This document shows, one piece after another, positions 1 to 64,000 of a DNA stretch of 64,000 nucleotides. Position 1 is the stretch's first letter. The number at the start of each line of letters is the position of its first letter. A model generated the notes under the pieces. The model saw only the letters and a list, made by a program, of their open reading frames with translations. It did not search any database and was not told where the DNA came from. Both the position numbers and the translations under genes were made by a program. The stretch is from a virus. The DNA lies in IMG/VR virus record IMGVR_UViG_3300042507_004023. One strand, given 5' to 3'.

Positions 1-1
1 A

Positions 2-103
2 GGTTTCGTAGCAGTTTGTGGTAAGACATGTAGTATCGTGAAACTTGTTGACCGCAACGAGTTCTCGCGCAACAACTTTAATCTAGCAAAGGAATGGAAG
101 TGA
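2..103 (+). CDS. 3' end of a conserved T4-like phage protein (DUF6267-like), truncated by the window edge
   Basis: Frame from nt 2 reads GFVAVCGKTCSIVKLVDRNEFSRNNFNLAKEWK*. VKLVDRxEFSRxNF resembles the C-terminus of the protein that usually precedes the cytidylyltransferase in T4-like aquatic phages (recalled, not searched). Confidence 0.6.
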   Translation, partial: GFVAVCGKTCSIVKLVDRNEFSRNNFNLAKEWK

Positions 104-3084
104 AAAAACTCTCACAACTCATCACCGAAGCCCCGAAGAAAGAAAAGTCAATTGTTATTGGCGTTGGACGCTTTAATCCTCCAACCACAGGACACGAAGT
201 TCTTGTAAACAAAGTGATGACGGAAGCACAAAAGATTGGTGCAGAGTTCTGTGTTTACGCTTCATACTCACAAGACCCAAAGAAGAATCCGCTAGACGCG
301 AAAACTAAACTTGAGACTTTAAAGAAGTTCTTCCCAAAGATGAAGTTCCAACTGATGCCAAAGCCTTTTCCAAACAAGGACGGCAAGACAGTTGCAGGGC
401 CTTATGCTATTGCACAAAAGTTGAGTGATGCAGGATATACTCGCGTTCACATTGTGACTGGCGCAGACCACATCGCGGAATACAACAAGATTAAGCAATA
501 CATTGACCTTGACCCAAAAAGCACCGAGGGCTACAAGTTCTCAGACTTCAAGGTGATTAGTGCTGGCAACCGCGACCCTGATGCGGAAGGTGTGCAGGGC
601 ATGTCGGCATCCAAGATGCGTAAGGCGGTGTTTGACGGCGATTACGATGCGTTCCTTAAAGGAGTTCCTGCTCATGTGAGCAAGGCGGATGCCAAGAAGA
701 TATTCATGGCCGTGAAAAAGGGAATGCAACTAAAGGAAGAATGGCTATGGGAAGAAAAGTCATCTGATGTAACTCTGCTTTGTCTGACTTCCGCTGAAGG
801 CAGCACAGACGGCTCAAGCATTGAAAAGATGGAAAAGTCTTGCAAGAAAAAGGGCATAGAATTCCATACTGTAAAGATGAAGTATGCTCACATCAATCCG
901 ATGGAAGCAAACGGAGATAAGATAGTCATTCAGATTACTGAAGGCGAAGAAAAGAAAAAGATTACCATAAGCCCGCGTGACACTCTTTGCTTTGTGCGTG
1001 GCGGTGTAATGAACTCGGAACTTGGAATTGGTCTCGCCACAATTCTACAAAATAACGGTGTGTTCATGGTTAACGAGAAGGGAGCAATGGAGTTGTGTGC
1101 AAACAAACTGCAAACCGCTCTTGCCCTTCAGAAGTATAACCTGCCACACCCAAGAACTGCATTTGTTTCCGATGAAGACTCCGTGGAAAACGCGATGAAG
1201 GCTATCGGCGGCAAGTATCCTGTAGTAGTTAAAACTGTTACAGGAGCAGAAGGTATCGGTGTTTCTATTATTGAAAGCGAGAAGTCACTACGCTCGGTTC
1301 TACAATCCCTGTGGAAGTTTGGTGCAGAAGTAATTCTGCAAGAGTTCCTGCCAGGCTTTAAGAACGATGTTCGTAGCATCGTATTAAATGGCAAGATTTT
1401 TGCTTGTGCAAAGCGGGACAAGGCTAAGGGAGACTTCCGAACCAATATTGCTAGGGGTTCCTCAGGGGGCGCATTCAAGTTATCTCCAGAAGAGATTGAA
1501 CTTGTAGAAAAGGTTGCACTTGTGAGTAAGTGCTATTATGTTGGCGTTGACCATGTTGTAGTTGACGGTAAACCTTATATCATCGAGATGAACGCTTCAC
1601 CTGGTAGCGGTAATGTTTACACGCTATACGATGGAGGCAAACCAACCAAAGAAGTGGAAGGTCAAGGTTTGATGGATGCTTTGATTGAACATGTAGGTAA
1701 TAAAAGTAATTGGAAACTATTCAGTAATGTTGCAGTATCAGAAAAGATTACGGTTGATGGAGTAGAATACAACGCGAAAGTGGATACCGGCAATAGCGGT
1801 TACAATTCTATTGATGCAAAAGATATCAAGATTAACGAAAAGAATCATACTGTAACCTTTAAAATTAACGATAAAACCATAACCAAAGATATCGCTAGTC
1901 GAATCAAGATTAAGCGAGGTGGAACTGAAGAACGAGAAATTCGTCCTGTTGTATTCATGGATGTGAAATTTGGCGGCAGAGAATACAAGAATGTTAAGTT
2001 TTCATTAACTAACAGACAGCACATGGAATACAAAGTTTTGATAGGACTTCGTTTCTTGCGTCAAACTGGTATGCAAGTTGACCCGAAAGATATGGCTGCT
2101 GCAAAACCAGAACCAAAAACAGAGGAGTTCGCAATGATTGAAGGAAAAGCCCCTGCAAGCCCAAAAGATAAAGAAACTGGATTACCAAAGAAATATGTTT
2201 CAGGATTAAGTCAAGCGGATGCCAAGGCTAGAGTTCAACAGTTTGCTGCTCGTAAGGCTCGTTCAGATTCAGACCCAAAGGCTTGGAAAAAACTACCAGG
2301 CGACCCCGAAAAAACTGCTCGCCGTTCCAAGTATTCTGTAGCGTTTGCGAAAAAGTTTGGAACCAAAGCAGAAGCATTTGAACTGCAAGAAATTTTAGAT
2401 GAGGCGGTTCGCTTGGATGATTGCGACAAAATTGCAACCCGAATCGAAAAGGCTCGTCATATGCAGGCTAAAGCAGGAAGCCCTGAAGAACAAACCGCAT
2501 GGGAAGTGTATATCGAAGAACAGAAGCGAGCCATGTATGCGGAACACGCTCCTAAAGTTTCCTCCACTCTAGAACAAGAGTTTGAGTGGATGATGTATGA
2601 GCATACCGATGAAAACAGTTTTGCCAGAAAGATTTACAAAGAAGTGTTGGAAATTGGAACCAACAAGATTCGTAAAACTTACGCTAAAGATACACCCGGT
2701 CAAGTCGCAGAAGAAACTGATGATGAAGAAAAAGATCGTATCTACAAAGAATGGTCTAAACTTGTGAACATGGGAGCCAAAGAACTTCAGAATTTTATAG
2801 ATTCAGAAGATGGGAAAGCGGCAGGATTGTCTCGTAAGGAAGCAGGCAAAGCAGGAACTGGTGGAGGTAAGATTACCTCGGGACGCGATTCGGCTCGTGC
2901 TATTGTCCGAATGCTTGGCAAGAAAAAAGATGATTGGCAGACAGGAGACTGGAAATGGGCAAACAAGCAAATTTCATTTATCAGCCGCATGAAGGGAGCC
3001 AAAGGCCCACTTCGTGACGATAAAGGCGAACCAACTCGTAAACTACTAGCCCTTAAGATTTGGGGACACAATCCGGAGAAATGA
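100..3084 (+). CDS. Multidomain polyprotein: HIGH-family nucleotidyltransferase + RimK-like ATP-grasp ligase + retropepsin-like protease + DUF5824-like segment + DUF3140-like domain
   Basis: GRFNPPTTGH (166-195); ATP-grasp motifs NKLQT, PVVVKTVTGAEGIGV, ILQEF, DVRSIV, FRTNIARG, GVD, IIEMNASPG; protease AKVDTG (DTG 1783-1791); C-terminal LVNMGAKEL...LKIWGHNP. Start probably GTG at 100 (AAGGA at 89-93; GTGA overlap with the upstream stop) rather than ATG at 94. Confidence 0.8.
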   Translation: MKKLSQLITEAPKKEKSIVIGVGRFNPPTTGHEVLVNKVMTEAQKIGAEFCVYASYSQDPKKNPLDAKTKLETLKKFFPKMKFQLMPKPFPNKDGKTVAGPYAIAQKLSDAGYTRVHIVTGADHIAEYNKIKQYIDLDPKSTEGYKFSDFKVISAGNRDPDAEGVQGMSASKMRKAVFDGDYDAFLKGVPAHVSKADAKKIFMAVKKGMQLKEEWLWEEKSSDVTLLCLTSAEGSTDGSSIEKMEKSCKKKGIEFHTVKMKYAHINPMEANGDKIVIQITEGEEKKKITISPRDTLCFVRGGVMNSELGIGLATILQNNGVFMVNEKGAMELCANKLQTALALQKYNLPHPRTAFVSDEDSVENAMKAIGGKYPVVVKTVTGAEGIGVSIIESEKSLRSVLQSLWKFGAEVILQEFLPGFKNDVRSIVLNGKIFACAKRDKAKGDFRTNIARGSSGGAFKLSPEEIELVEKVALVSKCYYVGVDHVVVDGKPYIIEMNASPGSGNVYTLYDGGKPTKEVEGQGLMDALIEHVGNKSNWKLFSNVAVSEKITVDGVEYNAKVDTGNSGYNSIDAKDIKINEKNHTVTFKINDKTITKDIASRIKIKRGGTEEREIRPVVFMDVKFGGREYKNVKFSLTNRQHMEYKVLIGLRFLRQTGMQVDPKDMAAAKPEPKTEEFAMIEGKAPASPKDKETGLPKKYVSGLSQADAKARVQQFAARKARSDSDPKAWKKLPGDPEKTARRSKYSVAFAKKFGTKAEAFELQEILDEAVRLDDCDKIATRIEKARHMQAKAGSPEEQTAWEVYIEEQKRAMYAEHAPKVSSTLEQEFEWMMYEHTDENSFARKIYKEVLEIGTNKIRKTYAKDTPGQVAEETDDEEKDRIYKEWSKLVNMGAKELQNFIDSEDGKAAGLSRKEAGKAGTGGGKITSGRDSARAIVRMLGKKKDDWQTGDWKWANKQISFISRMKGAKGPLRDDKGEPTRKLLALKIWGHNPEK

Positions 3085-3085
3085 C

Positions 3086-3346
3086 ATGAAACGCTTTAAA
3101 GATTTAAAAACTGAACTAGAATTAACAGAAAGCAAAAAGGCTTTACAAAACAAAGCCAAGCAATCTGGTGTTTCATATGGAATTTTAAAACAAGTGTATG
3201 ACCGAGGTATGGCGGCTTGGAAGGGCGGGCATCGTCCAGGTGCAACTCCTCAGCAATGGGCTTTGGCTAGAGTTAATTCGTTCCTGACAGGTGGGAAAAC
3301 CCGAAGAACCGCTGATGCAGACCTTTGGAAGAAAGCCAAGGGATAA
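3086..3346 (+). CDS. Small basic protein, DUF5824-like
   Basis: KQVYDRGMAAWKGGHRPGATPQQWALARVNSF motif recalled from T4-like phages and large eukaryotic DNA viruses; N-terminus MKRFKDL...LTE. Confidence 0.65.
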   Translation: MKRFKDLKTELELTESKKALQNKAKQSGVSYGILKQVYDRGMAAWKGGHRPGATPQQWALARVNSFLTGGKTRRTADADLWKKAKG

Positions 3347-3352
3347 ATTTAA

Positions 3353-3359
3353 CTAAATA
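3353..3359 (+). promoter_or_regulatory. T4-type late promoter variant CTAAATA
   Basis: Intergenic match to the gp55 consensus TATAAATA; the same variant recurs before many genes here. Confidence 0.55.
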
Positions 3360-3399
3360 CTACCTAGCGGCAAGAGTATAAAATTTACAAGGAGCAGCA

Positions 3400-3930
3400 A
3401 TGCACAACTCACCAATCAGCAAAGAATTTTATGATAGCATCACAAATGTTCTCGTTGGCAAGACAACCGTAAAAGTTGAACTTCCCGAGTCGCTAAAAGA
3501 AGCAGCCAAGGCGGCCGCAACCGAATTAAAGACGCTCAACGAAAGCGTTATGGTTGCAGAAACAAGGCGTAACATTCTACGCAAGCACCTGAAAGAGGGT
3601 GCTGCTAAGTGTGGTTGCTCGTTAACACCAGAAATGGTGGTGCGTTTTGATGAGTTGGTAAATGAAGCCGATGTTAAAATGCCAACACAAAAGGCAGCAT
3701 TGGCTACTCCCGCTGAAGTGAAGAACAAGACTGCTCCAAAGGGTGGTGCATCGAGTGCAGAAGCAAGCAAGTTGGCTACTCCCGCTAAAGCCACTGCTGC
3801 CATTAAAACCGCTGGTATGAAAGAAGAAACTCAACCATCACAGATTGAATTGGGTCTTCGTGAATTTTTGACTCAACTTTCTGAAGAAGAAGTTGCAACC
3901 CTTCGCAACATCATCAACGAAACTCGCTAA
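3400..3930 (+). CDS. Hypothetical Ala/Lys/Glu-rich protein, possible prohead core or internal protein
   Basis: 176 aa with AAGGAG RBS; several (L/I/V/M)-x-E motifs (LKE, LNE, VNE, MKE, INE); internal repeat LATPA. Confidence 0.55.
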   Translation: MHNSPISKEFYDSITNVLVGKTTVKVELPESLKEAAKAAATELKTLNESVMVAETRRNILRKHLKEGAAKCGCSLTPEMVVRFDELVNEADVKMPTQKAALATPAEVKNKTAPKGGASSAEASKLATPAKATAAIKTAGMKEETQPSQIELGLREFLTQLSEEEVATLRNIINETR

Positions 3931-3933
3931 ATA
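3927..3933 (+). promoter_or_regulatory. Late promoter variant CTAAATA
   Basis: Overlaps the stop of 3400..3930 and lies upstream of the AAGGAG RBS of 3953. Confidence 0.5.
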
Positions 3934-3952
3934 ACGACAAGGAGAAGCCGAA

Positions 3953-4852
3953 ATGGGAACTTGGAATAATAACGATAGAGAAGAATCAAAACCAACATGG
4001 TTGACAGCAGCCCAAAAGCGTTTCTGTGTTCGCACAACCGCAGGATGGGAACTTCCTGTTGCGAACGCCTTGTCAAATTTGGCTGGTCAATTCGAAGGTG
4101 TAAAAACACTTGGAGCAACTTCAAGTTATCCTCAAATGGAACTGATTGTTGCTATGCCTAACGATCCTGTTGCTCCATTTAGTGCCAACGGAGTAACTGG
4201 CACGACCAATAGCGCATTTGCCAATCGCCTTAGCATTACCGGTGGTTGGACTTCTGGTGATTTGCTAGTAGGTCAAGGAATTACAAACTATTCTCCATAT
4301 ATCACAACCCCATTCAATGGTGATGGAGCAACATCTGGCGGAAATTCAGGTTTAGGGTTAAGCCATTCCGCAACTGCAAATTTCGGGTTAAATGAATACG
4401 GTGTTTCTACCCTGTTCTGGGGAACCACAAGTCTTGGTTTAACTAATTCGGTTCCAACATACACCAATGTTGTCGGAACGGTTTTCCCCGCAGGAAACAC
4501 AGGTTACATTAAAGTTAAAGCAAATGATGTGAATTTCACACAAAATCTTGTTTTGACAGTAACCGGAAACATGACAGGCGGAGGACCTGCTCTTCATAGC
4601 GATTTGAAGAGAATCACATTCGTAACAGGAAGCACACTACTTACTAGTAGTGGAGCAAATGGAATTCCAACAGCAGTCTATGAAGCATTCTTCGGCCCAA
4701 CATCAACATACAACAGTGATATTGGCGTGGTAATTCTTCCAGCAGGATTGACTTCGGGAGCATACGGTTTAACAGCAACAGTATACGATGGTTCAACTGC
4801 TGGTGCTGCTTCAGGAACAGGACATGCTTCCTTCCGTGTAACAGTTCGTTGA
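3953..4852 (+). CDS. Putative virion structural protein
   Basis: 299 aa, Thr/Gly-rich, beta-strand-like; N-terminal MGTWNNND..KPTWL..GWELP resembles conserved T4-like structural proteins. Confidence 0.5.
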   Translation: MGTWNNNDREESKPTWLTAAQKRFCVRTTAGWELPVANALSNLAGQFEGVKTLGATSSYPQMELIVAMPNDPVAPFSANGVTGTTNSAFANRLSITGGWTSGDLLVGQGITNYSPYITTPFNGDGATSGGNSGLGLSHSATANFGLNEYGVSTLFWGTTSLGLTNSVPTYTNVVGTVFPAGNTGYIKVKANDVNFTQNLVLTVTGNMTGGGPALHSDLKRITFVTGSTLLTSSGANGIPTAVYEAFFGPTSTYNSDIGVVILPAGLTSGAYGLTATVYDGSTAGAASGTGHASFRVTVR

Positions 4853-4864
4853 TAGGAGTTTATC

Positions 4865-5410
4865 ATGCGTTTTAAGGAACTAAGAGGTAAGTTAAAAGAG
4901 CAGTGGGGTATGGCTTCTACCGAGGCGGGTCACTTAAATCCTGCTGTGGGGGCACACAATCCTGATGGAGCAGTTGATACTCCAGAAATTAACATTGCTT
5001 CTTTGAACAACGAAGCCCTTGCTAGACTCAACACATTTCTAGGGGCTGCTGTAAGGAAAACTTACATCAATCCGTATAATGTGTTAACTCAAATCAAGAA
5101 CAAGTTGGAAACTGTTGGTTTATTCTTTGAATACCGTATGCCTCCTGCAAAAACAGGACTAGAACAAGATGCTACAGCAAGCATCGACAACAAGAGAGGC
5201 CCTGTAAACGAAATTGGCGAAGGTTCTCATTCTTTCCCGCTAAAGTATCTTGGTGGATCATATGGTCGCTATCCAACAGATCCTGGCTATGACCCTTATC
5301 ACGCCGACAATATTAGCAATAAGACAGGAACTCCTCTAAATCTTGTTGTTGAAATTGCTAAAAATGAAGACGGAACATTCTCCGTTAAGTCACAAATAGT
5401 TCAAGGCTAA
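4865..5410 (+). CDS. Hypothetical protein with capsid-targeting-like N-terminus
   Basis: 181 aa, AGGAG RBS, starts MRFKELRGKLKEQ. Confidence 0.55.
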   Translation: MRFKELRGKLKEQWGMASTEAGHLNPAVGAHNPDGAVDTPEINIASLNNEALARLNTFLGAAVRKTYINPYNVLTQIKNKLETVGLFFEYRMPPAKTGLEQDATASIDNKRGPVNEIGEGSHSFPLKYLGGSYGRYPTDPGYDPYHADNISNKTGTPLNLVVEIAKNEDGTFSVKSQIVQG

Positions 5411-5445
5411 GGGCGTTCGCTAAAATCCGCATTTCACCGCCCGAA

Positions 5446-5469
5446 GGGAGCCGAAAGGCTCCCTTTTTT
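5446..5469 (+). terminator. Rho-independent terminator
   Basis: GGGAGCC-GAAA-GGCTCCC followed by TTTTTT: perfect 7-bp stem, GNRA loop, U-tract. Confidence 0.9.
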
Positions 5470-5471
5470 AT

Positions 5472-5479
5472 TATAGATA
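5472..5479 (+). promoter_or_regulatory. Late promoter variant TATAGATA
   Basis: One mismatch to TATAAATA, directly after the terminator; the same variant occurs at 35922-35929 on the minus strand. Confidence 0.45.
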
Positions 5480-5521
5480 CATGTGAGGAGTTTTTGTAAT
5501 GGTAAAATTTGAGATTTTGTA

Positions 5522-5908
5522 ATGATATTTAAAACGCTTAACGATGAAAATTTCGCGCTATACGCGGTGAAACATTACGATAACCCGCAGTGTCATAGCA
5601 TGCAAGAGTTTGAAGAAGATCTGACTCGCATCATCTATTTGAAGCGTTTGTTTAAGAAATACAAAAGAAGCGGGGAATTAAGAGATCGTTTAATTCTTAA
5701 TCATCTTATCACATTCTATAATGTGTTTGGAATTGAACCTGCTACACGAATGCTGTTCTATAAAATGGATGCTGATCTTTTACCCCTGCTCAAAACCTTC
5801 TTGGTTTACCTGCATTATTTGCCTGAAAATACAAAAAACATAGAAGGCATAGATATAGTGGAAATACCACTAGAAAACGAAATAATCGAGAAACTAAGGA
5901 GTCTGTGA
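5522..5908 (+). CDS. Conserved T4-like phage hypothetical protein
   Basis: LNDENFALYAVKHYDNPQC...ERLILNH-type motifs (here RDRLILNHLITFYNVFG) are typical of a family widespread in cyanophage-like T4 genomes. Confidence 0.7.
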   Translation: MIFKTLNDENFALYAVKHYDNPQCHSMQEFEEDLTRIIYLKRLFKKYKRSGELRDRLILNHLITFYNVFGIEPATRMLFYKMDADLLPLLKTFLVYLHYLPENTKNIEGIDIVEIPLENEIIEKLRSL

Positions 5909-6594
5909 TGAGTATAGATCCGCGACTTGAAGAAATTATGGCAGAGCATCGCTTCCTTCAGATACTCACCACTCCTTGGAAAAAACAAGCCGCTTATAAA
6001 CTTGGTATCATAAGCGAAAATGGTAAAATTCTTCGAAACCGTCACGAGTTAACAGAATCGCACGAACGACAAGCGTATCCTGATATTTTCTACGCATACT
6101 GTTGGAATGTAAAGCGATTGGTTGAACAGGTTTTTGTCAATAGTCTAGACACTAATAATTTTGTTAAGTCGGTATGGGCATTAAAAACACAATACGGCGG
6201 TTCAACCCCTGAAAAGTTTGAAACTCACATTTTGAACTATTTACAAGAAAAAGGAGTATCTTGTGAACAGTTAGGTGGAATGTTGATGGTGGAAACGCCA
6301 GATTTTAAAACCGATAACCCTTTGGTGGATACAATATTTGGAGTTGCGTTATACAAAGCCAACAAAGGAATAGCCACAATTAAAGAACTTCGTAAGATGG
6401 CGGAAGATGGTGCTGCTGTGGCTGCTCCTGCAAATAATGTGGGTGGCGGTCAAATGGCGGGTGTATCTCCGGGACAAGAGCCTCCAATGCCAAAAACCAC
6501 CGCCATGCAGAAGCGAAAGAAGTTGCAGCGTAGGCAACAAGATCGCATACAAAAAGATATTCAAACCATCAATATCATAAAGCCCAAAAACTAA
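5908..6594 (+). CDS. Conserved T4-like phage hypothetical protein
   Basis: RFLQILTTPWKKQAAYKLGIISENGK motif; C-terminal EDGAAVAAPANNVGGGQMAG; AAGGAG RBS at 5896-5901 favours ATG 5908. Confidence 0.65.
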   Translation: MSIDPRLEEIMAEHRFLQILTTPWKKQAAYKLGIISENGKILRNRHELTESHERQAYPDIFYAYCWNVKRLVEQVFVNSLDTNNFVKSVWALKTQYGGSTPEKFETHILNYLQEKGVSCEQLGGMLMVETPDFKTDNPLVDTIFGVALYKANKGIATIKELRKMAEDGAAVAAPANNVGGGQMAGVSPGQEPPMPKTTAMQKRKKLQRRQQDRIQKDIQTINIIKPKN

Positions 6595-6739
6595 CTGGCT
6601 ATGTATACGGAAGTTTGCAGAAATTGCGAACACCTGAAAAATAATTTTTCTGGCACAGGAAAAATGTTTACTTTCAACGAAAAGTTAACTAAACCTTGAA
6701 TTCGTAATCGTCTGCCGTAATGACACCACCTGGGCTCTC

Positions 6740-6763
6740 AAACCGCAAAACTGCGGGTTTTAG
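6740..6763 (+). terminator. Probable intrinsic terminator upstream of the primase promoter
   Basis: CCGCA-AAAC-TGCGG hairpin followed by GTTTTAG; A-run on the 5' side. Confidence 0.45.
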
Positions 6764-6792
6764 TTGCATTCCGCTAAATACTAGTGTATACT
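6764..6792 (+). promoter_or_regulatory. Sigma70-type promoter for primase, with a nested late motif
   Basis: TTGCAT (6764-6769), 17 bp, TATACT (6787-6792); CTAAATA at 6774-6780 inside the spacer. Confidence 0.65.
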
Positions 6793-6798
6793 TTCGCC

Positions 6799-7818
6799 AT
6801 GAGTTACTTGGATGTGAAGTTCATAAACATGGTTTCCCCAAGGCTTTCCCGCTTTGCTTGGAAGAAAACAAACGCTCTAGCAGTTTGCAGGTGTCCTATA
6901 TGCGGCGATTCCAAACGAAACAAAACCAAAACCCGCTTCTACTTCTACGAGAAGAAGGGTGGATTCTTTGTCAAGTGTCATAACTGTGACTTCGGAACCA
7001 CCTTATCCAAATTCCTTGAACAGTTTGACAGGCGACTCCATGATGAATACACTCTTGAAAAATACCGAGGTGGACTCACCGGCAGAAACGAAGCCGAGCC
7101 TGCCTTCACCTTCGAACAGCCAAGATTTGGAAGACCTGAAGTGGTTAATTCAAACCCGTCCGAGATGGGAATCGGACTGCCCAAAATTTCGGAACTCGCT
7201 CCGACTCATCCTGCGAAAGCCTTCTTAAACGCTAGAAAGATTCCTGAGTCGTCTCACGAACTCTTGTATTACGCCGAAAACTTTGGTGAGTGGGCTAAAA
7301 CCGTAGATCCCGAAAAAGAGTTGGGCGATGAGCCGAGGCTTGTGATACCAATCATTCATAAAGGTAAACTTGTTGGCGCAAACTGTCGTGCCCTTGACAG
7401 TAAAACTATTCGCTACATCACGCTTCGCAAAGAGCGAGGCGAAGAAAGAATGTGGTTTGGTCTTGACCGGGTGGATAAAAGCAAGCCGGTAATTGTGGTG
7501 GAAGGCCCACTAGACTCTTTGTTTCTTCCTAACGCGGTAGCCACAGCAGGATTAGGCAAGTCTGCTGTTCTGCCTGAAGAGTTGGGTGCAAATCCCGTTT
7601 TCGCTTTGGATAACGAACCCCGAAACCGAGAAGTGGTAAAAGTGGTGGAAGGATTGATTGCGGCGGGTAGAACGGTGTGTATTTGGCCCTCGTCGGTCGA
7701 GCAAAAGGATATTAACGACATGGTGTTAGCCGGACTTGATCCTTTGCGTATTATCACAGAAAATGCGGTTCGTGGTGCGGCAGCAAAACTTAAATTCATG
7801 GGGTGGAAGCGATGCTAG
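6799..7818 (+). CDS. gp61: DNA primase (T4 gp61)
   Basis: Zn-finger CRCPICGDS...FVKCHNC; TOPRIM VVEGPLDSLF, LDNEPRNREV, KDINDMV. MSYLDVKFIN is the usual N-terminus, so ATG 6799 is preferred. Confidence 0.95.
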   Translation: MSYLDVKFINMVSPRLSRFAWKKTNALAVCRCPICGDSKRNKTKTRFYFYEKKGGFFVKCHNCDFGTTLSKFLEQFDRRLHDEYTLEKYRGGLTGRNEAEPAFTFEQPRFGRPEVVNSNPSEMGIGLPKISELAPTHPAKAFLNARKIPESSHELLYYAENFGEWAKTVDPEKELGDEPRLVIPIIHKGKLVGANCRALDSKTIRYITLRKERGEERMWFGLDRVDKSKPVIVVEGPLDSLFLPNAVATAGLGKSAVLPEELGANPVFALDNEPRNREVVKVVEGLIAAGRTVCIWPSSVEQKDINDMVLAGLDPLRIITENAVRGAAAKLKFMGWKRC

Positions 7819-7820
7819 CC

Positions 7821-7827
7821 CTAAATA
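7821..7827 (+). promoter_or_regulatory. Late promoter variant CTAAATA
   Basis: Ends 5 nt before ATG 7833. Confidence 0.55.
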
Positions 7828-7832
7828 TGAGT

Positions 7833-8213
7833 ATGAAACCATTCCGTAAATTCGTTGAAGCCATCACTACCGATATCGAGTATGTGAAAAAGAATGCAGG
7901 CTCGTATCAGTATCGTGGAGCCGAGTTTGTGTGGGTGGCTTACCAAGGCGACAAGATTGTGAAGACTGGCAAGATGGGTAGTGCTTCTTTAGAAGACGCG
8001 AAAGCAGATGCCAAACAAATTCTTGCTGCTGTAGACGGAGTTGACCGAATTGAAATCTTGGGCAAAGACGATAAAGTGCTGGCTACCGTGGAAGAAACCA
8101 TGACAGAAATTAGCGGCACAGAACCTGCAATGGATTTGGGTGCGTTAACTAAACCAGGCGGTTCAGGTAAAGCCGCGAAAGCAAAAGTAAAACGACCAGA
8201 TAACCCCCGATAA
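7833..8213 (+). CDS. Hypothetical protein with capsid-targeting-like N-terminus
   Basis: Starts MKPFRKFVEA when ATG 7833 is used; follows a late motif. Confidence 0.55.
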   Translation: MKPFRKFVEAITTDIEYVKKNAGSYQYRGAEFVWVAYQGDKIVKTGKMGSASLEDAKADAKQILAAVDGVDRIEILGKDDKVLATVEETMTEISGTEPAMDLGALTKPGGSGKAAKAKVKRPDNPR

Positions 8214-8230
8214 TTTAATAGGAGTATATT

Positions 8231-8941
8231 ATGAGTATGGCAAGTGTGAACGATGCTAACACCATTCAGGTTTTAGACAAGGGATTTGTTAGTCTTATTT
8301 CTCACATGGGCAGCGACCTAATGGTTGTGAATGCAGCCCGTGTATCTTTCAATAAAAAATCCACACAGATGACCGAGAAAGATGCAAAACTTATCGGGTA
8401 TCTTGCCACACATAAGCATTGGACTCCGTTTGCTCATCCGCAGATTACCTTGCACATCAAGGCTCCAATTTCGATTCGCACTCAACTTTTCAAACATAAG
8501 CAAGGATTCGTGGAGAATGAAGTGAGTCGTCGCTATGTGAAAGATGAGCCGGACTTCTATACACCCGACTGGCGTTCCGCTCCCACAAATGGAGCAAAGC
8601 AGGGCAGTGATGATTTCATTCAAGATCTGATTACCAACGATTTTGATCGCATGTATAATCGTGTGGCTTTGGATGCTCTTGATACTTATAATGCTCTGTT
8701 ACGCGACGGTGTTGCTCCTGAACAAGCCAGATTTGTGTTGCCACAAGGCACTTATACCGAGTGGTGGTGGACGGGAAGCCTAGCCGCATACGCCAGAGTC
8801 TACGCATTGCGTTCCGACCCACACGCGCAGTGGGAAGTGCGAGAATACGCTGCCGCTATTTCCAAACTGATTGAACCCCTGTTTCCTGTTTCGTGGAAGG
8901 CTTTAGCACAGCCCCTAAATACAGGCGATGGGACAGTCTGA
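8231..8941 (+). CDS. thyX: Flavin-dependent thymidylate synthase
   Basis: GSDLMVVNAARVSF, HWTPF, RTQLFKHKQGFVENEVSRRY, APEQARFVLPQ, HAQWEVR. Confidence 0.95.
   Translation: MSMASVNDANTIQVLDKGFVSLISHMGSDLMVVNAARVSFNKKSTQMTEKDAKLIGYLATHKHWTPFAHPQITLHIKAPISIRTQLFKHKQGFVENEVSRRYVKDEPDFYTPDWRSAPTNGAKQGSDDFIQDLITNDFDRMYNRVALDALDTYNALLRDGVAPEQARFVLPQGTYTEWWWTGSLAAYARVYALRSDPHAQWEVREYAAAISKLIEPLFPVSWKALAQPLNTGDGTV
8915..8921 (+). promoter_or_regulatory. Late promoter variant CTAAATA
   Basis: Inside the thyX 3' end, 6 nt before the collagen ATG at 8928. Confidence 0.5.
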
Positions 8942-10058
8942 CCGAGAAAACCACAATCCGTCCGATGACCAATTCCTCCGCGAGTTCGGAGAGTTTTTAG
9001 AATCGGATTCCAACCCGGAATCACCTTCGGGTGATATCGAATTGCCTCAAGGAGAACGAGGCATTCGAGGTCTCCGTGGTCTGCGTGGCATTCCAGGCCC
9101 TCAAGGCCCAAAGGGTGAACGCGGAGAACGCGGAGAGCGTGGTGAACAAGGAGTGCCAGGCAAGGATGGACGGGATGGGTGGCCTGGAGATAAAGGAGAA
9201 CCAGGTGTCCAAGGTGAAAAAGGCGAACGGGGCGAGAAGGGTGAACCGGGAGCACAGGGACCGCAGGGAGTCCAAGGCCCACAAGGAGTTCCAGGTGCTC
9301 AAGGGCCACAGGGAGAGAAAGGTGAGAGAGGAGAGCAGGGAGAACAAGGAGCATCCGGCCCTCAAGGCATTCAAGGCCCGAAAGGCGAAATGGGCCCGAA
9401 AGGTGAGCGAGGGGAAGCGGGAGAGCCGGGAGCAAAGGGCGAAAAGGGTGATGCGGGAGAACGCGGAGCAAAAGGCGATAAGGGCGAGAAGGGCGATTCT
9501 GGACTGGATGGACGCGATGGGGCTGTAGGAGAAAGAGGCGAGCGCGGTGAAAAGGGAGATGCTGGAGAACGAGGCGAAAAGGGTGACAAGGGAGATCAAG
9601 GAGAATCTGGTCTTCTCTACGCAAATTATCCGCTTCAATATGACTCAAATAAAAAGTCTCTGAGCATTGATCTAAGCAAAGTTAAAGCAATTGCTGGTGT
9701 TGGAGCAAGCGTTAGTCGTGATGGTGGAGGCGGTGGTATGGATACTGCCTTCAAGGCAATTGCAGTTTCTGGTCAAGCAGGATTAACTTCCATTCAATAT
9801 GAAGCAGAAACTTTAACCTTTGTTGCTGGTGCTAATGTTTCAATAACAACAGATTCTGCAACAAATTCTTTAACCATTTCTTCTTCTGGCGGTGGTGGTG
9901 GTGGTGGTGGAACAGGAACACAAGTTTTCATTGGAGGAACCTCCGCAGTTCTTACAGGACCATTTTATACTGGTGACAGATGGATAGATACAGACAACGG
10001 AAAACTTTACACCTACACAGTTACAGGACTGTCTAGCAGTTGGGTGGAATACAGATGA
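8928..10058 (+). CDS. Collagen triple-helix fibre protein
   Basis: Uninterrupted G-X-Y run of about 63 triplets (9051-9617), rich in GER/GEK/GPQ, followed by a fibre-type C-terminal region ending GDRWIDTDNGKLYTY. Confidence 0.9.
   Translation: MGQSDRENHNPSDDQFLREFGEFLESDSNPESPSGDIELPQGERGIRGLRGLRGIPGPQGPKGERGERGERGEQGVPGKDGRDGWPGDKGEPGVQGEKGERGEKGEPGAQGPQGVQGPQGVPGAQGPQGEKGERGEQGEQGASGPQGIQGPKGEMGPKGERGEAGEPGAKGEKGDAGERGAKGDKGEKGDSGLDGRDGAVGERGERGEKGDAGERGEKGDKGDQGESGLLYANYPLQYDSNKKSLSIDLSKVKAIAGVGASVSRDGGGGGMDTAFKAIAVSGQAGLTSIQYEAETLTFVAGANVSITTDSATNSLTISSSGGGGGGGGTGTQVFIGGTSAVLTGPFYTGDRWIDTDNGKLYTYTVTGLSSSWVEYR
9051..9617 (+). repeat. Collagen G-X-Y coding repeat
   Basis: GGN at every ninth base for 567 bp. 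Confidence 0.9.
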
Positions 10059-10591
10059 GTGATGTTAGAATTAAAATTAAGCGTGGGTTAACTGCCGGAA
10101 ATGTTCCTTCAACACTGGCATTTGGTGAACTTGCAATAAACACCTTTGATCGAACTCTTTTTGTTGGAGGATCCACAGGAAGCGTTCAAGAGTATCCGTT
10201 ATCAAAAACTTATGTTTACAACACATACACCGATTTTGTTGCGGATATTAATGCTGGAGTATACGGAACAGCCGGAAATGAAAGTTGGTTTCAATACGGT
10301 GATTTGTTTATTGAGAGAAATTCAAAAACACAATACTCTTTCTTACCGTCAACCACAGGCTCAACTTCTGTTGGAACTTGGTTTCCCCTGACATCTACAG
10401 GAGGATCTGGAGGCAGTGCTGTTGCCGCAGGAGATTCTGTCGTTATAATGCAGTCGTATTTGGCTACGAATCTTGCGCCATCACCTATAAATGATGGTGC
10501 TTTATGGTTCAATACTGACACTGGCGTTTTATACACAGGATATTTGGGCCCATCAGGAAATTCTCAATGGGTTCAAGCATCAGTCACCTAA
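10055..10591 (+). CDS. Short tail-fibre-associated protein
   Basis: IKIKRGLTAGNVPSTLAFGELAINTFDRTLFVG is the common fibre N-terminal attachment motif; ATGA overlap with the upstream stop; DGALWFNTDTGVLY. Confidence 0.7.
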   Translation: MSDVRIKIKRGLTAGNVPSTLAFGELAINTFDRTLFVGGSTGSVQEYPLSKTYVYNTYTDFVADINAGVYGTAGNESWFQYGDLFIERNSKTQYSFLPSTTGSTSVGTWFPLTSTGGSGGSAVAAGDSVVIMQSYLATNLAPSPINDGALWFNTDTGVLYTGYLGPSGNSQWVQASVT

Positions 10592-10594
10592 ATA
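10588..10594 (+). promoter_or_regulatory. Late promoter variant CTAAATA
   Basis: Overlaps the stop at 10591, upstream of 10631. Confidence 0.5.
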
Positions 10595-10630
10595 ATCCTA
10601 TCAATATTTCACCGCAATAAGGTTTAGATA

Positions 10631-13600
10631 ATGCCCTTAAACTTTCCATCAACAGGATTAACCGCCAACCAAACCACATACTCATATTCGGGGAATACCT
10701 GGATTTGGAATGGGTTTGCTTGGGATTCCGTTTTTGTAAACGGCATAACGGGAACTGCAAACGAAATTGAGGTTACTGGTCTTACTTCTTTAGTTGTAGG
10801 CTTACCTGATAATGTAACTATTAGTGGAAACTTGAATGTTGACACAATTCTTCCGCGAGCATCTGCATCCGAACTTCAACTCGGCAATTCAAGTAAGCCG
10901 ATTAGAATTGGAGATTTTCAAAACAGTAATAATGGTAACTACTTATCCATAGACGATACAGGAGATTCCATATCCGTTATGGCTCTTCATGGTGTTGTTA
11001 GAATAACTTCATCAGAGGGTGAAATACAACTAGGAGACACCGTTGAAGGAAACGGTAGCGGAGCATTAATTGATATACAGCCTTCTCCAATATCGCAAGA
11101 CAATGTGATTTACATTAAGCCTGTGCAAGGCGGCTCAAATTACATAACCATAAATCCATCAGAACTAAATTACGGAACACTAACTCTCACAGGACAGAAC
11201 GCAAGAATTGGCAGTTTGACGGCGGGAAGCATTTACGCTTCCAATATAGTCAGTTCTTGGAATGGTCAAACTGGCGCAGTAGGATTCTCAAACTATGTTT
11301 CTTCAATAAACGGCAGAACAGGTGCATTCGGTCTCACAGGAACGGCAAACGAAATTGAGATTACAGGAGCCACAAGTTTTGTTGTGGGACTTCCCGATAA
11401 TGTGCAAATTGCTTCTAGTCTGTCTATCAACGGTGGAACCGCATGGCACTCAGGAAACGATGGAGCCACAAGTCAGTTGGATGCAGGCTACCTTTACGGA
11501 ATTCCGGGTAACATTTTCTCGTCTAATTTGGCTACAGGACTTCTATACGGCGGAATCTTGTCTATCAATGCGGGAAACAGCGGTCAGTTTGATATCACCG
11601 CAGGCAAGGGGCAAATTCACTTCGCGGGCGCATCACACACCGCTGAACCAAATCCAACACTACAGTTTATAACATGGACGGGTGCTACAGGCGTTACACT
11701 CAGCGGTCTCACTTCTCAAGACACCACATGGTTGTATTTTGACAGCAGCGGCGTGTTGCATCAGCAAGCCACCTACTATACTGATGACCAAGTTGAAAAC
11801 AACATTGTTATCGGTGCGCTAGTTCATCCAACTCGTTCTTATATCTCGCTAGCCAGAACCATCCCAAATGTGGGATACGCTACCGACAAGCAATACGAGC
11901 AGTTTATTCGTGCATTCGGCCCGATGAAGGTGGATGGTCACACCATTCAAGCAAATGGTGCAAATCTAAGTCTGAATCGCACTTCAGGAACCGCATTCAT
12001 TTTGGGTCGTAACTATAAAACTGACCCAAACAATCCTAGCGTAGTTTCGGATAATGCTAAAACTGAGGCTCAAATATGGAGATACTATCGTGGTGCAACC
12101 GCAGGCACTTTCGTAACTCAAACAGGATTTACGGGAATTGACCCCGCGAACTACGATAACGGCAGCGGAACTCTAGCCGCAGTTTCCCCGTCCACGCCGT
12201 TCACCATTCAGCGAGTATTCTTCTACCCCAACACTCCTGATGTGCTTGGTGTCTATTATGGTAGATCACAATACGCAAGTCTTCCTGAAGCAGCCAAGAA
12301 CATCCATCTTGAAGACTTTACAGAAATCACAAACACCAAGACAAACGCTGTGCTTACTGCGTTTGTGATTGCAAAGTATAACACCACAGACCTTGCAGCA
12401 GATATTCTTGCAGACAACGCACGAATCATTCAAGCAGGACAGTTCCGCACCACATCAAGCGGTGGTGGTAGTGTTGCCACAAATCTAGATGACTTGACGG
12501 ATGTTACCATAACAAGTGTTCAAGATGATGATGTTCTAATTTACGATACAGCCACAAGTCAATGGTTGAATACGCCACTTGCACACATTGGTGTTAGATC
12601 GGTTAATGGTCTAACAGGAGCAATCGTAAGCGTAGCCGTAACTGGCTCTAACACCTTCACCGGCTTGCAGACCATGACGGCAGGAATTACTGCAAGTCAT
12701 CTGTATGTCTCTACCGGTGCTACTTTTGCTTCTCTTGCCACATTCTCTAGCGGATTGTCTTCAGGTTCTACTATAACTGTAAACAATGCAATTCAAGTGG
12801 CTCAACCTGCCGCAAACACAACCGCTCTTATTTTAAGAACTCGCGCCACAAACTCAAATTTTATTACCATAAACGCTACGGGCGGTAATGTTACTGTTGC
12901 TCCAGGAACAGGTGTGCTGCGTGTCACTCAAGGTTACGGTAGTTCAGGAACTATTACAAACACTAGCCGAGGATATCTTGCACTACAGGGAACAGATGGG
13001 GATGCTTCAAGTTTTGATGTAACCATAGATCCATCAACAGCACTATCTGCAAGCCGAACTCTAACTTGCCCAAATTTAAGCGGAACTTTAGCAGTCGTTA
13101 ATGCTGCACAAACTTTCTCATCACTTCAGACTTTCACCGCAGGAATTACCGCAAACGCTCTGTATGTGTCTACAGGCGCAACTTTTGCTTCAAGACCATC
13201 ATTCCCCTCAGGATTAACAACAGATAACCTATGGGTAACTAATGGAGTTACATTTGCAGGAACTTCAGTTCATACAGGTCTCGGCACATTCAACGGTGGT
13301 ATTACTGCTAACAATTTGTGGGTTACAAACGGTGCTACCTTTGCTGGTCAGGTAACTGTAACTAATTTTAGAGCAGCAACAATCGGTGGTGATGAAGGCG
13401 GTCAGATTGATTTCGGGTTGGCTGCTACAAATACTACGCTGACAGGCGGAGTTTCTATTGACATATTCCAAAACAAACTTCGCATTTTTGAATCGGGCGG
13501 AACAAACCGTGGTGCTTACATTGACTTAACCTCTGCCGGAGCAGGAGTAGCATCAAATCTTTTGAGTGGTGGTGGAACTGCTGCTGTTTCTTCGGTAACG

Positions 13601-14467
13601 GGTGCAGGAAACGGAATTTTTGTATCACCGACCACAGGTGCAGTTGTTGTTTACAATACTGGTGTTCATAGTGTTAATGGACTAACTGGTGATGTTACAA
13701 TAAGTGCTGGTAGCGGAATGACTTCAACTGTAGCCAATACTTTCTCTGCTCTTCAGACTTTTACAGCAGGAATTACCGCAAACGCCATATATGTGTCTAC
13801 AGGTGCAACATTCGCAGGTGCAAATCTTGTGGGATTCACCACAGGATTAACGGCAGCCAATGTTTACGCAGGTCAAGTTTTAACCGATAGCATATTCTCA
13901 AGAACACAGGGTAGTGCTCTTCAAATAAATTATGATGCAAATACCATAACCACAATTGGAGATGAACCCGGAAATGGTAATAGCACTTATATATCAGTTG
14001 ATGACTCTACTGGAACAATCACACTAAGTGCGCCTGTGGGTGGTATAAACACTTCTTTTTTCAACAATCAAATAACCGCTCCATCGTTTGCCGACACCTA
14101 TTCGTTTTGCGAAACTTTCCGAACCACCACATCTGGAGCCACAGCCAATCAGACTATTGCTACAGTTCCTGGTGTTTATGATGACGGAGAAATCCCCCCA
14201 GTAATGAGATATCCCGCGTTTGAAGTCACAATTTCTGCACGGGATACAGTAGCCAACAAAACAGAAATGCTAAAGATGTTGATAGTGCAGAACGGAACCG
14301 ATACTGTAAACACGCAATACGGCTTGATTCGCACAGGAGCAACTGGCCCTGTGTCTTCTTACAGCACAACCTTGAGTGGTTCACCAAAAGATTTGCTGAT
14401 TCGTGCCACACCATCATCGGCAAACTCCACAAAGTTCATAGTAACCGTTCGTGCTCATAACGGATAA
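10631..14467 (+). CDS. Long tail fibre-like protein, 1278 aa
   Basis: MPLNFP...TWIWNG-type N-terminus; SVNGLTG/SINGRTG fibre motifs; LDDLTDVTI motif; internal repeats; Thr/Gly/Ser-rich. Confidence 0.75.
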   Translation: MPLNFPSTGLTANQTTYSYSGNTWIWNGFAWDSVFVNGITGTANEIEVTGLTSLVVGLPDNVTISGNLNVDTILPRASASELQLGNSSKPIRIGDFQNSNNGNYLSIDDTGDSISVMALHGVVRITSSEGEIQLGDTVEGNGSGALIDIQPSPISQDNVIYIKPVQGGSNYITINPSELNYGTLTLTGQNARIGSLTAGSIYASNIVSSWNGQTGAVGFSNYVSSINGRTGAFGLTGTANEIEITGATSFVVGLPDNVQIASSLSINGGTAWHSGNDGATSQLDAGYLYGIPGNIFSSNLATGLLYGGILSINAGNSGQFDITAGKGQIHFAGASHTAEPNPTLQFITWTGATGVTLSGLTSQDTTWLYFDSSGVLHQQATYYTDDQVENNIVIGALVHPTRSYISLARTIPNVGYATDKQYEQFIRAFGPMKVDGHTIQANGANLSLNRTSGTAFILGRNYKTDPNNPSVVSDNAKTEAQIWRYYRGATAGTFVTQTGFTGIDPANYDNGSGTLAAVSPSTPFTIQRVFFYPNTPDVLGVYYGRSQYASLPEAAKNIHLEDFTEITNTKTNAVLTAFVIAKYNTTDLAADILADNARIIQAGQFRTTSSGGGSVATNLDDLTDVTITSVQDDDVLIYDTATSQWLNTPLAHIGVRSVNGLTGAIVSVAVTGSNTFTGLQTMTAGITASHLYVSTGATFASLATFSSGLSSGSTITVNNAIQVAQPAANTTALILRTRATNSNFITINATGGNVTVAPGTGVLRVTQGYGSSGTITNTSRGYLALQGTDGDASSFDVTIDPSTALSASRTLTCPNLSGTLAVVNAAQTFSSLQTFTAGITANALYVSTGATFASRPSFPSGLTTDNLWVTNGVTFAGTSVHTGLGTFNGGITANNLWVTNGATFAGQVTVTNFRAATIGGDEGGQIDFGLAATNTTLTGGVSIDIFQNKLRIFESGGTNRGAYIDLTSAGAGVASNLLSGGGTAAVSSVTGAGNGIFVSPTTGAVVVYNTGVHSVNGLTGDVTISAGSGMTSTVANTFSALQTFTAGITANAIYVSTGATFAGANLVGFTTGLTAANVYAGQVLTDSIFSRTQGSALQINYDANTITTIGDEPGNGNSTYISVDDSTGTITLSAPVGGINTSFFNNQITAPSFADTYSFCETFRTTTSGATANQTIATVPGVYDDGEIPPVMRYPAFEVTISARDTVANKTEMLKMLIVQNGTDTVNTQYGLIRTGATGPVSSYSTTLSGSPKDLLIRATPSSANSTKFIVTVRAHNG

Positions 14468-14482
14468 TCGGTAGGAGATAAA

Positions 14483-15178
14483 ATGCCAGACACCACAGCA
14501 CCATTTGCGATAATAAATGGTTTATCTCTAACAGGTAATGCTGTTGTGAATTTTTCGGGAAGTGGGGTTCCAGATTTTGATGAAATTTTAGTTTCCGCCG
14601 GAACAACCGGATCTCTGACTTGGCAAACTGCGGGAAATTTTGTTCATGTATCGGGACTATCAAGAAGCATATTTCCTATACCTGCAAATGCAATTTCTGC
14701 GTCTACTGCTAGTGGTGCAACAGGAATTATTTTTTATGCACCATTTGCCATACACTCAACCATATCAACAAAATTTTCTGTGTGTAGTGCAGGGACAAAT
14801 CCCACAGCAACAACATACTTAGCCAAGGTGTATGCTTGTGATCCTAACACAGGCGGGCCTACGGGGGCTCCTATTGGTGATTACGGCAACACCACAGTAA
14901 CCACCGCTACAAACACACAATTTCTTTCTTCTTCCGCTGTAACACTAAATCCCGGAATGTATTGGGTGGGGTATGTTCCTTCTATTACTGCATCAACCGC
15001 GTTACGAGTTTATACTGCGGATACTATATTTACACAGAAAACGATGGGTATTCAAACCCCTACAAGTGCAACTTATACCCTTGGTTTTACTGGCTTTGCT
15101 CCACTACCTTCTACCATAGGAACTGTAACTGAATTTCTTTCTTCAACTCCTATTTGTCCACTACTTCAAATTCAATAA
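14483..15178 (+). CDS. Putative fibre tip or adhesin, paralogue 1 of 3
   Basis: Shares MPD..A.F...NG.S.TG, GTTG...W and TL.PGMYW.G with the next two ORFs. Confidence 0.55.
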   Translation: MPDTTAPFAIINGLSLTGNAVVNFSGSGVPDFDEILVSAGTTGSLTWQTAGNFVHVSGLSRSIFPIPANAISASTASGATGIIFYAPFAIHSTISTKFSVCSAGTNPTATTYLAKVYACDPNTGGPTGAPIGDYGNTTVTTATNTQFLSSSAVTLNPGMYWVGYVPSITASTALRVYTADTIFTQKTMGIQTPTSATYTLGFTGFAPLPSTIGTVTEFLSSTPICPLLQIQ

Positions 15179-15181
15179 ACT

Positions 15182-15889
15182 ATGCCTGACATCAACGCAT
15201 CATTCTTTCCTGTAAACGGTTTAAGTATTACCGGTAGTTCGGTTATAAACTTTGTTTCTGCTACAGGACCAACCACAAACAGCGTTCTGCGTTCTTCAGG
15301 AACCACAGGAAATGTTCTGTGGGGATATCCTGCAACGCCGGATCATTACACAGGCGGGTCTCGTTTGCTGATTCCGTGTAACAGTTCCACTCAGTCAGCA
15401 ACTAACACAGGACTGTCGGCAGGAACGGTTGTGTATTTTCCTTTTGTGGTTTACTCAGCAGTTACCGTGAAGGCTGCGGTTTCTTCAACCGCAAGCACCC
15501 CAACCTTAACTGGCCCTGTTTACTGCAAACTGTATGGAACAGATCTAAGAATAGGTGGCCCTACAGGAGCACCCATTTCCGATTTAGGAACTATAACTGT
15601 AAATGCGGTTGCAAACACAATTTCTGTTTCTTCTGGTTCTGTCCAATTAACCCCCGGAATGTATTGGTTGGGTATGGGATTTACTGGAGCCGGTATAAAC
15701 AATATGCGAAGAATTACTGCTGATACAAATCAAATTTCGCATACTTTTGGACAAGCCACTCCGGCAGGAACTCCCACATATTTTGTATATTTTTCTCAAG
15801 CAGGTATTACTGTGCCACCCGATACTGTTGGCGCAATAACCCAAGTAACCTCAGCCGTAGCGGTTGGGCCATTTCTACAAATGCAGTAA
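15182..15889 (+). CDS. Putative fibre tip or adhesin, paralogue 2 of 3
   Basis: Same motifs; 235 aa. Confidence 0.55.
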   Translation: MPDINASFFPVNGLSITGSSVINFVSATGPTTNSVLRSSGTTGNVLWGYPATPDHYTGGSRLLIPCNSSTQSATNTGLSAGTVVYFPFVVYSAVTVKAAVSSTASTPTLTGPVYCKLYGTDLRIGGPTGAPISDLGTITVNAVANTISVSSGSVQLTPGMYWLGMGFTGAGINNMRRITADTNQISHTFGQATPAGTPTYFVYFSQAGITVPPDTVGAITQVTSAVAVGPFLQMQ

Positions 15890-15895
15890 TTCAAC

Positions 15896-16606
15896 ATGCC
15901 AGACATAAACGCACCATTCACAGTTATAAACGGAGTCTCTTTGACGGGAAATTCTTTAAAATTAACTCTTGCTCCATCAAACACTCCAAACACCGATTTA
16001 ATTTTCCGTGCTACAGGAACTACCGGAAATGTTTATTGGTCGTCTCCTTCGCCATTCACCATACTGTCTAGCAGTTTGGGAGGAACAAAATACATTCCTC
16101 ATATGTCGGGATCAACAGTTACTACGGGTGCTGCAAGTTCGGGTTCTAGCACCATAGTGTATTTTTATCCATACTGGATTACCTCTACAGAAACAGTAAA
16201 CGCTTGTGCAATCAGCACAAACACCAATCCAACCGTAACAGGAACAATAACTGCAAAGGTTTATCGTTCGAGTGGAGGCAAACCTGTAGGTCCAACCATT
16301 GGAAATTTTGGAACCATAACCACTACTGCAAATTCGAATACGATATTTGTATCATCATCCTCGGTGACACTCTCACCCGGAATGTATTGGATTGGGGTAT
16401 CGTATAGTGCTTCTTTAACAAATATGCGGGGACATACCGCAGAACCATCTACCATGTATAGAGTAATGGGTCACAGTAATAGTAGTGCTTTTAGTGCGCT
16501 TTATGTTTTACAGCAGTCTGGACCAACTTCTCCTCCAGAAACGGTTGGAACCCTCAATATTCAAACTTCGGCAACTCCTTCTCCTGGAATATGGTTACGC
16601 ACATAA
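15896..16606 (+). CDS. Putative fibre tip or adhesin, paralogue 3 of 3
   Basis: Same motifs; 236 aa. Confidence 0.55.
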   Translation: MPDINAPFTVINGVSLTGNSLKLTLAPSNTPNTDLIFRATGTTGNVYWSSPSPFTILSSSLGGTKYIPHMSGSTVTTGAASSGSSTIVYFYPYWITSTETVNACAISTNTNPTVTGTITAKVYRSSGGKPVGPTIGNFGTITTTANSNTIFVSSSSVTLSPGMYWIGVSYSASLTNMRGHTAEPSTMYRVMGHSNSSAFSALYVLQQSGPTSPPETVGTLNIQTSATPSPGIWLRT

Positions 16607-16627
16607 GGTGAAAGGATAAATATTCGT

Positions 16628-16951
16628 ATGAAAATTTCTTATACCAATCCTGACGGCTCAACCACTCTAGTAGATAATCGTGAGTTCTATTCTTACAAAG
16701 ACTACTACTTGAAATACATTCGTGAACGCGCACACGATTTGATAATAGCGGATGCTCCAGATTTTAAACAAAGAAACGCGGCTCTTGGATTGCTTTCTGA
16801 TGCAGAAACAAACGCAATTCGAGCACATATTCAAAGTATTCGCACAATTTCAAATCAAAAAGAAGCCGCACTAGAAGCCATCACATGGGATGGCGATCCT
16901 GCAACTCATGCGGCTGCGTGTGACCAAATAGAAACCATTACTTGGGATTGA
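16628..16951 (+). CDS. Putative tail fibre assembly chaperone
   Basis: Small helical protein closing the fibre cassette (PDFKQRNAALG...IRAHIQSIR); ATAAATA at 16616-16622 upstream. Confidence 0.45.
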   Translation: MKISYTNPDGSTTLVDNREFYSYKDYYLKYIRERAHDLIIADAPDFKQRNAALGLLSDAETNAIRAHIQSIRTISNQKEAALEAITWDGDPATHAAACDQIETITWD

Positions 16952-16975
16952 CACACAAATAATTAGTGCTATACT
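16948..16975 (+). promoter_or_regulatory. Sigma70 promoter for nrdJ
   Basis: TTGACA (16948-16953), 16 bp, TG-C-TATACT (16970-16975): consensus -35 plus extended -10. Confidence 0.8.
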
Positions 16976-17009
16976 TGTGCGACTCCTCCGCTTTTGGGGG
17001 AGTCGTGTC

Positions 17010-17016
17010 CTAAATA
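17010..17016 (+). promoter_or_regulatory. Late promoter variant CTAAATA upstream of nrdJ
   Basis: Between a 5' hairpin and the AGGAG RBS (17033-17037). Confidence 0.5.
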
Positions 17017-17044
17017 CAGGAACACTACAACTAGGAGAAATAAA

Positions 17045-18982
17045 ATGAGTGACTTCAACGGATTGCCTACCCCTTATCAGTCTTTTATCCATCTTTCGCG
17101 TTACAGCAGATGGATGCCAGAAAAGAATCGCAGAGAAACATGGGAGGAAACCGTTGCTCGTTATTTTAATTTCTTTGAGAAGCATCTTGAAACCAAGTGT
17201 GGATACAAGGTGGAAAAGTCGGTTCGCAACGAACTTGAAACTGCTGTTCTGAATCTTGAAGTGATGCCTTCCATGCGAGCATTGATGACCGCAGGCGAAG
17301 CACTTGAGCGTGACCATGTTGCAGGCTACAACTGTGCGTTCGTTGCTCTGAATCGTCTTCGTGCGTTTGATGAAATTCTTTACATCCTCATGTGCGGCAC
17401 AGGCGTAGGCTTCTCGGTTGAGCAGCAGTTTGTAAACAAGTTGCCAACCATTGCAGAAGAGTTCAGCGATAGCGATACTGTAATCGTTGTTGAGGATAGC
17501 AAGATTGGTTGGGCAAAGGCATACAAGGAACTAATGTCGCTGCTTGTTGGCGGTCAGATTCCAAAGTGGGATACTTCAAAGGTTCGTGCTGCTGGCGCAA
17601 GACTCAAGACTTTCGGTGGCAGAGCATCTGGCCCAAGACCACTTGAAGACCTGTTCCGTTTCTGTGTTGATACCTTCAAGAAGGCGGCGGGACGCAAGTT
17701 AACTTCTATTGAAACGCACGATATCGTTTGCAAGATTGCTGAGATTGTTGTGGTTGGTGGCGTTCGTCGTTCCGCTCTCATTTCTCTATCTGATCTGAAC
17801 GATGAGCGTATGCGTGGAGCCAAGACAGGTGCATGGTGGGAAGCCAACGCACAGCGAGCCTTGGCTAACAACTCTGCCGTCTACAAGGAGCGTCCTGAAG
17901 TTGGAACATTCATGGAAGAATGGCTATCACTTTACAACTCTAAGTCAGGCGAGCGTGGCATCTTTAATCGTGATGCTGCCAAGCGAACTGTTGCGAAGTT
18001 GGGTGATCGTCGTGATCCAAACCATGAGTTCGGAACTAATCCTTGCTCAGAGATTATTCTTCGTGATCGTGAGTTCTGCAATCTCAGCGAGGTTGTGGTT
18101 CGCAGAGAAGATACTGAAGAAACTCTGAAGCGTAAGGTTCGTCTTGCTGCTATTCTTGGCACATGGCAGGCTAGTCTTGTAGACTTCCGTTACCTGTCAA
18201 GCGAATGGCGTAAGAACTGTCAGGAGGAAGCCCTGCTTGGTGTATCTCTCACAGGCATCTTGGATAACCCAATCATGCGAGATAATCGTGAAGGTCTACA
18301 CAATATGCTTAACGATCTTCGTGAACATGCCGTAGAAACAAACACAAAGTGGGCGAGCAAACTTAAGATTTCTCCTGCCGCAGCGATTAGTTGTGTGAAG
18401 CCAAGCGGAACCGTATCTCAGTTGACGGATGCGGCTTCAGGCATTCACGCTCGTCACAATCCGTATTATATTCGCACCGTTCGTGCAGATCGCAAAGATC
18501 CTCTGTGCCAATTCATGTTGGACAAGGGCTTCCCCGCAGAGCCGTGTGCCATGAAGCCAGATTCCGTCATGGTGTTCTCGTTCCCAATGAAGTCGCCCAA
18601 GGGCTGCATCACACGAAACGATATGACTGCGGTTGAGCATCTTGATCTGTGGCTCACCTATCAGAATCATTGGTGTGAACACAAGCCGTCAATTACTGTA
18701 ACCGTTCGTGAACACGAATGGGTTGAAGTGGGTGCATGGGTCTACAAGCACTTGGATGCAGTATCAGGCATCTCGTTCCTACCACACTCGGATCACTCCT
18801 ACAAGCAGGCTCCGTATCAGGACTGCACCAAGGAGGAATACGATGCGTTCGTATTGCGTATGCCTAAGGATGTGGATTGGACTGAGTTAAGCAAGTATGA
18901 AAAGGAAGATAATACCTCAGGCACTCAAACTTATGCTTGCTCGGCTAACTCATGCGAAATCGTAGACCTCGTGGCAAACTGA
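17045..18982 (+). CDS. nrdJ: Class II (adenosylcobalamin-dependent) ribonucleotide reductase, monomeric RTPR type
   Basis: SFIHLSRYSRW, MPSMRALM, YNCAF, GTGVGFSVE, VVGGVRRSALISL, GTNPCSEI, FCNLSE, CVKPSGTVSQL, C-terminal CSANSC; no nrdB nearby. ATG 17045 has an AGGAG RBS. Confidence 0.9.
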   Translation: MSDFNGLPTPYQSFIHLSRYSRWMPEKNRRETWEETVARYFNFFEKHLETKCGYKVEKSVRNELETAVLNLEVMPSMRALMTAGEALERDHVAGYNCAFVALNRLRAFDEILYILMCGTGVGFSVEQQFVNKLPTIAEEFSDSDTVIVVEDSKIGWAKAYKELMSLLVGGQIPKWDTSKVRAAGARLKTFGGRASGPRPLEDLFRFCVDTFKKAAGRKLTSIETHDIVCKIAEIVVVGGVRRSALISLSDLNDERMRGAKTGAWWEANAQRALANNSAVYKERPEVGTFMEEWLSLYNSKSGERGIFNRDAAKRTVAKLGDRRDPNHEFGTNPCSEIILRDREFCNLSEVVVRREDTEETLKRKVRLAAILGTWQASLVDFRYLSSEWRKNCQEEALLGVSLTGILDNPIMRDNREGLHNMLNDLREHAVETNTKWASKLKISPAAAISCVKPSGTVSQLTDAASGIHARHNPYYIRTVRADRKDPLCQFMLDKGFPAEPCAMKPDSVMVFSFPMKSPKGCITRNDMTAVEHLDLWLTYQNHWCEHKPSITVTVREHEWVEVGAWVYKHLDAVSGISFLPHSDHSYKQAPYQDCTKEEYDAFVLRMPKDVDWTELSKYEKEDNTSGTQTYACSANSCEIVDLVAN

Positions 18983-18987
18983 CCCCC

Positions 18988-18994
18988 ATAAATA
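18988..18994 (+). promoter_or_regulatory. Late promoter ATAAATA inside a hairpin over the ruvC-like start
   Basis: CCCCAT-AAATA-ATGGGG inverted repeat (18984-19000); GTG start 5 nt after the motif. Confidence 0.6.
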
Positions 18995-18999
18995 ATGGG

Positions 19000-19539
19000 G
19001 TGAAAATTGTAGGAATTGACTATTCGCTATGCTCGCCGTGTGTTGCTGTAACCACAGACGGCGGGCTATCCTACCAAGCCCATTATCTTACTTCGACTAA
19101 AAAATTTCTAGGTGATTTTAAATTTGGTAACTTTTTAATAAAAGGATGGGAATATCCTGCTTGGACGACACCCGAGGAACGCTACCAGGGGCTCTCAGAA
19201 TGGGCTATACGCCTCGCTGGTGCGTCCGACCAAGTAATGATAGAGGACTACGCTCTTGGAGCCAAAGGGCGTGTTTTCCATATCGGAGAGAACGCTGGAT
19301 TATTAAAATGGAAACTGTGGAACTCTAAAATTTCTTTTAAAGTTGTAGGCCCAACAGTTCTTAAAAAATGGGCAACAGGCAAAGGAAATGCCGACAAAGA
19401 GAAAATGCATGCCGCATTCCAAGAGCGTTTCGGATTAGATTTGCAAGCCCGTCTAGCAGGCGATAAAGGCAAGATAGGCAATCCGGTAAGTGATGTGGTA
19501 GATGCTGTTTGGTTGTGTCAATACGCTATAGAAAATTAA
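19000..19539 (+). CDS. ruvC: RuvC-like Holliday junction resolvase
   Basis: IVGIDYS (catalytic D), MIEDY (E), PTVLKKWATGKGNADKEKM, SDVVDA (D..D); in-frame GTG at 19000. Confidence 0.8.
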   Translation: MKIVGIDYSLCSPCVAVTTDGGLSYQAHYLTSTKKFLGDFKFGNFLIKGWEYPAWTTPEERYQGLSEWAIRLAGASDQVMIEDYALGAKGRVFHIGENAGLLKWKLWNSKISFKVVGPTVLKKWATGKGNADKEKMHAAFQERFGLDLQARLAGDKGKIGNPVSDVVDAVWLCQYAIEN

Positions 19540-19609
19540 ACTGCCACCACATTACCAATAGTAATACTACTGTTGTTTTATGGATTTATTGGACATAATT
19601 TATATTTTC

Positions 19610-19945
19610 TCATATTCTTGTAACTTCAGGATAAACCGTAATCATACCTTGAACAACACGCTGAACTTGTGTTCCATTTGAGGAATGCAATTCCACATCG
19701 TAAAAATAAACACCAGGCTTAACCGCAGCAGATCCTGTTGGGCCTAGAGAAACTATGATGTTTCCTGTTCCTCCTGTAAGGGAAGTTGTTAGGGATATGG
19801 CGGTTTCTGAAGTGTAATATTTACGCATCTGACAATAGGCTGTGCTGCCAGACAAACTGATGGCAACTCCTGCGCTGTCTTTAGCAACAACGCTGAACGC
19901 AAAGTTTGAGCCTTGATCCATATCGTGATTGATTGATACTGCCAT
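19610..19945 (-). CDS. Conserved T4-like virion protein (Ig-like beta sandwich)
   Basis: DQGSNF..., QMRKYY.S, G.Y.YDVEL, RVVQG.I.V.PEVT pattern typical of a small structural family. Confidence 0.65.
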   Translation of the reverse strand: MAVSINHDMDQGSNFAFSVVAKDSAGVAISLSGSTAYCQMRKYYTSETAISLTTSLTGGTGNIIVSLGPTGSAAVKPGVYFYDVELHSSNGTQVQRVVQGMITVYPEVTRI

Positions 19946-20484
19946 TACTTTACCCTCTGTGCTAAGAAGTATTTACACGATACAACATTTCCGTTATAAC
20001 TGCCGCACATACCTCTACTACGCCATTCGCCGGGAAGAGCGGCGTATGCTGACGATTCTACAACATTACCATTGTTCCAGTGAAATACCTGTTTAGTTTT
20101 TTCGTTATCGTCTACACGAACATAGATGTTTGTCATGCTTGAATTGACGGCAGGAGCGTTTTCTAAAAAAAGATCTTGGTTTTCAACAGGCGAACATAAA
20201 ACTGCAACCGATACTATTGTTCCCACAGGATAATCGCAATCGGTTACACTAATAGAATTAGACGCAAGACACGGAAGTTGAACTCCAAGCATTTGTTGCT
20301 CGGTATATCGTTTTGCTTCGGTTAATCCTTCACAGATTTGCTGATCTGTTTTGTTTTTAAAAGCAAGCAACAACTCGTCTACTGTTTTTAAAGCATTTGC
20401 AACTTCTTGTTCTGTGTGTCGCTTTGCTTGAAACAGATACGCTTTGTTTTGAGTGTCAACATGTAATTGTGTGGATACATCCAT
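19945..20484 (-). CDS. Hypothetical fibre-associated protein
   Basis: AKRHTEQE/AKRYTEQQ coiled-coil stalk repeats; C-terminal LPGEWRSRGMCG..FLAQRV resembles fibre tip ends. Confidence 0.5.
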   Translation of the reverse strand: MDVSTQLHVDTQNKAYLFQAKRHTEQEVANALKTVDELLLAFKNKTDQQICEGLTEAKRYTEQQMLGVQLPCLASNSISVTDCDYPVGTIVSVAVLCSPVENQDLFLENAPAVNSSMTNIYVRVDDNEKTKQVFHWNNGNVVESSAYAALPGEWRSRGMCGSYNGNVVSCKYFLAQRVK

Positions 20485-20486
20485 GA

Positions 20487-21302
20487 TTAGATAAATTCTA
20501 GTTCATCCACCGTAATGGAAAGATAGAAAGTTCTGTAGTCACCACCAGAATCAGCAGAATCCCAATTGAAACGATAACGAACATTGCCGTCAAGGGTTCC
20601 AGTTCTTCCCTGTAATCCTCCGGCAGTATAATATTCTTCATCAAATCCCATAATGTGAACACCATTTCCGAACGAATTGTTTTGTTCTTCCGATGCGTCT
20701 TGATGAAGAACCAACCAAGTGTTTTTACCACTCAAATTGATTTGTTCCCAAGTGGTTCCACCATCTAAACTTCTAAGAACTATACCATCTCTTTGACTAC
20801 CTTGGGTGTCGGTTGTATTTCTTGTTATGTGACCAGCAATAGTCAAAAACATTTTAGTTCCCGTAGTTTTTCGTGGAGTTACAATCACTTCAACATAAGT
20901 TCCGTCATCGTAACCAATACCAGTGGTTGTATAATCCGGATCTCCGTTTTCAATAAACGAGGCTTTGCAGGCTCTTTGTAAAATCCCACCACTAAAATTT
21001 AATTTAGCAATTTCTGCATCGGTATAAGCATTTGCTTCTTGTTTTGCTGTGGTAATGTCTAAGTTGGTTTGTGTGTTTTGCAGAACATCTTGTTCATCGG
21101 AGTGACGATTTGCTACCGCAACACCAGAATCAACAAGTTCCTGTGCTTCTGCACGACTTATACCACCTGCACCACCACCACCAAGTTGACTAACGGTAGC
21201 AAAGTGATTTGGATCGGTTCCAGGAACTCCTAGAACTTGAGCCTGAACTGTTATCTGACTGCCTGCTGCTGGTTGTATTGTGTTTACTTTTAATTCCGAC
21301 AT
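20487..21302 (-). CDS. Fibre-type protein with MSELKV N-terminus (1 of 3)
   Basis: Shared N-terminal MSELKV(N/D)TI; coiled-coil segment then a beta-rich domain. Confidence 0.55.
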   Translation of the reverse strand: MSELKVNTIQPAAGSQITVQAQVLGVPGTDPNHFATVSQLGGGGAGGISRAEAQELVDSGVAVANRHSDEQDVLQNTQTNLDITTAKQEANAYTDAEIAKLNFSGGILQRACKASFIENGDPDYTTTGIGYDDGTYVEVIVTPRKTTGTKMFLTIAGHITRNTTDTQGSQRDGIVLRSLDGGTTWEQINLSGKNTWLVLHQDASEEQNNSFGNGVHIMGFDEEYYTAGGLQGRTGTLDGNVRYRFNWDSADSGGDYRTFYLSITVDELEFI

Positions 21303-21305
21303 AGA

Positions 21306-22157
21306 TTATCCTAGATAAAAAATTAGGGCTGTTGCGCCTCGACTAGTTCCAATACTAGGCAAAGATAGTGAGAAAGTATATGTGCCGCTAGAAGATACAG
21401 CGAATTGTGTAGCAGTTGAAGAAGTAATTTCTATAAGTCTTCCGTGTCCAGCATCACCACCTCTATTGTTTAGATGACTGTTTGTTGTAGTAAACGATAG
21501 AGATGTGGCTGATAAAGTTTGTAGTGAGTTTGAATTTTGATTACCGTCATTAAACTGAACACAAGAGGTAAATACTACAGCATATGTGCCTTGTTTTAAT
21601 GTTATGGATTTACTTACTGCACTTGCCGGATTATTGGGAAGAGAAATATACTGAGTATTTCCTTTACTCATATTATCAACATAAGTCTTGTTAGCAAGAT
21701 GATTGCCTATGGTTGGTAATACTGAACAGGTTGGTGGTTGGTTTGCAAAATTAGTTGCTTTCTCAAACGATGCGTCTTTGACGAACTGCGTCTTGTCCAA
21801 GAATCTTGTTGTCTCTGCTGCGTCTATCGTAAGTCGTTCTGTATTATTGACTCGTATACTCAAACTGCTGTCGGATTTGGCGTGTAGTGATGCCCATTCT
21901 GTGCTGCCTTGGTTGTTGGTGAATTGCAGAGTTGAATCGCCAAAACCCGGGCTTGTTGTTGCAGTTAGCGGGGCACGAATTCTAACACCAAAGTTTGAAG
22001 CGGGAACTGTTACCACTTCAACTGAACCTTCCATGTTTACTTTACCTTCAACACTTAAATCATAACCACTTCGGTTAACTCCACCAATCCCTACAGGATT
22101 ATTGATTTTTACTGTGCCGCCAAGACCGCTAATTGTGTTTACTTTTAATTCTGACAT
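21306..22157 (-). CDS. Fibre-type protein with MSELKV N-terminus (2 of 3)
   Basis: Shared N-terminus; HLANKTYVD fibre motif. Confidence 0.6.
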   Translation of the reverse strand: MSELKVNTISGLGGTVKINNPVGIGGVNRSGYDLSVEGKVNMEGSVEVVTVPASNFGVRIRAPLTATTSPGFGDSTLQFTNNQGSTEWASLHAKSDSSLSIRVNNTERLTIDAAETTRFLDKTQFVKDASFEKATNFANQPPTCSVLPTIGNHLANKTYVDNMSKGNTQYISLPNNPASAVSKSITLKQGTYAVVFTSCVQFNDGNQNSNSLQTLSATSLSFTTTNSHLNNRGGDAGHGRLIEITSSTATQFAVSSSGTYTFSLSLPSIGTSRGATALIFYLG

Positions 22158-22166
22158 GGATTATCC

Positions 22167-22874
22167 TTATGAAGTTGGCACACGCATGATGTAGCAAAGT
22201 GCGTAGTATGGAGGAAGATTCTTTCCTGTTCCTGATTCGCCAGCAGAAGCAATAGTTACATTTGTTTTGTCTGTGTTACTAGTGCTGTAAAGCCATAGAT
22301 CTCCACCGCCTTGAGAACCACCGCCAGAAAGGCGAGATAGTCTACTCAATCCGGGTTTACCACCAATATTTGTTGGGGATAAACCACCTAAATTATCATC
22401 TGTAACAAAGAAGTGACCGTGACCTGGATCTGTAATTGTATGAGAGTGAGCACCAACAACAGCATCAGGTGAACCGCCGTTTTGATTTACGGTATAAGAA
22501 TCTCCTGCTCCAACTATAAACTTATTAAGCAAGTTTGGTGTGGTGTAACCAAAAACTACTCTTCCATCACACAAAGCCCATCCTGCGGGTATAGAACTTG
22601 CTAGTCCATACCACATAATAATACCACCGAATGGAAACCCTTCAGTCCACACAGGAGGAAGTCCTGAACCTTGAGAGGTGAGAACTTGCTGTGAAGTTCC
22701 AGGCGTGTTATTTACAATAGAACCAACACGAAGAGGGCCAAGAACTTTAATTTCACCAGAACTTGTCACTTCAAACTGTTCGGTTCCAACAGAGTCCTGA
22801 ACCACAACTCCAGGAGTTATTACAATCTTTGTGGCTAGTGCTGGACTAATTGTATCTACTTTTAATTCTGACAT
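22167..22874 (-). CDS. Tail-collar domain protein with MSELKV N-terminus (3 of 3)
   Basis: PFGGIIMWYG...IPAGWALCDG...TPNLLNKFIVGAG...HSHTITDPGHGH...NLPPYYALCYIMR. Confidence 0.85.
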   Translation of the reverse strand: MSELKVDTISPALATKIVITPGVVVQDSVGTEQFEVTSSGEIKVLGPLRVGSIVNNTPGTSQQVLTSQGSGLPPVWTEGFPFGGIIMWYGLASSIPAGWALCDGRVVFGYTTPNLLNKFIVGAGDSYTVNQNGGSPDAVVGAHSHTITDPGHGHFFVTDDNLGGLSPTNIGGKPGLSRLSRLSGGGSQGGGDLWLYSTSNTDKTNVTIASAGESGTGKNLPPYYALCYIMRVPTS

Positions 22875-22882
22875 GGTTTACC

Positions 22883-25800
22883 TCATAGAATCTTCCAAAC
22901 AAATCCTGCGTCAACGGTTACTATTTTTCCGCTCACTATACTTATGCCTGATCCAGGATCAATTGTATACACTCCGCTTGGAGTTTCTGGGAAAACTTGT
23001 GGGTTAAGATTTATAGTTGCATTAATTGTGGTTAACCCTGTGGAGTTGAACATACCGCCGTAGAACATGCCTTGAGTTGGCACAGTATTCCATGCAGGAG
23101 CAGCACCCGTGGTGTTTCCTGCAAACATGTGTGGCCCAATCTTGATGCCCGAGCCACGAACTTCAAGCGACATGGTTGGATTGTTGGTTCTGATACCAAC
23201 CATACCACCACTATTTCCTGAACCGCCTGCCACATACACACCCCAATAACGGTGAACCCCTGTTAGACTTTCTACAGTTAGGTGCAGATCTTTGCTCACA
23301 CCTGCAACAACTACCGCAGCATCTCCGCTACCTGCGCCTGTGGTGTATCCACCCATCAAGCGAAGATCATACGATTGTCCTGTCCAACCTACATTTGATG
23401 GGAATGGAGACACAAGATCTATCATGCCGCCAGATGCGCCACCTACAGTTAGTTTACCCCAACCGTATGGATTTTCTAGATCTACAAATGCTCCCTGAGA
23501 AGTAGCCGATCCTGCAAAGAACCGATACTTGCCCATGCCTGCAAAAGTTAAACCAGCATTCATCACAGGACTGTAGTGCGTATCTCCTGTTTCACGAGAT
23601 AGAGCCTGCATGTTGTAACGAGCATTGGCTCGCTTCTGTGCAGTCATACCGCTGTCGGTATGCAATTCCTTCTGTGGTTGAATGTCGTGACGCACATAAC
23701 GCTCATCGTGATTGTGCCCCGTCAAGATTAGAGCATTAACATTTGGTCTAGCACGAATGATCCAATAGGTTACTACTGCTGGTGGATACAGATAATCTCC
23801 GTAAACTCTTACAGTTCCTGTGGCTCCGCAGCCAGTGCAACCTTGGCAACCCGAGCATCCAACGCAATCAAAGATGCCGTCAATACGGTAACATGGACGA
23901 GATGCATCGCAGCATCCGCAACCTGTGCAACCCGGAGGCTGAACAGGCTGACAAATGTTGTCTTTCATCCACGCACAGTCTACTTGACCGAACGGATCTG
24001 AAGGCGGAGAACCCACCCATCCTTGAGCCGCGCACTCTTGGCAAAGAGTTCCACCTTGACGGCACAAATCGCAGTCTGTGCAAGTCTTAGACCAAGAAAC
24101 TCCTGTGCAAGTGTTGGTTCCTGAAACTGTTCCTTGGCAACCATTCTTGACACATTGCCAACAAGCGCAACACTGTTGTCCCACGCAATCCGTTGCAGGA
24201 TTTACGCAATCCGCAGTTCCGCAACCGCTGTCTTCAAAGCCTGGAATACAGACTCCGCACTCGGTTTCTGGTGTTCCAGGAACTAGTTCTGCAATAGGAG
24301 GCTGAACATCTATCTGTGTTGATACATTTCCTGATCCTTTGGAAGTTCTTCCATCACCAACACCAGATCCTGTTGTGAAGAAGGTTGGAGACGCAAGATT
24401 TACTTCAATCTTATAATCAAGAGTGTGCAACACATCGCCAAGCACCATTGTCGAGCCATTATCAAATCCTGTGATTCCTGAACCTGCACCAAATATGGTG
24501 CGGTTTCTGAGATCGGGAATTAGTAGAGTTCCCCATGTGCTTAAGGAGTCGGTTCTATGTCGTCCATATAGACGAATCGAGAAATCTTCGGTTTGTTGTC
24601 CTGCTTGAGCAAGCAGAGTGATGAATTGAGTTCTATCGTAGCCGCTTTGAACAGGATTGCCGTTTATCTGCTCACGCAACGCTAGAGTCACTTCATAATC
24701 GCCGCTTGCTGAATAAACGCGAGCATCGCGTTCTGCCACAACAGCGTTAATTATCTTGGAGAAGATAACAATCTTGACAAGATCTCCTTGAGAAGTGTTT
24801 CTACTTGCTGTTGGTGGGGCTTGTAGACTTCTGTTACCACCCTTTACATACACATCAACAAGAGTTTTGCCGCCACCAGAACCTGCTTGATTGCCGTCTT
24901 CGTCGGTGAATGCTTGCGCTCTAGTTTCCAAAACCTTAAGGTCGGCATAGTATTTCTGACTATCAACTCTTCCGTCTGAAGTTCCTATGACATTGTAAAG
25001 TTCAGGATACAATCCTGGTCGAACTTTCTTGCCATCACACAACAACCATTCATCTGTTAGTTCGTTCAGTAGTCCTGTGTAAGACATAACTGAACCAACA
25101 GGAACTAGACCACGAGGATAAATTTCGTCGGAAGCAGAACCGCCAACAATCATGCCTGGTTCTGTTAGAACTATGCCTGTAGCAAAACGATTTGACGGAG
25201 TTCCTGTTAGTGATACAGGAATAAACACATTCTTTTCAATGTAGTATGGATCACCAAAGGTTGCACCAAAATCGGTTGTAAGACCTCCGCTCAATCCAAG
25301 CATCAGGGCAATACCTGGTGTTACATCGCCAGGAACTGGAATTGTTGCAAGACCGCTGTGGGTATACAAGAACTCGTTTGCGTTCAATACTTCGGTTACA
25401 ATACCAAGAGTGTCTGCAAGATCTACCGACATTGGGCTTGCTTTAATATACTTCGCAGCAGTTGCCCCTTGAACAATAGAAACTTCTCGAATAATAACAT
25501 TGCCTGCGGTTAAACCGTGGTTGGTCTGAAACACACGAATTCTGTTCGAATCCGAATCCAACCAGTTGGCATTTATGCGACCACGATAATCGGAAATTGC
25601 AATGCTGTATGCTGTGGAGCCCTTGTTGCCTTCGTTTGGTTCGGCTGCTCCACCGTAAGCATATCCTGTGGTCGCTCCTGCACCATCCAAGTAATCAGCA
25701 TTGAATCCCTTGGCAAACATGTTGGCTGTTCCGCCAACAGTTGTAGAGAATGCAAATGGGCCGTTTGTTAAACCGTAAATTGTTGATAGTGTATATTCTG

Positions 25801-28114
25801 TGGCAGACTGACCTGTTCCGTATTTCAGGTAAAGCGGAGCACCCGAAGCAGTATAGCCGTAAGAAACCGACCAAGCACCCTTTGCATCATATGTGAGACG
25901 AATCGTTGGATCTACGGCTTGTCCGCTTGTTCCTATAAAATTAAAATCATTCTTGGAATCGCCTGCTGTGAGTGATTTATTTCTGTAATTCCTTGCGGTT
26001 ATAAATCCAGTTTCTGTGTTTACTCCTAAGTTATGAGATGATACGAACGCACCGCTCGACAACTCCCAAGTAAACGATTTATCGCCACTTGCACCCTTAA
26101 CAACAAATCCTGCACCATCTAAATTTGTATCGTCAAAGTATTCTGTGGTAGCACCATCAAACGAGATTAGACTGAAAGTTGCTCCTGTTACTGAGACAAA
26201 TCTGATGAATCCGCCTGTTTGGAAATCTTCTGATCCACCAGCGGTAAACATTGAACCAACGCGAACTTGTGCTGTTAACCCGTTTACAGGGCCTGTAATC
26301 GACTTTACTACACCAATAACTTCTGCGGTAGTGCCTGGTGAATTTGCGTTATCATCATAGAACGCAGATGCACCCACAATTCCTATGGAATACAGTTGAA
26401 GAATGCTAGCCGATGGGCCTGTAATTGTAATCGTGCCAGCAGTTTGGTAAGCAATTTCAATTTGTTTATCTTCAATACGAAGATCGTTGGACGCAACAAA
26501 ACTTTGATTTCCACCTACCAATAAATTTCCGTTAATCAACACATTACCGTCAAGTTCAAGATTTGTGAACTCAAGTTTAGGTGGAAGCATGTGTCTAGCC
26601 TGAACGGATTTTGGTGTTCCGTTGTATACGGTAGACACATCGCTCATATCCTTGAAGATGAACAGATCGTTTCCTGTTACACCATTGAGTCCTGTTGAAG
26701 GTGGTAGTGTTCCAGGATCAACGAACATCTTGCCACGGAAATTACTTCCCGCTAGGGTTGTATTTTGATGCCCCCAAGTAATTCCAGGGCCATTCTTAAA
26801 TCCGATTCCGACAACACCATTATAATTGCAGTTACTCTTACCTGTTACTAGTTCAATACCTGTTAAACTAGCAACTTCATACATGTTTAGCGGATTAATC
26901 GCATCAATAATTTGGTTGGTTCTGTCATACCATGTGTGGAATGTGTCAGAAAGAACTAGACGCTGAATGCTGACAAGATCATTGCATCCTGCTCCTGTTC
27001 CACCTGCTCCTTGCAAAGGATCACAACATGTTGTGCAAGCACACCCAGGCCCTGTTGATCCTAAAGTTCCATCTGCGCCTGTTGCACCTGGAGGGCCGAC
27101 AACACTTCCCGCATTAATATTTGTTCCATCTGAAAGAACAAGAATCAGGTTGCCGTCAGGAACGGAAACATAAGCGTTTACAACCGATGAACCCGCAGAA
27201 CCAGAAATACCTGTAGCACCTGTCGGGCCTTGAACACCGGTGGTTCCTGGAGCACCAGTATTACCTGTTGGGCCTACTACAGTTCCTGCATCAATATTAA
27301 ATGTTATGCCGGTTCCATAGTCTTGAATTGTCAGATAAAGTTTATTTCCTGATACAATTGCTTGAACAATTGAACTACCGGTTATACCTCTAATACCTGT
27401 AGCACCTGTAGCACCTGTGGTTCCTTGAGCACCAGTAGCACCAGTAGAACCTGTGGCTCCAGTTGCGCCTGTTCCGCCTGCTACGCCTGTAGCACCCGTT
27501 GCGCCTGTAGAACCAGTTGCACCTCCATTATATCCAGGCTCTCCTGCTAAAGAGAACAACCAATCTGACGCTGGTGTTGAGGTATTAGCGTGATTACTCT
27601 TTAGATCTGGAATAAATGCAAAGTTTGCTTGTGTTGCGTTGGTGACAACACCTTCAATCCAAACCGTGGTTGGATTAGCCTCACTCTTAATTCTTATACG
27701 ACAACCAATTTCAAACGCCCAATACGAAGGACTGGGCGGAACTGTTGGTTTTAAAGAATACCCAACTCCTAGAGTTATAGTCGATATGGTGTGTGAGTCT
27801 GTGCTTTTTACACCACAATATCCACATCCCGTTGCGCCAGTAGCACCTGTTGCGCCAGTAGCACCTGTTGCACCTGTTGCACCTGTTGCACCTGTTGCGC
27901 CAGTAGCACCTGTTGCGCCAGTAGCACCTGTTGCACCTGTTGCGCCAGTAGCACCTGTTGCGCCTGTGGGGCCAGTTCCGCCGCCTGCGGTGTCAGTGCA
28001 GACATAAACGCCACCGCCAGTGTCTACACAATCGCAATCTGTGACACAACGATTATCGGTGCAGTTTGGGTAGCACGATTCGCAGTCTGTGCAATCAAAG
28101 GTCATTTCTGCCAT
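22883..28114 (-). CDS. 1743-aa fibre with Cys-rich N-terminus, (GAT)n collagen-like repeats and a tail-collar domain containing a Cys-rich insert
   Basis: (GAT)15; [13 protein letters not shown] motif; collar halves [24 protein letters not shown] and [13 protein letters not shown] ... [12 protein letters not shown]. Confidence 0.8.
27830..27964 (-). repeat. 15 tandem 9-bp units encoding Gly-Ala-Thr
   Basis: Units such as GGTGCTACT, GGCGCAACA and GGTGCAACA on the minus strand, 135 bp. Confidence 0.95.
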
Positions 28115-28338
28115 TATTGGGTATTCCTGTCAATTAGGCGGGCTAGTAAATTTTTAATCTCGGAAATTTCAGTCTTCAGGTTATTTATCTCATTTTTTAC
28201 AGAGTCTTCTTTCGCCTTGCGATTTTCTCGTTTTCTGTGGTATTCTTCAATCTCTGAACGATTAGTGAACAACAAGGCTCCACTTTCGGTGTCACGAACT
28301 ATGGGTTCATTTTTAACTTTTAATCGGTCGGGTGTCAT
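28114..28338 (-). CDS. Small conserved T4-like hypothetical protein
   Basis: [23 protein letters not shown] motif then a coiled coil; translationally coupled to both neighbours. Confidence 0.7.
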
Positions 28339-31300
28339 GTGGCTATCACTCTCATGGATTGAACAACTGGAACCACATTACCTAGCGAAGAATACATCAC
28401 AAGTTTGACTGCAAAGGTTGAGAATTTATCTTTATCGGTCAACTCTAAGGTGTATCTGACTTCTTGGAATTCGCCTTCTGCCGTATTTGCATCGGTGGAA
28501 GCCGTCATCTTTTGATAACCACGAGTCTCAAAATAAGTGTTTGAATCCGACTCATCAGGCAGAGTTCTAGCAAACACTTCAATTGAAGATGGTGTAGGAT
28601 TGCTGATCGTTAAGAACACATCCAAACGAGTAGCCGGATAATCCAAGTTTACTTTCTTGCTAATATAGCGGGACTTCGATCTTACCGAAGAGTCAACGCT
28701 TCTATTATCCGAACTAATTTCGCCGTTATCGTTTTGAGAGCCAACCTTGTTGTTGTTTACCAAATTCTCAACAGAAACGATACAACCACGATCTATATCA
28801 ATCATCGGAGAAACATACTTGTTTTCTGTGCTCATGTAGCAGAACACAGAAGTAAATTTAGTGTTTGGATTCAAGTCGGTGGTATCTCTTCTATTGATAT
28901 TCTTGTTTAGAAGAACATCTGTAGCACCACTAGGCTTCATAATACCTTCTTCTTGCACAGTTACCGAAGTTCCTGGTGGAGTTACAGCAGGAATTTGGAA
29001 TCTTACAACCGCTGGATTTATGAGCGAAGACCCGTAATATGTGTTTGGAATGTTTGATAGTCGAAGAACCGAAGTTCCTGAAGTTTCAAATTCACAGATG
29101 TTTAGCGCAAACTTCAAATCTTCATTATCAATCTTGGTTAGTGTATTCTGACCTTGTGCAGAATACAGAGAACCAACACCAGGTTGATTGGTTGAAGAGT
29201 ATATCGGTGAACTTTCACTAGAGCGGTATAAAGTGTCTCCAATCTTGGCTGTATGCACCGAGAATTTATCGCTGCTTGTCTTCAGTGAGAAGCAGTATTC
29301 GTATCCTGGTGCGAGATACACAGGAGATGAGAATTTAAATTTGGTTCCCGAGTCTGTGGCATAATCGCTAACAGTTATTGAGTTTGAATAAACTGTTGAT
29401 GTTGCCAAAGGTAGAACTTTAGATGGGTGCGGATAGCCCCCGCTCATCGGTTTAATCGACATTGTAATTGGAACATTATAAGCCGAGTCAACCGTCTTAA
29501 ACCACAAAGAAACGCTGTTTGCAAACACCCCATAAGGATATAAAACAGGATCAATGTAGAAGGATTGTGATAGTGGATCAACCTTTCCAACACTTGATGC
29601 AGAATTTGAAGTGCTCTTCGTGAACACATTAGATTCTATGTTTGGTGAATTTACACTTACTCTGTAAGAAACTGGCTTACGAGTGCTAATTATACCTGCA
29701 TCAAAATCTTTGGATTCGTTACTGCCGTCAGCATTAAAGGTTTTATCTGCTGCGGTTGTGATTGCAGTTATATCGTTTGTGCTGCTATCGCACAAACGAA
29801 TTAGTTTAGCACCAGTCTTTACTTTACCAGTTTCGTTTAACAGTATTGCGTAATTGGTTGCGGTTGCCCCAACTCCAATTGAACCCGAAGGAGATGTGGT
29901 TATTGAAGCAGCCGTAGCACCTATATTGTAAACTCCTGCTGTAAATCCTGGAGTTACTTGGTAGATTGTTGATGGAGTTGTGCTGCCGTCAACAAACGCC
30001 CAAACTTTGGTTGAGGGTTTCAATTCTTCAGCAACAATAAGTGTGTAGATGTTTCTTGCGTAAAAATCTACATCCTTGTTTGCTTTACTTCCCAACTTCT
30101 TGTTAACAATTGATTCCGGTGTTATTGACTTTGGCGACAAGATGCCAGAGAATCTAGCAAAATTTGCATTTACCGACATTTCATCGTTTTGCTTGTTAGC
30201 CAAAGTTTGACTTGTTTCGTCTGTATATGCTTTACCGAACCAGTTTGTTTCCCAGTCATTCCATTGTGTTCCGAATCCTCCAATTTGACCGGGGCCTGTG
30301 CCTCCCTCAGCACCCAAACTTCCTCTTACAGAATACGACCAGTTATCATTTTCTCCCGAAACATTAACACGGACAGATGGAGACTGTGTATCTGCCATCC
30401 AGAAATCTGAATCAGGATAGGTTTTTAGTGAACCCATGAAATTAAAGATGCCGTATGGATTTACTTGACGAGAAGATGTTGCCAACGGTTGATTTACTCC
30501 AGCAACCTCATTCTTAATGCTGATAGTATAAATTCTATCAGCAGTAGGGCCCGGAAGTGCGGATGGCGAAATTAGAGAGGATGCTGGCAAACGAGTGTCG
30601 ATATCCACTCTATAAATTTTACTTCTAAATGCAGGACGAAGCACGGTAGTTTCAGGATCAATTGCCGCATTAAACATCTTACTTTTAACATCTGCAATAT
30701 TGTGACCACGGAAGGTGTCTACGAGAATTCCCTTCTTAGGAACAACATTACCGTCCACATCCTCTATAACAGTATTTTTTGCTTCTTGTTCTAGCAAATT
30801 CAAGGATGTGTAGTATTCTACCGCATCAATACGCTTCTCTAAAATGCCAATGTCTTCCATTGTGTAACGCTTGTTGTTTTGAATTCTTACCGAAACATCA
30901 TCCTTGGTGTTTGTGTAAGGAGAATAATTCAAAGTGTAAAGCGTCATTGCATTAGCATCATCTGGTGGTGTTGGAGCAGAAATATCAGCAATACCAGACA
31001 CCAACTTGAATTCTTTGTTTCTTGTTAGAACAATCTTATCTGTTCTAGGCAAGTATCTCTTAACATTCAAATAATTTACGCTGTTGTCTGACGGCAAAAT
31101 GTTTGGCATGAATGTGCCATCAGGCATTTTGTCTGGACGGAAATCTATCACATCAGAAAGTTTATAAGACTTTCCTGTATCTGGACTGCTGTATGATGGA
31201 ATTTGCTCTAGCGGCAAGTTGTAAGAATTTACAGTAAACGGAGCGGAGGTTGCTCCGGCTACAGGACGAGCAAAGTAAAGCATATTCACGGTTAGTCCTG

Positions 31301-33422
31301 AAGTTATTCCACCAGGAACTGAGCCTGCGGTGTAACCAGGTGCTAGCACCAACTTAGACCAATCGTAATAGTTGTCTCGCTGCCCCGTATCTAAAACAAA
31401 GTAATTACTTACATCTCCTGAAGCACTCGTAATACCAGACACACTTACAACATCAACATATTTGTTTAGGTAAACAAATTGTCTTCCATTAAATGTGGAG
31501 CCTGTTGGGCCAACTTCGTATTCAATTGGGCCTGTTACTGTTATTGCGGAAGAAGTTAAAGTTTTTGCTCGGTAAAGATAACTGCCACCTACTCCCTTTA
31601 GAGCAACTTCAAAGTTTACTGTTGCAGTTACCCCTGTTGGGCCGGCAGTTATGTAAAGAACTCCATATGTGCTGCTATCACCTTCAGCCAAAACATTGGA
31701 AACCGAATTGCCTGAAAGACTTATAACAGAGAGTGTGTTATCTGGCGAGTAAACTCCTGAAGCGTAATCAAAATACGCTTTTGCTGGATCCGCACCAAAA
31801 CCAATTGAACTTATAGAAATTTGAGCAGAACCTGTTGCACTAAATTCTACCTGTTTGCTCATTCTAACTTTATAGTCCACATCGCTTATATCATAGGTTC
31901 CAATTCCTGCGGTGTGTGGATACAGTAAAGTATTGGTAAAATCTTTTAGTTCTGATCCGCCTGTTGGAGAATAAGTTTCAAAGAGTTGTTCTCCTGTTCC
32001 AGTTTTACCAGGCACATAAATGCTCTTCGTGTCGGCAAACACGCTTGTTCCACTCATTGAAACATCAAACAAGTCTACACGCCAACGCTGACCTGTTGGG
32101 CCTCCCTTGAATTCAATACCTCTAACCTTCGCTGTTCCGATAGGAGCATATGCTCCTGTTGGTGATTTATTTGAACCGAGAATAACGGTTGGGATTCTGT
32201 TTAAGTTAAATCCTGTTAAGCCAAGGCTTGGGAAAGATGCGTTCGGATTTAGTTCTGCTAGAACATAAGGGCCAACAACGGAAGAGATGCGAGCATCTTC
32301 AAATTCTCGTGTGGCTCTAGCCTTAGGTAGATCAATTTTAGTTACGCCTTGTGTTTCAAATTCATAACCAAAAATATACGCTTTGCCTGCACCGATTTCG
32401 GCAACTAAGGTTGCTCCTGTTGCTCCATAAACTCCTTCGCTTATAGAGATTGAAAACGGATCAACAATATAGTTTCCAGATTCATCATAAGTTCTTCTCG
32501 CTAGTGTGTCTCCCAACACAGCATATGATGGATATTTTTCTTTCTTGATTGTTGTCCCATCAACAATTCTTATAAATTCAACGAAATCTCGTCTTGAAAA
32601 ATTATCTGTTGAAGAGGTGTTGGTTGGACTAAACTGATATTGCGTTATAGCCATTCCAATCTTATAACGATCTGCACCAGGAGCAGAATAGTTATAGAAT
32701 CCAAATGATGGATCCTTTAGAGTTTCATCTTCTTCACTAGTAATAAATTCACGACTTACATTAAATCCAACCCGTGATGTTGGATTATCGTAGAGACGAA
32801 CTTGAGATCCTGTAGATCCGGTTAGCGAATACGCACCAATTGTTTGCAAATCGTTTGCAACAAAGAATCCGTCAACATAACGAACTCCTGATCCGGCGTT
32901 GATAAGAATCGCATTACCTAAAGCGTAACCAGTCACTCCTCCTGAAGTTACTCCAGAGATAACCATAGAAACGCTGCTTCCGTTTGGAGCAGTTCCGCCT
33001 ACCGCTAATCCGTTTGAAAATGCTGTTCCGCCTGAGGTATACTCAAAGAATATGACAGGCATATTGTCTACCGTGCTTGACGACAGACCGCTTTCTGCGT
33101 GAACGATTTTAGCGTTTGCTCTGCCTGATACTGTTAAAACTGATCCGATAGTGTCGGTTATACTCAAAGTTCCCGTTAATCCGGTAACACGAGCATATTT
33201 TACACGGTTTTCAACAACCTCTCCACCTAAAACAATTGATCCTTCTTCAAAAATATTGTCTCCAAATTTCGAGATTTGATTCTGAAGAATGGATTGAAGT
33301 TGTGTGAGTTCACGAGCCTGAATTGCATATCCCGGTCTAAACAACATTCTAAGAAACTTTTTGTTCTGATCGTAATCATCGTAATAAGGATCAACATTAA
33401 AGATGGTTGGATCGTATGTCAT
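28335..33422 (-). CDS. Large virion structural protein (DUF4815-like)
   Basis: FNVDPYYDDYD...LFRPGYAIQARELTQLQSILQNQ, APGADRYKI, LARRTYDESGNY, GILVDTF, DPLSQSF motifs of this T4-like family. Confidence 0.85.
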   Translation of the reverse strand: MTYDPTIFNVDPYYDDYDQNKKFLRMLFRPGYAIQARELTQLQSILQNQISKFGDNIFEEGSIVLGGEVVENRVKYARVTGLTGTLSITDTIGSVLTVSGRANAKIVHAESGLSSSTVDNMPVIFFEYTSGGTAFSNGLAVGGTAPNGSSVSMVISGVTSGGVTGYALGNAILINAGSGVRYVDGFFVANDLQTIGAYSLTGSTGSQVRLYDNPTSRVGFNVSREFITSEEDETLKDPSFGFYNYSAPGADRYKIGMAITQYQFSPTNTSSTDNFSRRDFVEFIRIVDGTTIKKEKYPSYAVLGDTLARRTYDESGNYIVDPFSISISEGVYGATGATLVAEIGAGKAYIFGYEFETQGVTKIDLPKARATREFEDARISSVVGPYVLAELNPNASFPSLGLTGFNLNRIPTVILGSNKSPTGAYAPIGTAKVRGIEFKGGPTGQRWRVDLFDVSMSGTSVFADTKSIYVPGKTGTGEQLFETYSPTGGSELKDFTNTLLYPHTAGIGTYDISDVDYKVRMSKQVEFSATGSAQISISSIGFGADPAKAYFDYASGVYSPDNTLSVISLSGNSVSNVLAEGDSSTYGVLYITAGPTGVTATVNFEVALKGVGGSYLYRAKTLTSSAITVTGPIEYEVGPTGSTFNGRQFVYLNKYVDVVSVSGITSASGDVSNYFVLDTGQRDNYYDWSKLVLAPGYTAGSVPGGITSGLTVNMLYFARPVAGATSAPFTVNSYNLPLEQIPSYSSPDTGKSYKLSDVIDFRPDKMPDGTFMPNILPSDNSVNYLNVKRYLPRTDKIVLTRNKEFKLVSGIADISAPTPPDDANAMTLYTLNYSPYTNTKDDVSVRIQNNKRYTMEDIGILEKRIDAVEYYTSLNLLEQEAKNTVIEDVDGNVVPKKGILVDTFRGHNIADVKSKMFNAAIDPETTVLRPAFRSKIYRVDIDTRLPASSLISPSALPGPTADRIYTISIKNEVAGVNQPLATSSRQVNPYGIFNFMGSLKTYPDSDFWMADTQSPSVRVNVSGENDNWSYSVRGSLGAEGGTGPGQIGGFGTQWNDWETNWFGKAYTDETSQTLANKQNDEMSVNANFARFSGILSPKSITPESIVNKKLGSKANKDVDFYARNIYTLIVAEELKPSTKVWAFVDGSTTPSTIYQVTPGFTAGVYNIGATAASITTSPSGSIGVGATATNYAILLNETGKVKTGAKLIRLCDSSTNDITAITTAADKTFNADGSNESKDFDAGIISTRKPVSYRVSVNSPNIESNVFTKSTSNSASSVGKVDPLSQSFYIDPVLYPYGVFANSVSLWFKTVDSAYNVPITMSIKPMSGGYPHPSKVLPLATSTVYSNSITVSDYATDSGTKFKFSSPVYLAPGYEYCFSLKTSSDKFSVHTAKIGDTLYRSSESSPIYSSTNQPGVGSLYSAQGQNTLTKIDNEDLKFALNICEFETSGTSVLRLSNIPNTYYGSSLINPAVVRFQIPAVTPPGTSVTVQEEGIMKPSGATDVLLNKNINRRDTTDLNPNTKFTSVFCYMSTENKYVSPMIDIDRGCIVSVENLVNNNKVGSQNDNGEISSDNRSVDSSVRSKSRYISKKVNLDYPATRLDVFLTISNPTPSSIEVFARTLPDESDSNTYFETRGYQKMTASTDANTAEGEFQEVRYTLELTDKDKFSTFAVKLVMYSSLGNVVPVVQSMRVIAT

Positions 33423-33437
33423 ATGGTTTCCTTAGGC

Positions 33438-35912
33438 TCAGAACTGGAAGAGAACCTTGATTTCCTCTCTCTGTTCAATATTTCTCTTGATTGGTTGCGT
33501 ATTCTGTATGTAGATAAGTTCACCGGAGCGATACAGGAGTTCTTCTTCGTGAACCACCGAGTTTACGAGACAATTTGCGGAACTTGACGCAGAATCTTTA
33601 AATTCTATCTGTGTTCCTGTGAATGTTCCTTTGACACCTGAAAGTCTCAAGGTTCCTGTTGTTGCTCCCACAGGGGAGAAAGACCACTCAACAACAAGTC
33701 CAGTTCCTTGGGTGGTTGCTCCTGTTATTCCCCGAACAGCAAAATCACTCGGGAAAGAAATTGTGGAGAATGGTTTAGCCTCAGTTGTAACAACCGTTAA
33801 AGTTGTGGTTTGATCGTATACTGAAACAGATTCTCGTGTAATTTCTCCAATATCCACAACTTTCGCTGTGGCTGAAACTCCTGTCGGGCCACCCAAAGTT
33901 GGGCGCATGTAGTAATCAGATTCCACCAAGTATTCAAACCGAGTTGGATATTTTGTTGGATCTTCAACATATAGAGTTCCCAATGCATTATTGCCTGGAG
34001 CGGTTTCCCACTTATTGATTATTCCCGTGAAACGAGAATTTGAAATATTATTCTGTCTGTTACCGATAGAATTTACCCACAAGCCTGGACGGAAATCTGA
34101 GCCGTCCATTCGGAACTCTGCGCCCGAAGCACCTGAAGCAGGCGAAATCTTTAGACGAAGAATTTCGCGTCCTTCGGTTCCAGCAACTGTTCTGCGATTT
34201 ATATCCAAGATTGTAAAGTTTCCGCTACTTGCCGCTCCTGTTGAAGAAGAAACAATTCCTCCACAAACAAATGCTCCTGATGTTATCGACTCAACAACAA
34301 GTTCGGATGTTCCGTTGTAACCACTAACCCCATCATTCCAAGAAACTATTCTTGCCGTTGCTGCGCTTAACCCTGTAGCACCATCAGCACCAGTTTTACC
34401 TTGTATTAGTGTTGCTCCACCTATAAAAGATCCAGACAAGCCCCATTGCTCTAGTCTAAATCTGGTTTGAGGTTTCTTTAATAGTGGGTTTTTTATAATA
34501 CCAAATTGGCGGTAGTCATTATTAACAGATAGTTTTTTTCGTTCATCTTGACTAAAATCAATCACAACCATTAACGCGGCTGCGCCCAATTCTTTTATGG
34601 CATTACTTCCATGCCCGCCCGGAGGAGACAGAACAATATTTGCAACATCGTTAATGTTTCCTGTTCCTGTGAATCCTGCTGCAAAGGTTAATCCCTTTAC
34701 AGATATAAAATTTGCTCTACTATATCCAGCACCAGTGTCAACCATTTCGAACGAATCAATCAAGGTCTGATTGTAAATGTTCGTTAGATTGCAGTTATCT
34801 CTAGAAGAAGTTACACCAGGCCCAAATTTAACGGTAATATCTGCCTCTTTAAATTTGTTTAGGTATGTTTCTCGTGAATTGCCGTCGCCTTCTATTCTGA
34901 TGTTTGGAACAATCGAAAACTTGCTAGAGTTTGCAGACAAACCAACAGTTAGAGGCTCATCTAAAGTAATTGTTCCGTAGTTACCTATGGCGGTGTAATT
35001 GTAGGTTTTGATTACACGGCGTTGCCCTTCACCAGCACCAGAATCTACCGAGAAAACTAGATCGTTATAAAAGCCATTTAGACCAATCAGATAAGGACTG
35101 TAAATTCTTATTGATCCTGTATAACCATTTGAATAGTTTTGCGAAATTGAGTTAGCATTATTCGGAGTTACACAGTTTACGGCAGTTAGATACGGACGGT
35201 ATTCTGCTCGCAGTTCTGTGAAAGCAATTTCTCCATCAATTGCGCTTTGTTGAACATTCCATTGTAGTGATCGTTCTTCATCAACAAGACGAAGATAATC
35301 CACATATTCAACAGGAATATATCCCTGCACAACAACTCTTTGAAATGCTGCGGTTGAACTTGAAGTTTCATCATATACAGTCTTTGTGATAAACTTTCTT
35401 TTGCTCTCTGGAATCATATACATGAATTTCCAGCGATATCCATCAGAAAGTTTACGAATTTCGGGATCGGTGTGTGTTGGTGCAACCGTGGATACAGAGT
35501 TATAATAGTTGTCTATGCACTTATAGACTCGGGTTTCATCAACAACCACATAAAATCTAACCGGATTTATAGGATCAAATAGATCGGAGTCGTAACGATA
35601 CGGCTCGTAAACAGATCCCAATTTCCAATCAAATCTTGGTATCACTAAAGAGGCGTTATCTTGGGTTAGCCGCTTTACAGCAACAACATTTTCCCAAAAT
35701 TCAGTTTCTGTATCGTCCGTATCGTTTGACACCGGAACGGAACTAGCATATGAGCCTGATATTCCATCTGAAATTTCTTCAGTTTTCCAAGGGTTTACTC
35801 TACCTATACTCAAGAAATAATTGTTTTCCGATGAAATCGAAAGATCTGAAAGCACCTTTTCTGAAAGGTGTCTTCTAAAATTTTGGCGTATTGGGGAGCA
35901 GGATGATGACAT
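33438..35912 (-). CDS. gp8: Baseplate wedge subunit gp8 (extended)
   Basis: IPRFDWKLGSVYEPY, FYVVVDETRVYKCIDN, STVAPTH, DGYRWKFMY, SPPGGHGSNAIKELGA, SGELIYIQN..PIKR..EQREEIK. Confidence 0.88.
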   Translation of the reverse strand: MSSSCSPIRQNFRRHLSEKVLSDLSISSENNYFLSIGRVNPWKTEEISDGISGSYASSVPVSNDTDDTETEFWENVVAVKRLTQDNASLVIPRFDWKLGSVYEPYRYDSDLFDPINPVRFYVVVDETRVYKCIDNYYNSVSTVAPTHTDPEIRKLSDGYRWKFMYMIPESKRKFITKTVYDETSSSTAAFQRVVVQGYIPVEYVDYLRLVDEERSLQWNVQQSAIDGEIAFTELRAEYRPYLTAVNCVTPNNANSISQNYSNGYTGSIRIYSPYLIGLNGFYNDLVFSVDSGAGEGQRRVIKTYNYTAIGNYGTITLDEPLTVGLSANSSKFSIVPNIRIEGDGNSRETYLNKFKEADITVKFGPGVTSSRDNCNLTNIYNQTLIDSFEMVDTGAGYSRANFISVKGLTFAAGFTGTGNINDVANIVLSPPGGHGSNAIKELGAAALMVVIDFSQDERKKLSVNNDYRQFGIIKNPLLKKPQTRFRLEQWGLSGSFIGGATLIQGKTGADGATGLSAATARIVSWNDGVSGYNGTSELVVESITSGAFVCGGIVSSSTGAASSGNFTILDINRRTVAGTEGREILRLKISPASGASGAEFRMDGSDFRPGLWVNSIGNRQNNISNSRFTGIINKWETAPGNNALGTLYVEDPTKYPTRFEYLVESDYYMRPTLGGPTGVSATAKVVDIGEITRESVSVYDQTTTLTVVTTEAKPFSTISFPSDFAVRGITGATTQGTGLVVEWSFSPVGATTGTLRLSGVKGTFTGTQIEFKDSASSSANCLVNSVVHEEELLYRSGELIYIQNTQPIKRNIEQREEIKVLFQF

Positions 35913-35921
35913 ATTACCTAT

Positions 35922-35929
35922 TATCTATA
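35922..35929 (-). promoter_or_regulatory. Late promoter variant TATAGATA upstream of gp8
   Basis: Reverse complement TATCTATA at 35922-35929, between the gp7 stop and the gp8 start. Confidence 0.4.
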
Positions 35930-38900
35930 TTAAGTTAATTGATAGTTGAATTCCTTGACAGTTTCGCTGCCTGTAATAATGGCATTTGAAACATTTCGGA
36001 AGTATAGTTTGAGTCGATATACGCAATTTGTATTCGGATACTGATTTCCTCTCCAACTAAATGGACTTCCTACAGTTCCTCTACCCAAAGTTATTGCACC
36101 AGGCTCGCTGTTCGGATTGTCGGGATTTACGAACGGATATAGGATGTTTATGCTGTTGGCAGAGGTTGGGAAAGGCCCCACCGAAGCCATCTGATATTCC
36201 TTGCCTGTTTCATCCACCACAGACAAATCTGCCCAAAGACTTATTGCCGAGTAATACGAGAGGTATAGCAAGGTGGAAAGTCCTGCCAACTCGCCCGAAG
36301 AAATCAGAACCCCATCAAGTTGAATGTTCATGGATCGGCTACCAGGTTCACTATCAACCACATATTGAGTATCTGTGCTCCATTCCGGAATGTCTACCGA
36401 CTTTCCGTTTACAGTAACTACCTTGACTTGCGGGACAGGAGGAGTCAAAACTTCCTGATCTTTACAATTAAATTCGGGACCAACTGGCATTTCTAGGAAT
36501 GAACGAAGCGTTATCTTTCTGAATTCCGAATAGTCCACTCTAGAACCTAAAGTTGTAAGTGCAAGTATTGGGCCGTTATCTCCCGTTTCTCCCGAGGTTG
36601 ATCCGGTTTGACCTAATTCACAATTACAAGTTTCAACACAATATGTGTGATTTACTCGATACTCGGCATAACAATCTATGGGTAGACATTGACCGCAATT
36701 ATCGTATTCTTGTTGTGTTGGGCAATCGGCACACACATCGCACCCCTCAGAAACACATCCATTAGCAACACAATCCGAGCAACTTATAGATGGAGTGCAA
36801 CCGCAATCTCTACAGAAACTGTTGTTTATGCTGTATTGGTTGTCGCAATCTGATGGAGTGCATTGACTACACAGCGTGTAACTCTGTTCACAACCACAAG
36901 ACACACAGAACTCGTAATTAATTGAGGATGGATAATCGCAATCACCTTGCAAGCATTGGTTGCAGTTTGTGTATTTGCCAGGGCCATCGTAAATACACTC
37001 GTCACATTCCGTTCGGCAACGAATGCCATTACAATCATTTTTTACACACTCATCGCATAGAACTGTTGTTGGCACACAGCCACAGGTGTTTCTACAGAAT
37101 TTAGTATTAACTGTTATGCTATCACAGTCCAATTGAGTGCATTCTTCACAACTTGTGTAAATGGTTCCACAACCACAATCAACACAGAAATCATAATTTA
37201 AAGTTCCTACTGTGCAATCTGCTACTGTGCATTGTGAACACTTGGTATACTTTGTCTTGCAGCCCTCGCAGTTATAACAGCCCGAACAACCTGCACAATC
37301 GTAACTTCCTGTGATGCTGAAACAATCAAAAATTGGTGAGCAACAAGAGCAACCTGTGCAACCAGGATCTACTACCACAGCAGAACAACCCGTGCAACTG
37401 TGACAGCCTGAGCAGCCTGCACAATCATACATTCCGCTCACAATGTTGTAGCAGGGCAATCCTTCCCAAGTCGAGCAAGCCGCACATCCTGTTGGACCAG
37501 CAGATGCTCCTGTTATGGCACATCCTGTGCAACCACCAAATCCTGAACAACCCAAGCAGTCGTAAACACCCAAGAAAGTGTTCCAACATGCAAATCCATT
37601 AGCAGTAGTTCCGCAGCATAGAGCACCAGAACAAGTTGGGCCAGTTACAGGACATCCTGTGCATTGCCAGCAGCCAGAACAACCTTCACAATCATATCCT
37701 GTCGGAATATCCATTGTAAAACACGGATTAACTTGAGAACAACGATCACATCCTGTGGCTGGTGCTGTTACACCACAGCCTGTAAAGCCATAGCATCCTG
37801 AGCATCCTTCGCAATCTAGCAAACCTGTGATACGGTTATATCCTCCCGTCAAACAACATTCGCAGCCTGTGCATCCGCCTGTTACAGGACATCCTGTGCA
37901 CGAGAAGCACCCCGAGCATCCTTCGCAGTCATATAGACCTGTTACAATGTTGTAGCAACCGCCCGTCACGCTTGTTGAGCAGCAACCACAACCTGTGCAA
38001 CTAGTTGCTCCTGTGATAGAGCATCCTAGACAGCCCCAACAACCCGAGCAGCCTTGGCAATCGTAGAATCCATCAATTGTGAAGCATGGGTTTTCTTGAC
38101 TGCATAGAGCGCATCCTGTTAGACTTCCTGTTATACCGCAGCCCGTGCAACCGTTGAAGCCCGAGCATCCCACACAATCGTATATGCCTGTTACAATGTT
38201 GTAGCACAGAGTTCCACTGCCTGTGGTTCCGCAGCATGCCGTGCCACCTGAACCCGTGCAACTAGTTGCTCCTGCGGATACACCAGTGATACCACACCCT
38301 GTGCATCCAAAGCAACCCGAGCAGCCTTCACAATCGTAAAGATTTGTAGCCTTATTGAAGCAGCCACCCGTGCAGCACTCACAACCAATACAAGGAGTTG
38401 TTGTTGTGCAGCCCAAGCATCCAAAGCAGCCTGAGCAGCCTTCACAATCGTAAATTCCACTTAGAGTCCAGCAAGGAGCGTCCGAACGGCAAAGATTGCA
38501 TCCTGTTGCTCCTGTTGGGCCTTGAGGACATCCTGTGCATCCGTGGCAACCAGAACATCCTGCACAATCGTAAATACCGTCAACAGTATGGCAAAGGTTT
38601 ACAGAACTGCACAGAGCACATCCTGTTGCAGGAGCAGTTATACCGCATCCTGTGCATCCGAAGCATCCAGAGCATCCTTCGCAATCAAGCAGTCCTGTCA
38701 TTATGTTTAGACACGGGATACCAGGATGGCATGAATCGCAAGGATCTTGTGGAATAGATGGACATCCTGTGCAACCGCCAAGTCCTGAACATCCTTCACA
38801 ATCATAAACTCCCAAGAAAGTATTCCAACATGCGTTTCCGTTTGCTGTCGTTCCGCAACAACTTGGACCCGAGCAAGTTGGGCCTGTTGCAGGACATCCT

Positions 38901-41900
38901 GTGCAGCCTGGACAACCTGAACAGCCCAAACAGTCGTATAGTCCACCTAGTGTGAAGCAACCAAACTGACAACAATCGCATCCAGTGCAAGCCGTTGGGC
39001 CAGGATCTCCACCAAAAATATAAGCCCTGTCGATTTCATCGAATACAACAGGAACATAACCCATGTCTATTAGTTCTTTAATTACTGTTCCGCGAGCAAC
39101 ATCTCTGTCATTTGCTCGTGTTGGATCTCCTCCAAATCCTCGTAGAGCAGGATCGTTTGAGGAATACCAGTTGCAACCAACCCAAGTTTCGTGATCTGGT
39201 GTTAGATAGTTTGCCAAGCCAAATGACTTAGTTACATTTCGATTACCATTTGAGGCGTTAAACAAATCAAGATATGTTGCATCTTTTCTGTGCATGTAAT
39301 CAGAATTTCTACTCTCTGTAACATACTTTATTTGTCCCTCATATAGCGACAAATAAGAATTTCTAATTGACTCTGCACCTATGTAAGAAACCTCATTTGG
39401 GGCATTCGATGGATGCCAAGCATCCAATCCTATCATACCCTTTGAAACGCCTCTAGAATTTATAGTGATATTTGCGACTCTATCTAACTGATCGAGTATT
39501 AGTTGGTCATCGTATCCAGTCGATCCAAACGGATAAAGAGTTCCACCAAATTCGGTTTGATATTTCAATGAATTGCCAAACCAAAACCCGACTTGTTTAT
39601 CATCATCCAACGCATCTATCATAGATTTGAACAAAGAAACTCCATCATCCATATTATTTGTAATGGAGAATGTTGCACCTAATGGAGTAGTCCAAATTCT
39701 ATCAGGTTCGTCCCAATGCGAAACTGCTCTAACTGGATAATTTCCACTTGCTGCTGCTCCACTTGGAGTCCAAATCATAACACGATCCCAACCCTTTTTC
39801 TCTATCTGATCCTTAACATAATTTACAGGGCCAGACATACCAACCACATTTGGGTATCCTCCAGCCTGAGCAGATTTGGTTTGAATTGTATCCCAACCGT
39901 AAGGATTGTAATTAGAAGCGGTGGGACTAGAAAGGTTTACTAGGTGTTCATATCCAAAATGAACTCCTTTAACTGGTCTATAATCTGGAATATACGAATG
40001 CGGATACTTGGAGTCCAAGAAATCTTTATACACCGATAAAGTTTCAAACGCGGCAGCATCTTGTAAATTCACATCTTGTTCTATTAACGATTTTCCGCCA
40101 ATTAGATTCTGAGAAATCGGAATAGTGTTGAATTTAACAACCACTTTATAGGTTCTAGTTTCGCCTGCCGGTATTTTTGCAGAATCATACAATTGAGATT
40201 CGTTTTGTGTTGCAAATTGGAAACTATATCTATCAACATATGCCTTATAATTTTGATTTGCAGCAACACTCATCGCAACAGCCGGATTGTCTTGTGGCGG
40301 GAAAACTACAAGACTTATATCGTGACCGTAAACTTCTGGTTGATATCCAACAACAGACATACTTACAGCAAAATTGTTTTGCTCGCAACAAGCACCTTCA
40401 AACTTAGTTTTTGCGAGATGAATAGGAGAATACAAAATATCAGGATATCTTGCACTTTGAACAGAACCATTTCTGGTTATAGTTCTATAGGTTCCTATTG
40501 GGGATCCTGTTGCTCCATACAGTTTTGTATCGTAATATTCAATAGAATCACCCAAATTCAATGAAGGAGTGTCCAACCAATCTATGATTTTTTCTTCGCT
40601 GCAAGTGTTGGTATATGTGTAATTTACTTCCATTGTTCCGTCATTATCGTTTGTAATAACGGATATGTTTGGTTTGATTACCGAATTTGAACAATTTGAT
40701 GTTCCTGGTTTTGGTGGAGTCCACCCGTTGATAATGATTCTGTCACCAGGCCCATATGCATACCAAGAATCACCTATCACATCGTATTCAAAAGCAAAAT
40801 CTGTAGTTTTAGGATTGTTATACTTTTGATTCCAATAGTTTAGTGCGGCTTCGATTTGTGTATAATTTATTTTATCGGTAAGGGCGAAAACATTATCAAC
40901 TTCTGATTTACTGATTCTTGGGAAATCACCACTAACGCTAACATTACTTACAAGTTCGAATGTTGCACCTATAGCACCAAAACTAATAATATCTCCAGGG
41001 AATCCCAGGTTCACCCATCTTGGTCTTTGATTTGCGTAACTAGGATCTTTTTGTAGATCTAAAGCCTTTAGTTGTGCATCACCTGTAACTGGATTTGATG
41101 CTCCTAGACAGGTCGAATAAGGCGCATTTCCACTAGTAAATCCGTGAGTTGCACCATCAACTCCCCAATATCCCGTATCAGTTCTTGAGCCGAATGGGAC
41201 AGCGGGAGTCCAAAGGGCTACATCGTTACCAGCCTCTTGGGTAAATTGTGGTTGCCCTACAAAGAAGAAAGGCTCAACACCAATTTCAACAGTGTTTGCA
41301 TCAATCGCTTGAACTCGCTTAACATATCCTATACGATCCGCAGTGTTCCAACCTTTGTCTTGATATGATCGACCGTCAGGGTAAGAAAATACGGTGGCGG
41401 ATCCTGTTAACGAATTAAATAACGGATTTGAAATAATGTCTCCGGTTACTCCCACACCGTCACGAGATCTTATTGGAGTAGACGATAACGGATTTACTGT
41501 TCTGTAATTAAACGCAAAAGTTGTGCCTGGAGCCATGCTTAAATTTACAGAGTTTGCTCCGTTAGCAGAGAATTTCTTTATTCTGAATGTGTATTCTTTT
41601 ATACTGCCCCATTCAGGCAAATCTCTAGTTTTCTCAAAGAAAGATGGATATTTGGTTTTTAGATAAGCATACTTTTCTGGTTTGTCAAACACAAATTGAG
41701 CACCAGTTTGTCCTGTCATGCCATCAAGGAAGGCTTCATACGATAGTAAATTCATACGAGCCTGAGTTTTGGGAGTTTTGCCAGTCAATCTTGCAGGAGC
41801 GGATGCTGTTGGCCAAACCGGAGCCAAAGATCCTCCCCACCAAGGATTTCCTCCCTGTTTTCCACTTGTAATCAACCATGATACACGCGGTTTACCATTA

Positions 41901-44900
41901 AGCCCAATAGGAACTCCTGGTCCTGTTGGTGCTCCTGGTCTTAACGCTTCTCCACCAGCAAAATCCCAATATGGCTCAAATCCATAAGAAACGGTTAATG
42001 GATTTAGTTTCCAATCAATAACTGATCCATCGGCTCCAGTAATTTCAATGGTTCTTGGATTTGGAGAACTAATGGCGCATCCCCACTTTTTGGTGTAGGT
42101 ATCGTCTCCAGACCACAGATAGAACCCGTGAACTGAGCCTTTTGGATTACCCGACAAAGAACCTTCAATATACAGATTAACAAATTCTGATGGACTAAAG
42201 AAAGATCCGTCTTGTATTGATGGGGCTACTGCTCCGTATCCGCCACTTCCAGTTCCAACAGTATACGCTTTATTTGAAATGAACGGGATAATTAGCACAT
42301 TATCGTATCCCTTTTCTGCTGCAATTTCTTGCCGCCATTTAACCATTTCGGTTATGGTCAAATTTTGCAGGGCTTTTTCTGCTGCTATATTTTCTGTGGC
42401 AACATAAAAACTAGGCATCCACACATTAACATTTCTTGCATAATTCGTCCATTGTTCTTTCCACAGTTTTAAAGCGTGGTCACGATACTTGGTTCCGAAT
42501 CTAACATCCAAAATACCTAATCCGCTTGCTTTTGATGATTGGGGATCGTTAGTATCCAAAGTATCTCTGCCGTCCCAACGGCAATCGGGGCATGTTGGTG
42601 AAGGCACATAACTCTTATAATCAACGGACTTGCCATCAATTATTCTTGTTAAGGTTTCAAACTTTGAACTTCTAGCGTCTCCACTAAATCCTGGATAATC
42701 GTGATATTTCAAAATGTTTCTTGGAACTGCGTATGGCTGCCCGTAGTTTGCAAACAGGGCGTTTGGAAATTTTTGTTGCAATCCGTCAAAAGTTAGTCCA
42801 TCCGCACCAGTTCCACCAACAAATATCGGAATCATATACTTGTTCATTATAAAATTGCCGACCGAATTTGGATCATCTGGATTTGCTCGTCCTACACTGC
42901 TAGAAAAAATTGGATCCCAGGTTTCATTATTCATTGCGATCAGATTGTCATACTCGAAAGTGTAACGATTATCCCCTAAACGCAAAGTTCCTGCGCCAGA
43001 AATTCCATTCCAGTCTGGCTTAATATCTCCAAGCAAAGACGAGACAAATTTATCCATTGCTGCTTTAGAGGTATTTGTAAGCCCGTGTGTTCCTGCAACT
43101 ATACCTTTAAAAGCACCAACTTTAGGATAATGGCTGCTTGCTTCTGAATCCCAATTTGTGAATCGGTTGTATTGTAGTGTGATGTTATCCGCGTAAGATG
43201 TTTTATCTTCAGAAGTGTCTGAATTATTCAAGTTCTTTGCCAATGGGCTTAAAGAACCAATTGCCTTTACGGTTTGTGTTTCATCAATTCCAATCACTTC
43301 TCCGTTTTCATTTCTCAAGTAATAATCCAAAGTAATATCTGTTCCTGTAGACAGATTTTTTTGAGGGGTTAGATTTGAAACACTCTTGCTATTATCAGTC
43401 TTTAGTTTTTCTAGATCCTTATATCCTTGAAGAGTGAAAACATTATCATAATAAATTTTTGGCAAAAATGCGGATTGTCCTACAAGTTTATTTTGAGGAG
43501 TCAAAAACTCTTGAACAGATTGTGGTTCATAGTAGGTTTGAGTATACGGTTTAACTGGATTGTAATTCAGGGTTACATATCGTTCTCCTGAAGTGAATCC
43601 TGTCGCCCAATCTGTTCGATTTGCGGTGCTACCTTCTGTCCACTCTGCCCAATAGCCAGTATAACCGCTATTATTAGAAGAAATTCCAAAAGGAAACTCT
43701 CTGCCTGCTCCCAAATCATTCAAGAATTCGTTCTTTAGATCGTAAGGAATTCTAGCCGTAACTGAACCACGAATCTTGCGATTCGGGTGCTGATATACGA
43801 TCCAGAAAGGATCTGCGTTTTGAAAGTTTGCTGTTCTCAGAGGAACTAGAGGATTTTGGAATGCTCGGTTAAATGTTACGGGATTTCCTATAGACTTTAA
43901 ATATTCCTTTGAGGAAATTCCATCAAGCCCCGCAAGAGCAACATCACCGAAATCTATTATCCCGTTTTCATCAAGATCATTTCTTATAATCTGATTGTGA
44001 ACTGTTGGATCGTAGCCAGCCAAAAGTCCTGTGTTTGGATCCGTAAACCAGTTTGAAAGATCGTCGTAAGTTTTGAATGTATACGGTGCGTAGTGACCAA
44101 TAATCGGCACTTCGTATTCCACAAGAGATGTGCTGTTCTGCAAATCTGCAACAGCGCAACGCTTAATTTGAACTTTACCAAAGAACGCAAGACCTGCTGG
44201 ATTTAAAAGTCTCTTTAAAACATCACGATAACGATCAACAGTAACTTCACTTAAAATAACATATGAAAAGTTTTGATAGTAATGATTGTCTTGAATAACT
44301 TTATTGGTGCTTAATCTGCCGTCGTTGTTGGCGTAATAACCTTGGTATTCCGCCATTCCATTAACAGTAACAGAACCAACAAATCCGGTTCCTGCTTCAG
44401 ATTCAATTGTTATTGCGGGAGCAACCTTGTAATTAACACCATAATTATCAATCAAAATTTTTCTGATTTTACCCAAAGCGTCAACTTCAGCAACACGAGC
44501 AGAGGCTTTAACACCAGTATCTCCTTCAGCAGAGGCAAAAATAACACGATCTCCTGCTTTATACCCGCTTCCGCCGTTTGTTATTGTGATTTTTCCAATA
44601 ACAGAGAAAACTCGGTTTTCTTTACGCAAAATACCAGTTTTGTCTGTAAATTCTATGCCATCATAGCCTGCCGCAAATTGACCATTTACTCCACCCAAGA
44701 AAAGTTCAGCAATATCATTAGTTCCAACTCGATATGTGCTAACTTCAATGACTCGTCCACTTGCAGCAATATCTCCGTTCGCATCTCGTTGAACTACTGT
44801 TGCGCCAATAGAATCAAAAATAGCATTTCCTATATTGTTACTCGTCTTTATAGAACGACGGACAACCCACTTTCCGTCTGAAAGTTTCATAATATCATTC

Positions 44901-45292
44901 TTGGGATAATAGAATTCTACGGAAGTATCAAACAGAATTCTAAACAAGAAATCGTAGGTTTTTTCGGTTCCTTTTGCTCGGTAAAATCCCTTGATGTTTT
45001 TCATCAATTTTACAGGATCTACAGGCTTTTTGGTTGTCTCGGATACCGCTAGTTTTTCTGGAAACCCAAGAAGATATTCATTCTTAAAATATGAAATGAA
45101 TTCTTCTAGTGTAGAGTCAACATCAATAACGCTAGCAAGTTTCTTTGGAGATCGTAGGAAGGTGTTATCCGAATCTAACCACTCATAGTAAGCCGTAAGA
45201 AAAGCAACCAGAGTTGGATGGTCAACCCTTACAAATTCTGGTAATTGTCCTGCTATGAATGGTGATGTAGGATTAAAGTTTTTGTCTGTCAT
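35930..45292 (-). CDS. gp7: Baseplate wedge initiator gp7-like protein, 3120 aa, with large accessory region and Cys-rich repeats
   Basis: N-terminal GQLPEFV..FLTAYYEWL, NIKGFYRAKGTEKTYDFLFRILF, LSTNKVIQDNHYYQNFSYVI, LLNPAGL; located between gp6 and gp8. Confidence 0.85.
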   Translation of the reverse strand: MTDKNFNPTSPFIAGQLPEFVRVDHPTLVAFLTAYYEWLDSDNTFLRSPKKLASVIDVDSTLEEFISYFKNEYLLGFPEKLAVSETTKKPVDPVKLMKNIKGFYRAKGTEKTYDFLFRILFDTSVEFYYPKNDIMKLSDGKWVVRRSIKTSNNIGNAIFDSIGATVVQRDANGDIAASGRVIEVSTYRVGTNDIAELFLGGVNGQFAAGYDGIEFTDKTGILRKENRVFSVIGKITITNGGSGYKAGDRVIFASAEGDTGVKASARVAEVDALGKIRKILIDNYGVNYKVAPAITIESEAGTGFVGSVTVNGMAEYQGYYANNDGRLSTNKVIQDNHYYQNFSYVILSEVTVDRYRDVLKRLLNPAGLAFFGKVQIKRCAVADLQNSTSLVEYEVPIIGHYAPYTFKTYDDLSNWFTDPNTGLLAGYDPTVHNQIIRNDLDENGIIDFGDVALAGLDGISSKEYLKSIGNPVTFNRAFQNPLVPLRTANFQNADPFWIVYQHPNRKIRGSVTARIPYDLKNEFLNDLGAGREFPFGISSNNSGYTGYWAEWTEGSTANRTDWATGFTSGERYVTLNYNPVKPYTQTYYEPQSVQEFLTPQNKLVGQSAFLPKIYYDNVFTLQGYKDLEKLKTDNSKSVSNLTPQKNLSTGTDITLDYYLRNENGEVIGIDETQTVKAIGSLSPLAKNLNNSDTSEDKTSYADNITLQYNRFTNWDSEASSHYPKVGAFKGIVAGTHGLTNTSKAAMDKFVSSLLGDIKPDWNGISGAGTLRLGDNRYTFEYDNLIAMNNETWDPIFSSSVGRANPDDPNSVGNFIMNKYMIPIFVGGTGADGLTFDGLQQKFPNALFANYGQPYAVPRNILKYHDYPGFSGDARSSKFETLTRIIDGKSVDYKSYVPSPTCPDCRWDGRDTLDTNDPQSSKASGLGILDVRFGTKYRDHALKLWKEQWTNYARNVNVWMPSFYVATENIAAEKALQNLTITEMVKWRQEIAAEKGYDNVLIIPFISNKAYTVGTGSGGYGAVAPSIQDGSFFSPSEFVNLYIEGSLSGNPKGSVHGFYLWSGDDTYTKKWGCAISSPNPRTIEITGADGSVIDWKLNPLTVSYGFEPYWDFAGGEALRPGAPTGPGVPIGLNGKPRVSWLITSGKQGGNPWWGGSLAPVWPTASAPARLTGKTPKTQARMNLLSYEAFLDGMTGQTGAQFVFDKPEKYAYLKTKYPSFFEKTRDLPEWGSIKEYTFRIKKFSANGANSVNLSMAPGTTFAFNYRTVNPLSSTPIRSRDGVGVTGDIISNPLFNSLTGSATVFSYPDGRSYQDKGWNTADRIGYVKRVQAIDANTVEIGVEPFFFVGQPQFTQEAGNDVALWTPAVPFGSRTDTGYWGVDGATHGFTSGNAPYSTCLGASNPVTGDAQLKALDLQKDPSYANQRPRWVNLGFPGDIISFGAIGATFELVSNVSVSGDFPRISKSEVDNVFALTDKINYTQIEAALNYWNQKYNNPKTTDFAFEYDVIGDSWYAYGPGDRIIINGWTPPKPGTSNCSNSVIKPNISVITNDNDGTMEVNYTYTNTCSEEKIIDWLDTPSLNLGDSIEYYDTKLYGATGSPIGTYRTITRNGSVQSARYPDILYSPIHLAKTKFEGACCEQNNFAVSMSVVGYQPEVYGHDISLVVFPPQDNPAVAMSVAANQNYKAYVDRYSFQFATQNESQLYDSAKIPAGETRTYKVVVKFNTIPISQNLIGGKSLIEQDVNLQDAAAFETLSVYKDFLDSKYPHSYIPDYRPVKGVHFGYEHLVNLSSPTASNYNPYGWDTIQTKSAQAGGYPNVVGMSGPVNYVKDQIEKKGWDRVMIWTPSGAAASGNYPVRAVSHWDEPDRIWTTPLGATFSITNNMDDGVSLFKSMIDALDDDKQVGFWFGNSLKYQTEFGGTLYPFGSTGYDDQLILDQLDRVANITINSRGVSKGMIGLDAWHPSNAPNEVSYIGAESIRNSYLSLYEGQIKYVTESRNSDYMHRKDATYLDLFNASNGNRNVTKSFGLANYLTPDHETWVGCNWYSSNDPALRGFGGDPTRANDRDVARGTVIKELIDMGYVPVVFDEIDRAYIFGGDPGPTACTGCDCCQFGCFTLGGLYDCLGCSGCPGCTGCPATGPTCSGPSCCGTTANGNACWNTFLGVYDCEGCSGLGGCTGCPSIPQDPCDSCHPGIPCLNIMTGLLDCEGCSGCFGCTGCGITAPATGCALCSSVNLCHTVDGIYDCAGCSGCHGCTGCPQGPTGATGCNLCRSDAPCWTLSGIYDCEGCSGCFGCLGCTTTTPCIGCECCTGGCFNKATNLYDCEGCSGCFGCTGCGITGVSAGATSCTGSGGTACCGTTGSGTLCYNIVTGIYDCVGCSGFNGCTGCGITGSLTGCALCSQENPCFTIDGFYDCQGCSGCWGCLGCSITGATSCTGCGCCSTSVTGGCYNIVTGLYDCEGCSGCFSCTGCPVTGGCTGCECCLTGGYNRITGLLDCEGCSGCYGFTGCGVTAPATGCDRCSQVNPCFTMDIPTGYDCEGCSGCWQCTGCPVTGPTCSGALCCGTTANGFACWNTFLGVYDCLGCSGFGGCTGCAITGASAGPTGCAACSTWEGLPCYNIVSGMYDCAGCSGCHSCTGCSAVVVDPGCTGCSCCSPIFDCFSITGSYDCAGCSGCYNCEGCKTKYTKCSQCTVADCTVGTLNYDFCVDCGCGTIYTSCEECTQLDCDSITVNTKFCRNTCGCVPTTVLCDECVKNDCNGIRCRTECDECIYDGPGKYTNCNQCLQGDCDYPSSINYEFCVSCGCEQSYTLCSQCTPSDCDNQYSINNSFCRDCGCTPSISCSDCVANGCVSEGCDVCADCPTQQEYDNCGQCLPIDCYAEYRVNHTYCVETCNCELGQTGSTSGETGDNGPILALTTLGSRVDYSEFRKITLRSFLEMPVGPEFNCKDQEVLTPPVPQVKVVTVNGKSVDIPEWSTDTQYVVDSEPGSRSMNIQLDGVLISSGELAGLSTLLYLSYYSAISLWADLSVVDETGKEYQMASVGPFPTSANSINILYPFVNPDNPNSEPGAITLGRGTVGSPFSWRGNQYPNTNCVYRLKLYFRNVSNAIITGSETVKEFNYQLT
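36620..37250 (-). repeat. Cys-rich repeat type B within gp7
   Basis: About five copies of Y-(T/D)-x-C-x2-C-x3-DC-x(5-8)-N-x2-(F/Y)-C-x(2-3)-C-x-C, with two shorter CxxC-x3-xC units between them. Confidence 0.8.
37259..38989 (-). repeat. Cys/Gly repeat type A within gp7 (14 copies, about 40 aa)
   Basis: 14 copies of (Y/L)DCxGCSG(C/L/F)xx(C/F)xGC counted in the translation, each preceded by a CxxC(C)...C(F/W/Y/L/H) segment. Confidence 0.95.
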
Positions 45293-45300
45293 GGCTCATA

Positions 45301-47253
45301 TTAATACGGGAATGGTGCGCCAGTTTGCTGATTGATTGTGGGAACCGAGTCGAGTTCCACATTAAAATTTGATTTACTGTAGTCCAAAACTATGATTTGA
45401 TTACGCAAAGACTGTATATCGGATTTTTGAGGAATAACGGTTATTTTTATTTCAGAATCGGTTCTTGGTTCAATGTATTGTGGGTTGAAGTTATTTAGTG
45501 TGATGATACCAGTATTATAATTTATCTTGCCTATTTTGGTGTTGATATACACCTTAGTGGTTCCTTCAATTTTATAAATTCTGATATTACCGTAACCGTC
45601 GTCGTCAAGATAAGCATCAACGACCGGCTTAACTACCGCTGCGTTTGTTTGATCTTGGTATCCAAAAGCGGACGAGGAAACAATAGAAGTAAATCCGTCT
45701 ATAGGATGAAGTAAAGGATTATTAAATCGAATAGTATATGGAGAAGGTTTACCTAAAAATGGTTCAATTCTCTTTTGCAGACGAATTGAAAGATTAGTTC
45801 CTGTGATGGATTTGTTTGAATTGTCTACCAAAGAAGACAGTTTGGATGCCTTGAAATTTCTACCAAACTTGTCCAAATTTGCGGTTTCAAACGATTCAAC
45901 TGCCAGTTTAATTTGAGCGGCAAGTCCTGCGGGGCTTAAATTTGTTCTAGACGGATCGTAAGCGGAAAGAGAGTCAATTTCCAGATAAATGTAATCAGGA
46001 TCCACAATTTCTGGTTGAATTGTGACTAGATTTCTTTTGCCCAATACACTCTTTTGAATGGCTAGTTTTTCAAGAATTCCTATCTTGCTTCCATTCTTGG
46101 GCTTGATTGATATGAAAACTTTACCGTATTGTGGCGGATCATTTTCTTCCCCACCCCACACAAAGAATGAATCCACGCCTTCGCTGAACTCTTTTACCAA
46201 TATGGTTTTATAATCTTCAACTGTTACTGCTCGTTCTTGAGCCTGATAATTTCTTGGCGCGTAATACTTGATTGATTCAATGCTTTCTGGTAAGGTTCCA
46301 CCATAAGAAACAGTTGGATTCCCGTCCGGATCTGAGATGGTGGATACGCCATACGATGGAGATCCAGTTGAATCCACCTTTTGAACATATGGTGCTAGCA
46401 CTCCAGAAACATAGGAGAAAGTTCTGCAATTATTTGCAAGTTCTCCGTTTGTAAGCAGATACTCCACGCTAATCACATTTCCATTTTCTAGGGCTTTGCC
46501 TACTATCCCGTCTCCGAAGTAAATTTCAAAATTTCCATCCTCGGTTTCTTGCAAGAAATACACTAGCGAATCCGAGTTTAGCCCATTCACATCAGTTGCT
46601 TTGTTCCATATGTTTATCAGTCCTGTTGTATCTGTTACTGACTTTTGGATTCGGACTCTTAGAGTATCCACATCAATATTATTACTTGGAAGAATGAATC
46701 GTTGGGTTGGGTCAAAAGAATTTACAACAAAGGTGTATGTTCTGAGAGTTCCCTCATAAGCCTTAACATTCTTAACTGTAGCAATTCCACCAATCATATC
46801 CACTTTGTAATCATCCAAAACAACAAAGTTAAAGAAACGATTTCCTGGCAGGGTTGCTCGGAAAATATCACCTCGGTTAACAAAGGCATTACCTTTTCTT
46901 ACACGATCCTCGACCGTTTCTCCATTGGTGTTTGTTATAGTTTGTGTTCCAAATTTAACATCCAAAAATATCTTGGAGGCTTTAACCGATCTTGGTGTAT
47001 ACCCTAGTTGCTTGGCAATAGAAACTGTGCTTGAACGAAGAGCGGACGAATCCAAAAAGGCTTCATTCGCAACCATGTTTGCATAAAACGACTGGTAGTG
47101 TGTGTTGTAAGCAAGAAGATCTAGTATGATGTTCATACCCGATCCTTCAAAATCAAAATCTTTAAACTGATCTTGAGAACGAAGATAGGTCTTCAGGTTT
47201 GACTTTATTGCATCAAAGTCTAGGCCGTCAATTCTTAGGTTGGTGTTGCTCAT
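45301..47253 (-). CDS. gp6: Baseplate wedge subunit gp6
   Basis: LDFDAIKSNLKTYL..DFDFEGSGMNIILDLLAYNTHY, YFGDGIVGK, ESIESIKYYAPRNYQAQERAVT, WGGEENDPPQYGKVFISIKP. Confidence 0.95.
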   Translation of the reverse strand: MSNTNLRIDGLDFDAIKSNLKTYLRSQDQFKDFDFEGSGMNIILDLLAYNTHYQSFYANMVANEAFLDSSALRSSTVSIAKQLGYTPRSVKASKIFLDVKFGTQTITNTNGETVEDRVRKGNAFVNRGDIFRATLPGNRFFNFVVLDDYKVDMIGGIATVKNVKAYEGTLRTYTFVVNSFDPTQRFILPSNNIDVDTLRVRIQKSVTDTTGLINIWNKATDVNGLNSDSLVYFLQETEDGNFEIYFGDGIVGKALENGNVISVEYLLTNGELANNCRTFSYVSGVLAPYVQKVDSTGSPSYGVSTISDPDGNPTVSYGGTLPESIESIKYYAPRNYQAQERAVTVEDYKTILVKEFSEGVDSFFVWGGEENDPPQYGKVFISIKPKNGSKIGILEKLAIQKSVLGKRNLVTIQPEIVDPDYIYLEIDSLSAYDPSRTNLSPAGLAAQIKLAVESFETANLDKFGRNFKASKLSSLVDNSNKSITGTNLSIRLQKRIEPFLGKPSPYTIRFNNPLLHPIDGFTSIVSSSAFGYQDQTNAAVVKPVVDAYLDDDGYGNIRIYKIEGTTKVYINTKIGKINYNTGIITLNNFNPQYIEPRTDSEIKITVIPQKSDIQSLRNQIIVLDYSKSNFNVELDSVPTINQQTGAPFPY

Positions 47254-47639
47254 CGTGTCCTCTCTAACAGTATATTGGTTTCCAAAACTTGGGGTCTATT
47301 TGCGATTGTAAACTTGATGTTTAAGGTGACTGAGTTTTTGTCAGGCTCCGCATAAAAACCAACGGCTAGATTATTTACTCGGGGTTCATATTTTCGTATT
47401 AGTTCTTCAATTTGCCCTTGCAATACACTATAAACAACGGGGCTAGGATTTTCAAACAGTAAATCTTGAATGCCTGAAGACACTTCGGGATGAAATGGCT
47501 TTTCAAATCTACGAAGCAAAATCAAATTTCTAAGACTTCTTTTAACAGCATCCTCATTGATTTTGATGGTTACATCTCTATCAATATAATTTGGCTGAAA
47601 GTTCAGGTCTAAATCAATGAAATAGTTTTTACTTGCCAT
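47250..47639 (-). CDS. gp25: Baseplate wedge subunit gp25
   Basis: FIDLDLNF, AVKRSLRNLIL..RFEKPFHPE, LLFE, YEPRV. Confidence 0.92.
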   Translation of the reverse strand: MASKNYFIDLDLNFQPNYIDRDVTIKINEDAVKRSLRNLILLRRFEKPFHPEVSSGIQDLLFENPSPVVYSVLQGQIEELIRKYEPRVNNLAVGFYAEPDKNSVTLNIKFTIANRPQVLETNILLERTR

Positions 47640-48270
47640 TGTTTTTCCTTAACATTTCTAGTTCTATAAAAGAACGATATTGTTCCATTAGTCGTTTAGC
47701 ATCATCTGGATCATCAGGCAACATCATTATGTCATTCCATTCTAATCGTATAAATCCAACATACAGTTCACCTTTTCGTATTGGCAGAACAGAGAACGCC
47801 TGAATGTTTTTTGAATCATTATAAGTTTTTAAAGCACTTTCAACAGGCAGAGATCTGGTGAATCTTATCTTTGAATCATTTTGCTTTAGCATTTGGATCA
47901 TATCACTAAACAAGGTGGTTAAAACTGCTTGAAGAAACGGATACTCCATTGATACACCAGGATTGCAAGTTTCGTGGGTGACACTAAACCGCTTCATCGG
48001 AGAACCCTCCAAGAATTTTCCTCCGTTATGAAACTGTGCGATTTGTGCTCGGTCTGCGCTCATTTGAATTCTTAAAGACACCAACATATCGTAAATGTTG
48101 TTGTGTTTAATTTCGCTAGGAGATATCACATCAAGAATTTCTTCTTCTGTTTTCATTTTGGCATACTTATTTTTAATGTAGGTTACACCCATCATTATGC
48201 CACCCATAACGGCAGCAATGCCCACACCCACATTTGTCCAAAATTCTAAATTTACCGCTGAAAGAATCAC
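47629..48270 (-). CDS. Single-pass membrane protein with GAF-like domain; putative T4 T-type holin
   Basis: GTG at 48270 after GGAGG gives 213 aa; N-terminal hydrophobic helix VGVGIAAVMGGIMMGVTYI; ADRAQIAQFHNGG..FSVTHE and LPIRK..YVGFIRLEW fit a GAF-like topology. Confidence 0.45.
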   Translation of the reverse strand: MILSAVNLEFWTNVGVGIAAVMGGIMMGVTYIKNKYAKMKTEEEILDVISPSEIKHNNIYDMLVSLRIQMSADRAQIAQFHNGGKFLEGSPMKRFSVTHETCNPGVSMEYPFLQAVLTTLFSDMIQMLKQNDSKIRFTRSLPVESALKTYNDSKNIQAFSVLPIRKGELYVGFIRLEWNDIMMLPDDPDDAKRLMEQYRSFIELEMLRKNNGK

Positions 48271-48274
48271 TACT

Positions 48275-48577
48275 TTACCCTCCTCCACAGTAAACATTAC
48301 TGCTTCCTCTTGCCATTGCGGAACCACAACCCACAGGGTCGCCTATACGCATTCCCTGACGACTATTCACAAAAACTTGAGAAGATCCTTTTACACTGAT
48401 GGAAATATGAATGGGATGATCGTCATCGCATCCGTGGGCATGGGGCCCTAATCCATCGTATTGACGATGCCAACCTTTGCTGTTTACAAATACATTGTTC
48501 GACCAAGCGATAACTTGGCGTGGTGGGTGGCAATCGTGCCCGCTACAAATATCCCCTCGTGTGCTTACTCCAGGCAT
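48275..48577 (-). CDS. PAAR spike-tip protein (gp5.4-like)
   Basis: GDICSGH, VFVN, H...H, GSSQVFVN..RIGDPVGCGSAMARGSSNV. Confidence 0.9.
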   Translation of the reverse strand: MPGVSTRGDICSGHDCHPPRQVIAWSNNVFVNSKGWHRQYDGLGPHAHGCDDDHPIHISISVKGSSQVFVNSRQGMRIGDPVGCGSAMARGSSNVYCGGG

Positions 48578-49575
48578 TAGTCGAAATATCCTCTCCTTTT
48601 CATACCCAAAAGGTATTCTCGGTTTGTAACGGGTTTCCCGTCTAAAAAGAATTGATTATCAATATTTAGGATCAAACGATCACGATCCGAAGACCAGTTG
48701 TTTGTTATAGTCATAGTGAATTCTCGGTCATTGAAAACTCTAGGATCACGGGCGTTAAATGCTCTTATTGTGAACCTAACCGTATTAGTTGCAGGTATTC
48801 CGTTTGAAAATGAAGATGAAGATCCAAAGGTTGCGTAGTTTTTTTCTGTAATTCTAAAGTCAGGCGGTAGTCTCCACCTCTCTATAAAGTAGTCTTTACT
48901 GTTTGGATCACCCGGATTATCAGGCAAATCCATCTCAGAAATAAAACCAGAAGCAACGCCAGTTTCCATATCAAGCACTAAATCTGGAGGAAATTCTCCT
49001 CCAACTACCATGTATTTGATGTCACAGCATTCGTTGCAGGTATATCTCATCTCATACCTAGACGCATAAACACCAACTGTGGATGTGGTTGCGGGGCCAG
49101 GTGAAGGATAGGCGTAGAATGCAACTCTTTTACTTTCTTTTGATATGGTCTGCAATTCTCGAAACGAACCAAGATTTGAATTAACATTTGCAAACGGAAA
49201 ACTGCTTACTCCGTTTGCACCACCAAATAAAATCAAACATCCTGCTCCAGAATAAGATTGAGAAGTGCTTGTGACAAGTTCGCCCCCTGCACCACCCGAA
49301 GCCCCGTAGGTGGTAAATCCGGTAACTCCAACAGCACGACATCCCGTGCCCTCTTGTATCTTAACGCCATCTATGGAATATGGGCCATTTGGATAGTAAA
49401 ATTCGGGAGGTCGCATTCCTTTATGGTTGTATTTTCCAAGCCAACCTGTCCATTCCACAGAACCTGTATTACTGTAAGACTCAGAGCCATCACTAATATG
49501 ACATTCCGCAGGAATCGAGTATATTAAATTGTATGGGCTTTGAGTGTAAGCACCAACAGATCTAAATCTTGGCAT
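48577..49575 (-). CDS. Hypothetical baseplate-region protein
   Basis: 332 aa, coupled to gp5 and PAAR; GEFPPDLVLDMETGVASG resembles an Ig or cadherin-like repeat. Confidence 0.55.
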   Translation of the reverse strand: MPRFRSVGAYTQSPYNLIYSIPAECHISDGSESYSNTGSVEWTGWLGKYNHKGMRPPEFYYPNGPYSIDGVKIQEGTGCRAVGVTGFTTYGASGGAGGELVTSTSQSYSGAGCLILFGGANGVSSFPFANVNSNLGSFRELQTISKESKRVAFYAYPSPGPATTSTVGVYASRYEMRYTCNECCDIKYMVVGGEFPPDLVLDMETGVASGFISEMDLPDNPGDPNSKDYFIERWRLPPDFRITEKNYATFGSSSSFSNGIPATNTVRFTIRAFNARDPRVFNDREFTMTITNNWSSDRDRLILNIDNQFFLDGKPVTNREYLLGMKRRGYFD

Positions 49576-51809
49576 TAGAACTCTCCACCATCAACTTCTG
49601 TTATTGGTGTGGGTTTCATTGATGGGAATTGGGTTTCAAATGTGATTATTGGAATTGCAGGAATTCCTTTTCCTGCGGCACTATTTTCTGCTGCTCTACC
49701 AGGATATCCTGATATTACTGTAGCAGTTCCGCCAGGAACAGCATACAAAGATTCTGTTGGTAAACCAGGAGCCCCTATATCCACAAGATTTGTGTCTGTT
49801 ATTGTTTGTCCCGCAATGCCCGCAGATACAGGTGGAAGCGGGGTTGCACTAAGATTCGTTATACCCTCAGGTGTAACATTAAGATAAGATGCCGGTGATG
49901 GAACCGTAGCCGTCGAGACATTTGCTGCTATATTAACTGCTTGAGATGCCAAAGCCGGATTAACAAACGCCAACGCTCCTGCAAATGCCCCACCAACAAC
50001 AGTTCCTACAGGGCCCAAAGCCCCACCAAGAAGTGCTCCGCTAGCAACTCCTCCGAGTCCACCCAAATCCAATCCTTCTGGAAGAACCGCTTGAACTCCT
50101 TCAATTGCGCCGCCTACTGCCTCGCCAACTCCTCCTAAGAATCCGCCAACTTCATCCTGTAGCAGTGGGAATCCCAATCCTTCGCCTGCACCACCTTGAA
50201 CTGCTCCAGGAGATACACCCAAATCTGTTCCAGAGACCACGGCTTGTGTGGGTTGTGTTTGTGCTACAGTTTGTGATAGTTGTTGGTTTTGTTGTGATAG
50301 ATTTGTTTGTGTTTGTTGAATTTGTGCATCATCAAGTTGAGCAATGTTGTTTTGCCTTACCGCTTCTTGTGCGCTCTCTGACATTAAAGATTTGTTGTTG
50401 TCTGCAATCTCTTGTTCGCTTGGAATCATTTCCTGCGGCATTTTTTCGGTTTTAATAACTGTTCCATCAGGCAGAGTAGACGGTATGGCGGCTTTAGCCT
50501 CACTTGCAGGAACATCTTTCCACCATTGATCTCCTTTAACAGGAACATTTTGTGTTAAAGCCGCTTTGCCTGTTTGATCCCACGGAATCGTGGCAGCGTT
50601 AGGAGATGCACTTTCATAATAAGATTTGAAAGCATCCAATCCAACAGGCATATCTTTAGGTCTAAGGTGAAGTTTCTTGAAATAATCGGTTGACAGGTAT
50701 TTGTCTTTTTGTCCTTGAAGAATTTGATCCAAAGGCAATGCTCTGCCAGGAAATACGGTTGCATCTTGCAATAAGGGTGCAGGATTTTTTCCTGTTGCTA
50801 GTCCTGGAGATGATGCTAGATTTACAGCAACTCCTTCAGGGTTAAAATCAATTCTTGGAGCAACAAAACTCATGTTACCATCGCTGGCAACCGTATAAGT
50901 TCCGTGAACTCTGTGCTCAAAATTCTTACCGGTTTCCATCACAACATTACCACGAGCAAGCATTCTCAAATCGCCATTTATTTCAATGTAAAAATCTTTG
51001 CCTGTTTTTAGTGTTGTTATAGGCCCGTCAATATTCATAAAGCAGTTGCCTTGAACAAGAAGTTTCTTGTCGGACATTGCTACTTCATAATCGTCTCCTC
51101 GGATTCGCTCAACCCTTGATCCATCAGGATGAAGTTCAATCCAAGTTCCGGCTTTATGATAAACGCTTATTCTTTCTTTATCGGGAGTATCGTCAAGTTC
51201 AATAACATGACCAGACTCGGTTTCCATCACATGGTTTTTAGGATATTTGGGATCGTAATCTGTTACTTTTTCATCCCATGTTAACCAAGGGTGCAGAGCG
51301 GTTTGAACTCCAACTTTTGCTTCCTCTCGTTTTTTTTGAACTATTGTTTTTTCAATCTTTTCGTTTCGGGTTAAACGATTTGTATCGGCTTCGCCACCAT
51401 ACTCTTTGCTGGGCCATTTGCCTTCAGGATCATTGAATCCTAAAGAGGGATCTGAGTATTGACCAGTAGTTCCTTCTATAGGATCTGGCTTACCAACAAA
51501 GGATCCCAAAACTACAGGATCTTGGCAGTTAACACCGTCTCGGAAAAACCCAATAACCCACGAGCCTTGTAAAAGTCCTGTTGGAGAAATTCCTTTTCCA
51601 CTTACAGAAGCACTAGTTACGGGAAGCAGGGGAGTTGCCCAAGGCAAATCTTGAGTGGGCAACAATTCTTTGTCCGCATTGTGAAATTCAAAACAACGAA
51701 CACGAACACGACCCATTTTTAATGGATCGTTAATGTCTTCTACAACTCCGTGAAACCACACGAAGCCGTTCTTGCCCATTTGATCGTGAACTGTTATGGT
51801 GTCTAGCAT
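49575..51809 (-). CDS. gp5: Baseplate hub/spike gp5 without lysozyme domain, with long C-terminal extension
   Basis: OB-fold FVWFHGVVED..DPLKMGRVRVRC..LPWA..WVIGFFRDG; YPKNHVMETESGHVIELDDTP; beta-helix repeats to about 50830. Confidence 0.92.
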   Translation of the reverse strand: MLDTITVHDQMGKNGFVWFHGVVEDINDPLKMGRVRVRCFEFHNADKELLPTQDLPWATPLLPVTSASVSGKGISPTGLLQGSWVIGFFRDGVNCQDPVVLGSFVGKPDPIEGTTGQYSDPSLGFNDPEGKWPSKEYGGEADTNRLTRNEKIEKTIVQKKREEAKVGVQTALHPWLTWDEKVTDYDPKYPKNHVMETESGHVIELDDTPDKERISVYHKAGTWIELHPDGSRVERIRGDDYEVAMSDKKLLVQGNCFMNIDGPITTLKTGKDFYIEINGDLRMLARGNVVMETGKNFEHRVHGTYTVASDGNMSFVAPRIDFNPEGVAVNLASSPGLATGKNPAPLLQDATVFPGRALPLDQILQGQKDKYLSTDYFKKLHLRPKDMPVGLDAFKSYYESASPNAATIPWDQTGKAALTQNVPVKGDQWWKDVPASEAKAAIPSTLPDGTVIKTEKMPQEMIPSEQEIADNNKSLMSESAQEAVRQNNIAQLDDAQIQQTQTNLSQQNQQLSQTVAQTQPTQAVVSGTDLGVSPGAVQGGAGEGLGFPLLQDEVGGFLGGVGEAVGGAIEGVQAVLPEGLDLGGLGGVASGALLGGALGPVGTVVGGAFAGALAFVNPALASQAVNIAANVSTATVPSPASYLNVTPEGITNLSATPLPPVSAGIAGQTITDTNLVDIGAPGLPTESLYAVPGGTATVISGYPGRAAENSAAGKGIPAIPIITFETQFPSMKPTPITEVDGGEF

Positions 51810-51810
51810 A

Positions 51811-53235
51811 TTAAACTCTAGATTCTCTTATGGTTGGATTGTAAATGCCAGTATCAGCAGTATCTTTATAGTCAGGAACTGGAGCACGATAACTGTCTTT
51901 GCTTACTGTCATAACAAGTTCGTAATCTTGATGTCCTATTGAATGATTTATTTTTGTTACAAGGTAGTTGCCTGCAAGATACTTATCGCTACCATCATTG
52001 TTTACTCCTTTTCCTTTTCCATTTAACGATTCGGGAGAAGGAATGTCCAAGTAAATCACATCTCCAACTCGTCTTCTGGAATCTCCTTTAACCTTTATCT
52101 GAAGGGTAATGCAGTTCAATTGGTTCATTTGGCTTTGGCGAAGCAGAGCATATTTTTCATGCTCTTCATTATCTTCAATTCCATCATACTTATAAGAGTT
52201 TTTTGGCAACACTTTAATGTATGACAAAATAGCGTCACTAAACCTATCCAAAGAGTGTGGAACCAAAGGATATTGATCTGTGTGTTGTGTTTCCACAAAC
52301 TTCTCTTTATAACGATAAAAGTCCCCACCTATTTTTTTCTTGTTTATGTCAAAAGTATTCAATACTGAACTATAAACTCCTGTTGAAACATCTTGCAGTT
52401 TATTGTTTAGAGAAACTATAGTAATTTCATTGATATTATCAAATTCTTCTGCATCTCTTTGTTTGTTGGCAAACGCATGTCGGTATCTTGCAACCGGTGC
52501 TTGTGCCTTGAAATACGAAACAGGAGCAAACATATAATTGCCGTTTAATTGTTGAAAAAACAAATAGTCTGCCGTTTTCTTGTCGGTTATTCCACCAAAT
52601 CCTGATCCTGGCGGAGCAATTAAAGTGTGTGATTTATTAGCCAACCAGTTTATCGCATAGAATGGAGACCAGAAAGGAAATACAATCGCTTTATCTGCTC
52701 CCGTTGTGGGAACGACAACAAGACTTCTTCCTTCTGAAGGTGTGGGCTGTCTTGCCGATTGACTTTTTGAAATAACATCTACTATTTGTTCTTGAAATAT
52801 TTTTTGAGCCATTTCCGAATAAGACATATTTTTGTAAGACACCGAAAATCTCACCATGCTGTTTATGAAAAATTCTTCAGAAACAAAATCAATAACAGTA
52901 ACCATCGCTTTATCAGTAACATTTGCCTTGTGTATCTTATACGCCACCATGTTCAATTCAATCTTTTTGTGGGGTTGATCTTTTTGACCAGGCGTATAAA
53001 ACACTATTTTCAATCGTTCGTTGCCTGTGATAGGAAGATGGTTTGAAAGAGCAAGGCTGTCGCTAATAACCAAAGAACCGGAAAGACTGTTTGAATACAT
53101 GTCTTCAAATATTTCGATGGACATCATTAATTCTTTAAGGTTGGCAGCACCACCCGCTGGCGTAGCAATAGTAATTTCTTCTATTACAATGTCGCCTGGT
53201 AAATTAAGTTTGTCTAAAGATTCTACAACTGCCAT
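51811..53235 (-). CDS. Baseplate hub protein (gp27-like)
   Basis: IEIFEDMYSNSLSGSLVISDS, PITGNE, FLFF-type motif (YLFFQQLNG), GDS.RRVGDVI, YLVTKINH; located between gp53 and gp5. Confidence 0.75.
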   Translation of the reverse strand: MAVVESLDKLNLPGDIVIEEITIATPAGGAANLKELMMSIEIFEDMYSNSLSGSLVISDSLALSNHLPITGNERLKIVFYTPGQKDQPHKKIELNMVAYKIHKANVTDKAMVTVIDFVSEEFFINSMVRFSVSYKNMSYSEMAQKIFQEQIVDVISKSQSARQPTPSEGRSLVVVPTTGADKAIVFPFWSPFYAINWLANKSHTLIAPPGSGFGGITDKKTADYLFFQQLNGNYMFAPVSYFKAQAPVARYRHAFANKQRDAEEFDNINEITIVSLNNKLQDVSTGVYSSVLNTFDINKKKIGGDFYRYKEKFVETQHTDQYPLVPHSLDRFSDAILSYIKVLPKNSYKYDGIEDNEEHEKYALLRQSQMNQLNCITLQIKVKGDSRRRVGDVIYLDIPSPESLNGKGKGVNNDGSDKYLAGNYLVTKINHSIGHQDYELVMTVSKDSYRAPVPDYKDTADTGIYNPTIRESRV

Positions 53236-53241
53236 GTTGTG

Positions 53242-54114
53242 TTACCTAACTTTTTTAGGTCTTAAAAGTTCAGAGAATTGTTGTATTGCTTGGGTTACAT
53301 ATTCTGGCTTGAGTAAATTTATTTTTCGTTTTGCTTCATTTTTTACCAATTCGTATTCGCTGTTGGTGACATCACCCATCAAGCCTAAAGTTGGTTTAAT
53401 ATTTGGCGGTTGTGTGTAAATCTTTATTCTCTCGGTAGAACTTGCGCCAGCAGTTTGAGTGCTGATATATCCCCGAGGATCTAACCAATTTCCATATCTG
53501 TCTTGGAAATGGTGTAGTGCGGTTTTGTTTTCTTCAATATATCGTATTCTTCCTTTAATATTCACACCATCACTATTTGTTATGTAAATCGTTCGATTTG
53601 GTTCCGATGGAATTGGTGTTGGTATTGGTTCAGCACCCGTTACCACCAATTTCCCTAATAGGGGATCGTAAGACAAAATTTTAACAGAAGTTACTCCTAT
53701 TGTTCCGTTTACAGGATTAGAACCAACCACGGGTTCTGTGCTTGCAATAGGTGTGTCTATTTTTGACCCTTCGTTATACAGGAATACATCATCCACATAA
53801 ATTGCTCTACCTGGATACTTCTTTTCGATATAGGAATCCAATTCCGATTGGGCAAGAGGCCAACTGTAATATGGATCTATAATTTCGTTAAAAAGCAAAA
53901 TCACCCAATGGTAGTCTGCTCTACCGTATAAACGATAGGCTAAAGTGTCTGGTCGTTCGCCATCTTTTATCAGATATTCATCAAAAAGACTGTCTCTGTT
54001 TTTGATATAATCAGAAAATTTTGCTCTAAGCAAGATGTTTCTTGCTTGAACAACTTTTAGGTTGTCTTTATCTAAAACAACAGAAGTTACGGGAAAGTTT
54101 GAGAAATAACTCAT
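53242..54114 (-). CDS. gp53: Baseplate wedge protein gp53
   Basis: MSYFSNFP, IKDGERPDTLAYRLYG..YHWVILLFN.I.DPYYSWP, NEAKRKINLLKPEY. Confidence 0.92.
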   Translation of the reverse strand: MSYFSNFPVTSVVLDKDNLKVVQARNILLRAKFSDYIKNRDSLFDEYLIKDGERPDTLAYRLYGRADYHWVILLFNEIIDPYYSWPLAQSELDSYIEKKYPGRAIYVDDVFLYNEGSKIDTPIASTEPVVGSNPVNGTIGVTSVKILSYDPLLGKLVVTGAEPIPTPIPSEPNRTIYITNSDGVNIKGRIRYIEENKTALHHFQDRYGNWLDPRGYISTQTAGASSTERIKIYTQPPNIKPTLGLMGDVTNSEYELVKNEAKRKINLLKPEYVTQAIQQFSELLRPKKVR

Positions 54115-54117
54115 AGA

Positions 54118-55617
54118 TTAGTATCCTTGATCTACTCTTTCCTGAGTCAGGATTTCTAGTTCTTCAAATGTTAGAGACATATCAATTTTTGTTGGTGCTG
54201 CGCCGAATGATTGACCGTTTTCTCCCATCATTGGAGCAAAGGTTGTAAACGGTTCATCCCCGTAACTAACCGAAACATCTTTTAATGCACAACGAGCAAT
54301 TTTTGGAAGGAATAAATTTTCAACTCCATTGTGAAAAAACTTTATCTTGAATTCTGCGGGATACTCCAAGATTCTTCCACCTTTACCCTCTGCTCGCTTC
54401 GGCAGAGAGTGTTTTTTCAGGGTGGTTATAATGTTATAAACGGCTAAAACTTCTTGTTTGCTTCTTGGCAAAAATCTAAAAGCAAAATCAAACGATCTTC
54501 TTTTTGCATTCTTAAATTGATTGATTATGAACGGATTGATTTGTGTTCTGGTCGTTGCACTGAACGCTTTATCCAAATTCAAATTACCACCACCAGATAT
54601 TGGAGAAGCAATTGAACTAAGTTTATCGTTTGCTTGTGTTAGTGCGTGTCTAGCGGCAACATCACTAACGCCTCTAAGTAAAGAGGCTAAAGATTCGTTT
54701 TGGGGAGCACCTTTAATTAAATTTGATAGTGTTGATGCGGCTACTTTAACTGTTCCGATAGCGGTAACTAGAGGTGTGTAATCTTCTTCCGCGTATTCTG
54801 CACCATACGATGCTTTGAGGCTTGACGGCATGTATAGACAAACTGTTTTATTTACCTTTTTATTTGCGGTGGTAAATCCTGTGGTTTCTTGGCTGAAGCC
54901 AAATTGTTGTGTTCCATATTGAGGTTCGTAACTAAAATTGTTCCAAACGCTCTGACCAAGTTTTGCTGCCATTCCGCTAGTAACAACCTGAGTTGCGGCA
55001 CTTCCTATAGTTAAAGCACCAACAATGTTTGTTGCCGCAATACCAGCGGGAGTGTTTACAGCATTTCTAACTTTTTCTGCTGATGTTCCTAGTTGCTCAG
55101 GAAGAGTCCCGAGATTTATTCCGAACACCTGATTATCGTTAGCATCTCTTTGTTGAGATTCAATACCGTAACCACCGTATTCATACATTTCAATCTGAAC
55201 CCAGTTTAACAATTCGGGATTGGATCCCAAATCTTCTGGATAAACATAAACTTGCTTTGTCAATTCATACAGCAAATCATTAACAAGATTTGTTGCAGAC
55301 GGCTTAGTTTCTTGTAGTCCAGTTTGATTGCCTCCACCAAACCCGTATTTGGATTGTAATCTGTTTAAATAAGGAGCATTATCCGACGACAAAGGATCAA
55401 CAGATGGGGGTTCTCCCGCCTGTAGAGAACCTGGTTGCATGGTGAATATGCCATCTTCCATGTATCCTTGTTGTGCTTGCGATATAGTCTGTTGTGTTGG
55501 TGTAGTAACCGGAACAGTATTTGCTCCAGGTTGTCCCTTATCAAGAGGTAATACAGTTCTATCTGGCCCACTTAACACATCATCGTAGGCAACAGTTTTT
55601 TGGAATCCTCCTGGCAT
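54118..55617 (-). CDS. gp48: Baseplate tail-tube cap gp48
   Basis: LYMPSSL...Y..EY, NP....F....RRSFDFAFRFLPRS..E...V..II..LK, FL.YP-type EYPAEF.I, CAL..VSV.Y, L.FEELEIL. Confidence 0.88.
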   Translation of the reverse strand: MPGGFQKTVAYDDVLSGPDRTVLPLDKGQPGANTVPVTTPTQQTISQAQQGYMEDGIFTMQPGSLQAGEPPSVDPLSSDNAPYLNRLQSKYGFGGGNQTGLQETKPSATNLVNDLLYELTKQVYVYPEDLGSNPELLNWVQIEMYEYGGYGIESQQRDANDNQVFGINLGTLPEQLGTSAEKVRNAVNTPAGIAATNIVGALTIGSAATQVVTSGMAAKLGQSVWNNFSYEPQYGTQQFGFSQETTGFTTANKKVNKTVCLYMPSSLKASYGAEYAEEDYTPLVTAIGTVKVAASTLSNLIKGAPQNESLASLLRGVSDVAARHALTQANDKLSSIASPISGGGNLNLDKAFSATTRTQINPFIINQFKNAKRRSFDFAFRFLPRSKQEVLAVYNIITTLKKHSLPKRAEGKGGRILEYPAEFKIKFFHNGVENLFLPKIARCALKDVSVSYGDEPFTTFAPMMGENGQSFGAAPTKIDMSLTFEELEILTQERVDQGY

Positions 55618-55648
55618 TTATAGACTCTCCTTTTGAATTGCTACCCTG

Positions 55649-55673
55649 TATTTAGATAAATTTTACATAAATA
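55649..55673. promoter_or_regulatory. Divergent late promoters
   Basis: CTAAATA on the minus strand (55649-55655) towards gp48; ATAAATA on the plus strand (55667-55673) towards gp4. Confidence 0.7.
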
Positions 55674-55694
55674 TAAAAAAGGAAGAGTGTTACC

Positions 55695-56156
55695 ATAGGA
55701 ACCTACAGAACATATAAAGGGTTCTACAAACCCCAAAACCCAAGCAAGTATAAAGGCGATCCCACCAACTGCGTATACCGCTCACTTTGGGAACGCAGAT
55801 TTATGCAATACTGTGATTTAACGGAATCGGTTACGGCTTGGGCTTCTGAGGAGGTTGTAGTTCCTTACATCTCTCCTATAGATGAAAAGGTTCACCGCTA
55901 CTTTGTGGACTTTTGGATTAAAACTGTGAACTTGGACGGCAAGGAAGAGTGCTTTTTGATAGAAATCAAACCAAAAAAGAGAACAGTTAAGCCCGAACTT
56001 CAAGGCAAAAAGATGACTCAAGGCAGACTAAACGAGGTTAGAGAGTGGATGATAAACACTAGTAAGTGGGAAGCCGCTGAACGATTTTGTGAATCTCGTG
56101 GGTGGAAGTTTAAAGTGCTTACAGAAAACGAAATATTTGGGCCCAAAACCGCATGA
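55695..56156 (+). CDS. gp4: Head completion nuclease gp4 (TnsA-like)
   Basis: In frame upstream of ATG 55803 is YKGFYKPQNPSKYKGDPTNCVYRSLWERRF; downstream W.SEEVVVPY.SP.D..HRYFVDF, EIKP, N..KWEAA. Start proposed at ATA 55695. Confidence 0.85.
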   Translation: MGTYRTYKGFYKPQNPSKYKGDPTNCVYRSLWERRFMQYCDLTESVTAWASEEVVVPYISPIDEKVHRYFVDFWIKTVNLDGKEECFLIEIKPKKRTVKPELQGKKMTQGRLNEVREWMINTSKWEAAERFCESRGWKFKVLTENEIFGPKTA

Positions 56157-56740
56157 GTCAAGAAGAGGTAAGAGCAATACTGCGTAAGTTTCAGTTTGAA
56201 GACATTGATATGGCTTCAAGAGCCGCTACCCATTGGTTGAGCGATCATTTAACTCAAATTGGCCCAATCAACCGACCAAATATACTTTCCGAGGGAGAAT
56301 CCCCATATTCCATACGACCTGGAAACATGTATTTCTTTTCATACAACCCGTTAACCAAATCAAAACTCCCGTTTTATGACATGTTTCCTGTAGCCATAGC
56401 AATGCAAAAAGCACCTGGCGGGTTCATAGGATTAAACCTGCACTATCTAAGATTCTACAATCGAGCAGTATTTTTAAACTTTCTTATAGACTCGGCAGAT
56501 CGTTCCAACTGGTATGAAACGGATATCGCTAGACTGCTACTAGACTATACCAACATGCAAAGAACGGCAAGCATGGCAAAGCATATTAAGGGAGCAATAA
56601 AGCGATACTACTTCCGACAGTTTTTAAGTCAAGCGGTTATGGTTCAGCCTAAGGATTGGAAAGTGGTTCCATTTCTTCCCCTAGATAGATTTGTAAAAGC
56701 CACAAGAGAAGAAGTTTTTAGATGGGCATCTCAATTATAA
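56153..56740 (+). CDS. gp2: DNA end protector gp2
   Basis: GNMYFFSYNP..K.KLPFYD.FP, FIGLNLHYL, AIKRY, FLPL..F. Confidence 0.88.
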   Translation: MSQEEVRAILRKFQFEDIDMASRAATHWLSDHLTQIGPINRPNILSEGESPYSIRPGNMYFFSYNPLTKSKLPFYDMFPVAIAMQKAPGGFIGLNLHYLRFYNRAVFLNFLIDSADRSNWYETDIARLLLDYTNMQRTASMAKHIKGAIKRYYFRQFLSQAVMVQPKDWKVVPFLPLDRFVKATREEVFRWASQL

Positions 56741-56754
56741 AGGAACAAACCTAG

Positions 56755-57762
56755 ATGAGTGCTTTAAACAATTTTAATTTCCCTAGTTTTCAAGACTTGT
56801 TGGCATCCTCTGTTTCCCGAGAGGGGGGAGTAACACCAACAAACAGAGGCCCGTCGTTTGTAGAGCAACTTGTTACATTCGGAAGAACGATGGGTTACAT
56901 GAGAGCCAATCGTTACTGTGTATTGCTTGAGAATCCGCCAGCATCAGCAGGCATGTTTCCGTATGATATGACCTTTGCATCCCGCTTATCTTTAAATTGT
57001 CTTCAAGCACAAATTCCTGATGTTGGATTTGCCTCTACCGAACAGTTCATTGCAGGCCCTAAGAGAGTTATACCTCAAGCATTTTCATATGGTGACAACA
57101 ACGCGCAGTTTCAATTCAATTGCGGTGTAGACCTATACGAATATCTGTTCTTCCGAAATTGGCAGAGATCTATTGTTGATCCAATTTACAATTACGCTTC
57201 GTATTATAATGACTACGCCAAAAACTGCTCGTTGACCGTAATACTCCTGCCCAACAATGTTAGAAATTTTGAAGACATGTTGACTAAACTAAACAACAAT
57301 CAATTATATGGGGTTAGACTTGATGAAGTGTATCCCCGAACTGTTGGGATAAATGCGGTTCAAAACGCATCAACCAACATAGTTCTAGTTTCTAATATTA
57401 CATTCGGTTACAGAAAACTCACTCCATATCGAGATTTTGGAGACGAGTTGAAGTATGCTCTACATGCCGCTTGGGATTCTACCATGAATCTAGCAGACAA
57501 TACTCGACATGTGGACGAAAGTGCTTTGAAGGACGGAATCAAGAAAGAATACACTAAAGCAGAAATTCAAGAACTTAAAGAAAAGTATCTTGCGACAGAT
57601 CCACTACGAGCAAAGAGAAAACCAGGGCCATTCGATTTCCTCAATCCAGAATTACCGTCCAAAGATCCATCAATCACGCCGCCTGAACTCGACGCTAATC
57701 CGTTTATCAATAACATATTGACCTCAGGCATCAATATAGCCGCCCTATTCCAAGGTATATAA
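56755..57762 (+). CDS. gp54: Baseplate tail-tube initiator gp54-like
   Basis: RANRY.V, C..AQIP, F..W...I.D, YY.DY, L.EVYP..V, .TFGYR tube-fold pattern; located between gp2 and gp26. Confidence 0.75.
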   Translation: MSALNNFNFPSFQDLLASSVSREGGVTPTNRGPSFVEQLVTFGRTMGYMRANRYCVLLENPPASAGMFPYDMTFASRLSLNCLQAQIPDVGFASTEQFIAGPKRVIPQAFSYGDNNAQFQFNCGVDLYEYLFFRNWQRSIVDPIYNYASYYNDYAKNCSLTVILLPNNVRNFEDMLTKLNNNQLYGVRLDEVYPRTVGINAVQNASTNIVLVSNITFGYRKLTPYRDFGDELKYALHAAWDSTMNLADNTRHVDESALKDGIKKEYTKAEIQELKEKYLATDPLRAKRKPGPFDFLNPELPSKDPSITPPELDANPFINNILTSGINIAALFQGI

Positions 57763-57765
57763 ATA
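57758..57765 (+). promoter_or_regulatory. Perfect T4 late promoter TATAAATA
   Basis: Exact consensus upstream of the AAGGAG RBS of gp26. Confidence 0.8.
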
Positions 57766-57795
57766 AAAAGTAGCGATTGAATCAAGGAGATTATC

Positions 57796-58506
57796 ATGGG
57801 TTTACCCACACTAGCGACACCAAAATATGAATTAACTATTCCATCCACAGGACAAAAAATCGAATATCGTCCATTCTTAGTTAAAGAAGAAAAAATTTTG
57901 CTGCTAGCCAGCGAAACAAAGGATGAGCGAGAGCAAGTTCGAGCAATGAAACAAGTAATTGAAAGTTGCACCTTCGGTAAGGTTGCAATAGATTCTCTCG
58001 CTTCATTTGATATTGAATATTTGTTTCTTAAACTTCGCTCAAAGTCTGTTGGCGAAAGCGTTGAGGTTGGCATCAAGTGTTCGGGCTGTGGTGAAAGTTG
58101 TCCAACCTCAGTAAATCTTAATGATGTCGAGGTTAAGTTTGATCCAAAGTTTACCAATCGAATAAAACTGTCGGAGAGTGTTGGAGTTTTGATGCGATAT
58201 CCAAATTACGAAGACATGATTCGATTGTCTGAAATACAGAAAAGCCAAAACTCAGAAGATGTTATGGGATTTGTGGCTAGTTGCATCGACAAAATTTACG
58301 ACGACAAACAAACATACAACACCTCTGATTTTACCAAAGAAGAGGTTGCGGCATTTATGGATGAACTTTCACAAGTGGGCCTAAAGAAAATTATGGGCTT
58401 CTTTGAGAACATGCCAAGTTTACAAAAAGAACTGAAGACGAAGTGTTCAAAATGCTCGAAAGAAACTGATATAACTCTAAGGGGGGCACAGAGTTTTTTT
58501 CAATAA
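57796..58506 (+). CDS. gp26: Baseplate hub subunit gp26
   Basis: LPTLATPKYELTIPSTG..I.YRPFLVKEEKILLLA, FDIEYLFLKLRSKSVGE, CxxC pairs. Confidence 0.92.
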   Translation: MGLPTLATPKYELTIPSTGQKIEYRPFLVKEEKILLLASETKDEREQVRAMKQVIESCTFGKVAIDSLASFDIEYLFLKLRSKSVGESVEVGIKCSGCGESCPTSVNLNDVEVKFDPKFTNRIKLSESVGVLMRYPNYEDMIRLSEIQKSQNSEDVMGFVASCIDKIYDDKQTYNTSDFTKEEVAAFMDELSQVGLKKIMGFFENMPSLQKELKTKCSKCSKETDITLRGAQSFFQ

Positions 58507-58508
58507 GC

Positions 58509-58715
58509 ATGATGCATGATACTCTGGCAAATTGGTATCAGAGCAATTTCGCCATGATGCAGCATCATAAGTATTCGTTGGCTGATCTTGAAAATCTGAT
58601 GCCTTGGGAAAGAAGACTTTACATTGATATGCTTGTTCAACATGTTAAAGAGGAGAATGAGAAACACAAAGAAATGAACGGAAATCAATATGATCCGGCA
58701 CAATTTCAAAGGTAA
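58509..58715 (+). CDS. gp51: Baseplate hub assembly chaperone gp51
   Basis: NFAMMQHHKYSL.DLENLMPWER.LY. Confidence 0.9.
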   Translation: MMHDTLANWYQSNFAMMQHHKYSLADLENLMPWERRLYIDMLVQHVKEENEKHKEMNGNQYDPAQFQR

Positions 58716-58725
58716 TAGGGGATAA

Positions 58726-61428
58726 ATGGCAGAACAAGGATTTAATGTAGGGCCTAATGCAACACCAGGGGGAGCACCAGAAGATCCTCGTGTGAATAAT
58801 GCTGCTTTGAATGCTGAACTGAAACAGGCTCAGTTGTTGCAAGCACAAACTATAAAGTCTCTGACAGAAACAATTGAAGAACTGCAAAAACAGTATGCCG
58901 AACTAACTGGCGAAGCCAGAACCTTGTCAAACGACGAAAAACTGGTTACTAACAAACTCCGAGAAAAAATTGAAACTCTCACTCAAATTCTTAAGAGCAT
59001 GCAGGACAGCATGGCTAAAGGAGAGCCTGTTCGCTCGCTTGCAAGTATCGGTCAAAAGGAAAGAATACAAACCTTTGACAAATTAACTGCGGTAATTTCT
59101 CAGTATCAAAAGAGTAACTTGGAGTTTATGAAATCGTCGCAAGGGCAGTCTCTTGATTTTGATAGTTGGTATGAAGGATTCTTAGAACAACAAAAGGTGG
59201 ATTTGGCTAATCTTGAAGCCTCGGAATACAACGGTATTGTATTAGAAGAAATCAAGAAAATACTAAAAGCATCCTCTACAGACCTAGCAAAAGTTTCAGA
59301 TCCTGAACTTGAAGAACTAGCAAAACAGTCGCTTAAACTTTCTGTGGATGAGAAGCGTAGAGATTTAGAATTCTATGAACAAAATAGAGACATCATAAAA
59401 CTAAATCGAGAAGCCAACATTCAAGAGCAAGAGAATGTAAGAAAACTGGTTGCTTCAAATCAGTTTGATCCATCAAAGCCTATTTTGGAACACGGGTTTA
59501 AGAGTGTTTCCAAAGATATGGACAAACTGATTCAAAATACTAAGCATCGTTCTCTAATAAAGATAATATCTGATCTTTTAGGGCCATTTGGCCCAATCAT
59601 TATGGGCTTGGTGAAGTTTGTAGTTCTGCCTCTGATGTTTGCTTTAGGTTTGTTTGGTGGCGTGTTGGTTGCTCAATACCTGAAACTTCGTGCTTTAGGC
59701 AATCTTTTAACTCTAGCCCCAATCAAAAACTTTATTGTGGGTATACAAGATATTGGAATACAACTCAAAGCATTTAAAATTGGAATAGAAAGAACGATAT
59801 TCCACGATTTGCCCGAGGTATACAGATCTATATCTGAATTTGCTAAAAGATTTAAATTTAGACTAAGTAATATTCTTAACATTTTTGCAGACACCGAGTT
59901 TGCAAAACGATTTGAGATGGTTCCCGCATTCATAAAGTATTTGTTTGATACAGGATTGCAGAAAATAACACAGTCTCGAATCGGCACAATATTTTCCGGA
60001 CTGTTTAAATTCATTGGTCAAACAGGTAAAATTCTAGGAAATATAGGCTCAAGAGTTTTGTCGGTAACAAATTCTATAGCCGGTTTTTTCAGTAAAGTAT
60101 TTGAACCCATCACCACATTCTTTAAGTCGGGAACAGGCAGACTTGTCGTTGCGGTTGATGGTGCAACCTTGGGAATATTCCGAATGATTAAGTTTGGATT
60201 TCAGATAGGAAAAACTCTAGCAGGAATTGCTGGCCCTATTGCAACTGTGATGAGTATTTTCGAGGGATTGCCTGCCTTGTGGTCAAAATTAACTTCTGGA
60301 GATTTACGAACAGCGATAAAAGGAGCGTTGGCTCTTATAACACAAATTACCGCACAAGCCCTAGCAACTATTTTTGGTGGGCCAGTTGGTGGTATCGCTG
60401 CGGCTATGACACTAAACTTTGAAAGAATTTACCGATGGTTTGAACCGCTATTTGATTTGATTCTCGATGTTGGTGAAGTCATTTTTGGTGTTATTTCTTC
60501 AGTATACAAAGATTTTGTTGAACCTATAATGGCAACCATAACAAAAGTTCTAGTAACCTTGATGGATAGTGCTTTTAAACTGATAAATCCTGTAATTAAA
60601 TCGTTGAGAATATTGTTTCTTGTATTGAGTTATACAATAATACCTCTAATAAAAGCAGCATTCAAAGTTTTAGGATTTGTTTTGGGCAAACTACTAGAAG
60701 GAGCATTGTGGCTTTACGATCACACTATAGGCCCTGTGATAGACGGCATTTCTGGTATGTTTAACTATCTGTTAGACAATCTTGAAAGTGTTATAAAAGG
60801 TATTGTTGGTTTTGCTATTGATCTATACAACAAAACTGTTGGTAAGGTTTTTGGAAAAATGGAAAATCCGTTTGAGACATCTAAAGCCAAAACCGCTCCA
60901 ACTCCAGCACCAACTGCGGAAAAGCCTCCAACAGAAACACTAATGTCAGATACGGAAAAGAAAGATTGGTTTAATTCGTTAAGCACCTCGGTAACTGAGG
61001 GCGTTTCTGATGCGGTAGGAAAAGGTAAAGAAATGGGAGGAGCCGCTTCAGAATCTATTAAAAGTCTAGTTGATGTGATGAAAGAGCATACCGAAGCGGT
61101 TAAACAGCAAACTGAAGCATTGGCAAACAGTCCGCTTGGTATGAAAATTAGACAGAAGGGATTAGAAGGCCTTGAGTATGCAACCACACCGATAAGTAAT
61201 CAGCAGATGCAGTATGCAGCATCACCACAACTTGCTCAAATGAGTCAGCAAGAAATGATGAATGCGGCTCTTGGCTTTAAAGGAAAAGCCGGAGATACTG
61301 TTGTGAACAATGTAGTCACGAACAATACCTCCGGCTCGGGTGGAGGCGGATTTATTCCAATGGTGTCGTCAGGTCACATGGATCCTACCAAAGTAGCACT
61401 CCAAATTTCCTATCGACCACCAGGGTAA
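58726..61428 (+). CDS. Tape measure / tail length determinant (gp29-like)
   Basis: 900 aa, helical coiled-coil N-half, hydrophobic segments, amphipathic F/L-periodic repeats, C-terminal VVNNVVTNN; follows gp51. Confidence 0.7.
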   Translation: MAEQGFNVGPNATPGGAPEDPRVNNAALNAELKQAQLLQAQTIKSLTETIEELQKQYAELTGEARTLSNDEKLVTNKLREKIETLTQILKSMQDSMAKGEPVRSLASIGQKERIQTFDKLTAVISQYQKSNLEFMKSSQGQSLDFDSWYEGFLEQQKVDLANLEASEYNGIVLEEIKKILKASSTDLAKVSDPELEELAKQSLKLSVDEKRRDLEFYEQNRDIIKLNREANIQEQENVRKLVASNQFDPSKPILEHGFKSVSKDMDKLIQNTKHRSLIKIISDLLGPFGPIIMGLVKFVVLPLMFALGLFGGVLVAQYLKLRALGNLLTLAPIKNFIVGIQDIGIQLKAFKIGIERTIFHDLPEVYRSISEFAKRFKFRLSNILNIFADTEFAKRFEMVPAFIKYLFDTGLQKITQSRIGTIFSGLFKFIGQTGKILGNIGSRVLSVTNSIAGFFSKVFEPITTFFKSGTGRLVVAVDGATLGIFRMIKFGFQIGKTLAGIAGPIATVMSIFEGLPALWSKLTSGDLRTAIKGALALITQITAQALATIFGGPVGGIAAAMTLNFERIYRWFEPLFDLILDVGEVIFGVISSVYKDFVEPIMATITKVLVTLMDSAFKLINPVIKSLRILFLVLSYTIIPLIKAAFKVLGFVLGKLLEGALWLYDHTIGPVIDGISGMFNYLLDNLESVIKGIVGFAIDLYNKTVGKVFGKMENPFETSKAKTAPTPAPTAEKPPTETLMSDTEKKDWFNSLSTSVTEGVSDAVGKGKEMGGAASESIKSLVDVMKEHTEAVKQQTEALANSPLGMKIRQKGLEGLEYATTPISNQQMQYAASPQLAQMSQQEMMNAALGFKGKAGDTVVNNVVTNNTSGSGGGGFIPMVSSGHMDPTKVALQISYRPPG

Positions 61429-62334
61429 TCAATCCTCTTCAGCCAACTTGCGGAAGTAGGAAAGCGTATCCTCTTCGCCGCCATCGTCCTCTTCAACAAC
61501 AGGCTTCTTTGCAGCGGCAGTTTCCTTCTTACGGAACTTCTCGCTCAAACTCTCACGGATGGGTTCTTCATCTTCAGCCTTCTTGGAAGACTTGATTTCA
61601 GTCGTGAGAACAGTCTCAAGACGCTCCTTCAATTCCTCGTAAGACTTGAACTTGTCTGCACCAGTAAACTCGGCAAGAGCATACTGTGACTTCCACACCT
61701 TCTCAAGAAGTTCATCCTTGCCGTCAAGTAGCGGACTCTTGTTATCAAATTCGCTCTTGTCATAGTTAGCAAAGCCACCAACAGTCTGAATCTTCATCTT
61801 GAAGTTTCTGCCGTTCCAAAAATCGAACGGATTGATTGGCTCTTCGCCGGGGAACTTCGGCTGCATGGAGTCGGTGATCTTATCAAAAATCTTCTTGCCG
61901 TAGCGGAACAGGAACACCTTGCCCTCGTTCTCACGGTTCGCAGGATCGCTGACAACCATGATGTTTGAGATGTAAGACAGTTTGCGCTTACGAGCACGAG
62001 CAATTTCCTTGTCGGCTTCAATCCCGCTGTTCCACAACTCGTTGTTGGCTTCGCATACAGGACACTTCTTACCCAAAGTGGTTGGGCAGTTTTCAATATA
62101 CCAACCGCCCTTGCCTTGGAAGCCGTGCGAGAAAACTCGTGCCCACGGAACTTCTTCGCCCTCGCAGGCAGGCAGGAACCGAAGCACGGCATAACCGTTT
62201 CCGTCCTTACCACGCTCTGGGCTCCAGAAGCGGTCATCCTTGTATGATTTGGTTTCTGTCGTCTTTTCCAATTCCTTGGCGAGAGCCGAGACAGAGTTCT
62301 TGCTCATCTTCTTTAAATCTGAAAATCCAGCCAT
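61429..62334 (-). CDS. gp32: Single-stranded DNA-binding protein gp32
   Basis: DDRFW.P, GNGYAVLRFLP, HGFQG.GGWYIENC.TTLG..CPVCE, GKVFLF.YGKKIFDKI, NYDKSEF, acidic tail LSYF.KLAEED. Confidence 0.97.
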   Translation of the reverse strand: MAGFSDLKKMSKNSVSALAKELEKTTETKSYKDDRFWSPERGKDGNGYAVLRFLPACEGEEVPWARVFSHGFQGKGGWYIENCPTTLGKKCPVCEANNELWNSGIEADKEIARARKRKLSYISNIMVVSDPANRENEGKVFLFRYGKKIFDKITDSMQPKFPGEEPINPFDFWNGRNFKMKIQTVGGFANYDKSEFDNKSPLLDGKDELLEKVWKSQYALAEFTGADKFKSYEELKERLETVLTTEIKSSKKAEDEEPIRESLSEKFRKKETAAAKKPVVEEDDGGEEDTLSYFRKLAEED

Positions 62335-62401
62335 TGTAGTATCCTTTCGTATTACGGAGTATTAAAGTGTGTTAGTGAGTATGGTATTGTATACTAAGTA
62401 T
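62335..62401 (-). promoter_or_regulatory. Probable gp32 autoregulatory leader
   Basis: G-poor leader with seven ATAC units and an AAAGGA RBS. Confidence 0.5.
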
Positions 62402-63014
62402 TCTTTGTATGCAACTTATTTGTGATGATTTCCGATATGATTCTCTTCAAGTCATCACGCCTAGTATCTAGGTGGAGGAATGGAGCATACCGCAAAATTG
62501 GTATACCAACCTCTTCCCATATAGGGTCGCCGTCCATACGCCAGCGTTTTGTAAATCCAAGTATGCTGTCCAAAACTAAAAAAGTTTCAGGAGAAATTCG
62601 CTTCTCCATTACAGCACGAAATATATCAGGATGTGTGCCTTCTTGATGTGTAAACAAACGATTGAAACACTCCGGGTCTTCTTTGCAGCGTTCCCAAAGT
62701 GTATTCATTTCAGTTTTAACCTGATACTGTAAAGCCTGAACCCTGCGTAGTCTAGACAGATGTTCGGCTTCTGCATCTTCTCCAAGCATGTCACCAACCC
62801 AAGTTTTATTGGCTAGAATTTGTGACAAGAAGAACTCCACGATTTCATCTCGGGAGTAACGCTTGGCTAACTTCTCAAAGTAATAGCGATCTTTGCGTCG
62901 TTCAAAAGTTTCAGGGGCAACTTTAACCTTGCCGAACTTATGATAGTCAAACCCGCTGTTTTTAAAGTGTGCTTTGAGAGTTATGAAAGTTTGATAGGCT
63001 TCAAACGGTCGCAT
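62394..63014 (-). CDS. gp59: Helicase loader gp59
   Basis: FEAYQTFITLKAHF...DYHKFG...FERRKDRYYFEKLA, ISPETFLVLD.ILGF, Y.PFL. Confidence 0.9.
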   Translation of the reverse strand: MRPFEAYQTFITLKAHFKNSGFDYHKFGKVKVAPETFERRKDRYYFEKLAKRYSRDEIVEFFLSQILANKTWVGDMLGEDAEAEHLSRLRRVQALQYQVKTEMNTLWERCKEDPECFNRLFTHQEGTHPDIFRAVMEKRISPETFLVLDSILGFTKRWRMDGDPIWEEVGIPILRYAPFLHLDTRRDDLKRIISEIITNKLHTKNT

Positions 63015-63239
63015 TTAAAATAGTTTAGAACTCTTCTTAAGCATGTTGGCTTTCTGTCCTTCCACACGAAGCCGCTCTTTTATGGGCTTGGTTAGGAGTT
63101 TAGCCACTGCTTCAGGCTCAATCCCATGCTTTTCGCACAAGTCAACAATCACTTCCATGTAGGTAGTATCTTTACGACTTCTATACAATTCTTCTATTTG
63201 ACGACAGAAATCGTTTTGTAGATTGAGTATCGACCCCAT
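63015..63239 (-). CDS. gp33: Late transcription coactivator gp33
   Basis: F..QIE......Y..VIV..CE...IEPE.VAKLL.KPIKE.LRVE...NML. Confidence 0.88.
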   Translation of the reverse strand: MGSILNLQNDFCRQIEELYRSRKDTTYMEVIVDLCEKHGIEPEAVAKLLTKPIKERLRVEGQKANMLKKSSKLF

Positions 63240-63466
63240 TATTCTTCACCTATCTCTTCTTCGCGTGGAACCACAGTTAATTGTTCGCCACGAATGAGAG
63301 CATTGTTGAACTCTTCTTCTGTAAGGAACAGAGTCAACTCACGATCTTTATACATGATGTGAACAATGTGCTTACCTTCGCCCAACTTTTCCAAGATAGA
63401 CTCTTTGATCTTTGCGATATCTACTGGCTCTTCTTTACGCTTGAATAGTTGTGTTAACCACTTCAT
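63239..63466 (-). CDS. Small hypothetical protein
   Basis: ATG at 63466 with GAGG RBS; 75 aa. Confidence 0.55.
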   Translation of the reverse strand: MKWLTQLFKRKEEPVDIAKIKESILEKLGEGKHIVHIMYKDRELTLFLTEEEFNNALIRGEQLTVVPREEEIGEE

Positions 63467-64000
63467 TGATTTTCCTCTGTAATTCTGAGAAATTGTTGTC
63501 TGCCCAATATCCCTTAATGGCTTCACCTAGTTTGGTTTTGTAGTCATCAGGATTCTTTTTGAAAACTTGTGTTACACCGTCTTCCGCCGTAACAAGAATG
63601 ACAACCTGCGGAATTCTTTCACCAAAATTCTCTAGCCACATATACGAGTATGCGGCAGTTTGTTCAAAGTAGTTACCTATCCACTCTTCTTTACGAGCGG
63701 TGCGGGCGGTCTTGAAGTCAATCACAGAAAGCACTCCATCGTAAACACCTATGCAGTCAAATCTGCCTGCCATACGAAGTGTATCTGAACATAACTGCAT
63801 TTCCTGTGCTCGCCAACTGCTGATTTTATTCAAATTTGGAACAAGTTGGTTGAACAACATTTGAGCCGTTGAATCTTCGGTTTTGTATTCAATTCCGTTC
63901 AGGTGTTCTTCCACCATGCGATGAACCGTCGTGCCACGACTAGTAGCCTGTTCAGAAACTTTTTGATTTTCAGGCTTCTGTCTCCACTTTGCCCAAAAGT
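63435..64000 (-). CDS. PD-(D/E)xK exonuclease (5' end outside the window)
   Basis: Open frame to the edge: AKWR...ATSRGTTVHRMVEEHL, E..L, AGRFDCIG...IDFKT, Q.AAY. Confidence 0.85.
   Translation of the reverse strand, partial: FWAKWRQKPENQKVSEQATSRGTTVHRMVEEHLNGIEYKTEDSTAQMLFNQLVPNLNKISSWRAQEMQLCSDTLRMAGRFDCIGVYDGVLSVIDFKTARTARKEEWIGNYFEQTAAYSYMWLENFGERIPQVVILVTAEDGVTQVFKKNPDDYKTKLGEAIKGYWADNNFSELQRKINEVVNTTIQA

Follow-up and report, generated by a model that had tools for sequence, protein, structure and literature searches.

In phage T4, internal proteins that carry a capsid-targeting sequence are packaged, processed by gp21 and ejected with the DNA (PMC9026906, PMC3012670); residues 4 and 7 of this leader serve targeting, and residues 8 and 10 serve processing (PMC9026906). 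Beta-galactosidase fusions are packaged into T4 through the leader, which provides a precedent for cargo of large size. The known T4 cargo proteins are themselves single-module proteins of 10-76 kDa. Polyvalent proteins, by comparison, carry 2-15 effector domains on one phage or plasmid polypeptide that is delivered with the DNA, often together with a processing peptidase (Iyer et al., 2017; PMC5512222). In bacteria, RimB trims poly-glutamate and stimulates RimK, and the RimBK hybrid unites a ligase of the RimK family with a PF05618 retropepsin that has a DTG motif (Little et al., 2025; PMC11957791).

Here we describe a viral gene whose product resembles each of these systems in part. It lies at the start of a 64,000-nucleotide stretch of DNA (IMG/VR record IMGVR_UViG_3300042507_004023; hereafter the window), where a 996-codon open frame at 94-3084 on the plus strand is confirmed in the window sequence and predicts a polyprotein of 110 kDa. 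The start is likely GTG 100 rather than ATG 94, with the sequence AAAGGA at 88-93, 6 nt upstream of GTG 100, and with the start codon of relatives corresponding to this GTG; amino-acid numbers below are nevertheless counted from ATG 94. The gene is present in six independent metagenome contigs at 99% identity and has more than 1700 homologues of 547-1743 aa, and is therefore not an assembly artefact. Judged by its baseplate genes (of gp5, 6, 8, 25, 48 and 53 type), the source of the window is an uncultured T4-like phage from water; a megablast search with the first 20 kb as query matched no cultured phage.

We propose that the polyprotein is a capsid-targeted cargo that is cut and injected, a reading that comparison with known systems favors slightly over its negation. 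Its packaging into the head is the more secure component and appears probable; for cleavage at the internal joints, we consider the chances to be even. It would share with T4 IPI, IPII, IPIII and Alt a short leader of equal length and pattern, ending in (I)-x-E then Ala, as well as the basic character of the cargo, the T4-like phage and, for Alt, an enzymatic cargo. It differs from them in placing four to five unrelated modules behind one leader, with protease-type sites at the joints, and its enzymes (an HxGH transferase, RimK-RimB and DUF3140) are not among the known T4 cargo. As in polyvalent proteins, several unrelated domains and an embedded peptidase occur on a single polypeptide whose predicted fate is to travel with DNA, though its particular domains were not found in the text of the polyvalent-protein survey (PMC5512222); for the polyprotein, moreover, we predict that the head protease does the processing, at linker motifs, in place of the in-built zincin peptidase of polyvalent proteins. 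By eye, an insert resembling ParB/Srx, a domain typical of polyvalent proteins, seems to be present in some relatives of the polyprotein.

The first-pass annotation had recognized at least five modules in one frame, and our analysis bears this out. Profile searches match a nucleotidyltransferase (NTase), RimK, a PF05618 retropepsin and DUF3140; a DUF5824-N-like module and a helical stretch lie ahead of the last. The first of these is an HxGH-type nucleotidyltransferase (aa 13-215; 130-738, plus strand). Residues 3-224 match cytidyltransferase-type profiles (phrog_3041, E 1.6e-53; phrog_395, E 3.8e-45), and in the motifs (T/H)xGH and SxSxxR the residues T31, G33, H34, S171, S173 and R176 show little or no variation. 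PF01467 falls below its cut-off in the window protein (15.5 vs 21) and above it in the S-RIM8 orthologue; a sequence search for a solved relative of the module found none. The module is 41-45% identical to the cyanophage 'cytidyltransferase' with synteny kept, and sequence comparison identifies it as the orthologue of the cyanophage core gene T4-GC190. The synteny that backs this orthology involves the gene immediately upstream, a ligase-like gene with a KxDG motif whose 3' end occupies 1-103 (plus strand) and which is complete in a 99% identical locus (404 aa; L007:8796-10010). It is homologous to S-SM1 T4-GC71 (E 4e-22), which likewise sits before the cytidyltransferase gene, and its TGA stop (101-103) and the polyprotein's GTG start overlap. 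T4-GC190 of S-SM1 and S-CREM2 also shares the leader with the first module; it differs in being a protein of 385-388 aa with a spacer and another C-terminal domain, and in lacking RimK-RimB and DUF3140.

The second unit (766-2088, plus strand) consists of a RimK alpha-L-glutamate ligase, with pre-ATP-grasp and ATP-grasp domains, and a RimB-like retropepsin, joined without a linker. The ligase (aa 243-504) scores 145.4 bits against TIGR00768 (cut-off 143.4) and 102 against PF08443 (cut-off 21; E 3.6e-29), and its catalytic residues K380, E417, E498 and N500 are invariant in the family. Its score against the S6-ligase equivalog is below the cut-off (82 vs 331), so that no substrate is assigned. 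The RimB/RloA-type retropepsin (PF05618, aa 556-666; 48 bits vs cut-off 27) is below the RloA equivalog cut-offs and has an invariant DTG at D564, T565 and G566. The best solved relatives of the unit are the Pseudomonas and E. coli RimK proteins and the PF05618 proteins 9g58/9g59. The order of the two domains is the reverse of that in RimBK, and the unit differs further in being phage-encoded, leader-tagged and contained in a larger protein.

The C-terminal third is more difficult to relate to known folds. A basic DUF5824-N-like module (about aa 686-745, with phrog_38321 at 689-724) and a helical region (aa 746-850) together span 2149-2643 (plus strand). The module is assigned through relatives, DUF5824 positions 1-55 matching its counterpart in one of them, P0042; helices in this stretch are seen in both structure models. 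The C-terminal half of DUF5824 is found in the adjoining gene (3086-3346, plus strand; PF19141, E 4e-19, profile positions 59-123), which encodes 86 aa, bears its own capsid-targeting-like leader and matches the C-terminus of the phrog_3041 'cytidyltransferase' profile. The polyprotein ends with a basic DUF3140/DUF6321 module and the stop codon (aa 876-996, pI 9.6; 2719-3084, plus strand). PF11338 (DUF3140) matches residues 886-975 with 32.8 bits against a cut-off of 25, and DUF6321 weakly at 956-990. This module is the best conserved part of the family, and cultured phages have only the last ~30 residues of the polyprotein in common with it; our literature search found no mention of DUF3140. 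Neither the DUF5824-N-like/helical region nor DUF3140 gave a fold match: for the C-terminal modules, a PDB profile search returned nothing, Foldseek against PDB nothing below E 1, VIA-align generic helical matches only (Z ≤7.4) and the ESM Atlas only their own DUF3140 cluster. BFVD returned DUF6321 proteins and a borderline match (E 1e-3) to a haloarchaeal virus protein named prohead protease, which we treat as a lead only.

The case for packaging begins at the N-terminus, where a ten-residue leader-like segment (aa 3-12; 100-129, plus strand) ends in I-T-E followed by Ala. Counted from GTG 100, it is hydrophobic at positions 4 and 7, with Ile at 8 and Glu at 10, a pattern equal to that of the T4 IPII and IPIII leaders and the end of the IPI leader as translated from NC_000866. 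A T4-type capsid-targeting leader is thus supported by sequence comparison. The leader is kept in 25 of 32 family representatives, with Ala next to the Glu in 21, while of the 1059 candidate starts in the window, only 17 conform even to a loose form of the pattern. About 70 residues separate the leader from the transferase domain in S-RIM8 and S-SM1, and by this separation it is independent of the fold. A survey of relatives, as suggested in the first-pass annotation, recovered the NTase, RimK-RimB, DUF3140 and DUF5824-C as separate ORFs with MKxF-type leaders of their own; a leader is found on 60% of the RimK-RimB and 73% of the DUF3140 proteins that stand alone, compared with 8% of bacterial RimK proteins and a frequency of 10-22% in shuffled controls.

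These distributions bear on the view that the protein is never packaged and works in the cytoplasm as an ordinary auxiliary enzyme of several domains, in which the leader and Glu motifs are helical or translation-initiation features. The genes surrounding it belong to replication and nucleotide metabolism (helicase, primase, ThyX and ribonucleotide reductase), as this view would expect; in L007, a sigma-70-like promoter is located 2.4 kb upstream, and the motif statistics are weak for the window protein taken singly. However, one type of leader heads unrelated stand-alone modules and is detached from the fold in cyanophages, and bacterial RimK does not have it beyond the 8% noted above. The fused enzymes have no linking metabolic logic and also occur singly. 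Furthermore, promoter prediction gives a candidate late-promoter motif, NATAAATA, just upstream of the coupled ligase-like gene, which is kept in relatives of 53-99% identity. We consider a purely cytoplasmic role distinctly improbable.

The same view must attribute virion signals of the orthologues to contamination. The cyanophage orthologue of the first module was detected in purified virions (PMC3037559, PMC10665884), with 25 peptide counts for T4-GC190 in S-SM1; the cytidylyltransferase found in S-CREM2 virions was there called frequently detected in cyanophage virion proteomes, with the authors' own caveat, which favors the cytoplasmic alternative, that the signal could be carry-over of an abundant protein. 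A 'structural protein' of YerA41, which is not T4-like, is a RimK-RimB homologue, but this is weak virion evidence because the same particles contained ribonucleotide reductase.

A capsid cargo of this kind would depend on a prohead protease of T4 specificity. T4, S-SM1 and Mosig share (L)-T/S-E at the propeptide site of gp23, and PF03420 is present in both S-SM1 and Mosig; by this comparison, the specificity of the prohead protease is conserved in aquatic T4-like phages. In the window, T4-type baseplate genes lie inside and the head module (prohead protease and capsid genes) lies outside. Searches of five related IMG/VR records (33-145 kb) for gp21 (PF03420, T4 gp21) and gp23 (PF07068, T4 gp23) found neither gene. 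As the same searches recovered both genes in S-SM1 and Mosig, our positive controls, these five records are simply without the head module.

We turn to the joints, where the first-pass annotation had listed (L/I/M)-x-E motifs as possible cut sites. All of them (ITE12|A, LKE215, LWE220, MIE683|G, LQE766, LDE770|A and VLE853) are present, along with a further motif, VAE873. AlphaFold confidence drops below pLDDT 50 at residues 1-14, 215-224, 661-690 and 850-875, the sites of ITE, LKE/LWE, MIE and VLE/VAE, and the conserved motifs are embedded in otherwise variable linkers. The placement of motifs at junctions holds for NTase|RimK and for the joints before DUF5824-N and DUF3140, where they are disordered and conserved; it does not hold for LQE/LDE, located within a helix in the AlphaFold model, or for VLE, these being helical or poorly conserved.

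At joint 1 (aa 211-224; 724-765, plus strand; pLDDT <50 at 215-224), E215 does not vary among 35 sequences and E220 is conserved in at least 90% of them, and the LKE215 and LWE220 motifs are present in 32/32 and 31/32 representatives. The distance from the joint Glu to the first strand of RimK equals that from the leader Glu in stand-alone RimK-RimB. Joint 2 (aa 661-690; 2074-2163, plus strand; pLDDT 35-39) contains MIE683 followed by Gly. A column-based check of this motif gave 1/32 because of indels, and an anchor-based test was used instead: [LIVMF]xE stands immediately upstream of the DUF5824-N module in all 20 representatives carrying it (shuffle expectation 0.49), whatever module precedes, with Ala next in 14 of the 20. 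Joint 3 (aa 850-875; 2641-2718, plus strand; pLDDT <50 throughout) contains VLE853 and VAE873. An [LIVMF]xE motif occurs within four columns of position 873 in 25 of 32 representatives, and the spacing of 9-10 residues from the joint Glu to a downstream YKxW anchor is the one seen in stand-alone DUF3140 proteins. Long relatives contain inserted modules, which are flanked by I-x-E|A-D.

We considered and rejected cleavage between RimK and the protease; the intervening segment (aa 505-550) is conserved and structured, and the two domains are kept together in stand-alone forms. The idea that the polyprotein yields one separate enzyme per domain must accordingly be abandoned: RimK and the protease are conserved as a single linker-free unit, giving about four to five pieces.

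Whether the motifs exceed chance at joints relative to domain interiors depends on the scale of the comparison. In the disordered segments of the window protein alone, [LIM]xE, the form close to that proposed at first, is not significantly enriched (odds ratio 2.5, p 0.11), and [LIVM]xE has an odds ratio of 3.3 (p 0.02). Across the family, composition-controlled shuffles give an excess of [LIVM]xE[AGS] in the modular C-terminal region (81 vs 38.7±5.9 expected), against 63 vs 68.7 expected in the enzyme domains and 0 vs 10.4 in DUF3140 (27 representatives), with no enrichment of Asp and reversed-motif controls; the z-scores and counts overstate independence because the family sequences are related. 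More-than-chance support for the joint motifs comes, on these sequence counts, from the family only.

Instead of marking cut sites, the junction motifs could be left over from gene fusion or could serve to bind the core. In that case the protein would be packaged and lose its leader but otherwise stay whole at 110 kDa, much as T4 Alt does at ~70 kDa. Several features are consistent with this. The junction before RimK resembles a full leader minus its Met, as expected from the fusion of leader-bearing genes; the residue following both LKE215 and LWE220 is Glu, which is atypical, verified T4 sites having Ala, Ser or Gly; and packaging without processing occurs in polyvalent proteins such as the N4 virion RNA polymerase (PMC5512222). 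However, functionless relics should decay, whereas E215 is invariant down to 45% identity while neighboring linker residues vary. The constant motif before DUF5824-N and the depletion of the motif from DUF3140 also argue for cut sites, and an exposed (L/I)xE would likely be cut inside a prohead filled with gp21. We regard a packaged but intact protein as unlikely.

Processing might alternatively be carried out by the embedded RimB-like retropepsin, by analogy with retroviral Gag-Pol, in place of the prohead protease. RimB cuts runs of at least six Glu, including internal ones (PMC11957791), 14 of 32 representatives have 6-7 consecutive Glu about 17 residues past the protease domain, and the DTG motif is invariant. 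In the post-protease linker of the window protein, however, the longest Glu run is two, and the other joints are without runs; in the relatives, the poly-Glu run is itself followed by L-x-E. RimK and RimB moreover form an established functional pair for which such a role is not required, and self-processing seems to us very improbable.

Returning to a cargo cut by the head protease, the following course of events can be proposed. The polyprotein gene would be transcribed late together with the upstream ligase-like gene, with its translation coupled to it. The ten-residue leader would bind the scaffolding core during prohead assembly, in the manner of the leader on T4 internal proteins, and a gp21-type prohead protease, cutting after the Glu of (L/I/V)-x-E, would remove the leader and then cut the exposed joints. 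The predicted products are a 22 kDa nucleotidyltransferase, a 51 kDa RimK-RimB, a basic/helical piece of about 21 kDa and a 14 kDa DUF3140 module. All of these pieces are basic; they would exit the head along with the DNA, and the enzymes would thus be active in the host as soon as infection begins. RimK-RimB, by homology, would add and trim alpha-linked glutamate tails on a protein C-terminus, the known target being ribosomal protein S6. The packaging, cleavage, ejection and targets set out here for the window protein are drawn from the comparisons above, which support them in part.

Since gp21 cuts leave Glu C-termini, which are the kind of substrate RimK uses, it is conceivable that the packaged RimK-RimB acts on cleaved cargo, in which case head protease and cargo would operate as a single system. 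We therefore speculate, with little confidence, that it could build and trim poly-glutamate on core peptides or on the cleaved cargo, either within the prohead or immediately following ejection, or alternatively rewrite the host S6 tail after injection, which would re-programme translation from the first minute of infection. If true, either action would make the pair a phage-delivered writer/eraser of a new class, directed at the ribosome or at cargo.

If the proposed reading is correct, the T4 internal-protein system would reach beyond Alt and small anti-restriction proteins and include a modular polyprotein format that is widespread, with more than 1700 homologues in aquatic metagenomes, in which unrelated enzymes are swapped between protease sites behind a single targeting tag. 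This would explain the recurrence of the 'cytidyltransferase', a marine cyanomyovirus core gene product, in virion proteomes, and it would add a RimK/RimB glutamate writer-eraser to the injected activities, one that may act on the host ribosome at infection. The leader and cut-site grammar would also offer a simple rule for predicting the injected proteins of uncultured T4-like phages.

The gene under study is a single open frame of 996 codons on the plus strand (94-3084; residues are numbered here from the ATG at 94). Translation probably starts at the GTG at position 100 (residue 3), since AAAGGA (88-93) lies six bases 5' of it, several close relatives use it as their first codon, and the TGA stop of the upstream gene (101-103) overlaps it, as is typical of translationally coupled genes. 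Profile searches confirmed the first-pass annotation in its reading of several modules in one frame: an HxGH nucleotidyltransferase of the cytidyltransferase type (aa 3-224), a RimK-family alpha-L-glutamate ligase (aa 243-504, above the NCBIfam cut-off), a PF05618 retropepsin of the RimB/RloA type (aa 556-666), a small basic module (around aa 686-745) whose equivalent in relatives matches the first half of DUF5824, and DUF3140 (aa 886-975), with DUF6321 matching weakly over its end. None of the three enzymes shows a change at its catalytic residues among 35 homologues down to 45% identity: the transferase keeps TxGH and SxSxxR, RimK its ATP-grasp Lys/Glu/Asn set, and the protease D564-T565-G566. 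The gene is real rather than artefactual, as it occurs at 99% identity on six independent metagenome contigs and has more than 1700 homologues of 547-1743 residues. The source of the window is a T4-like myovirus: genes of the gp5, gp6, gp8, gp25, gp48 and gp53 type are present, alongside those for primase, ThyX and ribonucleotide reductase.

The N-terminus of the polyprotein resembles the capsid-targeting leaders of T4, which we read directly from the T4 genome. The leader common to IPII and IPIII is ten residues long and ends in I-A-E, and that of IPI has nineteen residues and ends in I-T-E; Ala comes next in each case. In published mutagenesis of the T4 leader, residues 4 and 7 proved to matter mainly for targeting, residues 8 and 10 for processing (PMC9026906); counted from GTG 100, the polyprotein has Leu 4, Leu 7, Ile 8 and Glu 10, then Ala. 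The family leader varies around M-K-x-F-x-x-x-(I/L)-x-E-A and is kept in 25 of 32 representatives, with Ala next in 21. It also stands at the start of stand-alone proteins, in 60% of those with RimK-RimB and 73% of those with DUF3140; bacterial RimK shows it in 8% of cases, and shuffling gives 10-22%. When the pattern is loosened, it matches just 17 of the window's 1059 candidate starts, the only real gene starts among them being those of the polyprotein and of the genes at 3086 and 7833. In the cyanophages S-RIM8 and S-SM1, about 70 low-complexity residues separate the same leader from the transferase domain. This spacer, the unrelated proteins headed by the leader and its rarity at starts in the window identify it, at the level of sequence, as a signal separate from the transferase fold. 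In the ORF at 7833-8213 (126 aa) the leader-like sequence ends in F-V-E, then Ala, and the ORF starts a few bases 3' of a CTAAATA motif.

All of the (L/I/M)-x-E motifs that the first-pass annotation listed at linkers are present. In an AlphaFold model of the polyprotein (35 sequences, mean pLDDT 73), ITE12, LKE215/LWE220, MIE683 and VLE853/VAE873 fall in the segments with pLDDT below 50 (aa 1-14, 215-224, 661-690 and 850-875), while LQE766 and LDE770 lie inside a helix. LQE/LDE and VLE are weakly conserved across the family, being kept in at most half and in 5/32 representatives, respectively. In the polyprotein alone, the excess of such motifs in low-confidence segments is weak, with odds ratios of 2.5 (p 0.11) for [LIM]xE and 3.3 (p 0.02) with Val allowed; this one sequence does not settle whether they are commoner at junctions than inside domains, and so the family comparison must decide. 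Against composition-controlled shuffles of representatives less than 80% identical, [LIVM]xE[AGS] occurs 81 times in the modular C-terminal region (expected 38.7 +/- 5.9), 63 times in the enzyme domains (expected 68.7) and not at all in DUF3140 (expected 10.4); the sequences are related, so that these counts overstate independence and the useful number is the effect size, an approximately two-fold excess in the modular region. The same shuffles gave no enrichment of the Asp version or of the reversed motif. When columns are split more crudely by conservation, those of low conservation have 1.08 motifs per 100 residues and the conserved ones 0.25.

LKE215 and LWE220, between transferase and RimK, occur in 32/32 and 31/32 representatives, with E215 invariant and E220 at least 90% conserved, and the next five to eight residues vary freely. 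Less in keeping with the proposed cutting, both motifs are followed by Glu; the T4 sites that we checked, whose cut positions are established, continue with Ala or Ser (gp23 L-T-E then A, gp24 L-R-E then S, and the IPs). Behind the protease lies a cassette site, where relatives of 1100-1330 residues have one to three extra modules inserted, each bounded by (I/L/V)-x-E and then Ala-Asp or Ala-Asn. By an anchor-based count, [LIVMF]xE directly precedes the DUF5824-N module in 20/20 of the representatives bearing it, whatever part comes before (0.49 in shuffles of the same stretch), with Ala after the Glu in 14/20. The expectation of one piece per domain fails for RimK and the protease: they are linked by conserved, structured sequence, and every stand-alone form contains both. 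An ORF at 3400-3930 (176 aa, without a family match) contains (L/V)-x-E at several internal positions, with Ala or Ser next; among these, V-N-E then A-D resembles the module boundaries of polyprotein relatives.

A survey for separate ORFs found every module with a leader of its own. Marine cyanomyoviruses have the transferase in this form; RimK-RimB occurs so in Pelagibacter phage Mosig and in many metagenomic proteins (460-500 residues), DUF3140 in proteins of 125-140 residues that begin with ten residues nearly matching the T4 leader, and the DUF5824 C-terminal half in the next gene downstream in the window. In the fusions, the Glu ahead of DUF3140 stands 9-10 residues before a conserved YKxW, and that ahead of RimK 5-8 residues before the first RimK strand; the leader Glu of the stand-alone homologues is spaced in the same way. 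Because of this shared register, the fusion resembles a head-to-tail series of leader-bearing genes that have kept their processing sites. The downstream gene (3086-3346, 86 aa) holds the C-terminal half alone of DUF5824 and the polyprotein the N-terminal half (around aa 686-745), so that the halves of one Pfam family lie in separate pieces, each delimited by a leader or a site; in the phrog_3041 profile, a transferase fusion ends in this C-terminal half. DUF3140 likewise closes further leader-tagged proteins at the C-terminus (P0237, P0242, P0244 and P0172-P0212 among the homologues), namely a 5'-nucleotidase (PF06941), a lipocalin (PF08212) and a 220-aa family, and hence may be a general head-cargo or DNA-associated module.

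Packaging has independent support. The first module is the orthologue of cyanophage core gene T4-GC190, judged by 41-45% identity, a shared leader and a common upstream neighbour (a T4-GC71 homologue), and T4-GC190 was detected in purified S-SM1 virions (Sullivan et al. 2010; 25 peptide counts, Table S8; PMC3037559). The cytidylyltransferase was likewise found in CsCl-purified S-CREM2 virions, in a study that notes how often cytidyltransferases turn up in cyanophage virion proteomes but warns of possible carry-over (PMC10665884). A Peptidase_S77 gp21 homologue is encoded by S-SM1 and by Mosig, and their gp23 aligns (L)-T/S-E with the T4 propeptide cut; gp21-type specificity is thus likely conserved in aquatic T4-likes. 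The head genes of the window phage itself lie outside the window. Leader fusions up to the size of beta-galactosidase are packaged by T4, and all predicted cleavage pieces are basic (pI 8.6-9.6). The non-T4-like Yersinia phage YerA41 encodes a stand-alone RimK-RimB homologue, gp066 (5731-7152 of its locus), annotated as structural from particle proteomics, a call made uncertain by ribonucleotide reductase in the same particles.

The upstream gene encodes 404 aa with a KxDG nucleotidyl-transfer (ligase-type) motif; window positions 1-103 are its 3' end, and it is complete in a 99% identical locus (L007:8796-10010). It has T4-GC71 as a homologue (E 4e-22), a GTGA overlap couples its translation to that of the polyprotein, and it forms with the transferase a pair conserved between cyanophages and the window phage. 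A few bases 5' of its start lies the element NATAAATA, shared by relatives at 99, 88, 86 and 53% identity; its conservation despite variable flanks in the same relatives suggests late transcription.

In 14/32 representatives (P0027, P0042, P0044, P0048 and P0061 among them; alignment A1), 6-7 consecutive Glu lie about 17 residues C-terminal to the RimB-like domain, immediately followed by L-x-E; the window's polyprotein has no such run. Since the run meets the published minimum RimB cleavage signal, self-cleavage or self-priming by the embedded protease is possible in these relatives. A divergent subfamily (P0116, P0118 and P0121, about 1158 aa) is without the DUF5824-N module and has an insert of about 200 residues with no significant Pfam match, whose D-G-H-H-R-W motif is, by eye only, reminiscent of ParB/sulfiredoxin-type domains; such domains are typical of polyvalent proteins.

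The delivery principle is already known from T4 IPI-III and Alt, and the multi-effector format from polyvalent proteins, a survey of which reports the T4-like Alt family absent from genuine members and does not contain the term 'RimK' (PMC5512222). In the literature searched we found no description of a phage RimK-RimB cargo and, save for one review's passing remark, no link between the capsid-targeting sequence and cyanophages; a described bacterial RimB/RimK hybrid has the opposite domain order to the polyprotein's.

Roles of the enzymes can be suggested by family only. RimK extends protein C-termini that end in Glu with alpha-linked Glu, while RimB trims runs of at least six Glu and has a stimulatory effect on RimK (PMC11957791). 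The transferase is a member of the NMNAT/cytidylyltransferase superfamily, with no close solved relative, and DUF3140 has no literature mention or fold match. For a model of aa 686-996 (m4640714e47a7), the best viral fold match is a haloarchaeal tailed-virus 'prohead protease' (146 columns, E 1e-3), followed by DUF6321 proteins of uncultured phages, which hints at a DUF3140/DUF6321 fold associated with head assembly. We propose that the polyprotein would be expressed late and that its leader would bind the scaffolding core; the prohead protease would then remove the leader and cut the joints at about residues 215/220, 683 and 873, and the pieces would exit the head together with the DNA.

What the first reader, a model, noticed from the sequence alone, without database searches (positions are those of the whole stretch)
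37259..38989. Fourteen-copy Gly/Cys repeat in baseplate gp7: candidate metal or Fe-S binding fibre
Seen: about 575 aa of ~40-aa units, CxxC(C)-x(3-10)-C-aromatic-x(5-7)-(Y/L)DCxGCSGCxxCxGC, mostly 7-9 Cys per unit. The core has Cys every third residue in (G-C-x)n register. Synonymous divergence between copies with invariant DC/GCSG suggests selection on the protein. Established: CxxCxxC spacing ligates 4Fe-4S clusters; Gly/Cys-rich GciS proteins of giant viruses bind Fe-S; lambda gpL carries an Fe-S cluster; T4 gp7 (about 1030 aa) has nothing like this. Inference: with six copies per baseplate, hundreds of thiols form a metal-loaded or disulfide-locked appendage, for redox or metal sensing, iron-uptake mimicry or adhesion. 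I know of no described phage family with this repeat.
Basis: partly seen in the sequence, partly recalled or inferred. Interest (0 to 1): 0.88.

Follow-up and report, generated by a model that had tools for sequence, protein, structure and literature searches.

The report
Cysteine-bead arm on phage baseplate
A small group of uncultured lake phages has spliced about 20 tiny cysteine-rich beads into a tail-base protein; the cysteines are gained and lost in fixed pairs, so the beads are probably disulfide-stapled spacers that hold a sugar-cutting-type domain away from the virion, not an iron-sulfur or metal-collecting fibre.

Summary
Observation confirmed: 14 units (38-52 aa, 120 Cys) in a 3120-aa gp7 of a freshwater T4-like phage, under purifying selection (dN/dS 0.07-0.14). 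Units hold 8 or 10 Cys, not 7-9. Across 113 distinct units from related phages, four Cys are invariant; six others come and go in strict pairs (C1-C3, C2-C8, C5-C9), on about five separate branches, never replaced by His/Asp/Glu. No CxxCxxC triad is invariant. This favours intra-unit disulfides over Fe-S; a Zn site on the four invariant Cys is not excluded. The array, plus a second 7-unit Cys repeat, ends a ~2300-aa insert absent from an ~800-aa gp7 in a related lineage, and follows a TIM-barrel, glycosidase-like domain; relatives swap RCC1 or heparinase-like modules nearby. One 10-Cys copy sits in the tail-fibre collar loop. Best reading: a disulfide-stapled spacer arm for host-glycan modules (0.55). 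No Pfam, PHROG, PDB, BFVD, cultured-phage or GTDB match. Another reader of this scan noted the paired loss on this same DNA; different Cys-bead stalks were noted in other phages.

The parts
35930..45292 (-). gp7-like baseplate wedge protein, 3120 aa, carrying a ~2300-aa insert
   Evidence: PF23786, E 2e-11; PHROG 17744; gene order gp25-gp6-gp7-gp8
43532..45292 (-). N-terminal gp7 scaffold (aa 1-587), shared with the ~800-aa 'empty' gp7 of relatives
   Evidence: 71-72% identity to L077 and L079 gp7
40013..43531 (-). variable passenger region (aa 588-1760), no family match; insertion and gene-split hot spot near aa 1680-1704
39011..40012 (-). TIM-barrel domain (aa 1761-2094), most like clan GH-A glycoside hydrolases; invariant Asp197, Glu233, Glu275 (domain numbering); activity not shown
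   Evidence: pLDDT 51; Z 10.4, rmsd 4.4 over 242-252 residues to GH5 enzymes; lead only
37259..39010 (-). type-A array, the finding: 14 units, 120 Cys, ten Cys slots, Thr/Gly/Pro-rich linkers with G-x-T-G motifs
36608..37258 (-). type-B array: 7 six-Cys units (five of one kind with invariant Tyr, Asn and six Cys; two shorter ones), unrelated to type A
35930..36604 (-). C-terminal gp7 scaffold (aa 2897-3120), the likely anchor of the arm
   Evidence: 57% identity to the C-terminus of the empty gp7
23828..23947 (-). single self-contained 10-Cys type-A unit, at the end of a 28-Cys insert (24517..23786) between the collar motifs of the collagen-like tail fibre
   Evidence: kept in fibres of L013, L081, P0006, P0007, P0008
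27977..28114 (-). Cys-rich N-terminal cap of the same tail fibre; present in six array-bearing phages, not seen in the empty-gp7 lineage

Best explanation
The array is a chain of 14 small beads, each stapled by 4-5 internal disulfides (C1-C3, C2-C8, C5-C9 from covariation; the invariant C4, C6, C7, C10 inferred to form two more, most simply C4-C7 and C6-C10), joined by short Thr/Gly/Pro linkers that may be glycosylated. With the seven type-B beads it forms an accessory arm, anchored in the wedge by the C-terminal part of gp7, that holds a glycosidase-like TIM barrel and other swappable modules some tens of nanometres from the baseplate (rough estimate 40-70 nm if extended), six per virion, to bind or cut host surface polysaccharide. 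The disulfides would form in oxic lake water after lysis, or with help not found here, and make the arm protease- and wear-resistant. Shown: repeat anatomy, selection, paired gain and loss, dispensability, module swapping, barrel fold class. Inferred: that pairs are disulfides, the last two pairings, the spacer role, enzyme activity, glycosylation, origin from the fibre copy.
For: Strict pairs in 113 distinct units: C1/C3 57-0-2-54 (the two exceptions are C1 shifted by an insertion), C2/C8 89-0-0-24, C5/C9 101-1-0-11 (the exception is in contig L073, which also has an in-frame stop). The unit tree puts C5/C9 loss on two separate branches, C1/C3 on at least two, C2/C8 on one. About 190 vacated slots hold A, L, F, G, S, P, T, R, Y, Q, V and never H, D, E or M; C8 and C9 go to Phe/Tyr while the partner goes to Gly/Ala/Thr, the usual filling of a lost buried disulfide (own knowledge). 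dN/dS 0.07-0.14, near the scaffold's 0.06-0.08. An ~800-aa gp7 without the insert exists. Copy number is 14 in seven orthologues and 18 in L072, as a spacer allows. The neighbour domain is a TIM barrel closest to GH5; relatives carry RCC1 repeats or a separate heparinase II/III-like gene at the same place. In L072 and L076 gp7 is split, leaving barrel + arrays + C-terminal anchor as one linear protein. Precedent: the freshwater myophage Pam3 has intra- and inter-subunit disulfides in its wedge (PMC9942802).
Against: No measurement exists. Virions assemble in a reducing cytoplasm, and 80 correct disulfides per chain is a folding problem; no thiol oxidase was found, but only 64 kb of a 183-kb genome and three fragments could be searched. 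Paired loss could also come from edge-sharing metal-thiolate clusters. Units are related, so the counts overstate independence (about five events). The AlphaFold unit model is middling (pLDDT 72, pTM 0.45) and gave no coordinates to check S-S distances. The barrel model is weak (pLDDT 51; Z ~10 with non-glycosidase barrels at 9.6). Position-specific conservation of the 14 units is tighter than a pure spacer needs.
Confidence: 0.55

Rival explanations
1. Zinc (or copper) thiolate beads: each unit binds one Zn through the invariant C4, C6, C7, C10, with optional pairs adding further metal ions or disulfides; same spacer role. Includes a hybrid in which Zn holds the fold in the cytoplasm and is lost on oxidation after lysis.
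For: Exactly four invariant Cys including a C-x2-C; made in a reducing cytoplasm; weak, non-significant profile likeness to nuclear-receptor treble-clef fingers (E 0.07); model has a short helix and a hairpin.
Against: The treble-clef alignment needs C2, which is lost together with C8 in 24 units; no Cys-to-His/Asp/Glu exchange in any slot; three independent optional pairs around one four-Cys site need unusual bridging; no zinc-finger match in Pfam, PDB or BFVD.
Confidence: 0.22
2. The beads are themselves the adhesin: each exposes aromatic residues that bind a repeated host-surface ligand, giving avidity; stabilised by disulfides.
For: The single fibre copy sits in the collar loop, where the neighbouring short fibre gene (22874..22167) has HxH needle motifs; hairpin and x positions are rich in Tyr/Phe/Trp; each of the 14 positions keeps its own sequence across phages.
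Against: Units are nearly uncharged and under uniform purifying selection, with none of the hypervariability typical of receptor-binding tips; the variable modules are upstream.
Confidence: 0.12
3. Pam3-like docking platform: array cysteines form inter-chain disulfides with the Cys-rich N-terminal cap of the tail fibre.
For: Six array-bearing phages have the cap and the empty-gp7 lineage lacks it; Pam3 wedge Cys bridge its fibres (PMC9942802).
Against: The co-occurrence is one evolutionary event; every unit has an even, internally paired Cys set, leaving no free Cys; the cap's own Cys number is even in the window phage.
Confidence: 0.06
4. One reading: an Fe-S or iron-loaded fibre for redox or metal sensing or iron-uptake mimicry.
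For: C-x2-C-x2-C runs in 89 of 113 units; Fe-S clusters exist in virions: lambda gpL, four Cys, surface-exposed (PMC10721106) and GciS (cited in PMC12499515).
Against: No triad invariant; no ferredoxin or radical-SAM motif; no HxH iron site; no Fe-S family match for type A; about 84 oxygen-sensitive clusters per virion in lake water is unlikely (inference).
Confidence: 0.05

Closest known systems
T4-like gp7 baseplate wedge proteins (PF23786; PHROG 17744), e.g. Synechococcus phage BUCT-ZZ01, Caulobacter phage Cr30
   Same: N-terminal scaffold (about 30% identity), position between gp6 and gp8, tolerance of large inserts
   Different: No cultured phage among 50,697 records has either Cys array; here 162 Cys lie in 790 residues
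Cyanophage Pam3 wedge gp22/gp23 (PMC9942802)
   Same: Freshwater myophage; Cys-rich wedge regions; intra- and inter-subunit disulfides shown by cryo-EM, MS and DTT
   Different: A few scattered Cys in a minimal wedge, linking fibres; no tandem module. Here 21 self-contained modules with internally paired Cys
Lambda gpL / RcGTA gp13 4Fe-4S tail-tip proteins (PMC10721106) and Megavirinae GciS (Villalta 2023, cited in PMC12499515)
   Same: Virion proteins with conserved Cys; GciS is Gly/Cys-rich
   Different: gpL has one four-Cys site in a hub protein; GciS is a small free protein. No sequence link found; paired loss is not expected of cluster ligands
Eukaryotic disulfide-rich tandem spacers (EGF, LDL-A, laminin, TNFR-type repeats; own knowledge)
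   Same: Works like them: 30-50-aa beads, even Cys numbers, optional pairs, Thr-rich linkers, spacing a functional domain from an anchor
   Different: No homology; no signal peptide or secretory folding route; Gly-Cys-x core is peculiar to this clade
(C-S-x)n tripeptide-array proteins of small phages (PHROG 15341 / 31265)
   Same: Cys every third residue; they match the loose core motif
   Different: Uninterrupted tripeptide runs in 200-300-aa stand-alone proteins, no hairpin half, no baseplate context

Membership tests
T4-like gp7 wedge protein | Baseplate_wedge profile match above cut-off | tested here: met
   PF23786 44.3 bits vs cut-off 27
T4-like gp7 wedge protein | gene between gp6 and gp8 | tested here: met
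T4-like gp7 wedge protein | six copies in the virion wedge, insert retained | not testable with these tools
   needs virion proteomics or cryo-EM
4Fe-4S ferredoxin-type / radical SAM domain | conserved C-x2-C-x2-C-x3-C-P or C-x3-C-x2-C motif | tested here: not met
   0 of 113 units for both; no invariant triad
GciS Fe-S proteins | sequence homology to the Megavirinae family | tested here: inconclusive
   no hit among 1.84 billion representatives or BFVD, but GciS was not compared directly
GciS / gpL Fe-S proteins | bound Fe-S cluster by spectroscopy | not testable with these tools
   needs UV-vis, EPR, Mossbauer
Treble-clef zinc finger (nuclear receptor type) | two invariant C-x2-C pairs flanking a hairpin | tested here: not met
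   first pair's C2 absent in 24 of 113 units; best E 0.065
Disulfide-rich small-domain repeat (works like) | Cys gained and lost in fixed pairs, replaced by non-ligand residues | tested here: met
Disulfide-rich small-domain repeat (works like) | disulfides shown chemically or structurally | not testable with these tools
   no coordinates returned; needs MS mapping
ShKT / CRISP domain (for type-B units) | profile match to ShKT or CRISP families | tested here: not met
   no Pfam or PDB match for 38 units
Clan GH-A glycoside hydrolase (adjacent domain) | (beta/alpha)8 barrel | tested here: met
Clan GH-A glycoside hydrolase (adjacent domain) | two catalytic Glu after strands 4 and 7; family profile match | tested here: inconclusive
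   invariant Asp/Glu at strand ends but no profile match; model pLDDT 51

The most novel reading that the evidence does not exclude
This phage clade builds virion parts from secreted-protein-style disulfide beads inside the cytoplasm by a two-state route: units fold on Zn (or as reduced, glycan-shielded chains) during assembly and are oxidised to 4-5 disulfides each on lysis, so oxygen exposure matures or stiffens the host-searching arms; or it carries its own cytoplasmic oxidative-folding system.
Probability: 0.2. Interest if true: 0.8.

Novelty: new variant of a known kind. Interest (0 to 1): 0.55.

Why it matters
Structural disulfides in phage virions are documented in few cases (Pam3) and as single bonds. 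Here one chain would carry about 80, nearly 500 per baseplate, in two undescribed micro-domains, which raises a testable question: how does a protein made in a reducing cytoplasm pair them correctly? The 40-residue unit is cheap to make, comes with a natural series of 6-, 8- and 10-Cys variants and a predicted connectivity, so disulfide versus Zn versus Fe-S can be settled in one experiment. It also shows gp7 acting as a mount for swappable glycan-active modules in lake phages. It is a clade-limited accessory, not a core mechanism, which caps the score.

Tried and rejected
Family and structure searches for the repeat: Pfam, NCBIfam, PHROGs (97; only low-complexity Gly-x-Thr hits), PDB sequences, Foldseek PDB and BFVD, VIA wide (49, 50, 124; a 44-residue model is a weak query), ESM Atlas, cultured phages: nothing significant. 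GTDB motif scans: none, and one chance intergenic match with stops. A loose motif scan pulled in an unrelated (C-S-x)n family. ShKT likeness of type B, recalled from memory: no support. Type A vs type B homology: none. Passenger aa 700-1250 as a copy of the barrel: none. Complex of arrays with the fibre cap: no answer, score 0.00, no evidence either way. Thiol oxidase search: Erv1 not in two fragments with a silent control, thioredoxin only in a distant phage, no DsbB/Trx-like ORF seen in the window; the whole genome is not held, so this is open. A paper on cytoplasm-facing myovirus DsbB that I recall was not found. The three-unit alignment A2 was out of register and not folded. RNA-library contigs cover short pieces of the gene (59) but do not prove transcription. 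Host not determined.
Full report
Observation. The stretch is the minus strand of a 3120-aa ORF (45292..35930) between gp6- and gp8-like genes of a T4-like phage; its N-terminus matches PF23786 and PHROG baseplate wedge families. Units have 8 or 10 Cys. A second, unrelated repeat of seven 6-Cys units follows at once (37258..36608), and a fifteenth type-A unit lies in the tail fibre at 23947..23828. The DNA is real: an identical protein is on another assembly; 14 lake or freshwater runs hold half or more of it, eight studies if possible sources are left out; laid contigs show no joints or indels.

Range. Only 4 near-length proteins among 5.8 billion and 2 cluster representatives among 1.84 billion carry the array. 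Motif scans found 4 IMG/VR contigs and 3 JGI contigs, partly the same phages, no cultured phage and no cellular gene. It is a trait of one small clade. No Pfam, NCBIfam, PHROG, PDB, BFVD or Atlas family explains it.

Selection. Against five orthologues dN/dS is 0.07-0.14, close to the gp7 scaffold (0.06-0.08); all 114-120 aligned Cys are kept while 30-45% of their codons differ. Seven orthologues have 14 units in the same order, one has 18.

Cysteine chemistry. The unit has ten Cys slots. In 113 distinct units C4, C6, C7 and C10 never vary. The other six vary in three strict pairs: C1 with C3, C2 with C8, C5 with C9. The only true single loss is in a contig that also has an in-frame stop. Units are kin, so I counted events on a tree: C5/C9 on two branches, C1/C3 on at least two, C2/C8 on one (42 columns, many forks open). 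About 190 vacated slots never hold His, Asp, Glu or Met; C8 and C9 become Phe or Tyr while the partner becomes Gly, Ala or Thr. From established knowledge this is how disulfides are lost; metal sites tend to keep four ligands or swap Cys for His. The Fe-S argument rests on CxxCxxC spacing, but no such triad is invariant and no unit has a ferredoxin, radical-SAM or HxH motif. The four invariant Cys could be two more disulfides or one Zn site; the data cannot decide. A weak likeness to nuclear-receptor zinc fingers (E 0.07) needs C2, which is dispensable. AlphaFold gives a compact unit with a short helix at C2-C4 and a hairpin between C5 and C6 (pLDDT 72); from this I guess C4-C7 and C6-C10, unverified. 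The lone fibre copy has all ten slots in order, which fixes the module boundary and shows it is self-contained.

Context. Two close relatives (L077, L079; one lineage) have an ~800-aa gp7 that aligns to aa 75-587 and then directly to about aa 2897-3119. So both arrays end a ~2300-aa dispensable insert, next to the C-terminal scaffold. Immediately upstream lies a 334-aa domain predicted as a TIM barrel whose best matches are GH5 glycosidases (Z 10.4, rmsd 4.4; model pLDDT 51), with invariant acidic residues at strand ends. Near aa 1680-1704 relatives insert about 550 aa, carry RCC1 repeats further up, or split gp7 around a separate ~890-aa gene, heparinase II/III-like in L076. In the split forms the array-bearing half is a linear barrel-arrays-anchor protein. 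The empty-gp7 lineage keeps the single unit in its fibre's collar loop, so the unit is more widespread in the fibre than in gp7; fibre copies form their own clade, loosely near the terminal units 1 and 14. Copying from fibre to gp7 and expansion is likely but not rooted. That lineage also has other proteins with 51-72 Cys, so Cys-rich modules are a clade habit.

Mechanism. Best reading (0.55): disulfide-stapled beads on short linkers form six accessory arms that space a glycan-active barrel and swappable modules from the wedge. Precedent for oxidised wedge cysteines is the freshwater myophage Pam3 (PMC9942802). Rivals: Zn-thiolate or Zn-then-disulfide beads (0.22); beads as avid adhesins (0.12); Pam3-like fibre docking, suggested by a Cys-rich fibre cap found only in array-bearing phages (0.06); Fe-S fibre (0.05), with gpL and GciS as precedent (PMC10721106, PMC12499515). 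The open weakness is folding in a reducing cytoplasm; no oxidase was found, but most of the genome could not be searched.

Verdict. Real, selected, undescribed micro-domain array; a bona fide gp7 with a new kind of insert; works like eukaryotic disulfide-rich spacers without being homologous. New variant of a known kind; interest 0.55. My paired-loss reading was noted before I saw that another reader had the same idea on this DNA; that is not independent support.

Noticed in passing
L072:6087-8756 and L076:313-2991, matching window about 40190 (gp7 aa 1702-1704): gp7 is split into two genes at the same point, inside what looks like one beta domain, with an ~890-aa gene between (heparinase II/III-like in L076); other relatives have in-frame inserts at this spot.
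   Followed up: partly
window 24517..23786: 28-Cys insert between the collar motifs of the 1743-aa collagen-like fibre, where the neighbouring 235-aa collar gene (22874..22167) has HxH motifs.
   Followed up: partly
window 28114..27977: Cys-rich N-terminal cap on the fibre in six array-bearing phages, not seen in L077 and L079.
   Followed up: partly
L007-L070 (e.g. L015:5422-6252, L040:11925-12638): A widespread family of small-phage proteins with long uninterrupted (C-S-x)n arrays and a conserved C-terminal domain with a His-Cys motif; PHROG 15341/31265, no Pfam, function unknown.
   Followed up: partly
L079:17857-24530 and L077:17423-20905: Large proteins with 51-72 Cys plus P-domain, TIG and RCC1 repeats in the empty-gp7 lineage; the Cys motifs remind me of secreted Phycisphaerae proteins (memory, untested).
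   Followed up: no
window 94..3084: 996-aa fusion of a nucleotidyltransferase-like N-terminus (by eye), RimK-type ATP-grasp ligase and retropepsin-like protease, followed by a C-terminal region of unknown kind.
   Followed up: no
window 10631..16606, 22883..35912: G-x-T-G motifs are concentrated in virion structural proteins and nearly absent from enzymes.
   Followed up: no
window 16994..18982 and 8231..8941: B12-dependent ribonucleotide reductase-like gene and ThyX.
   Followed up: no
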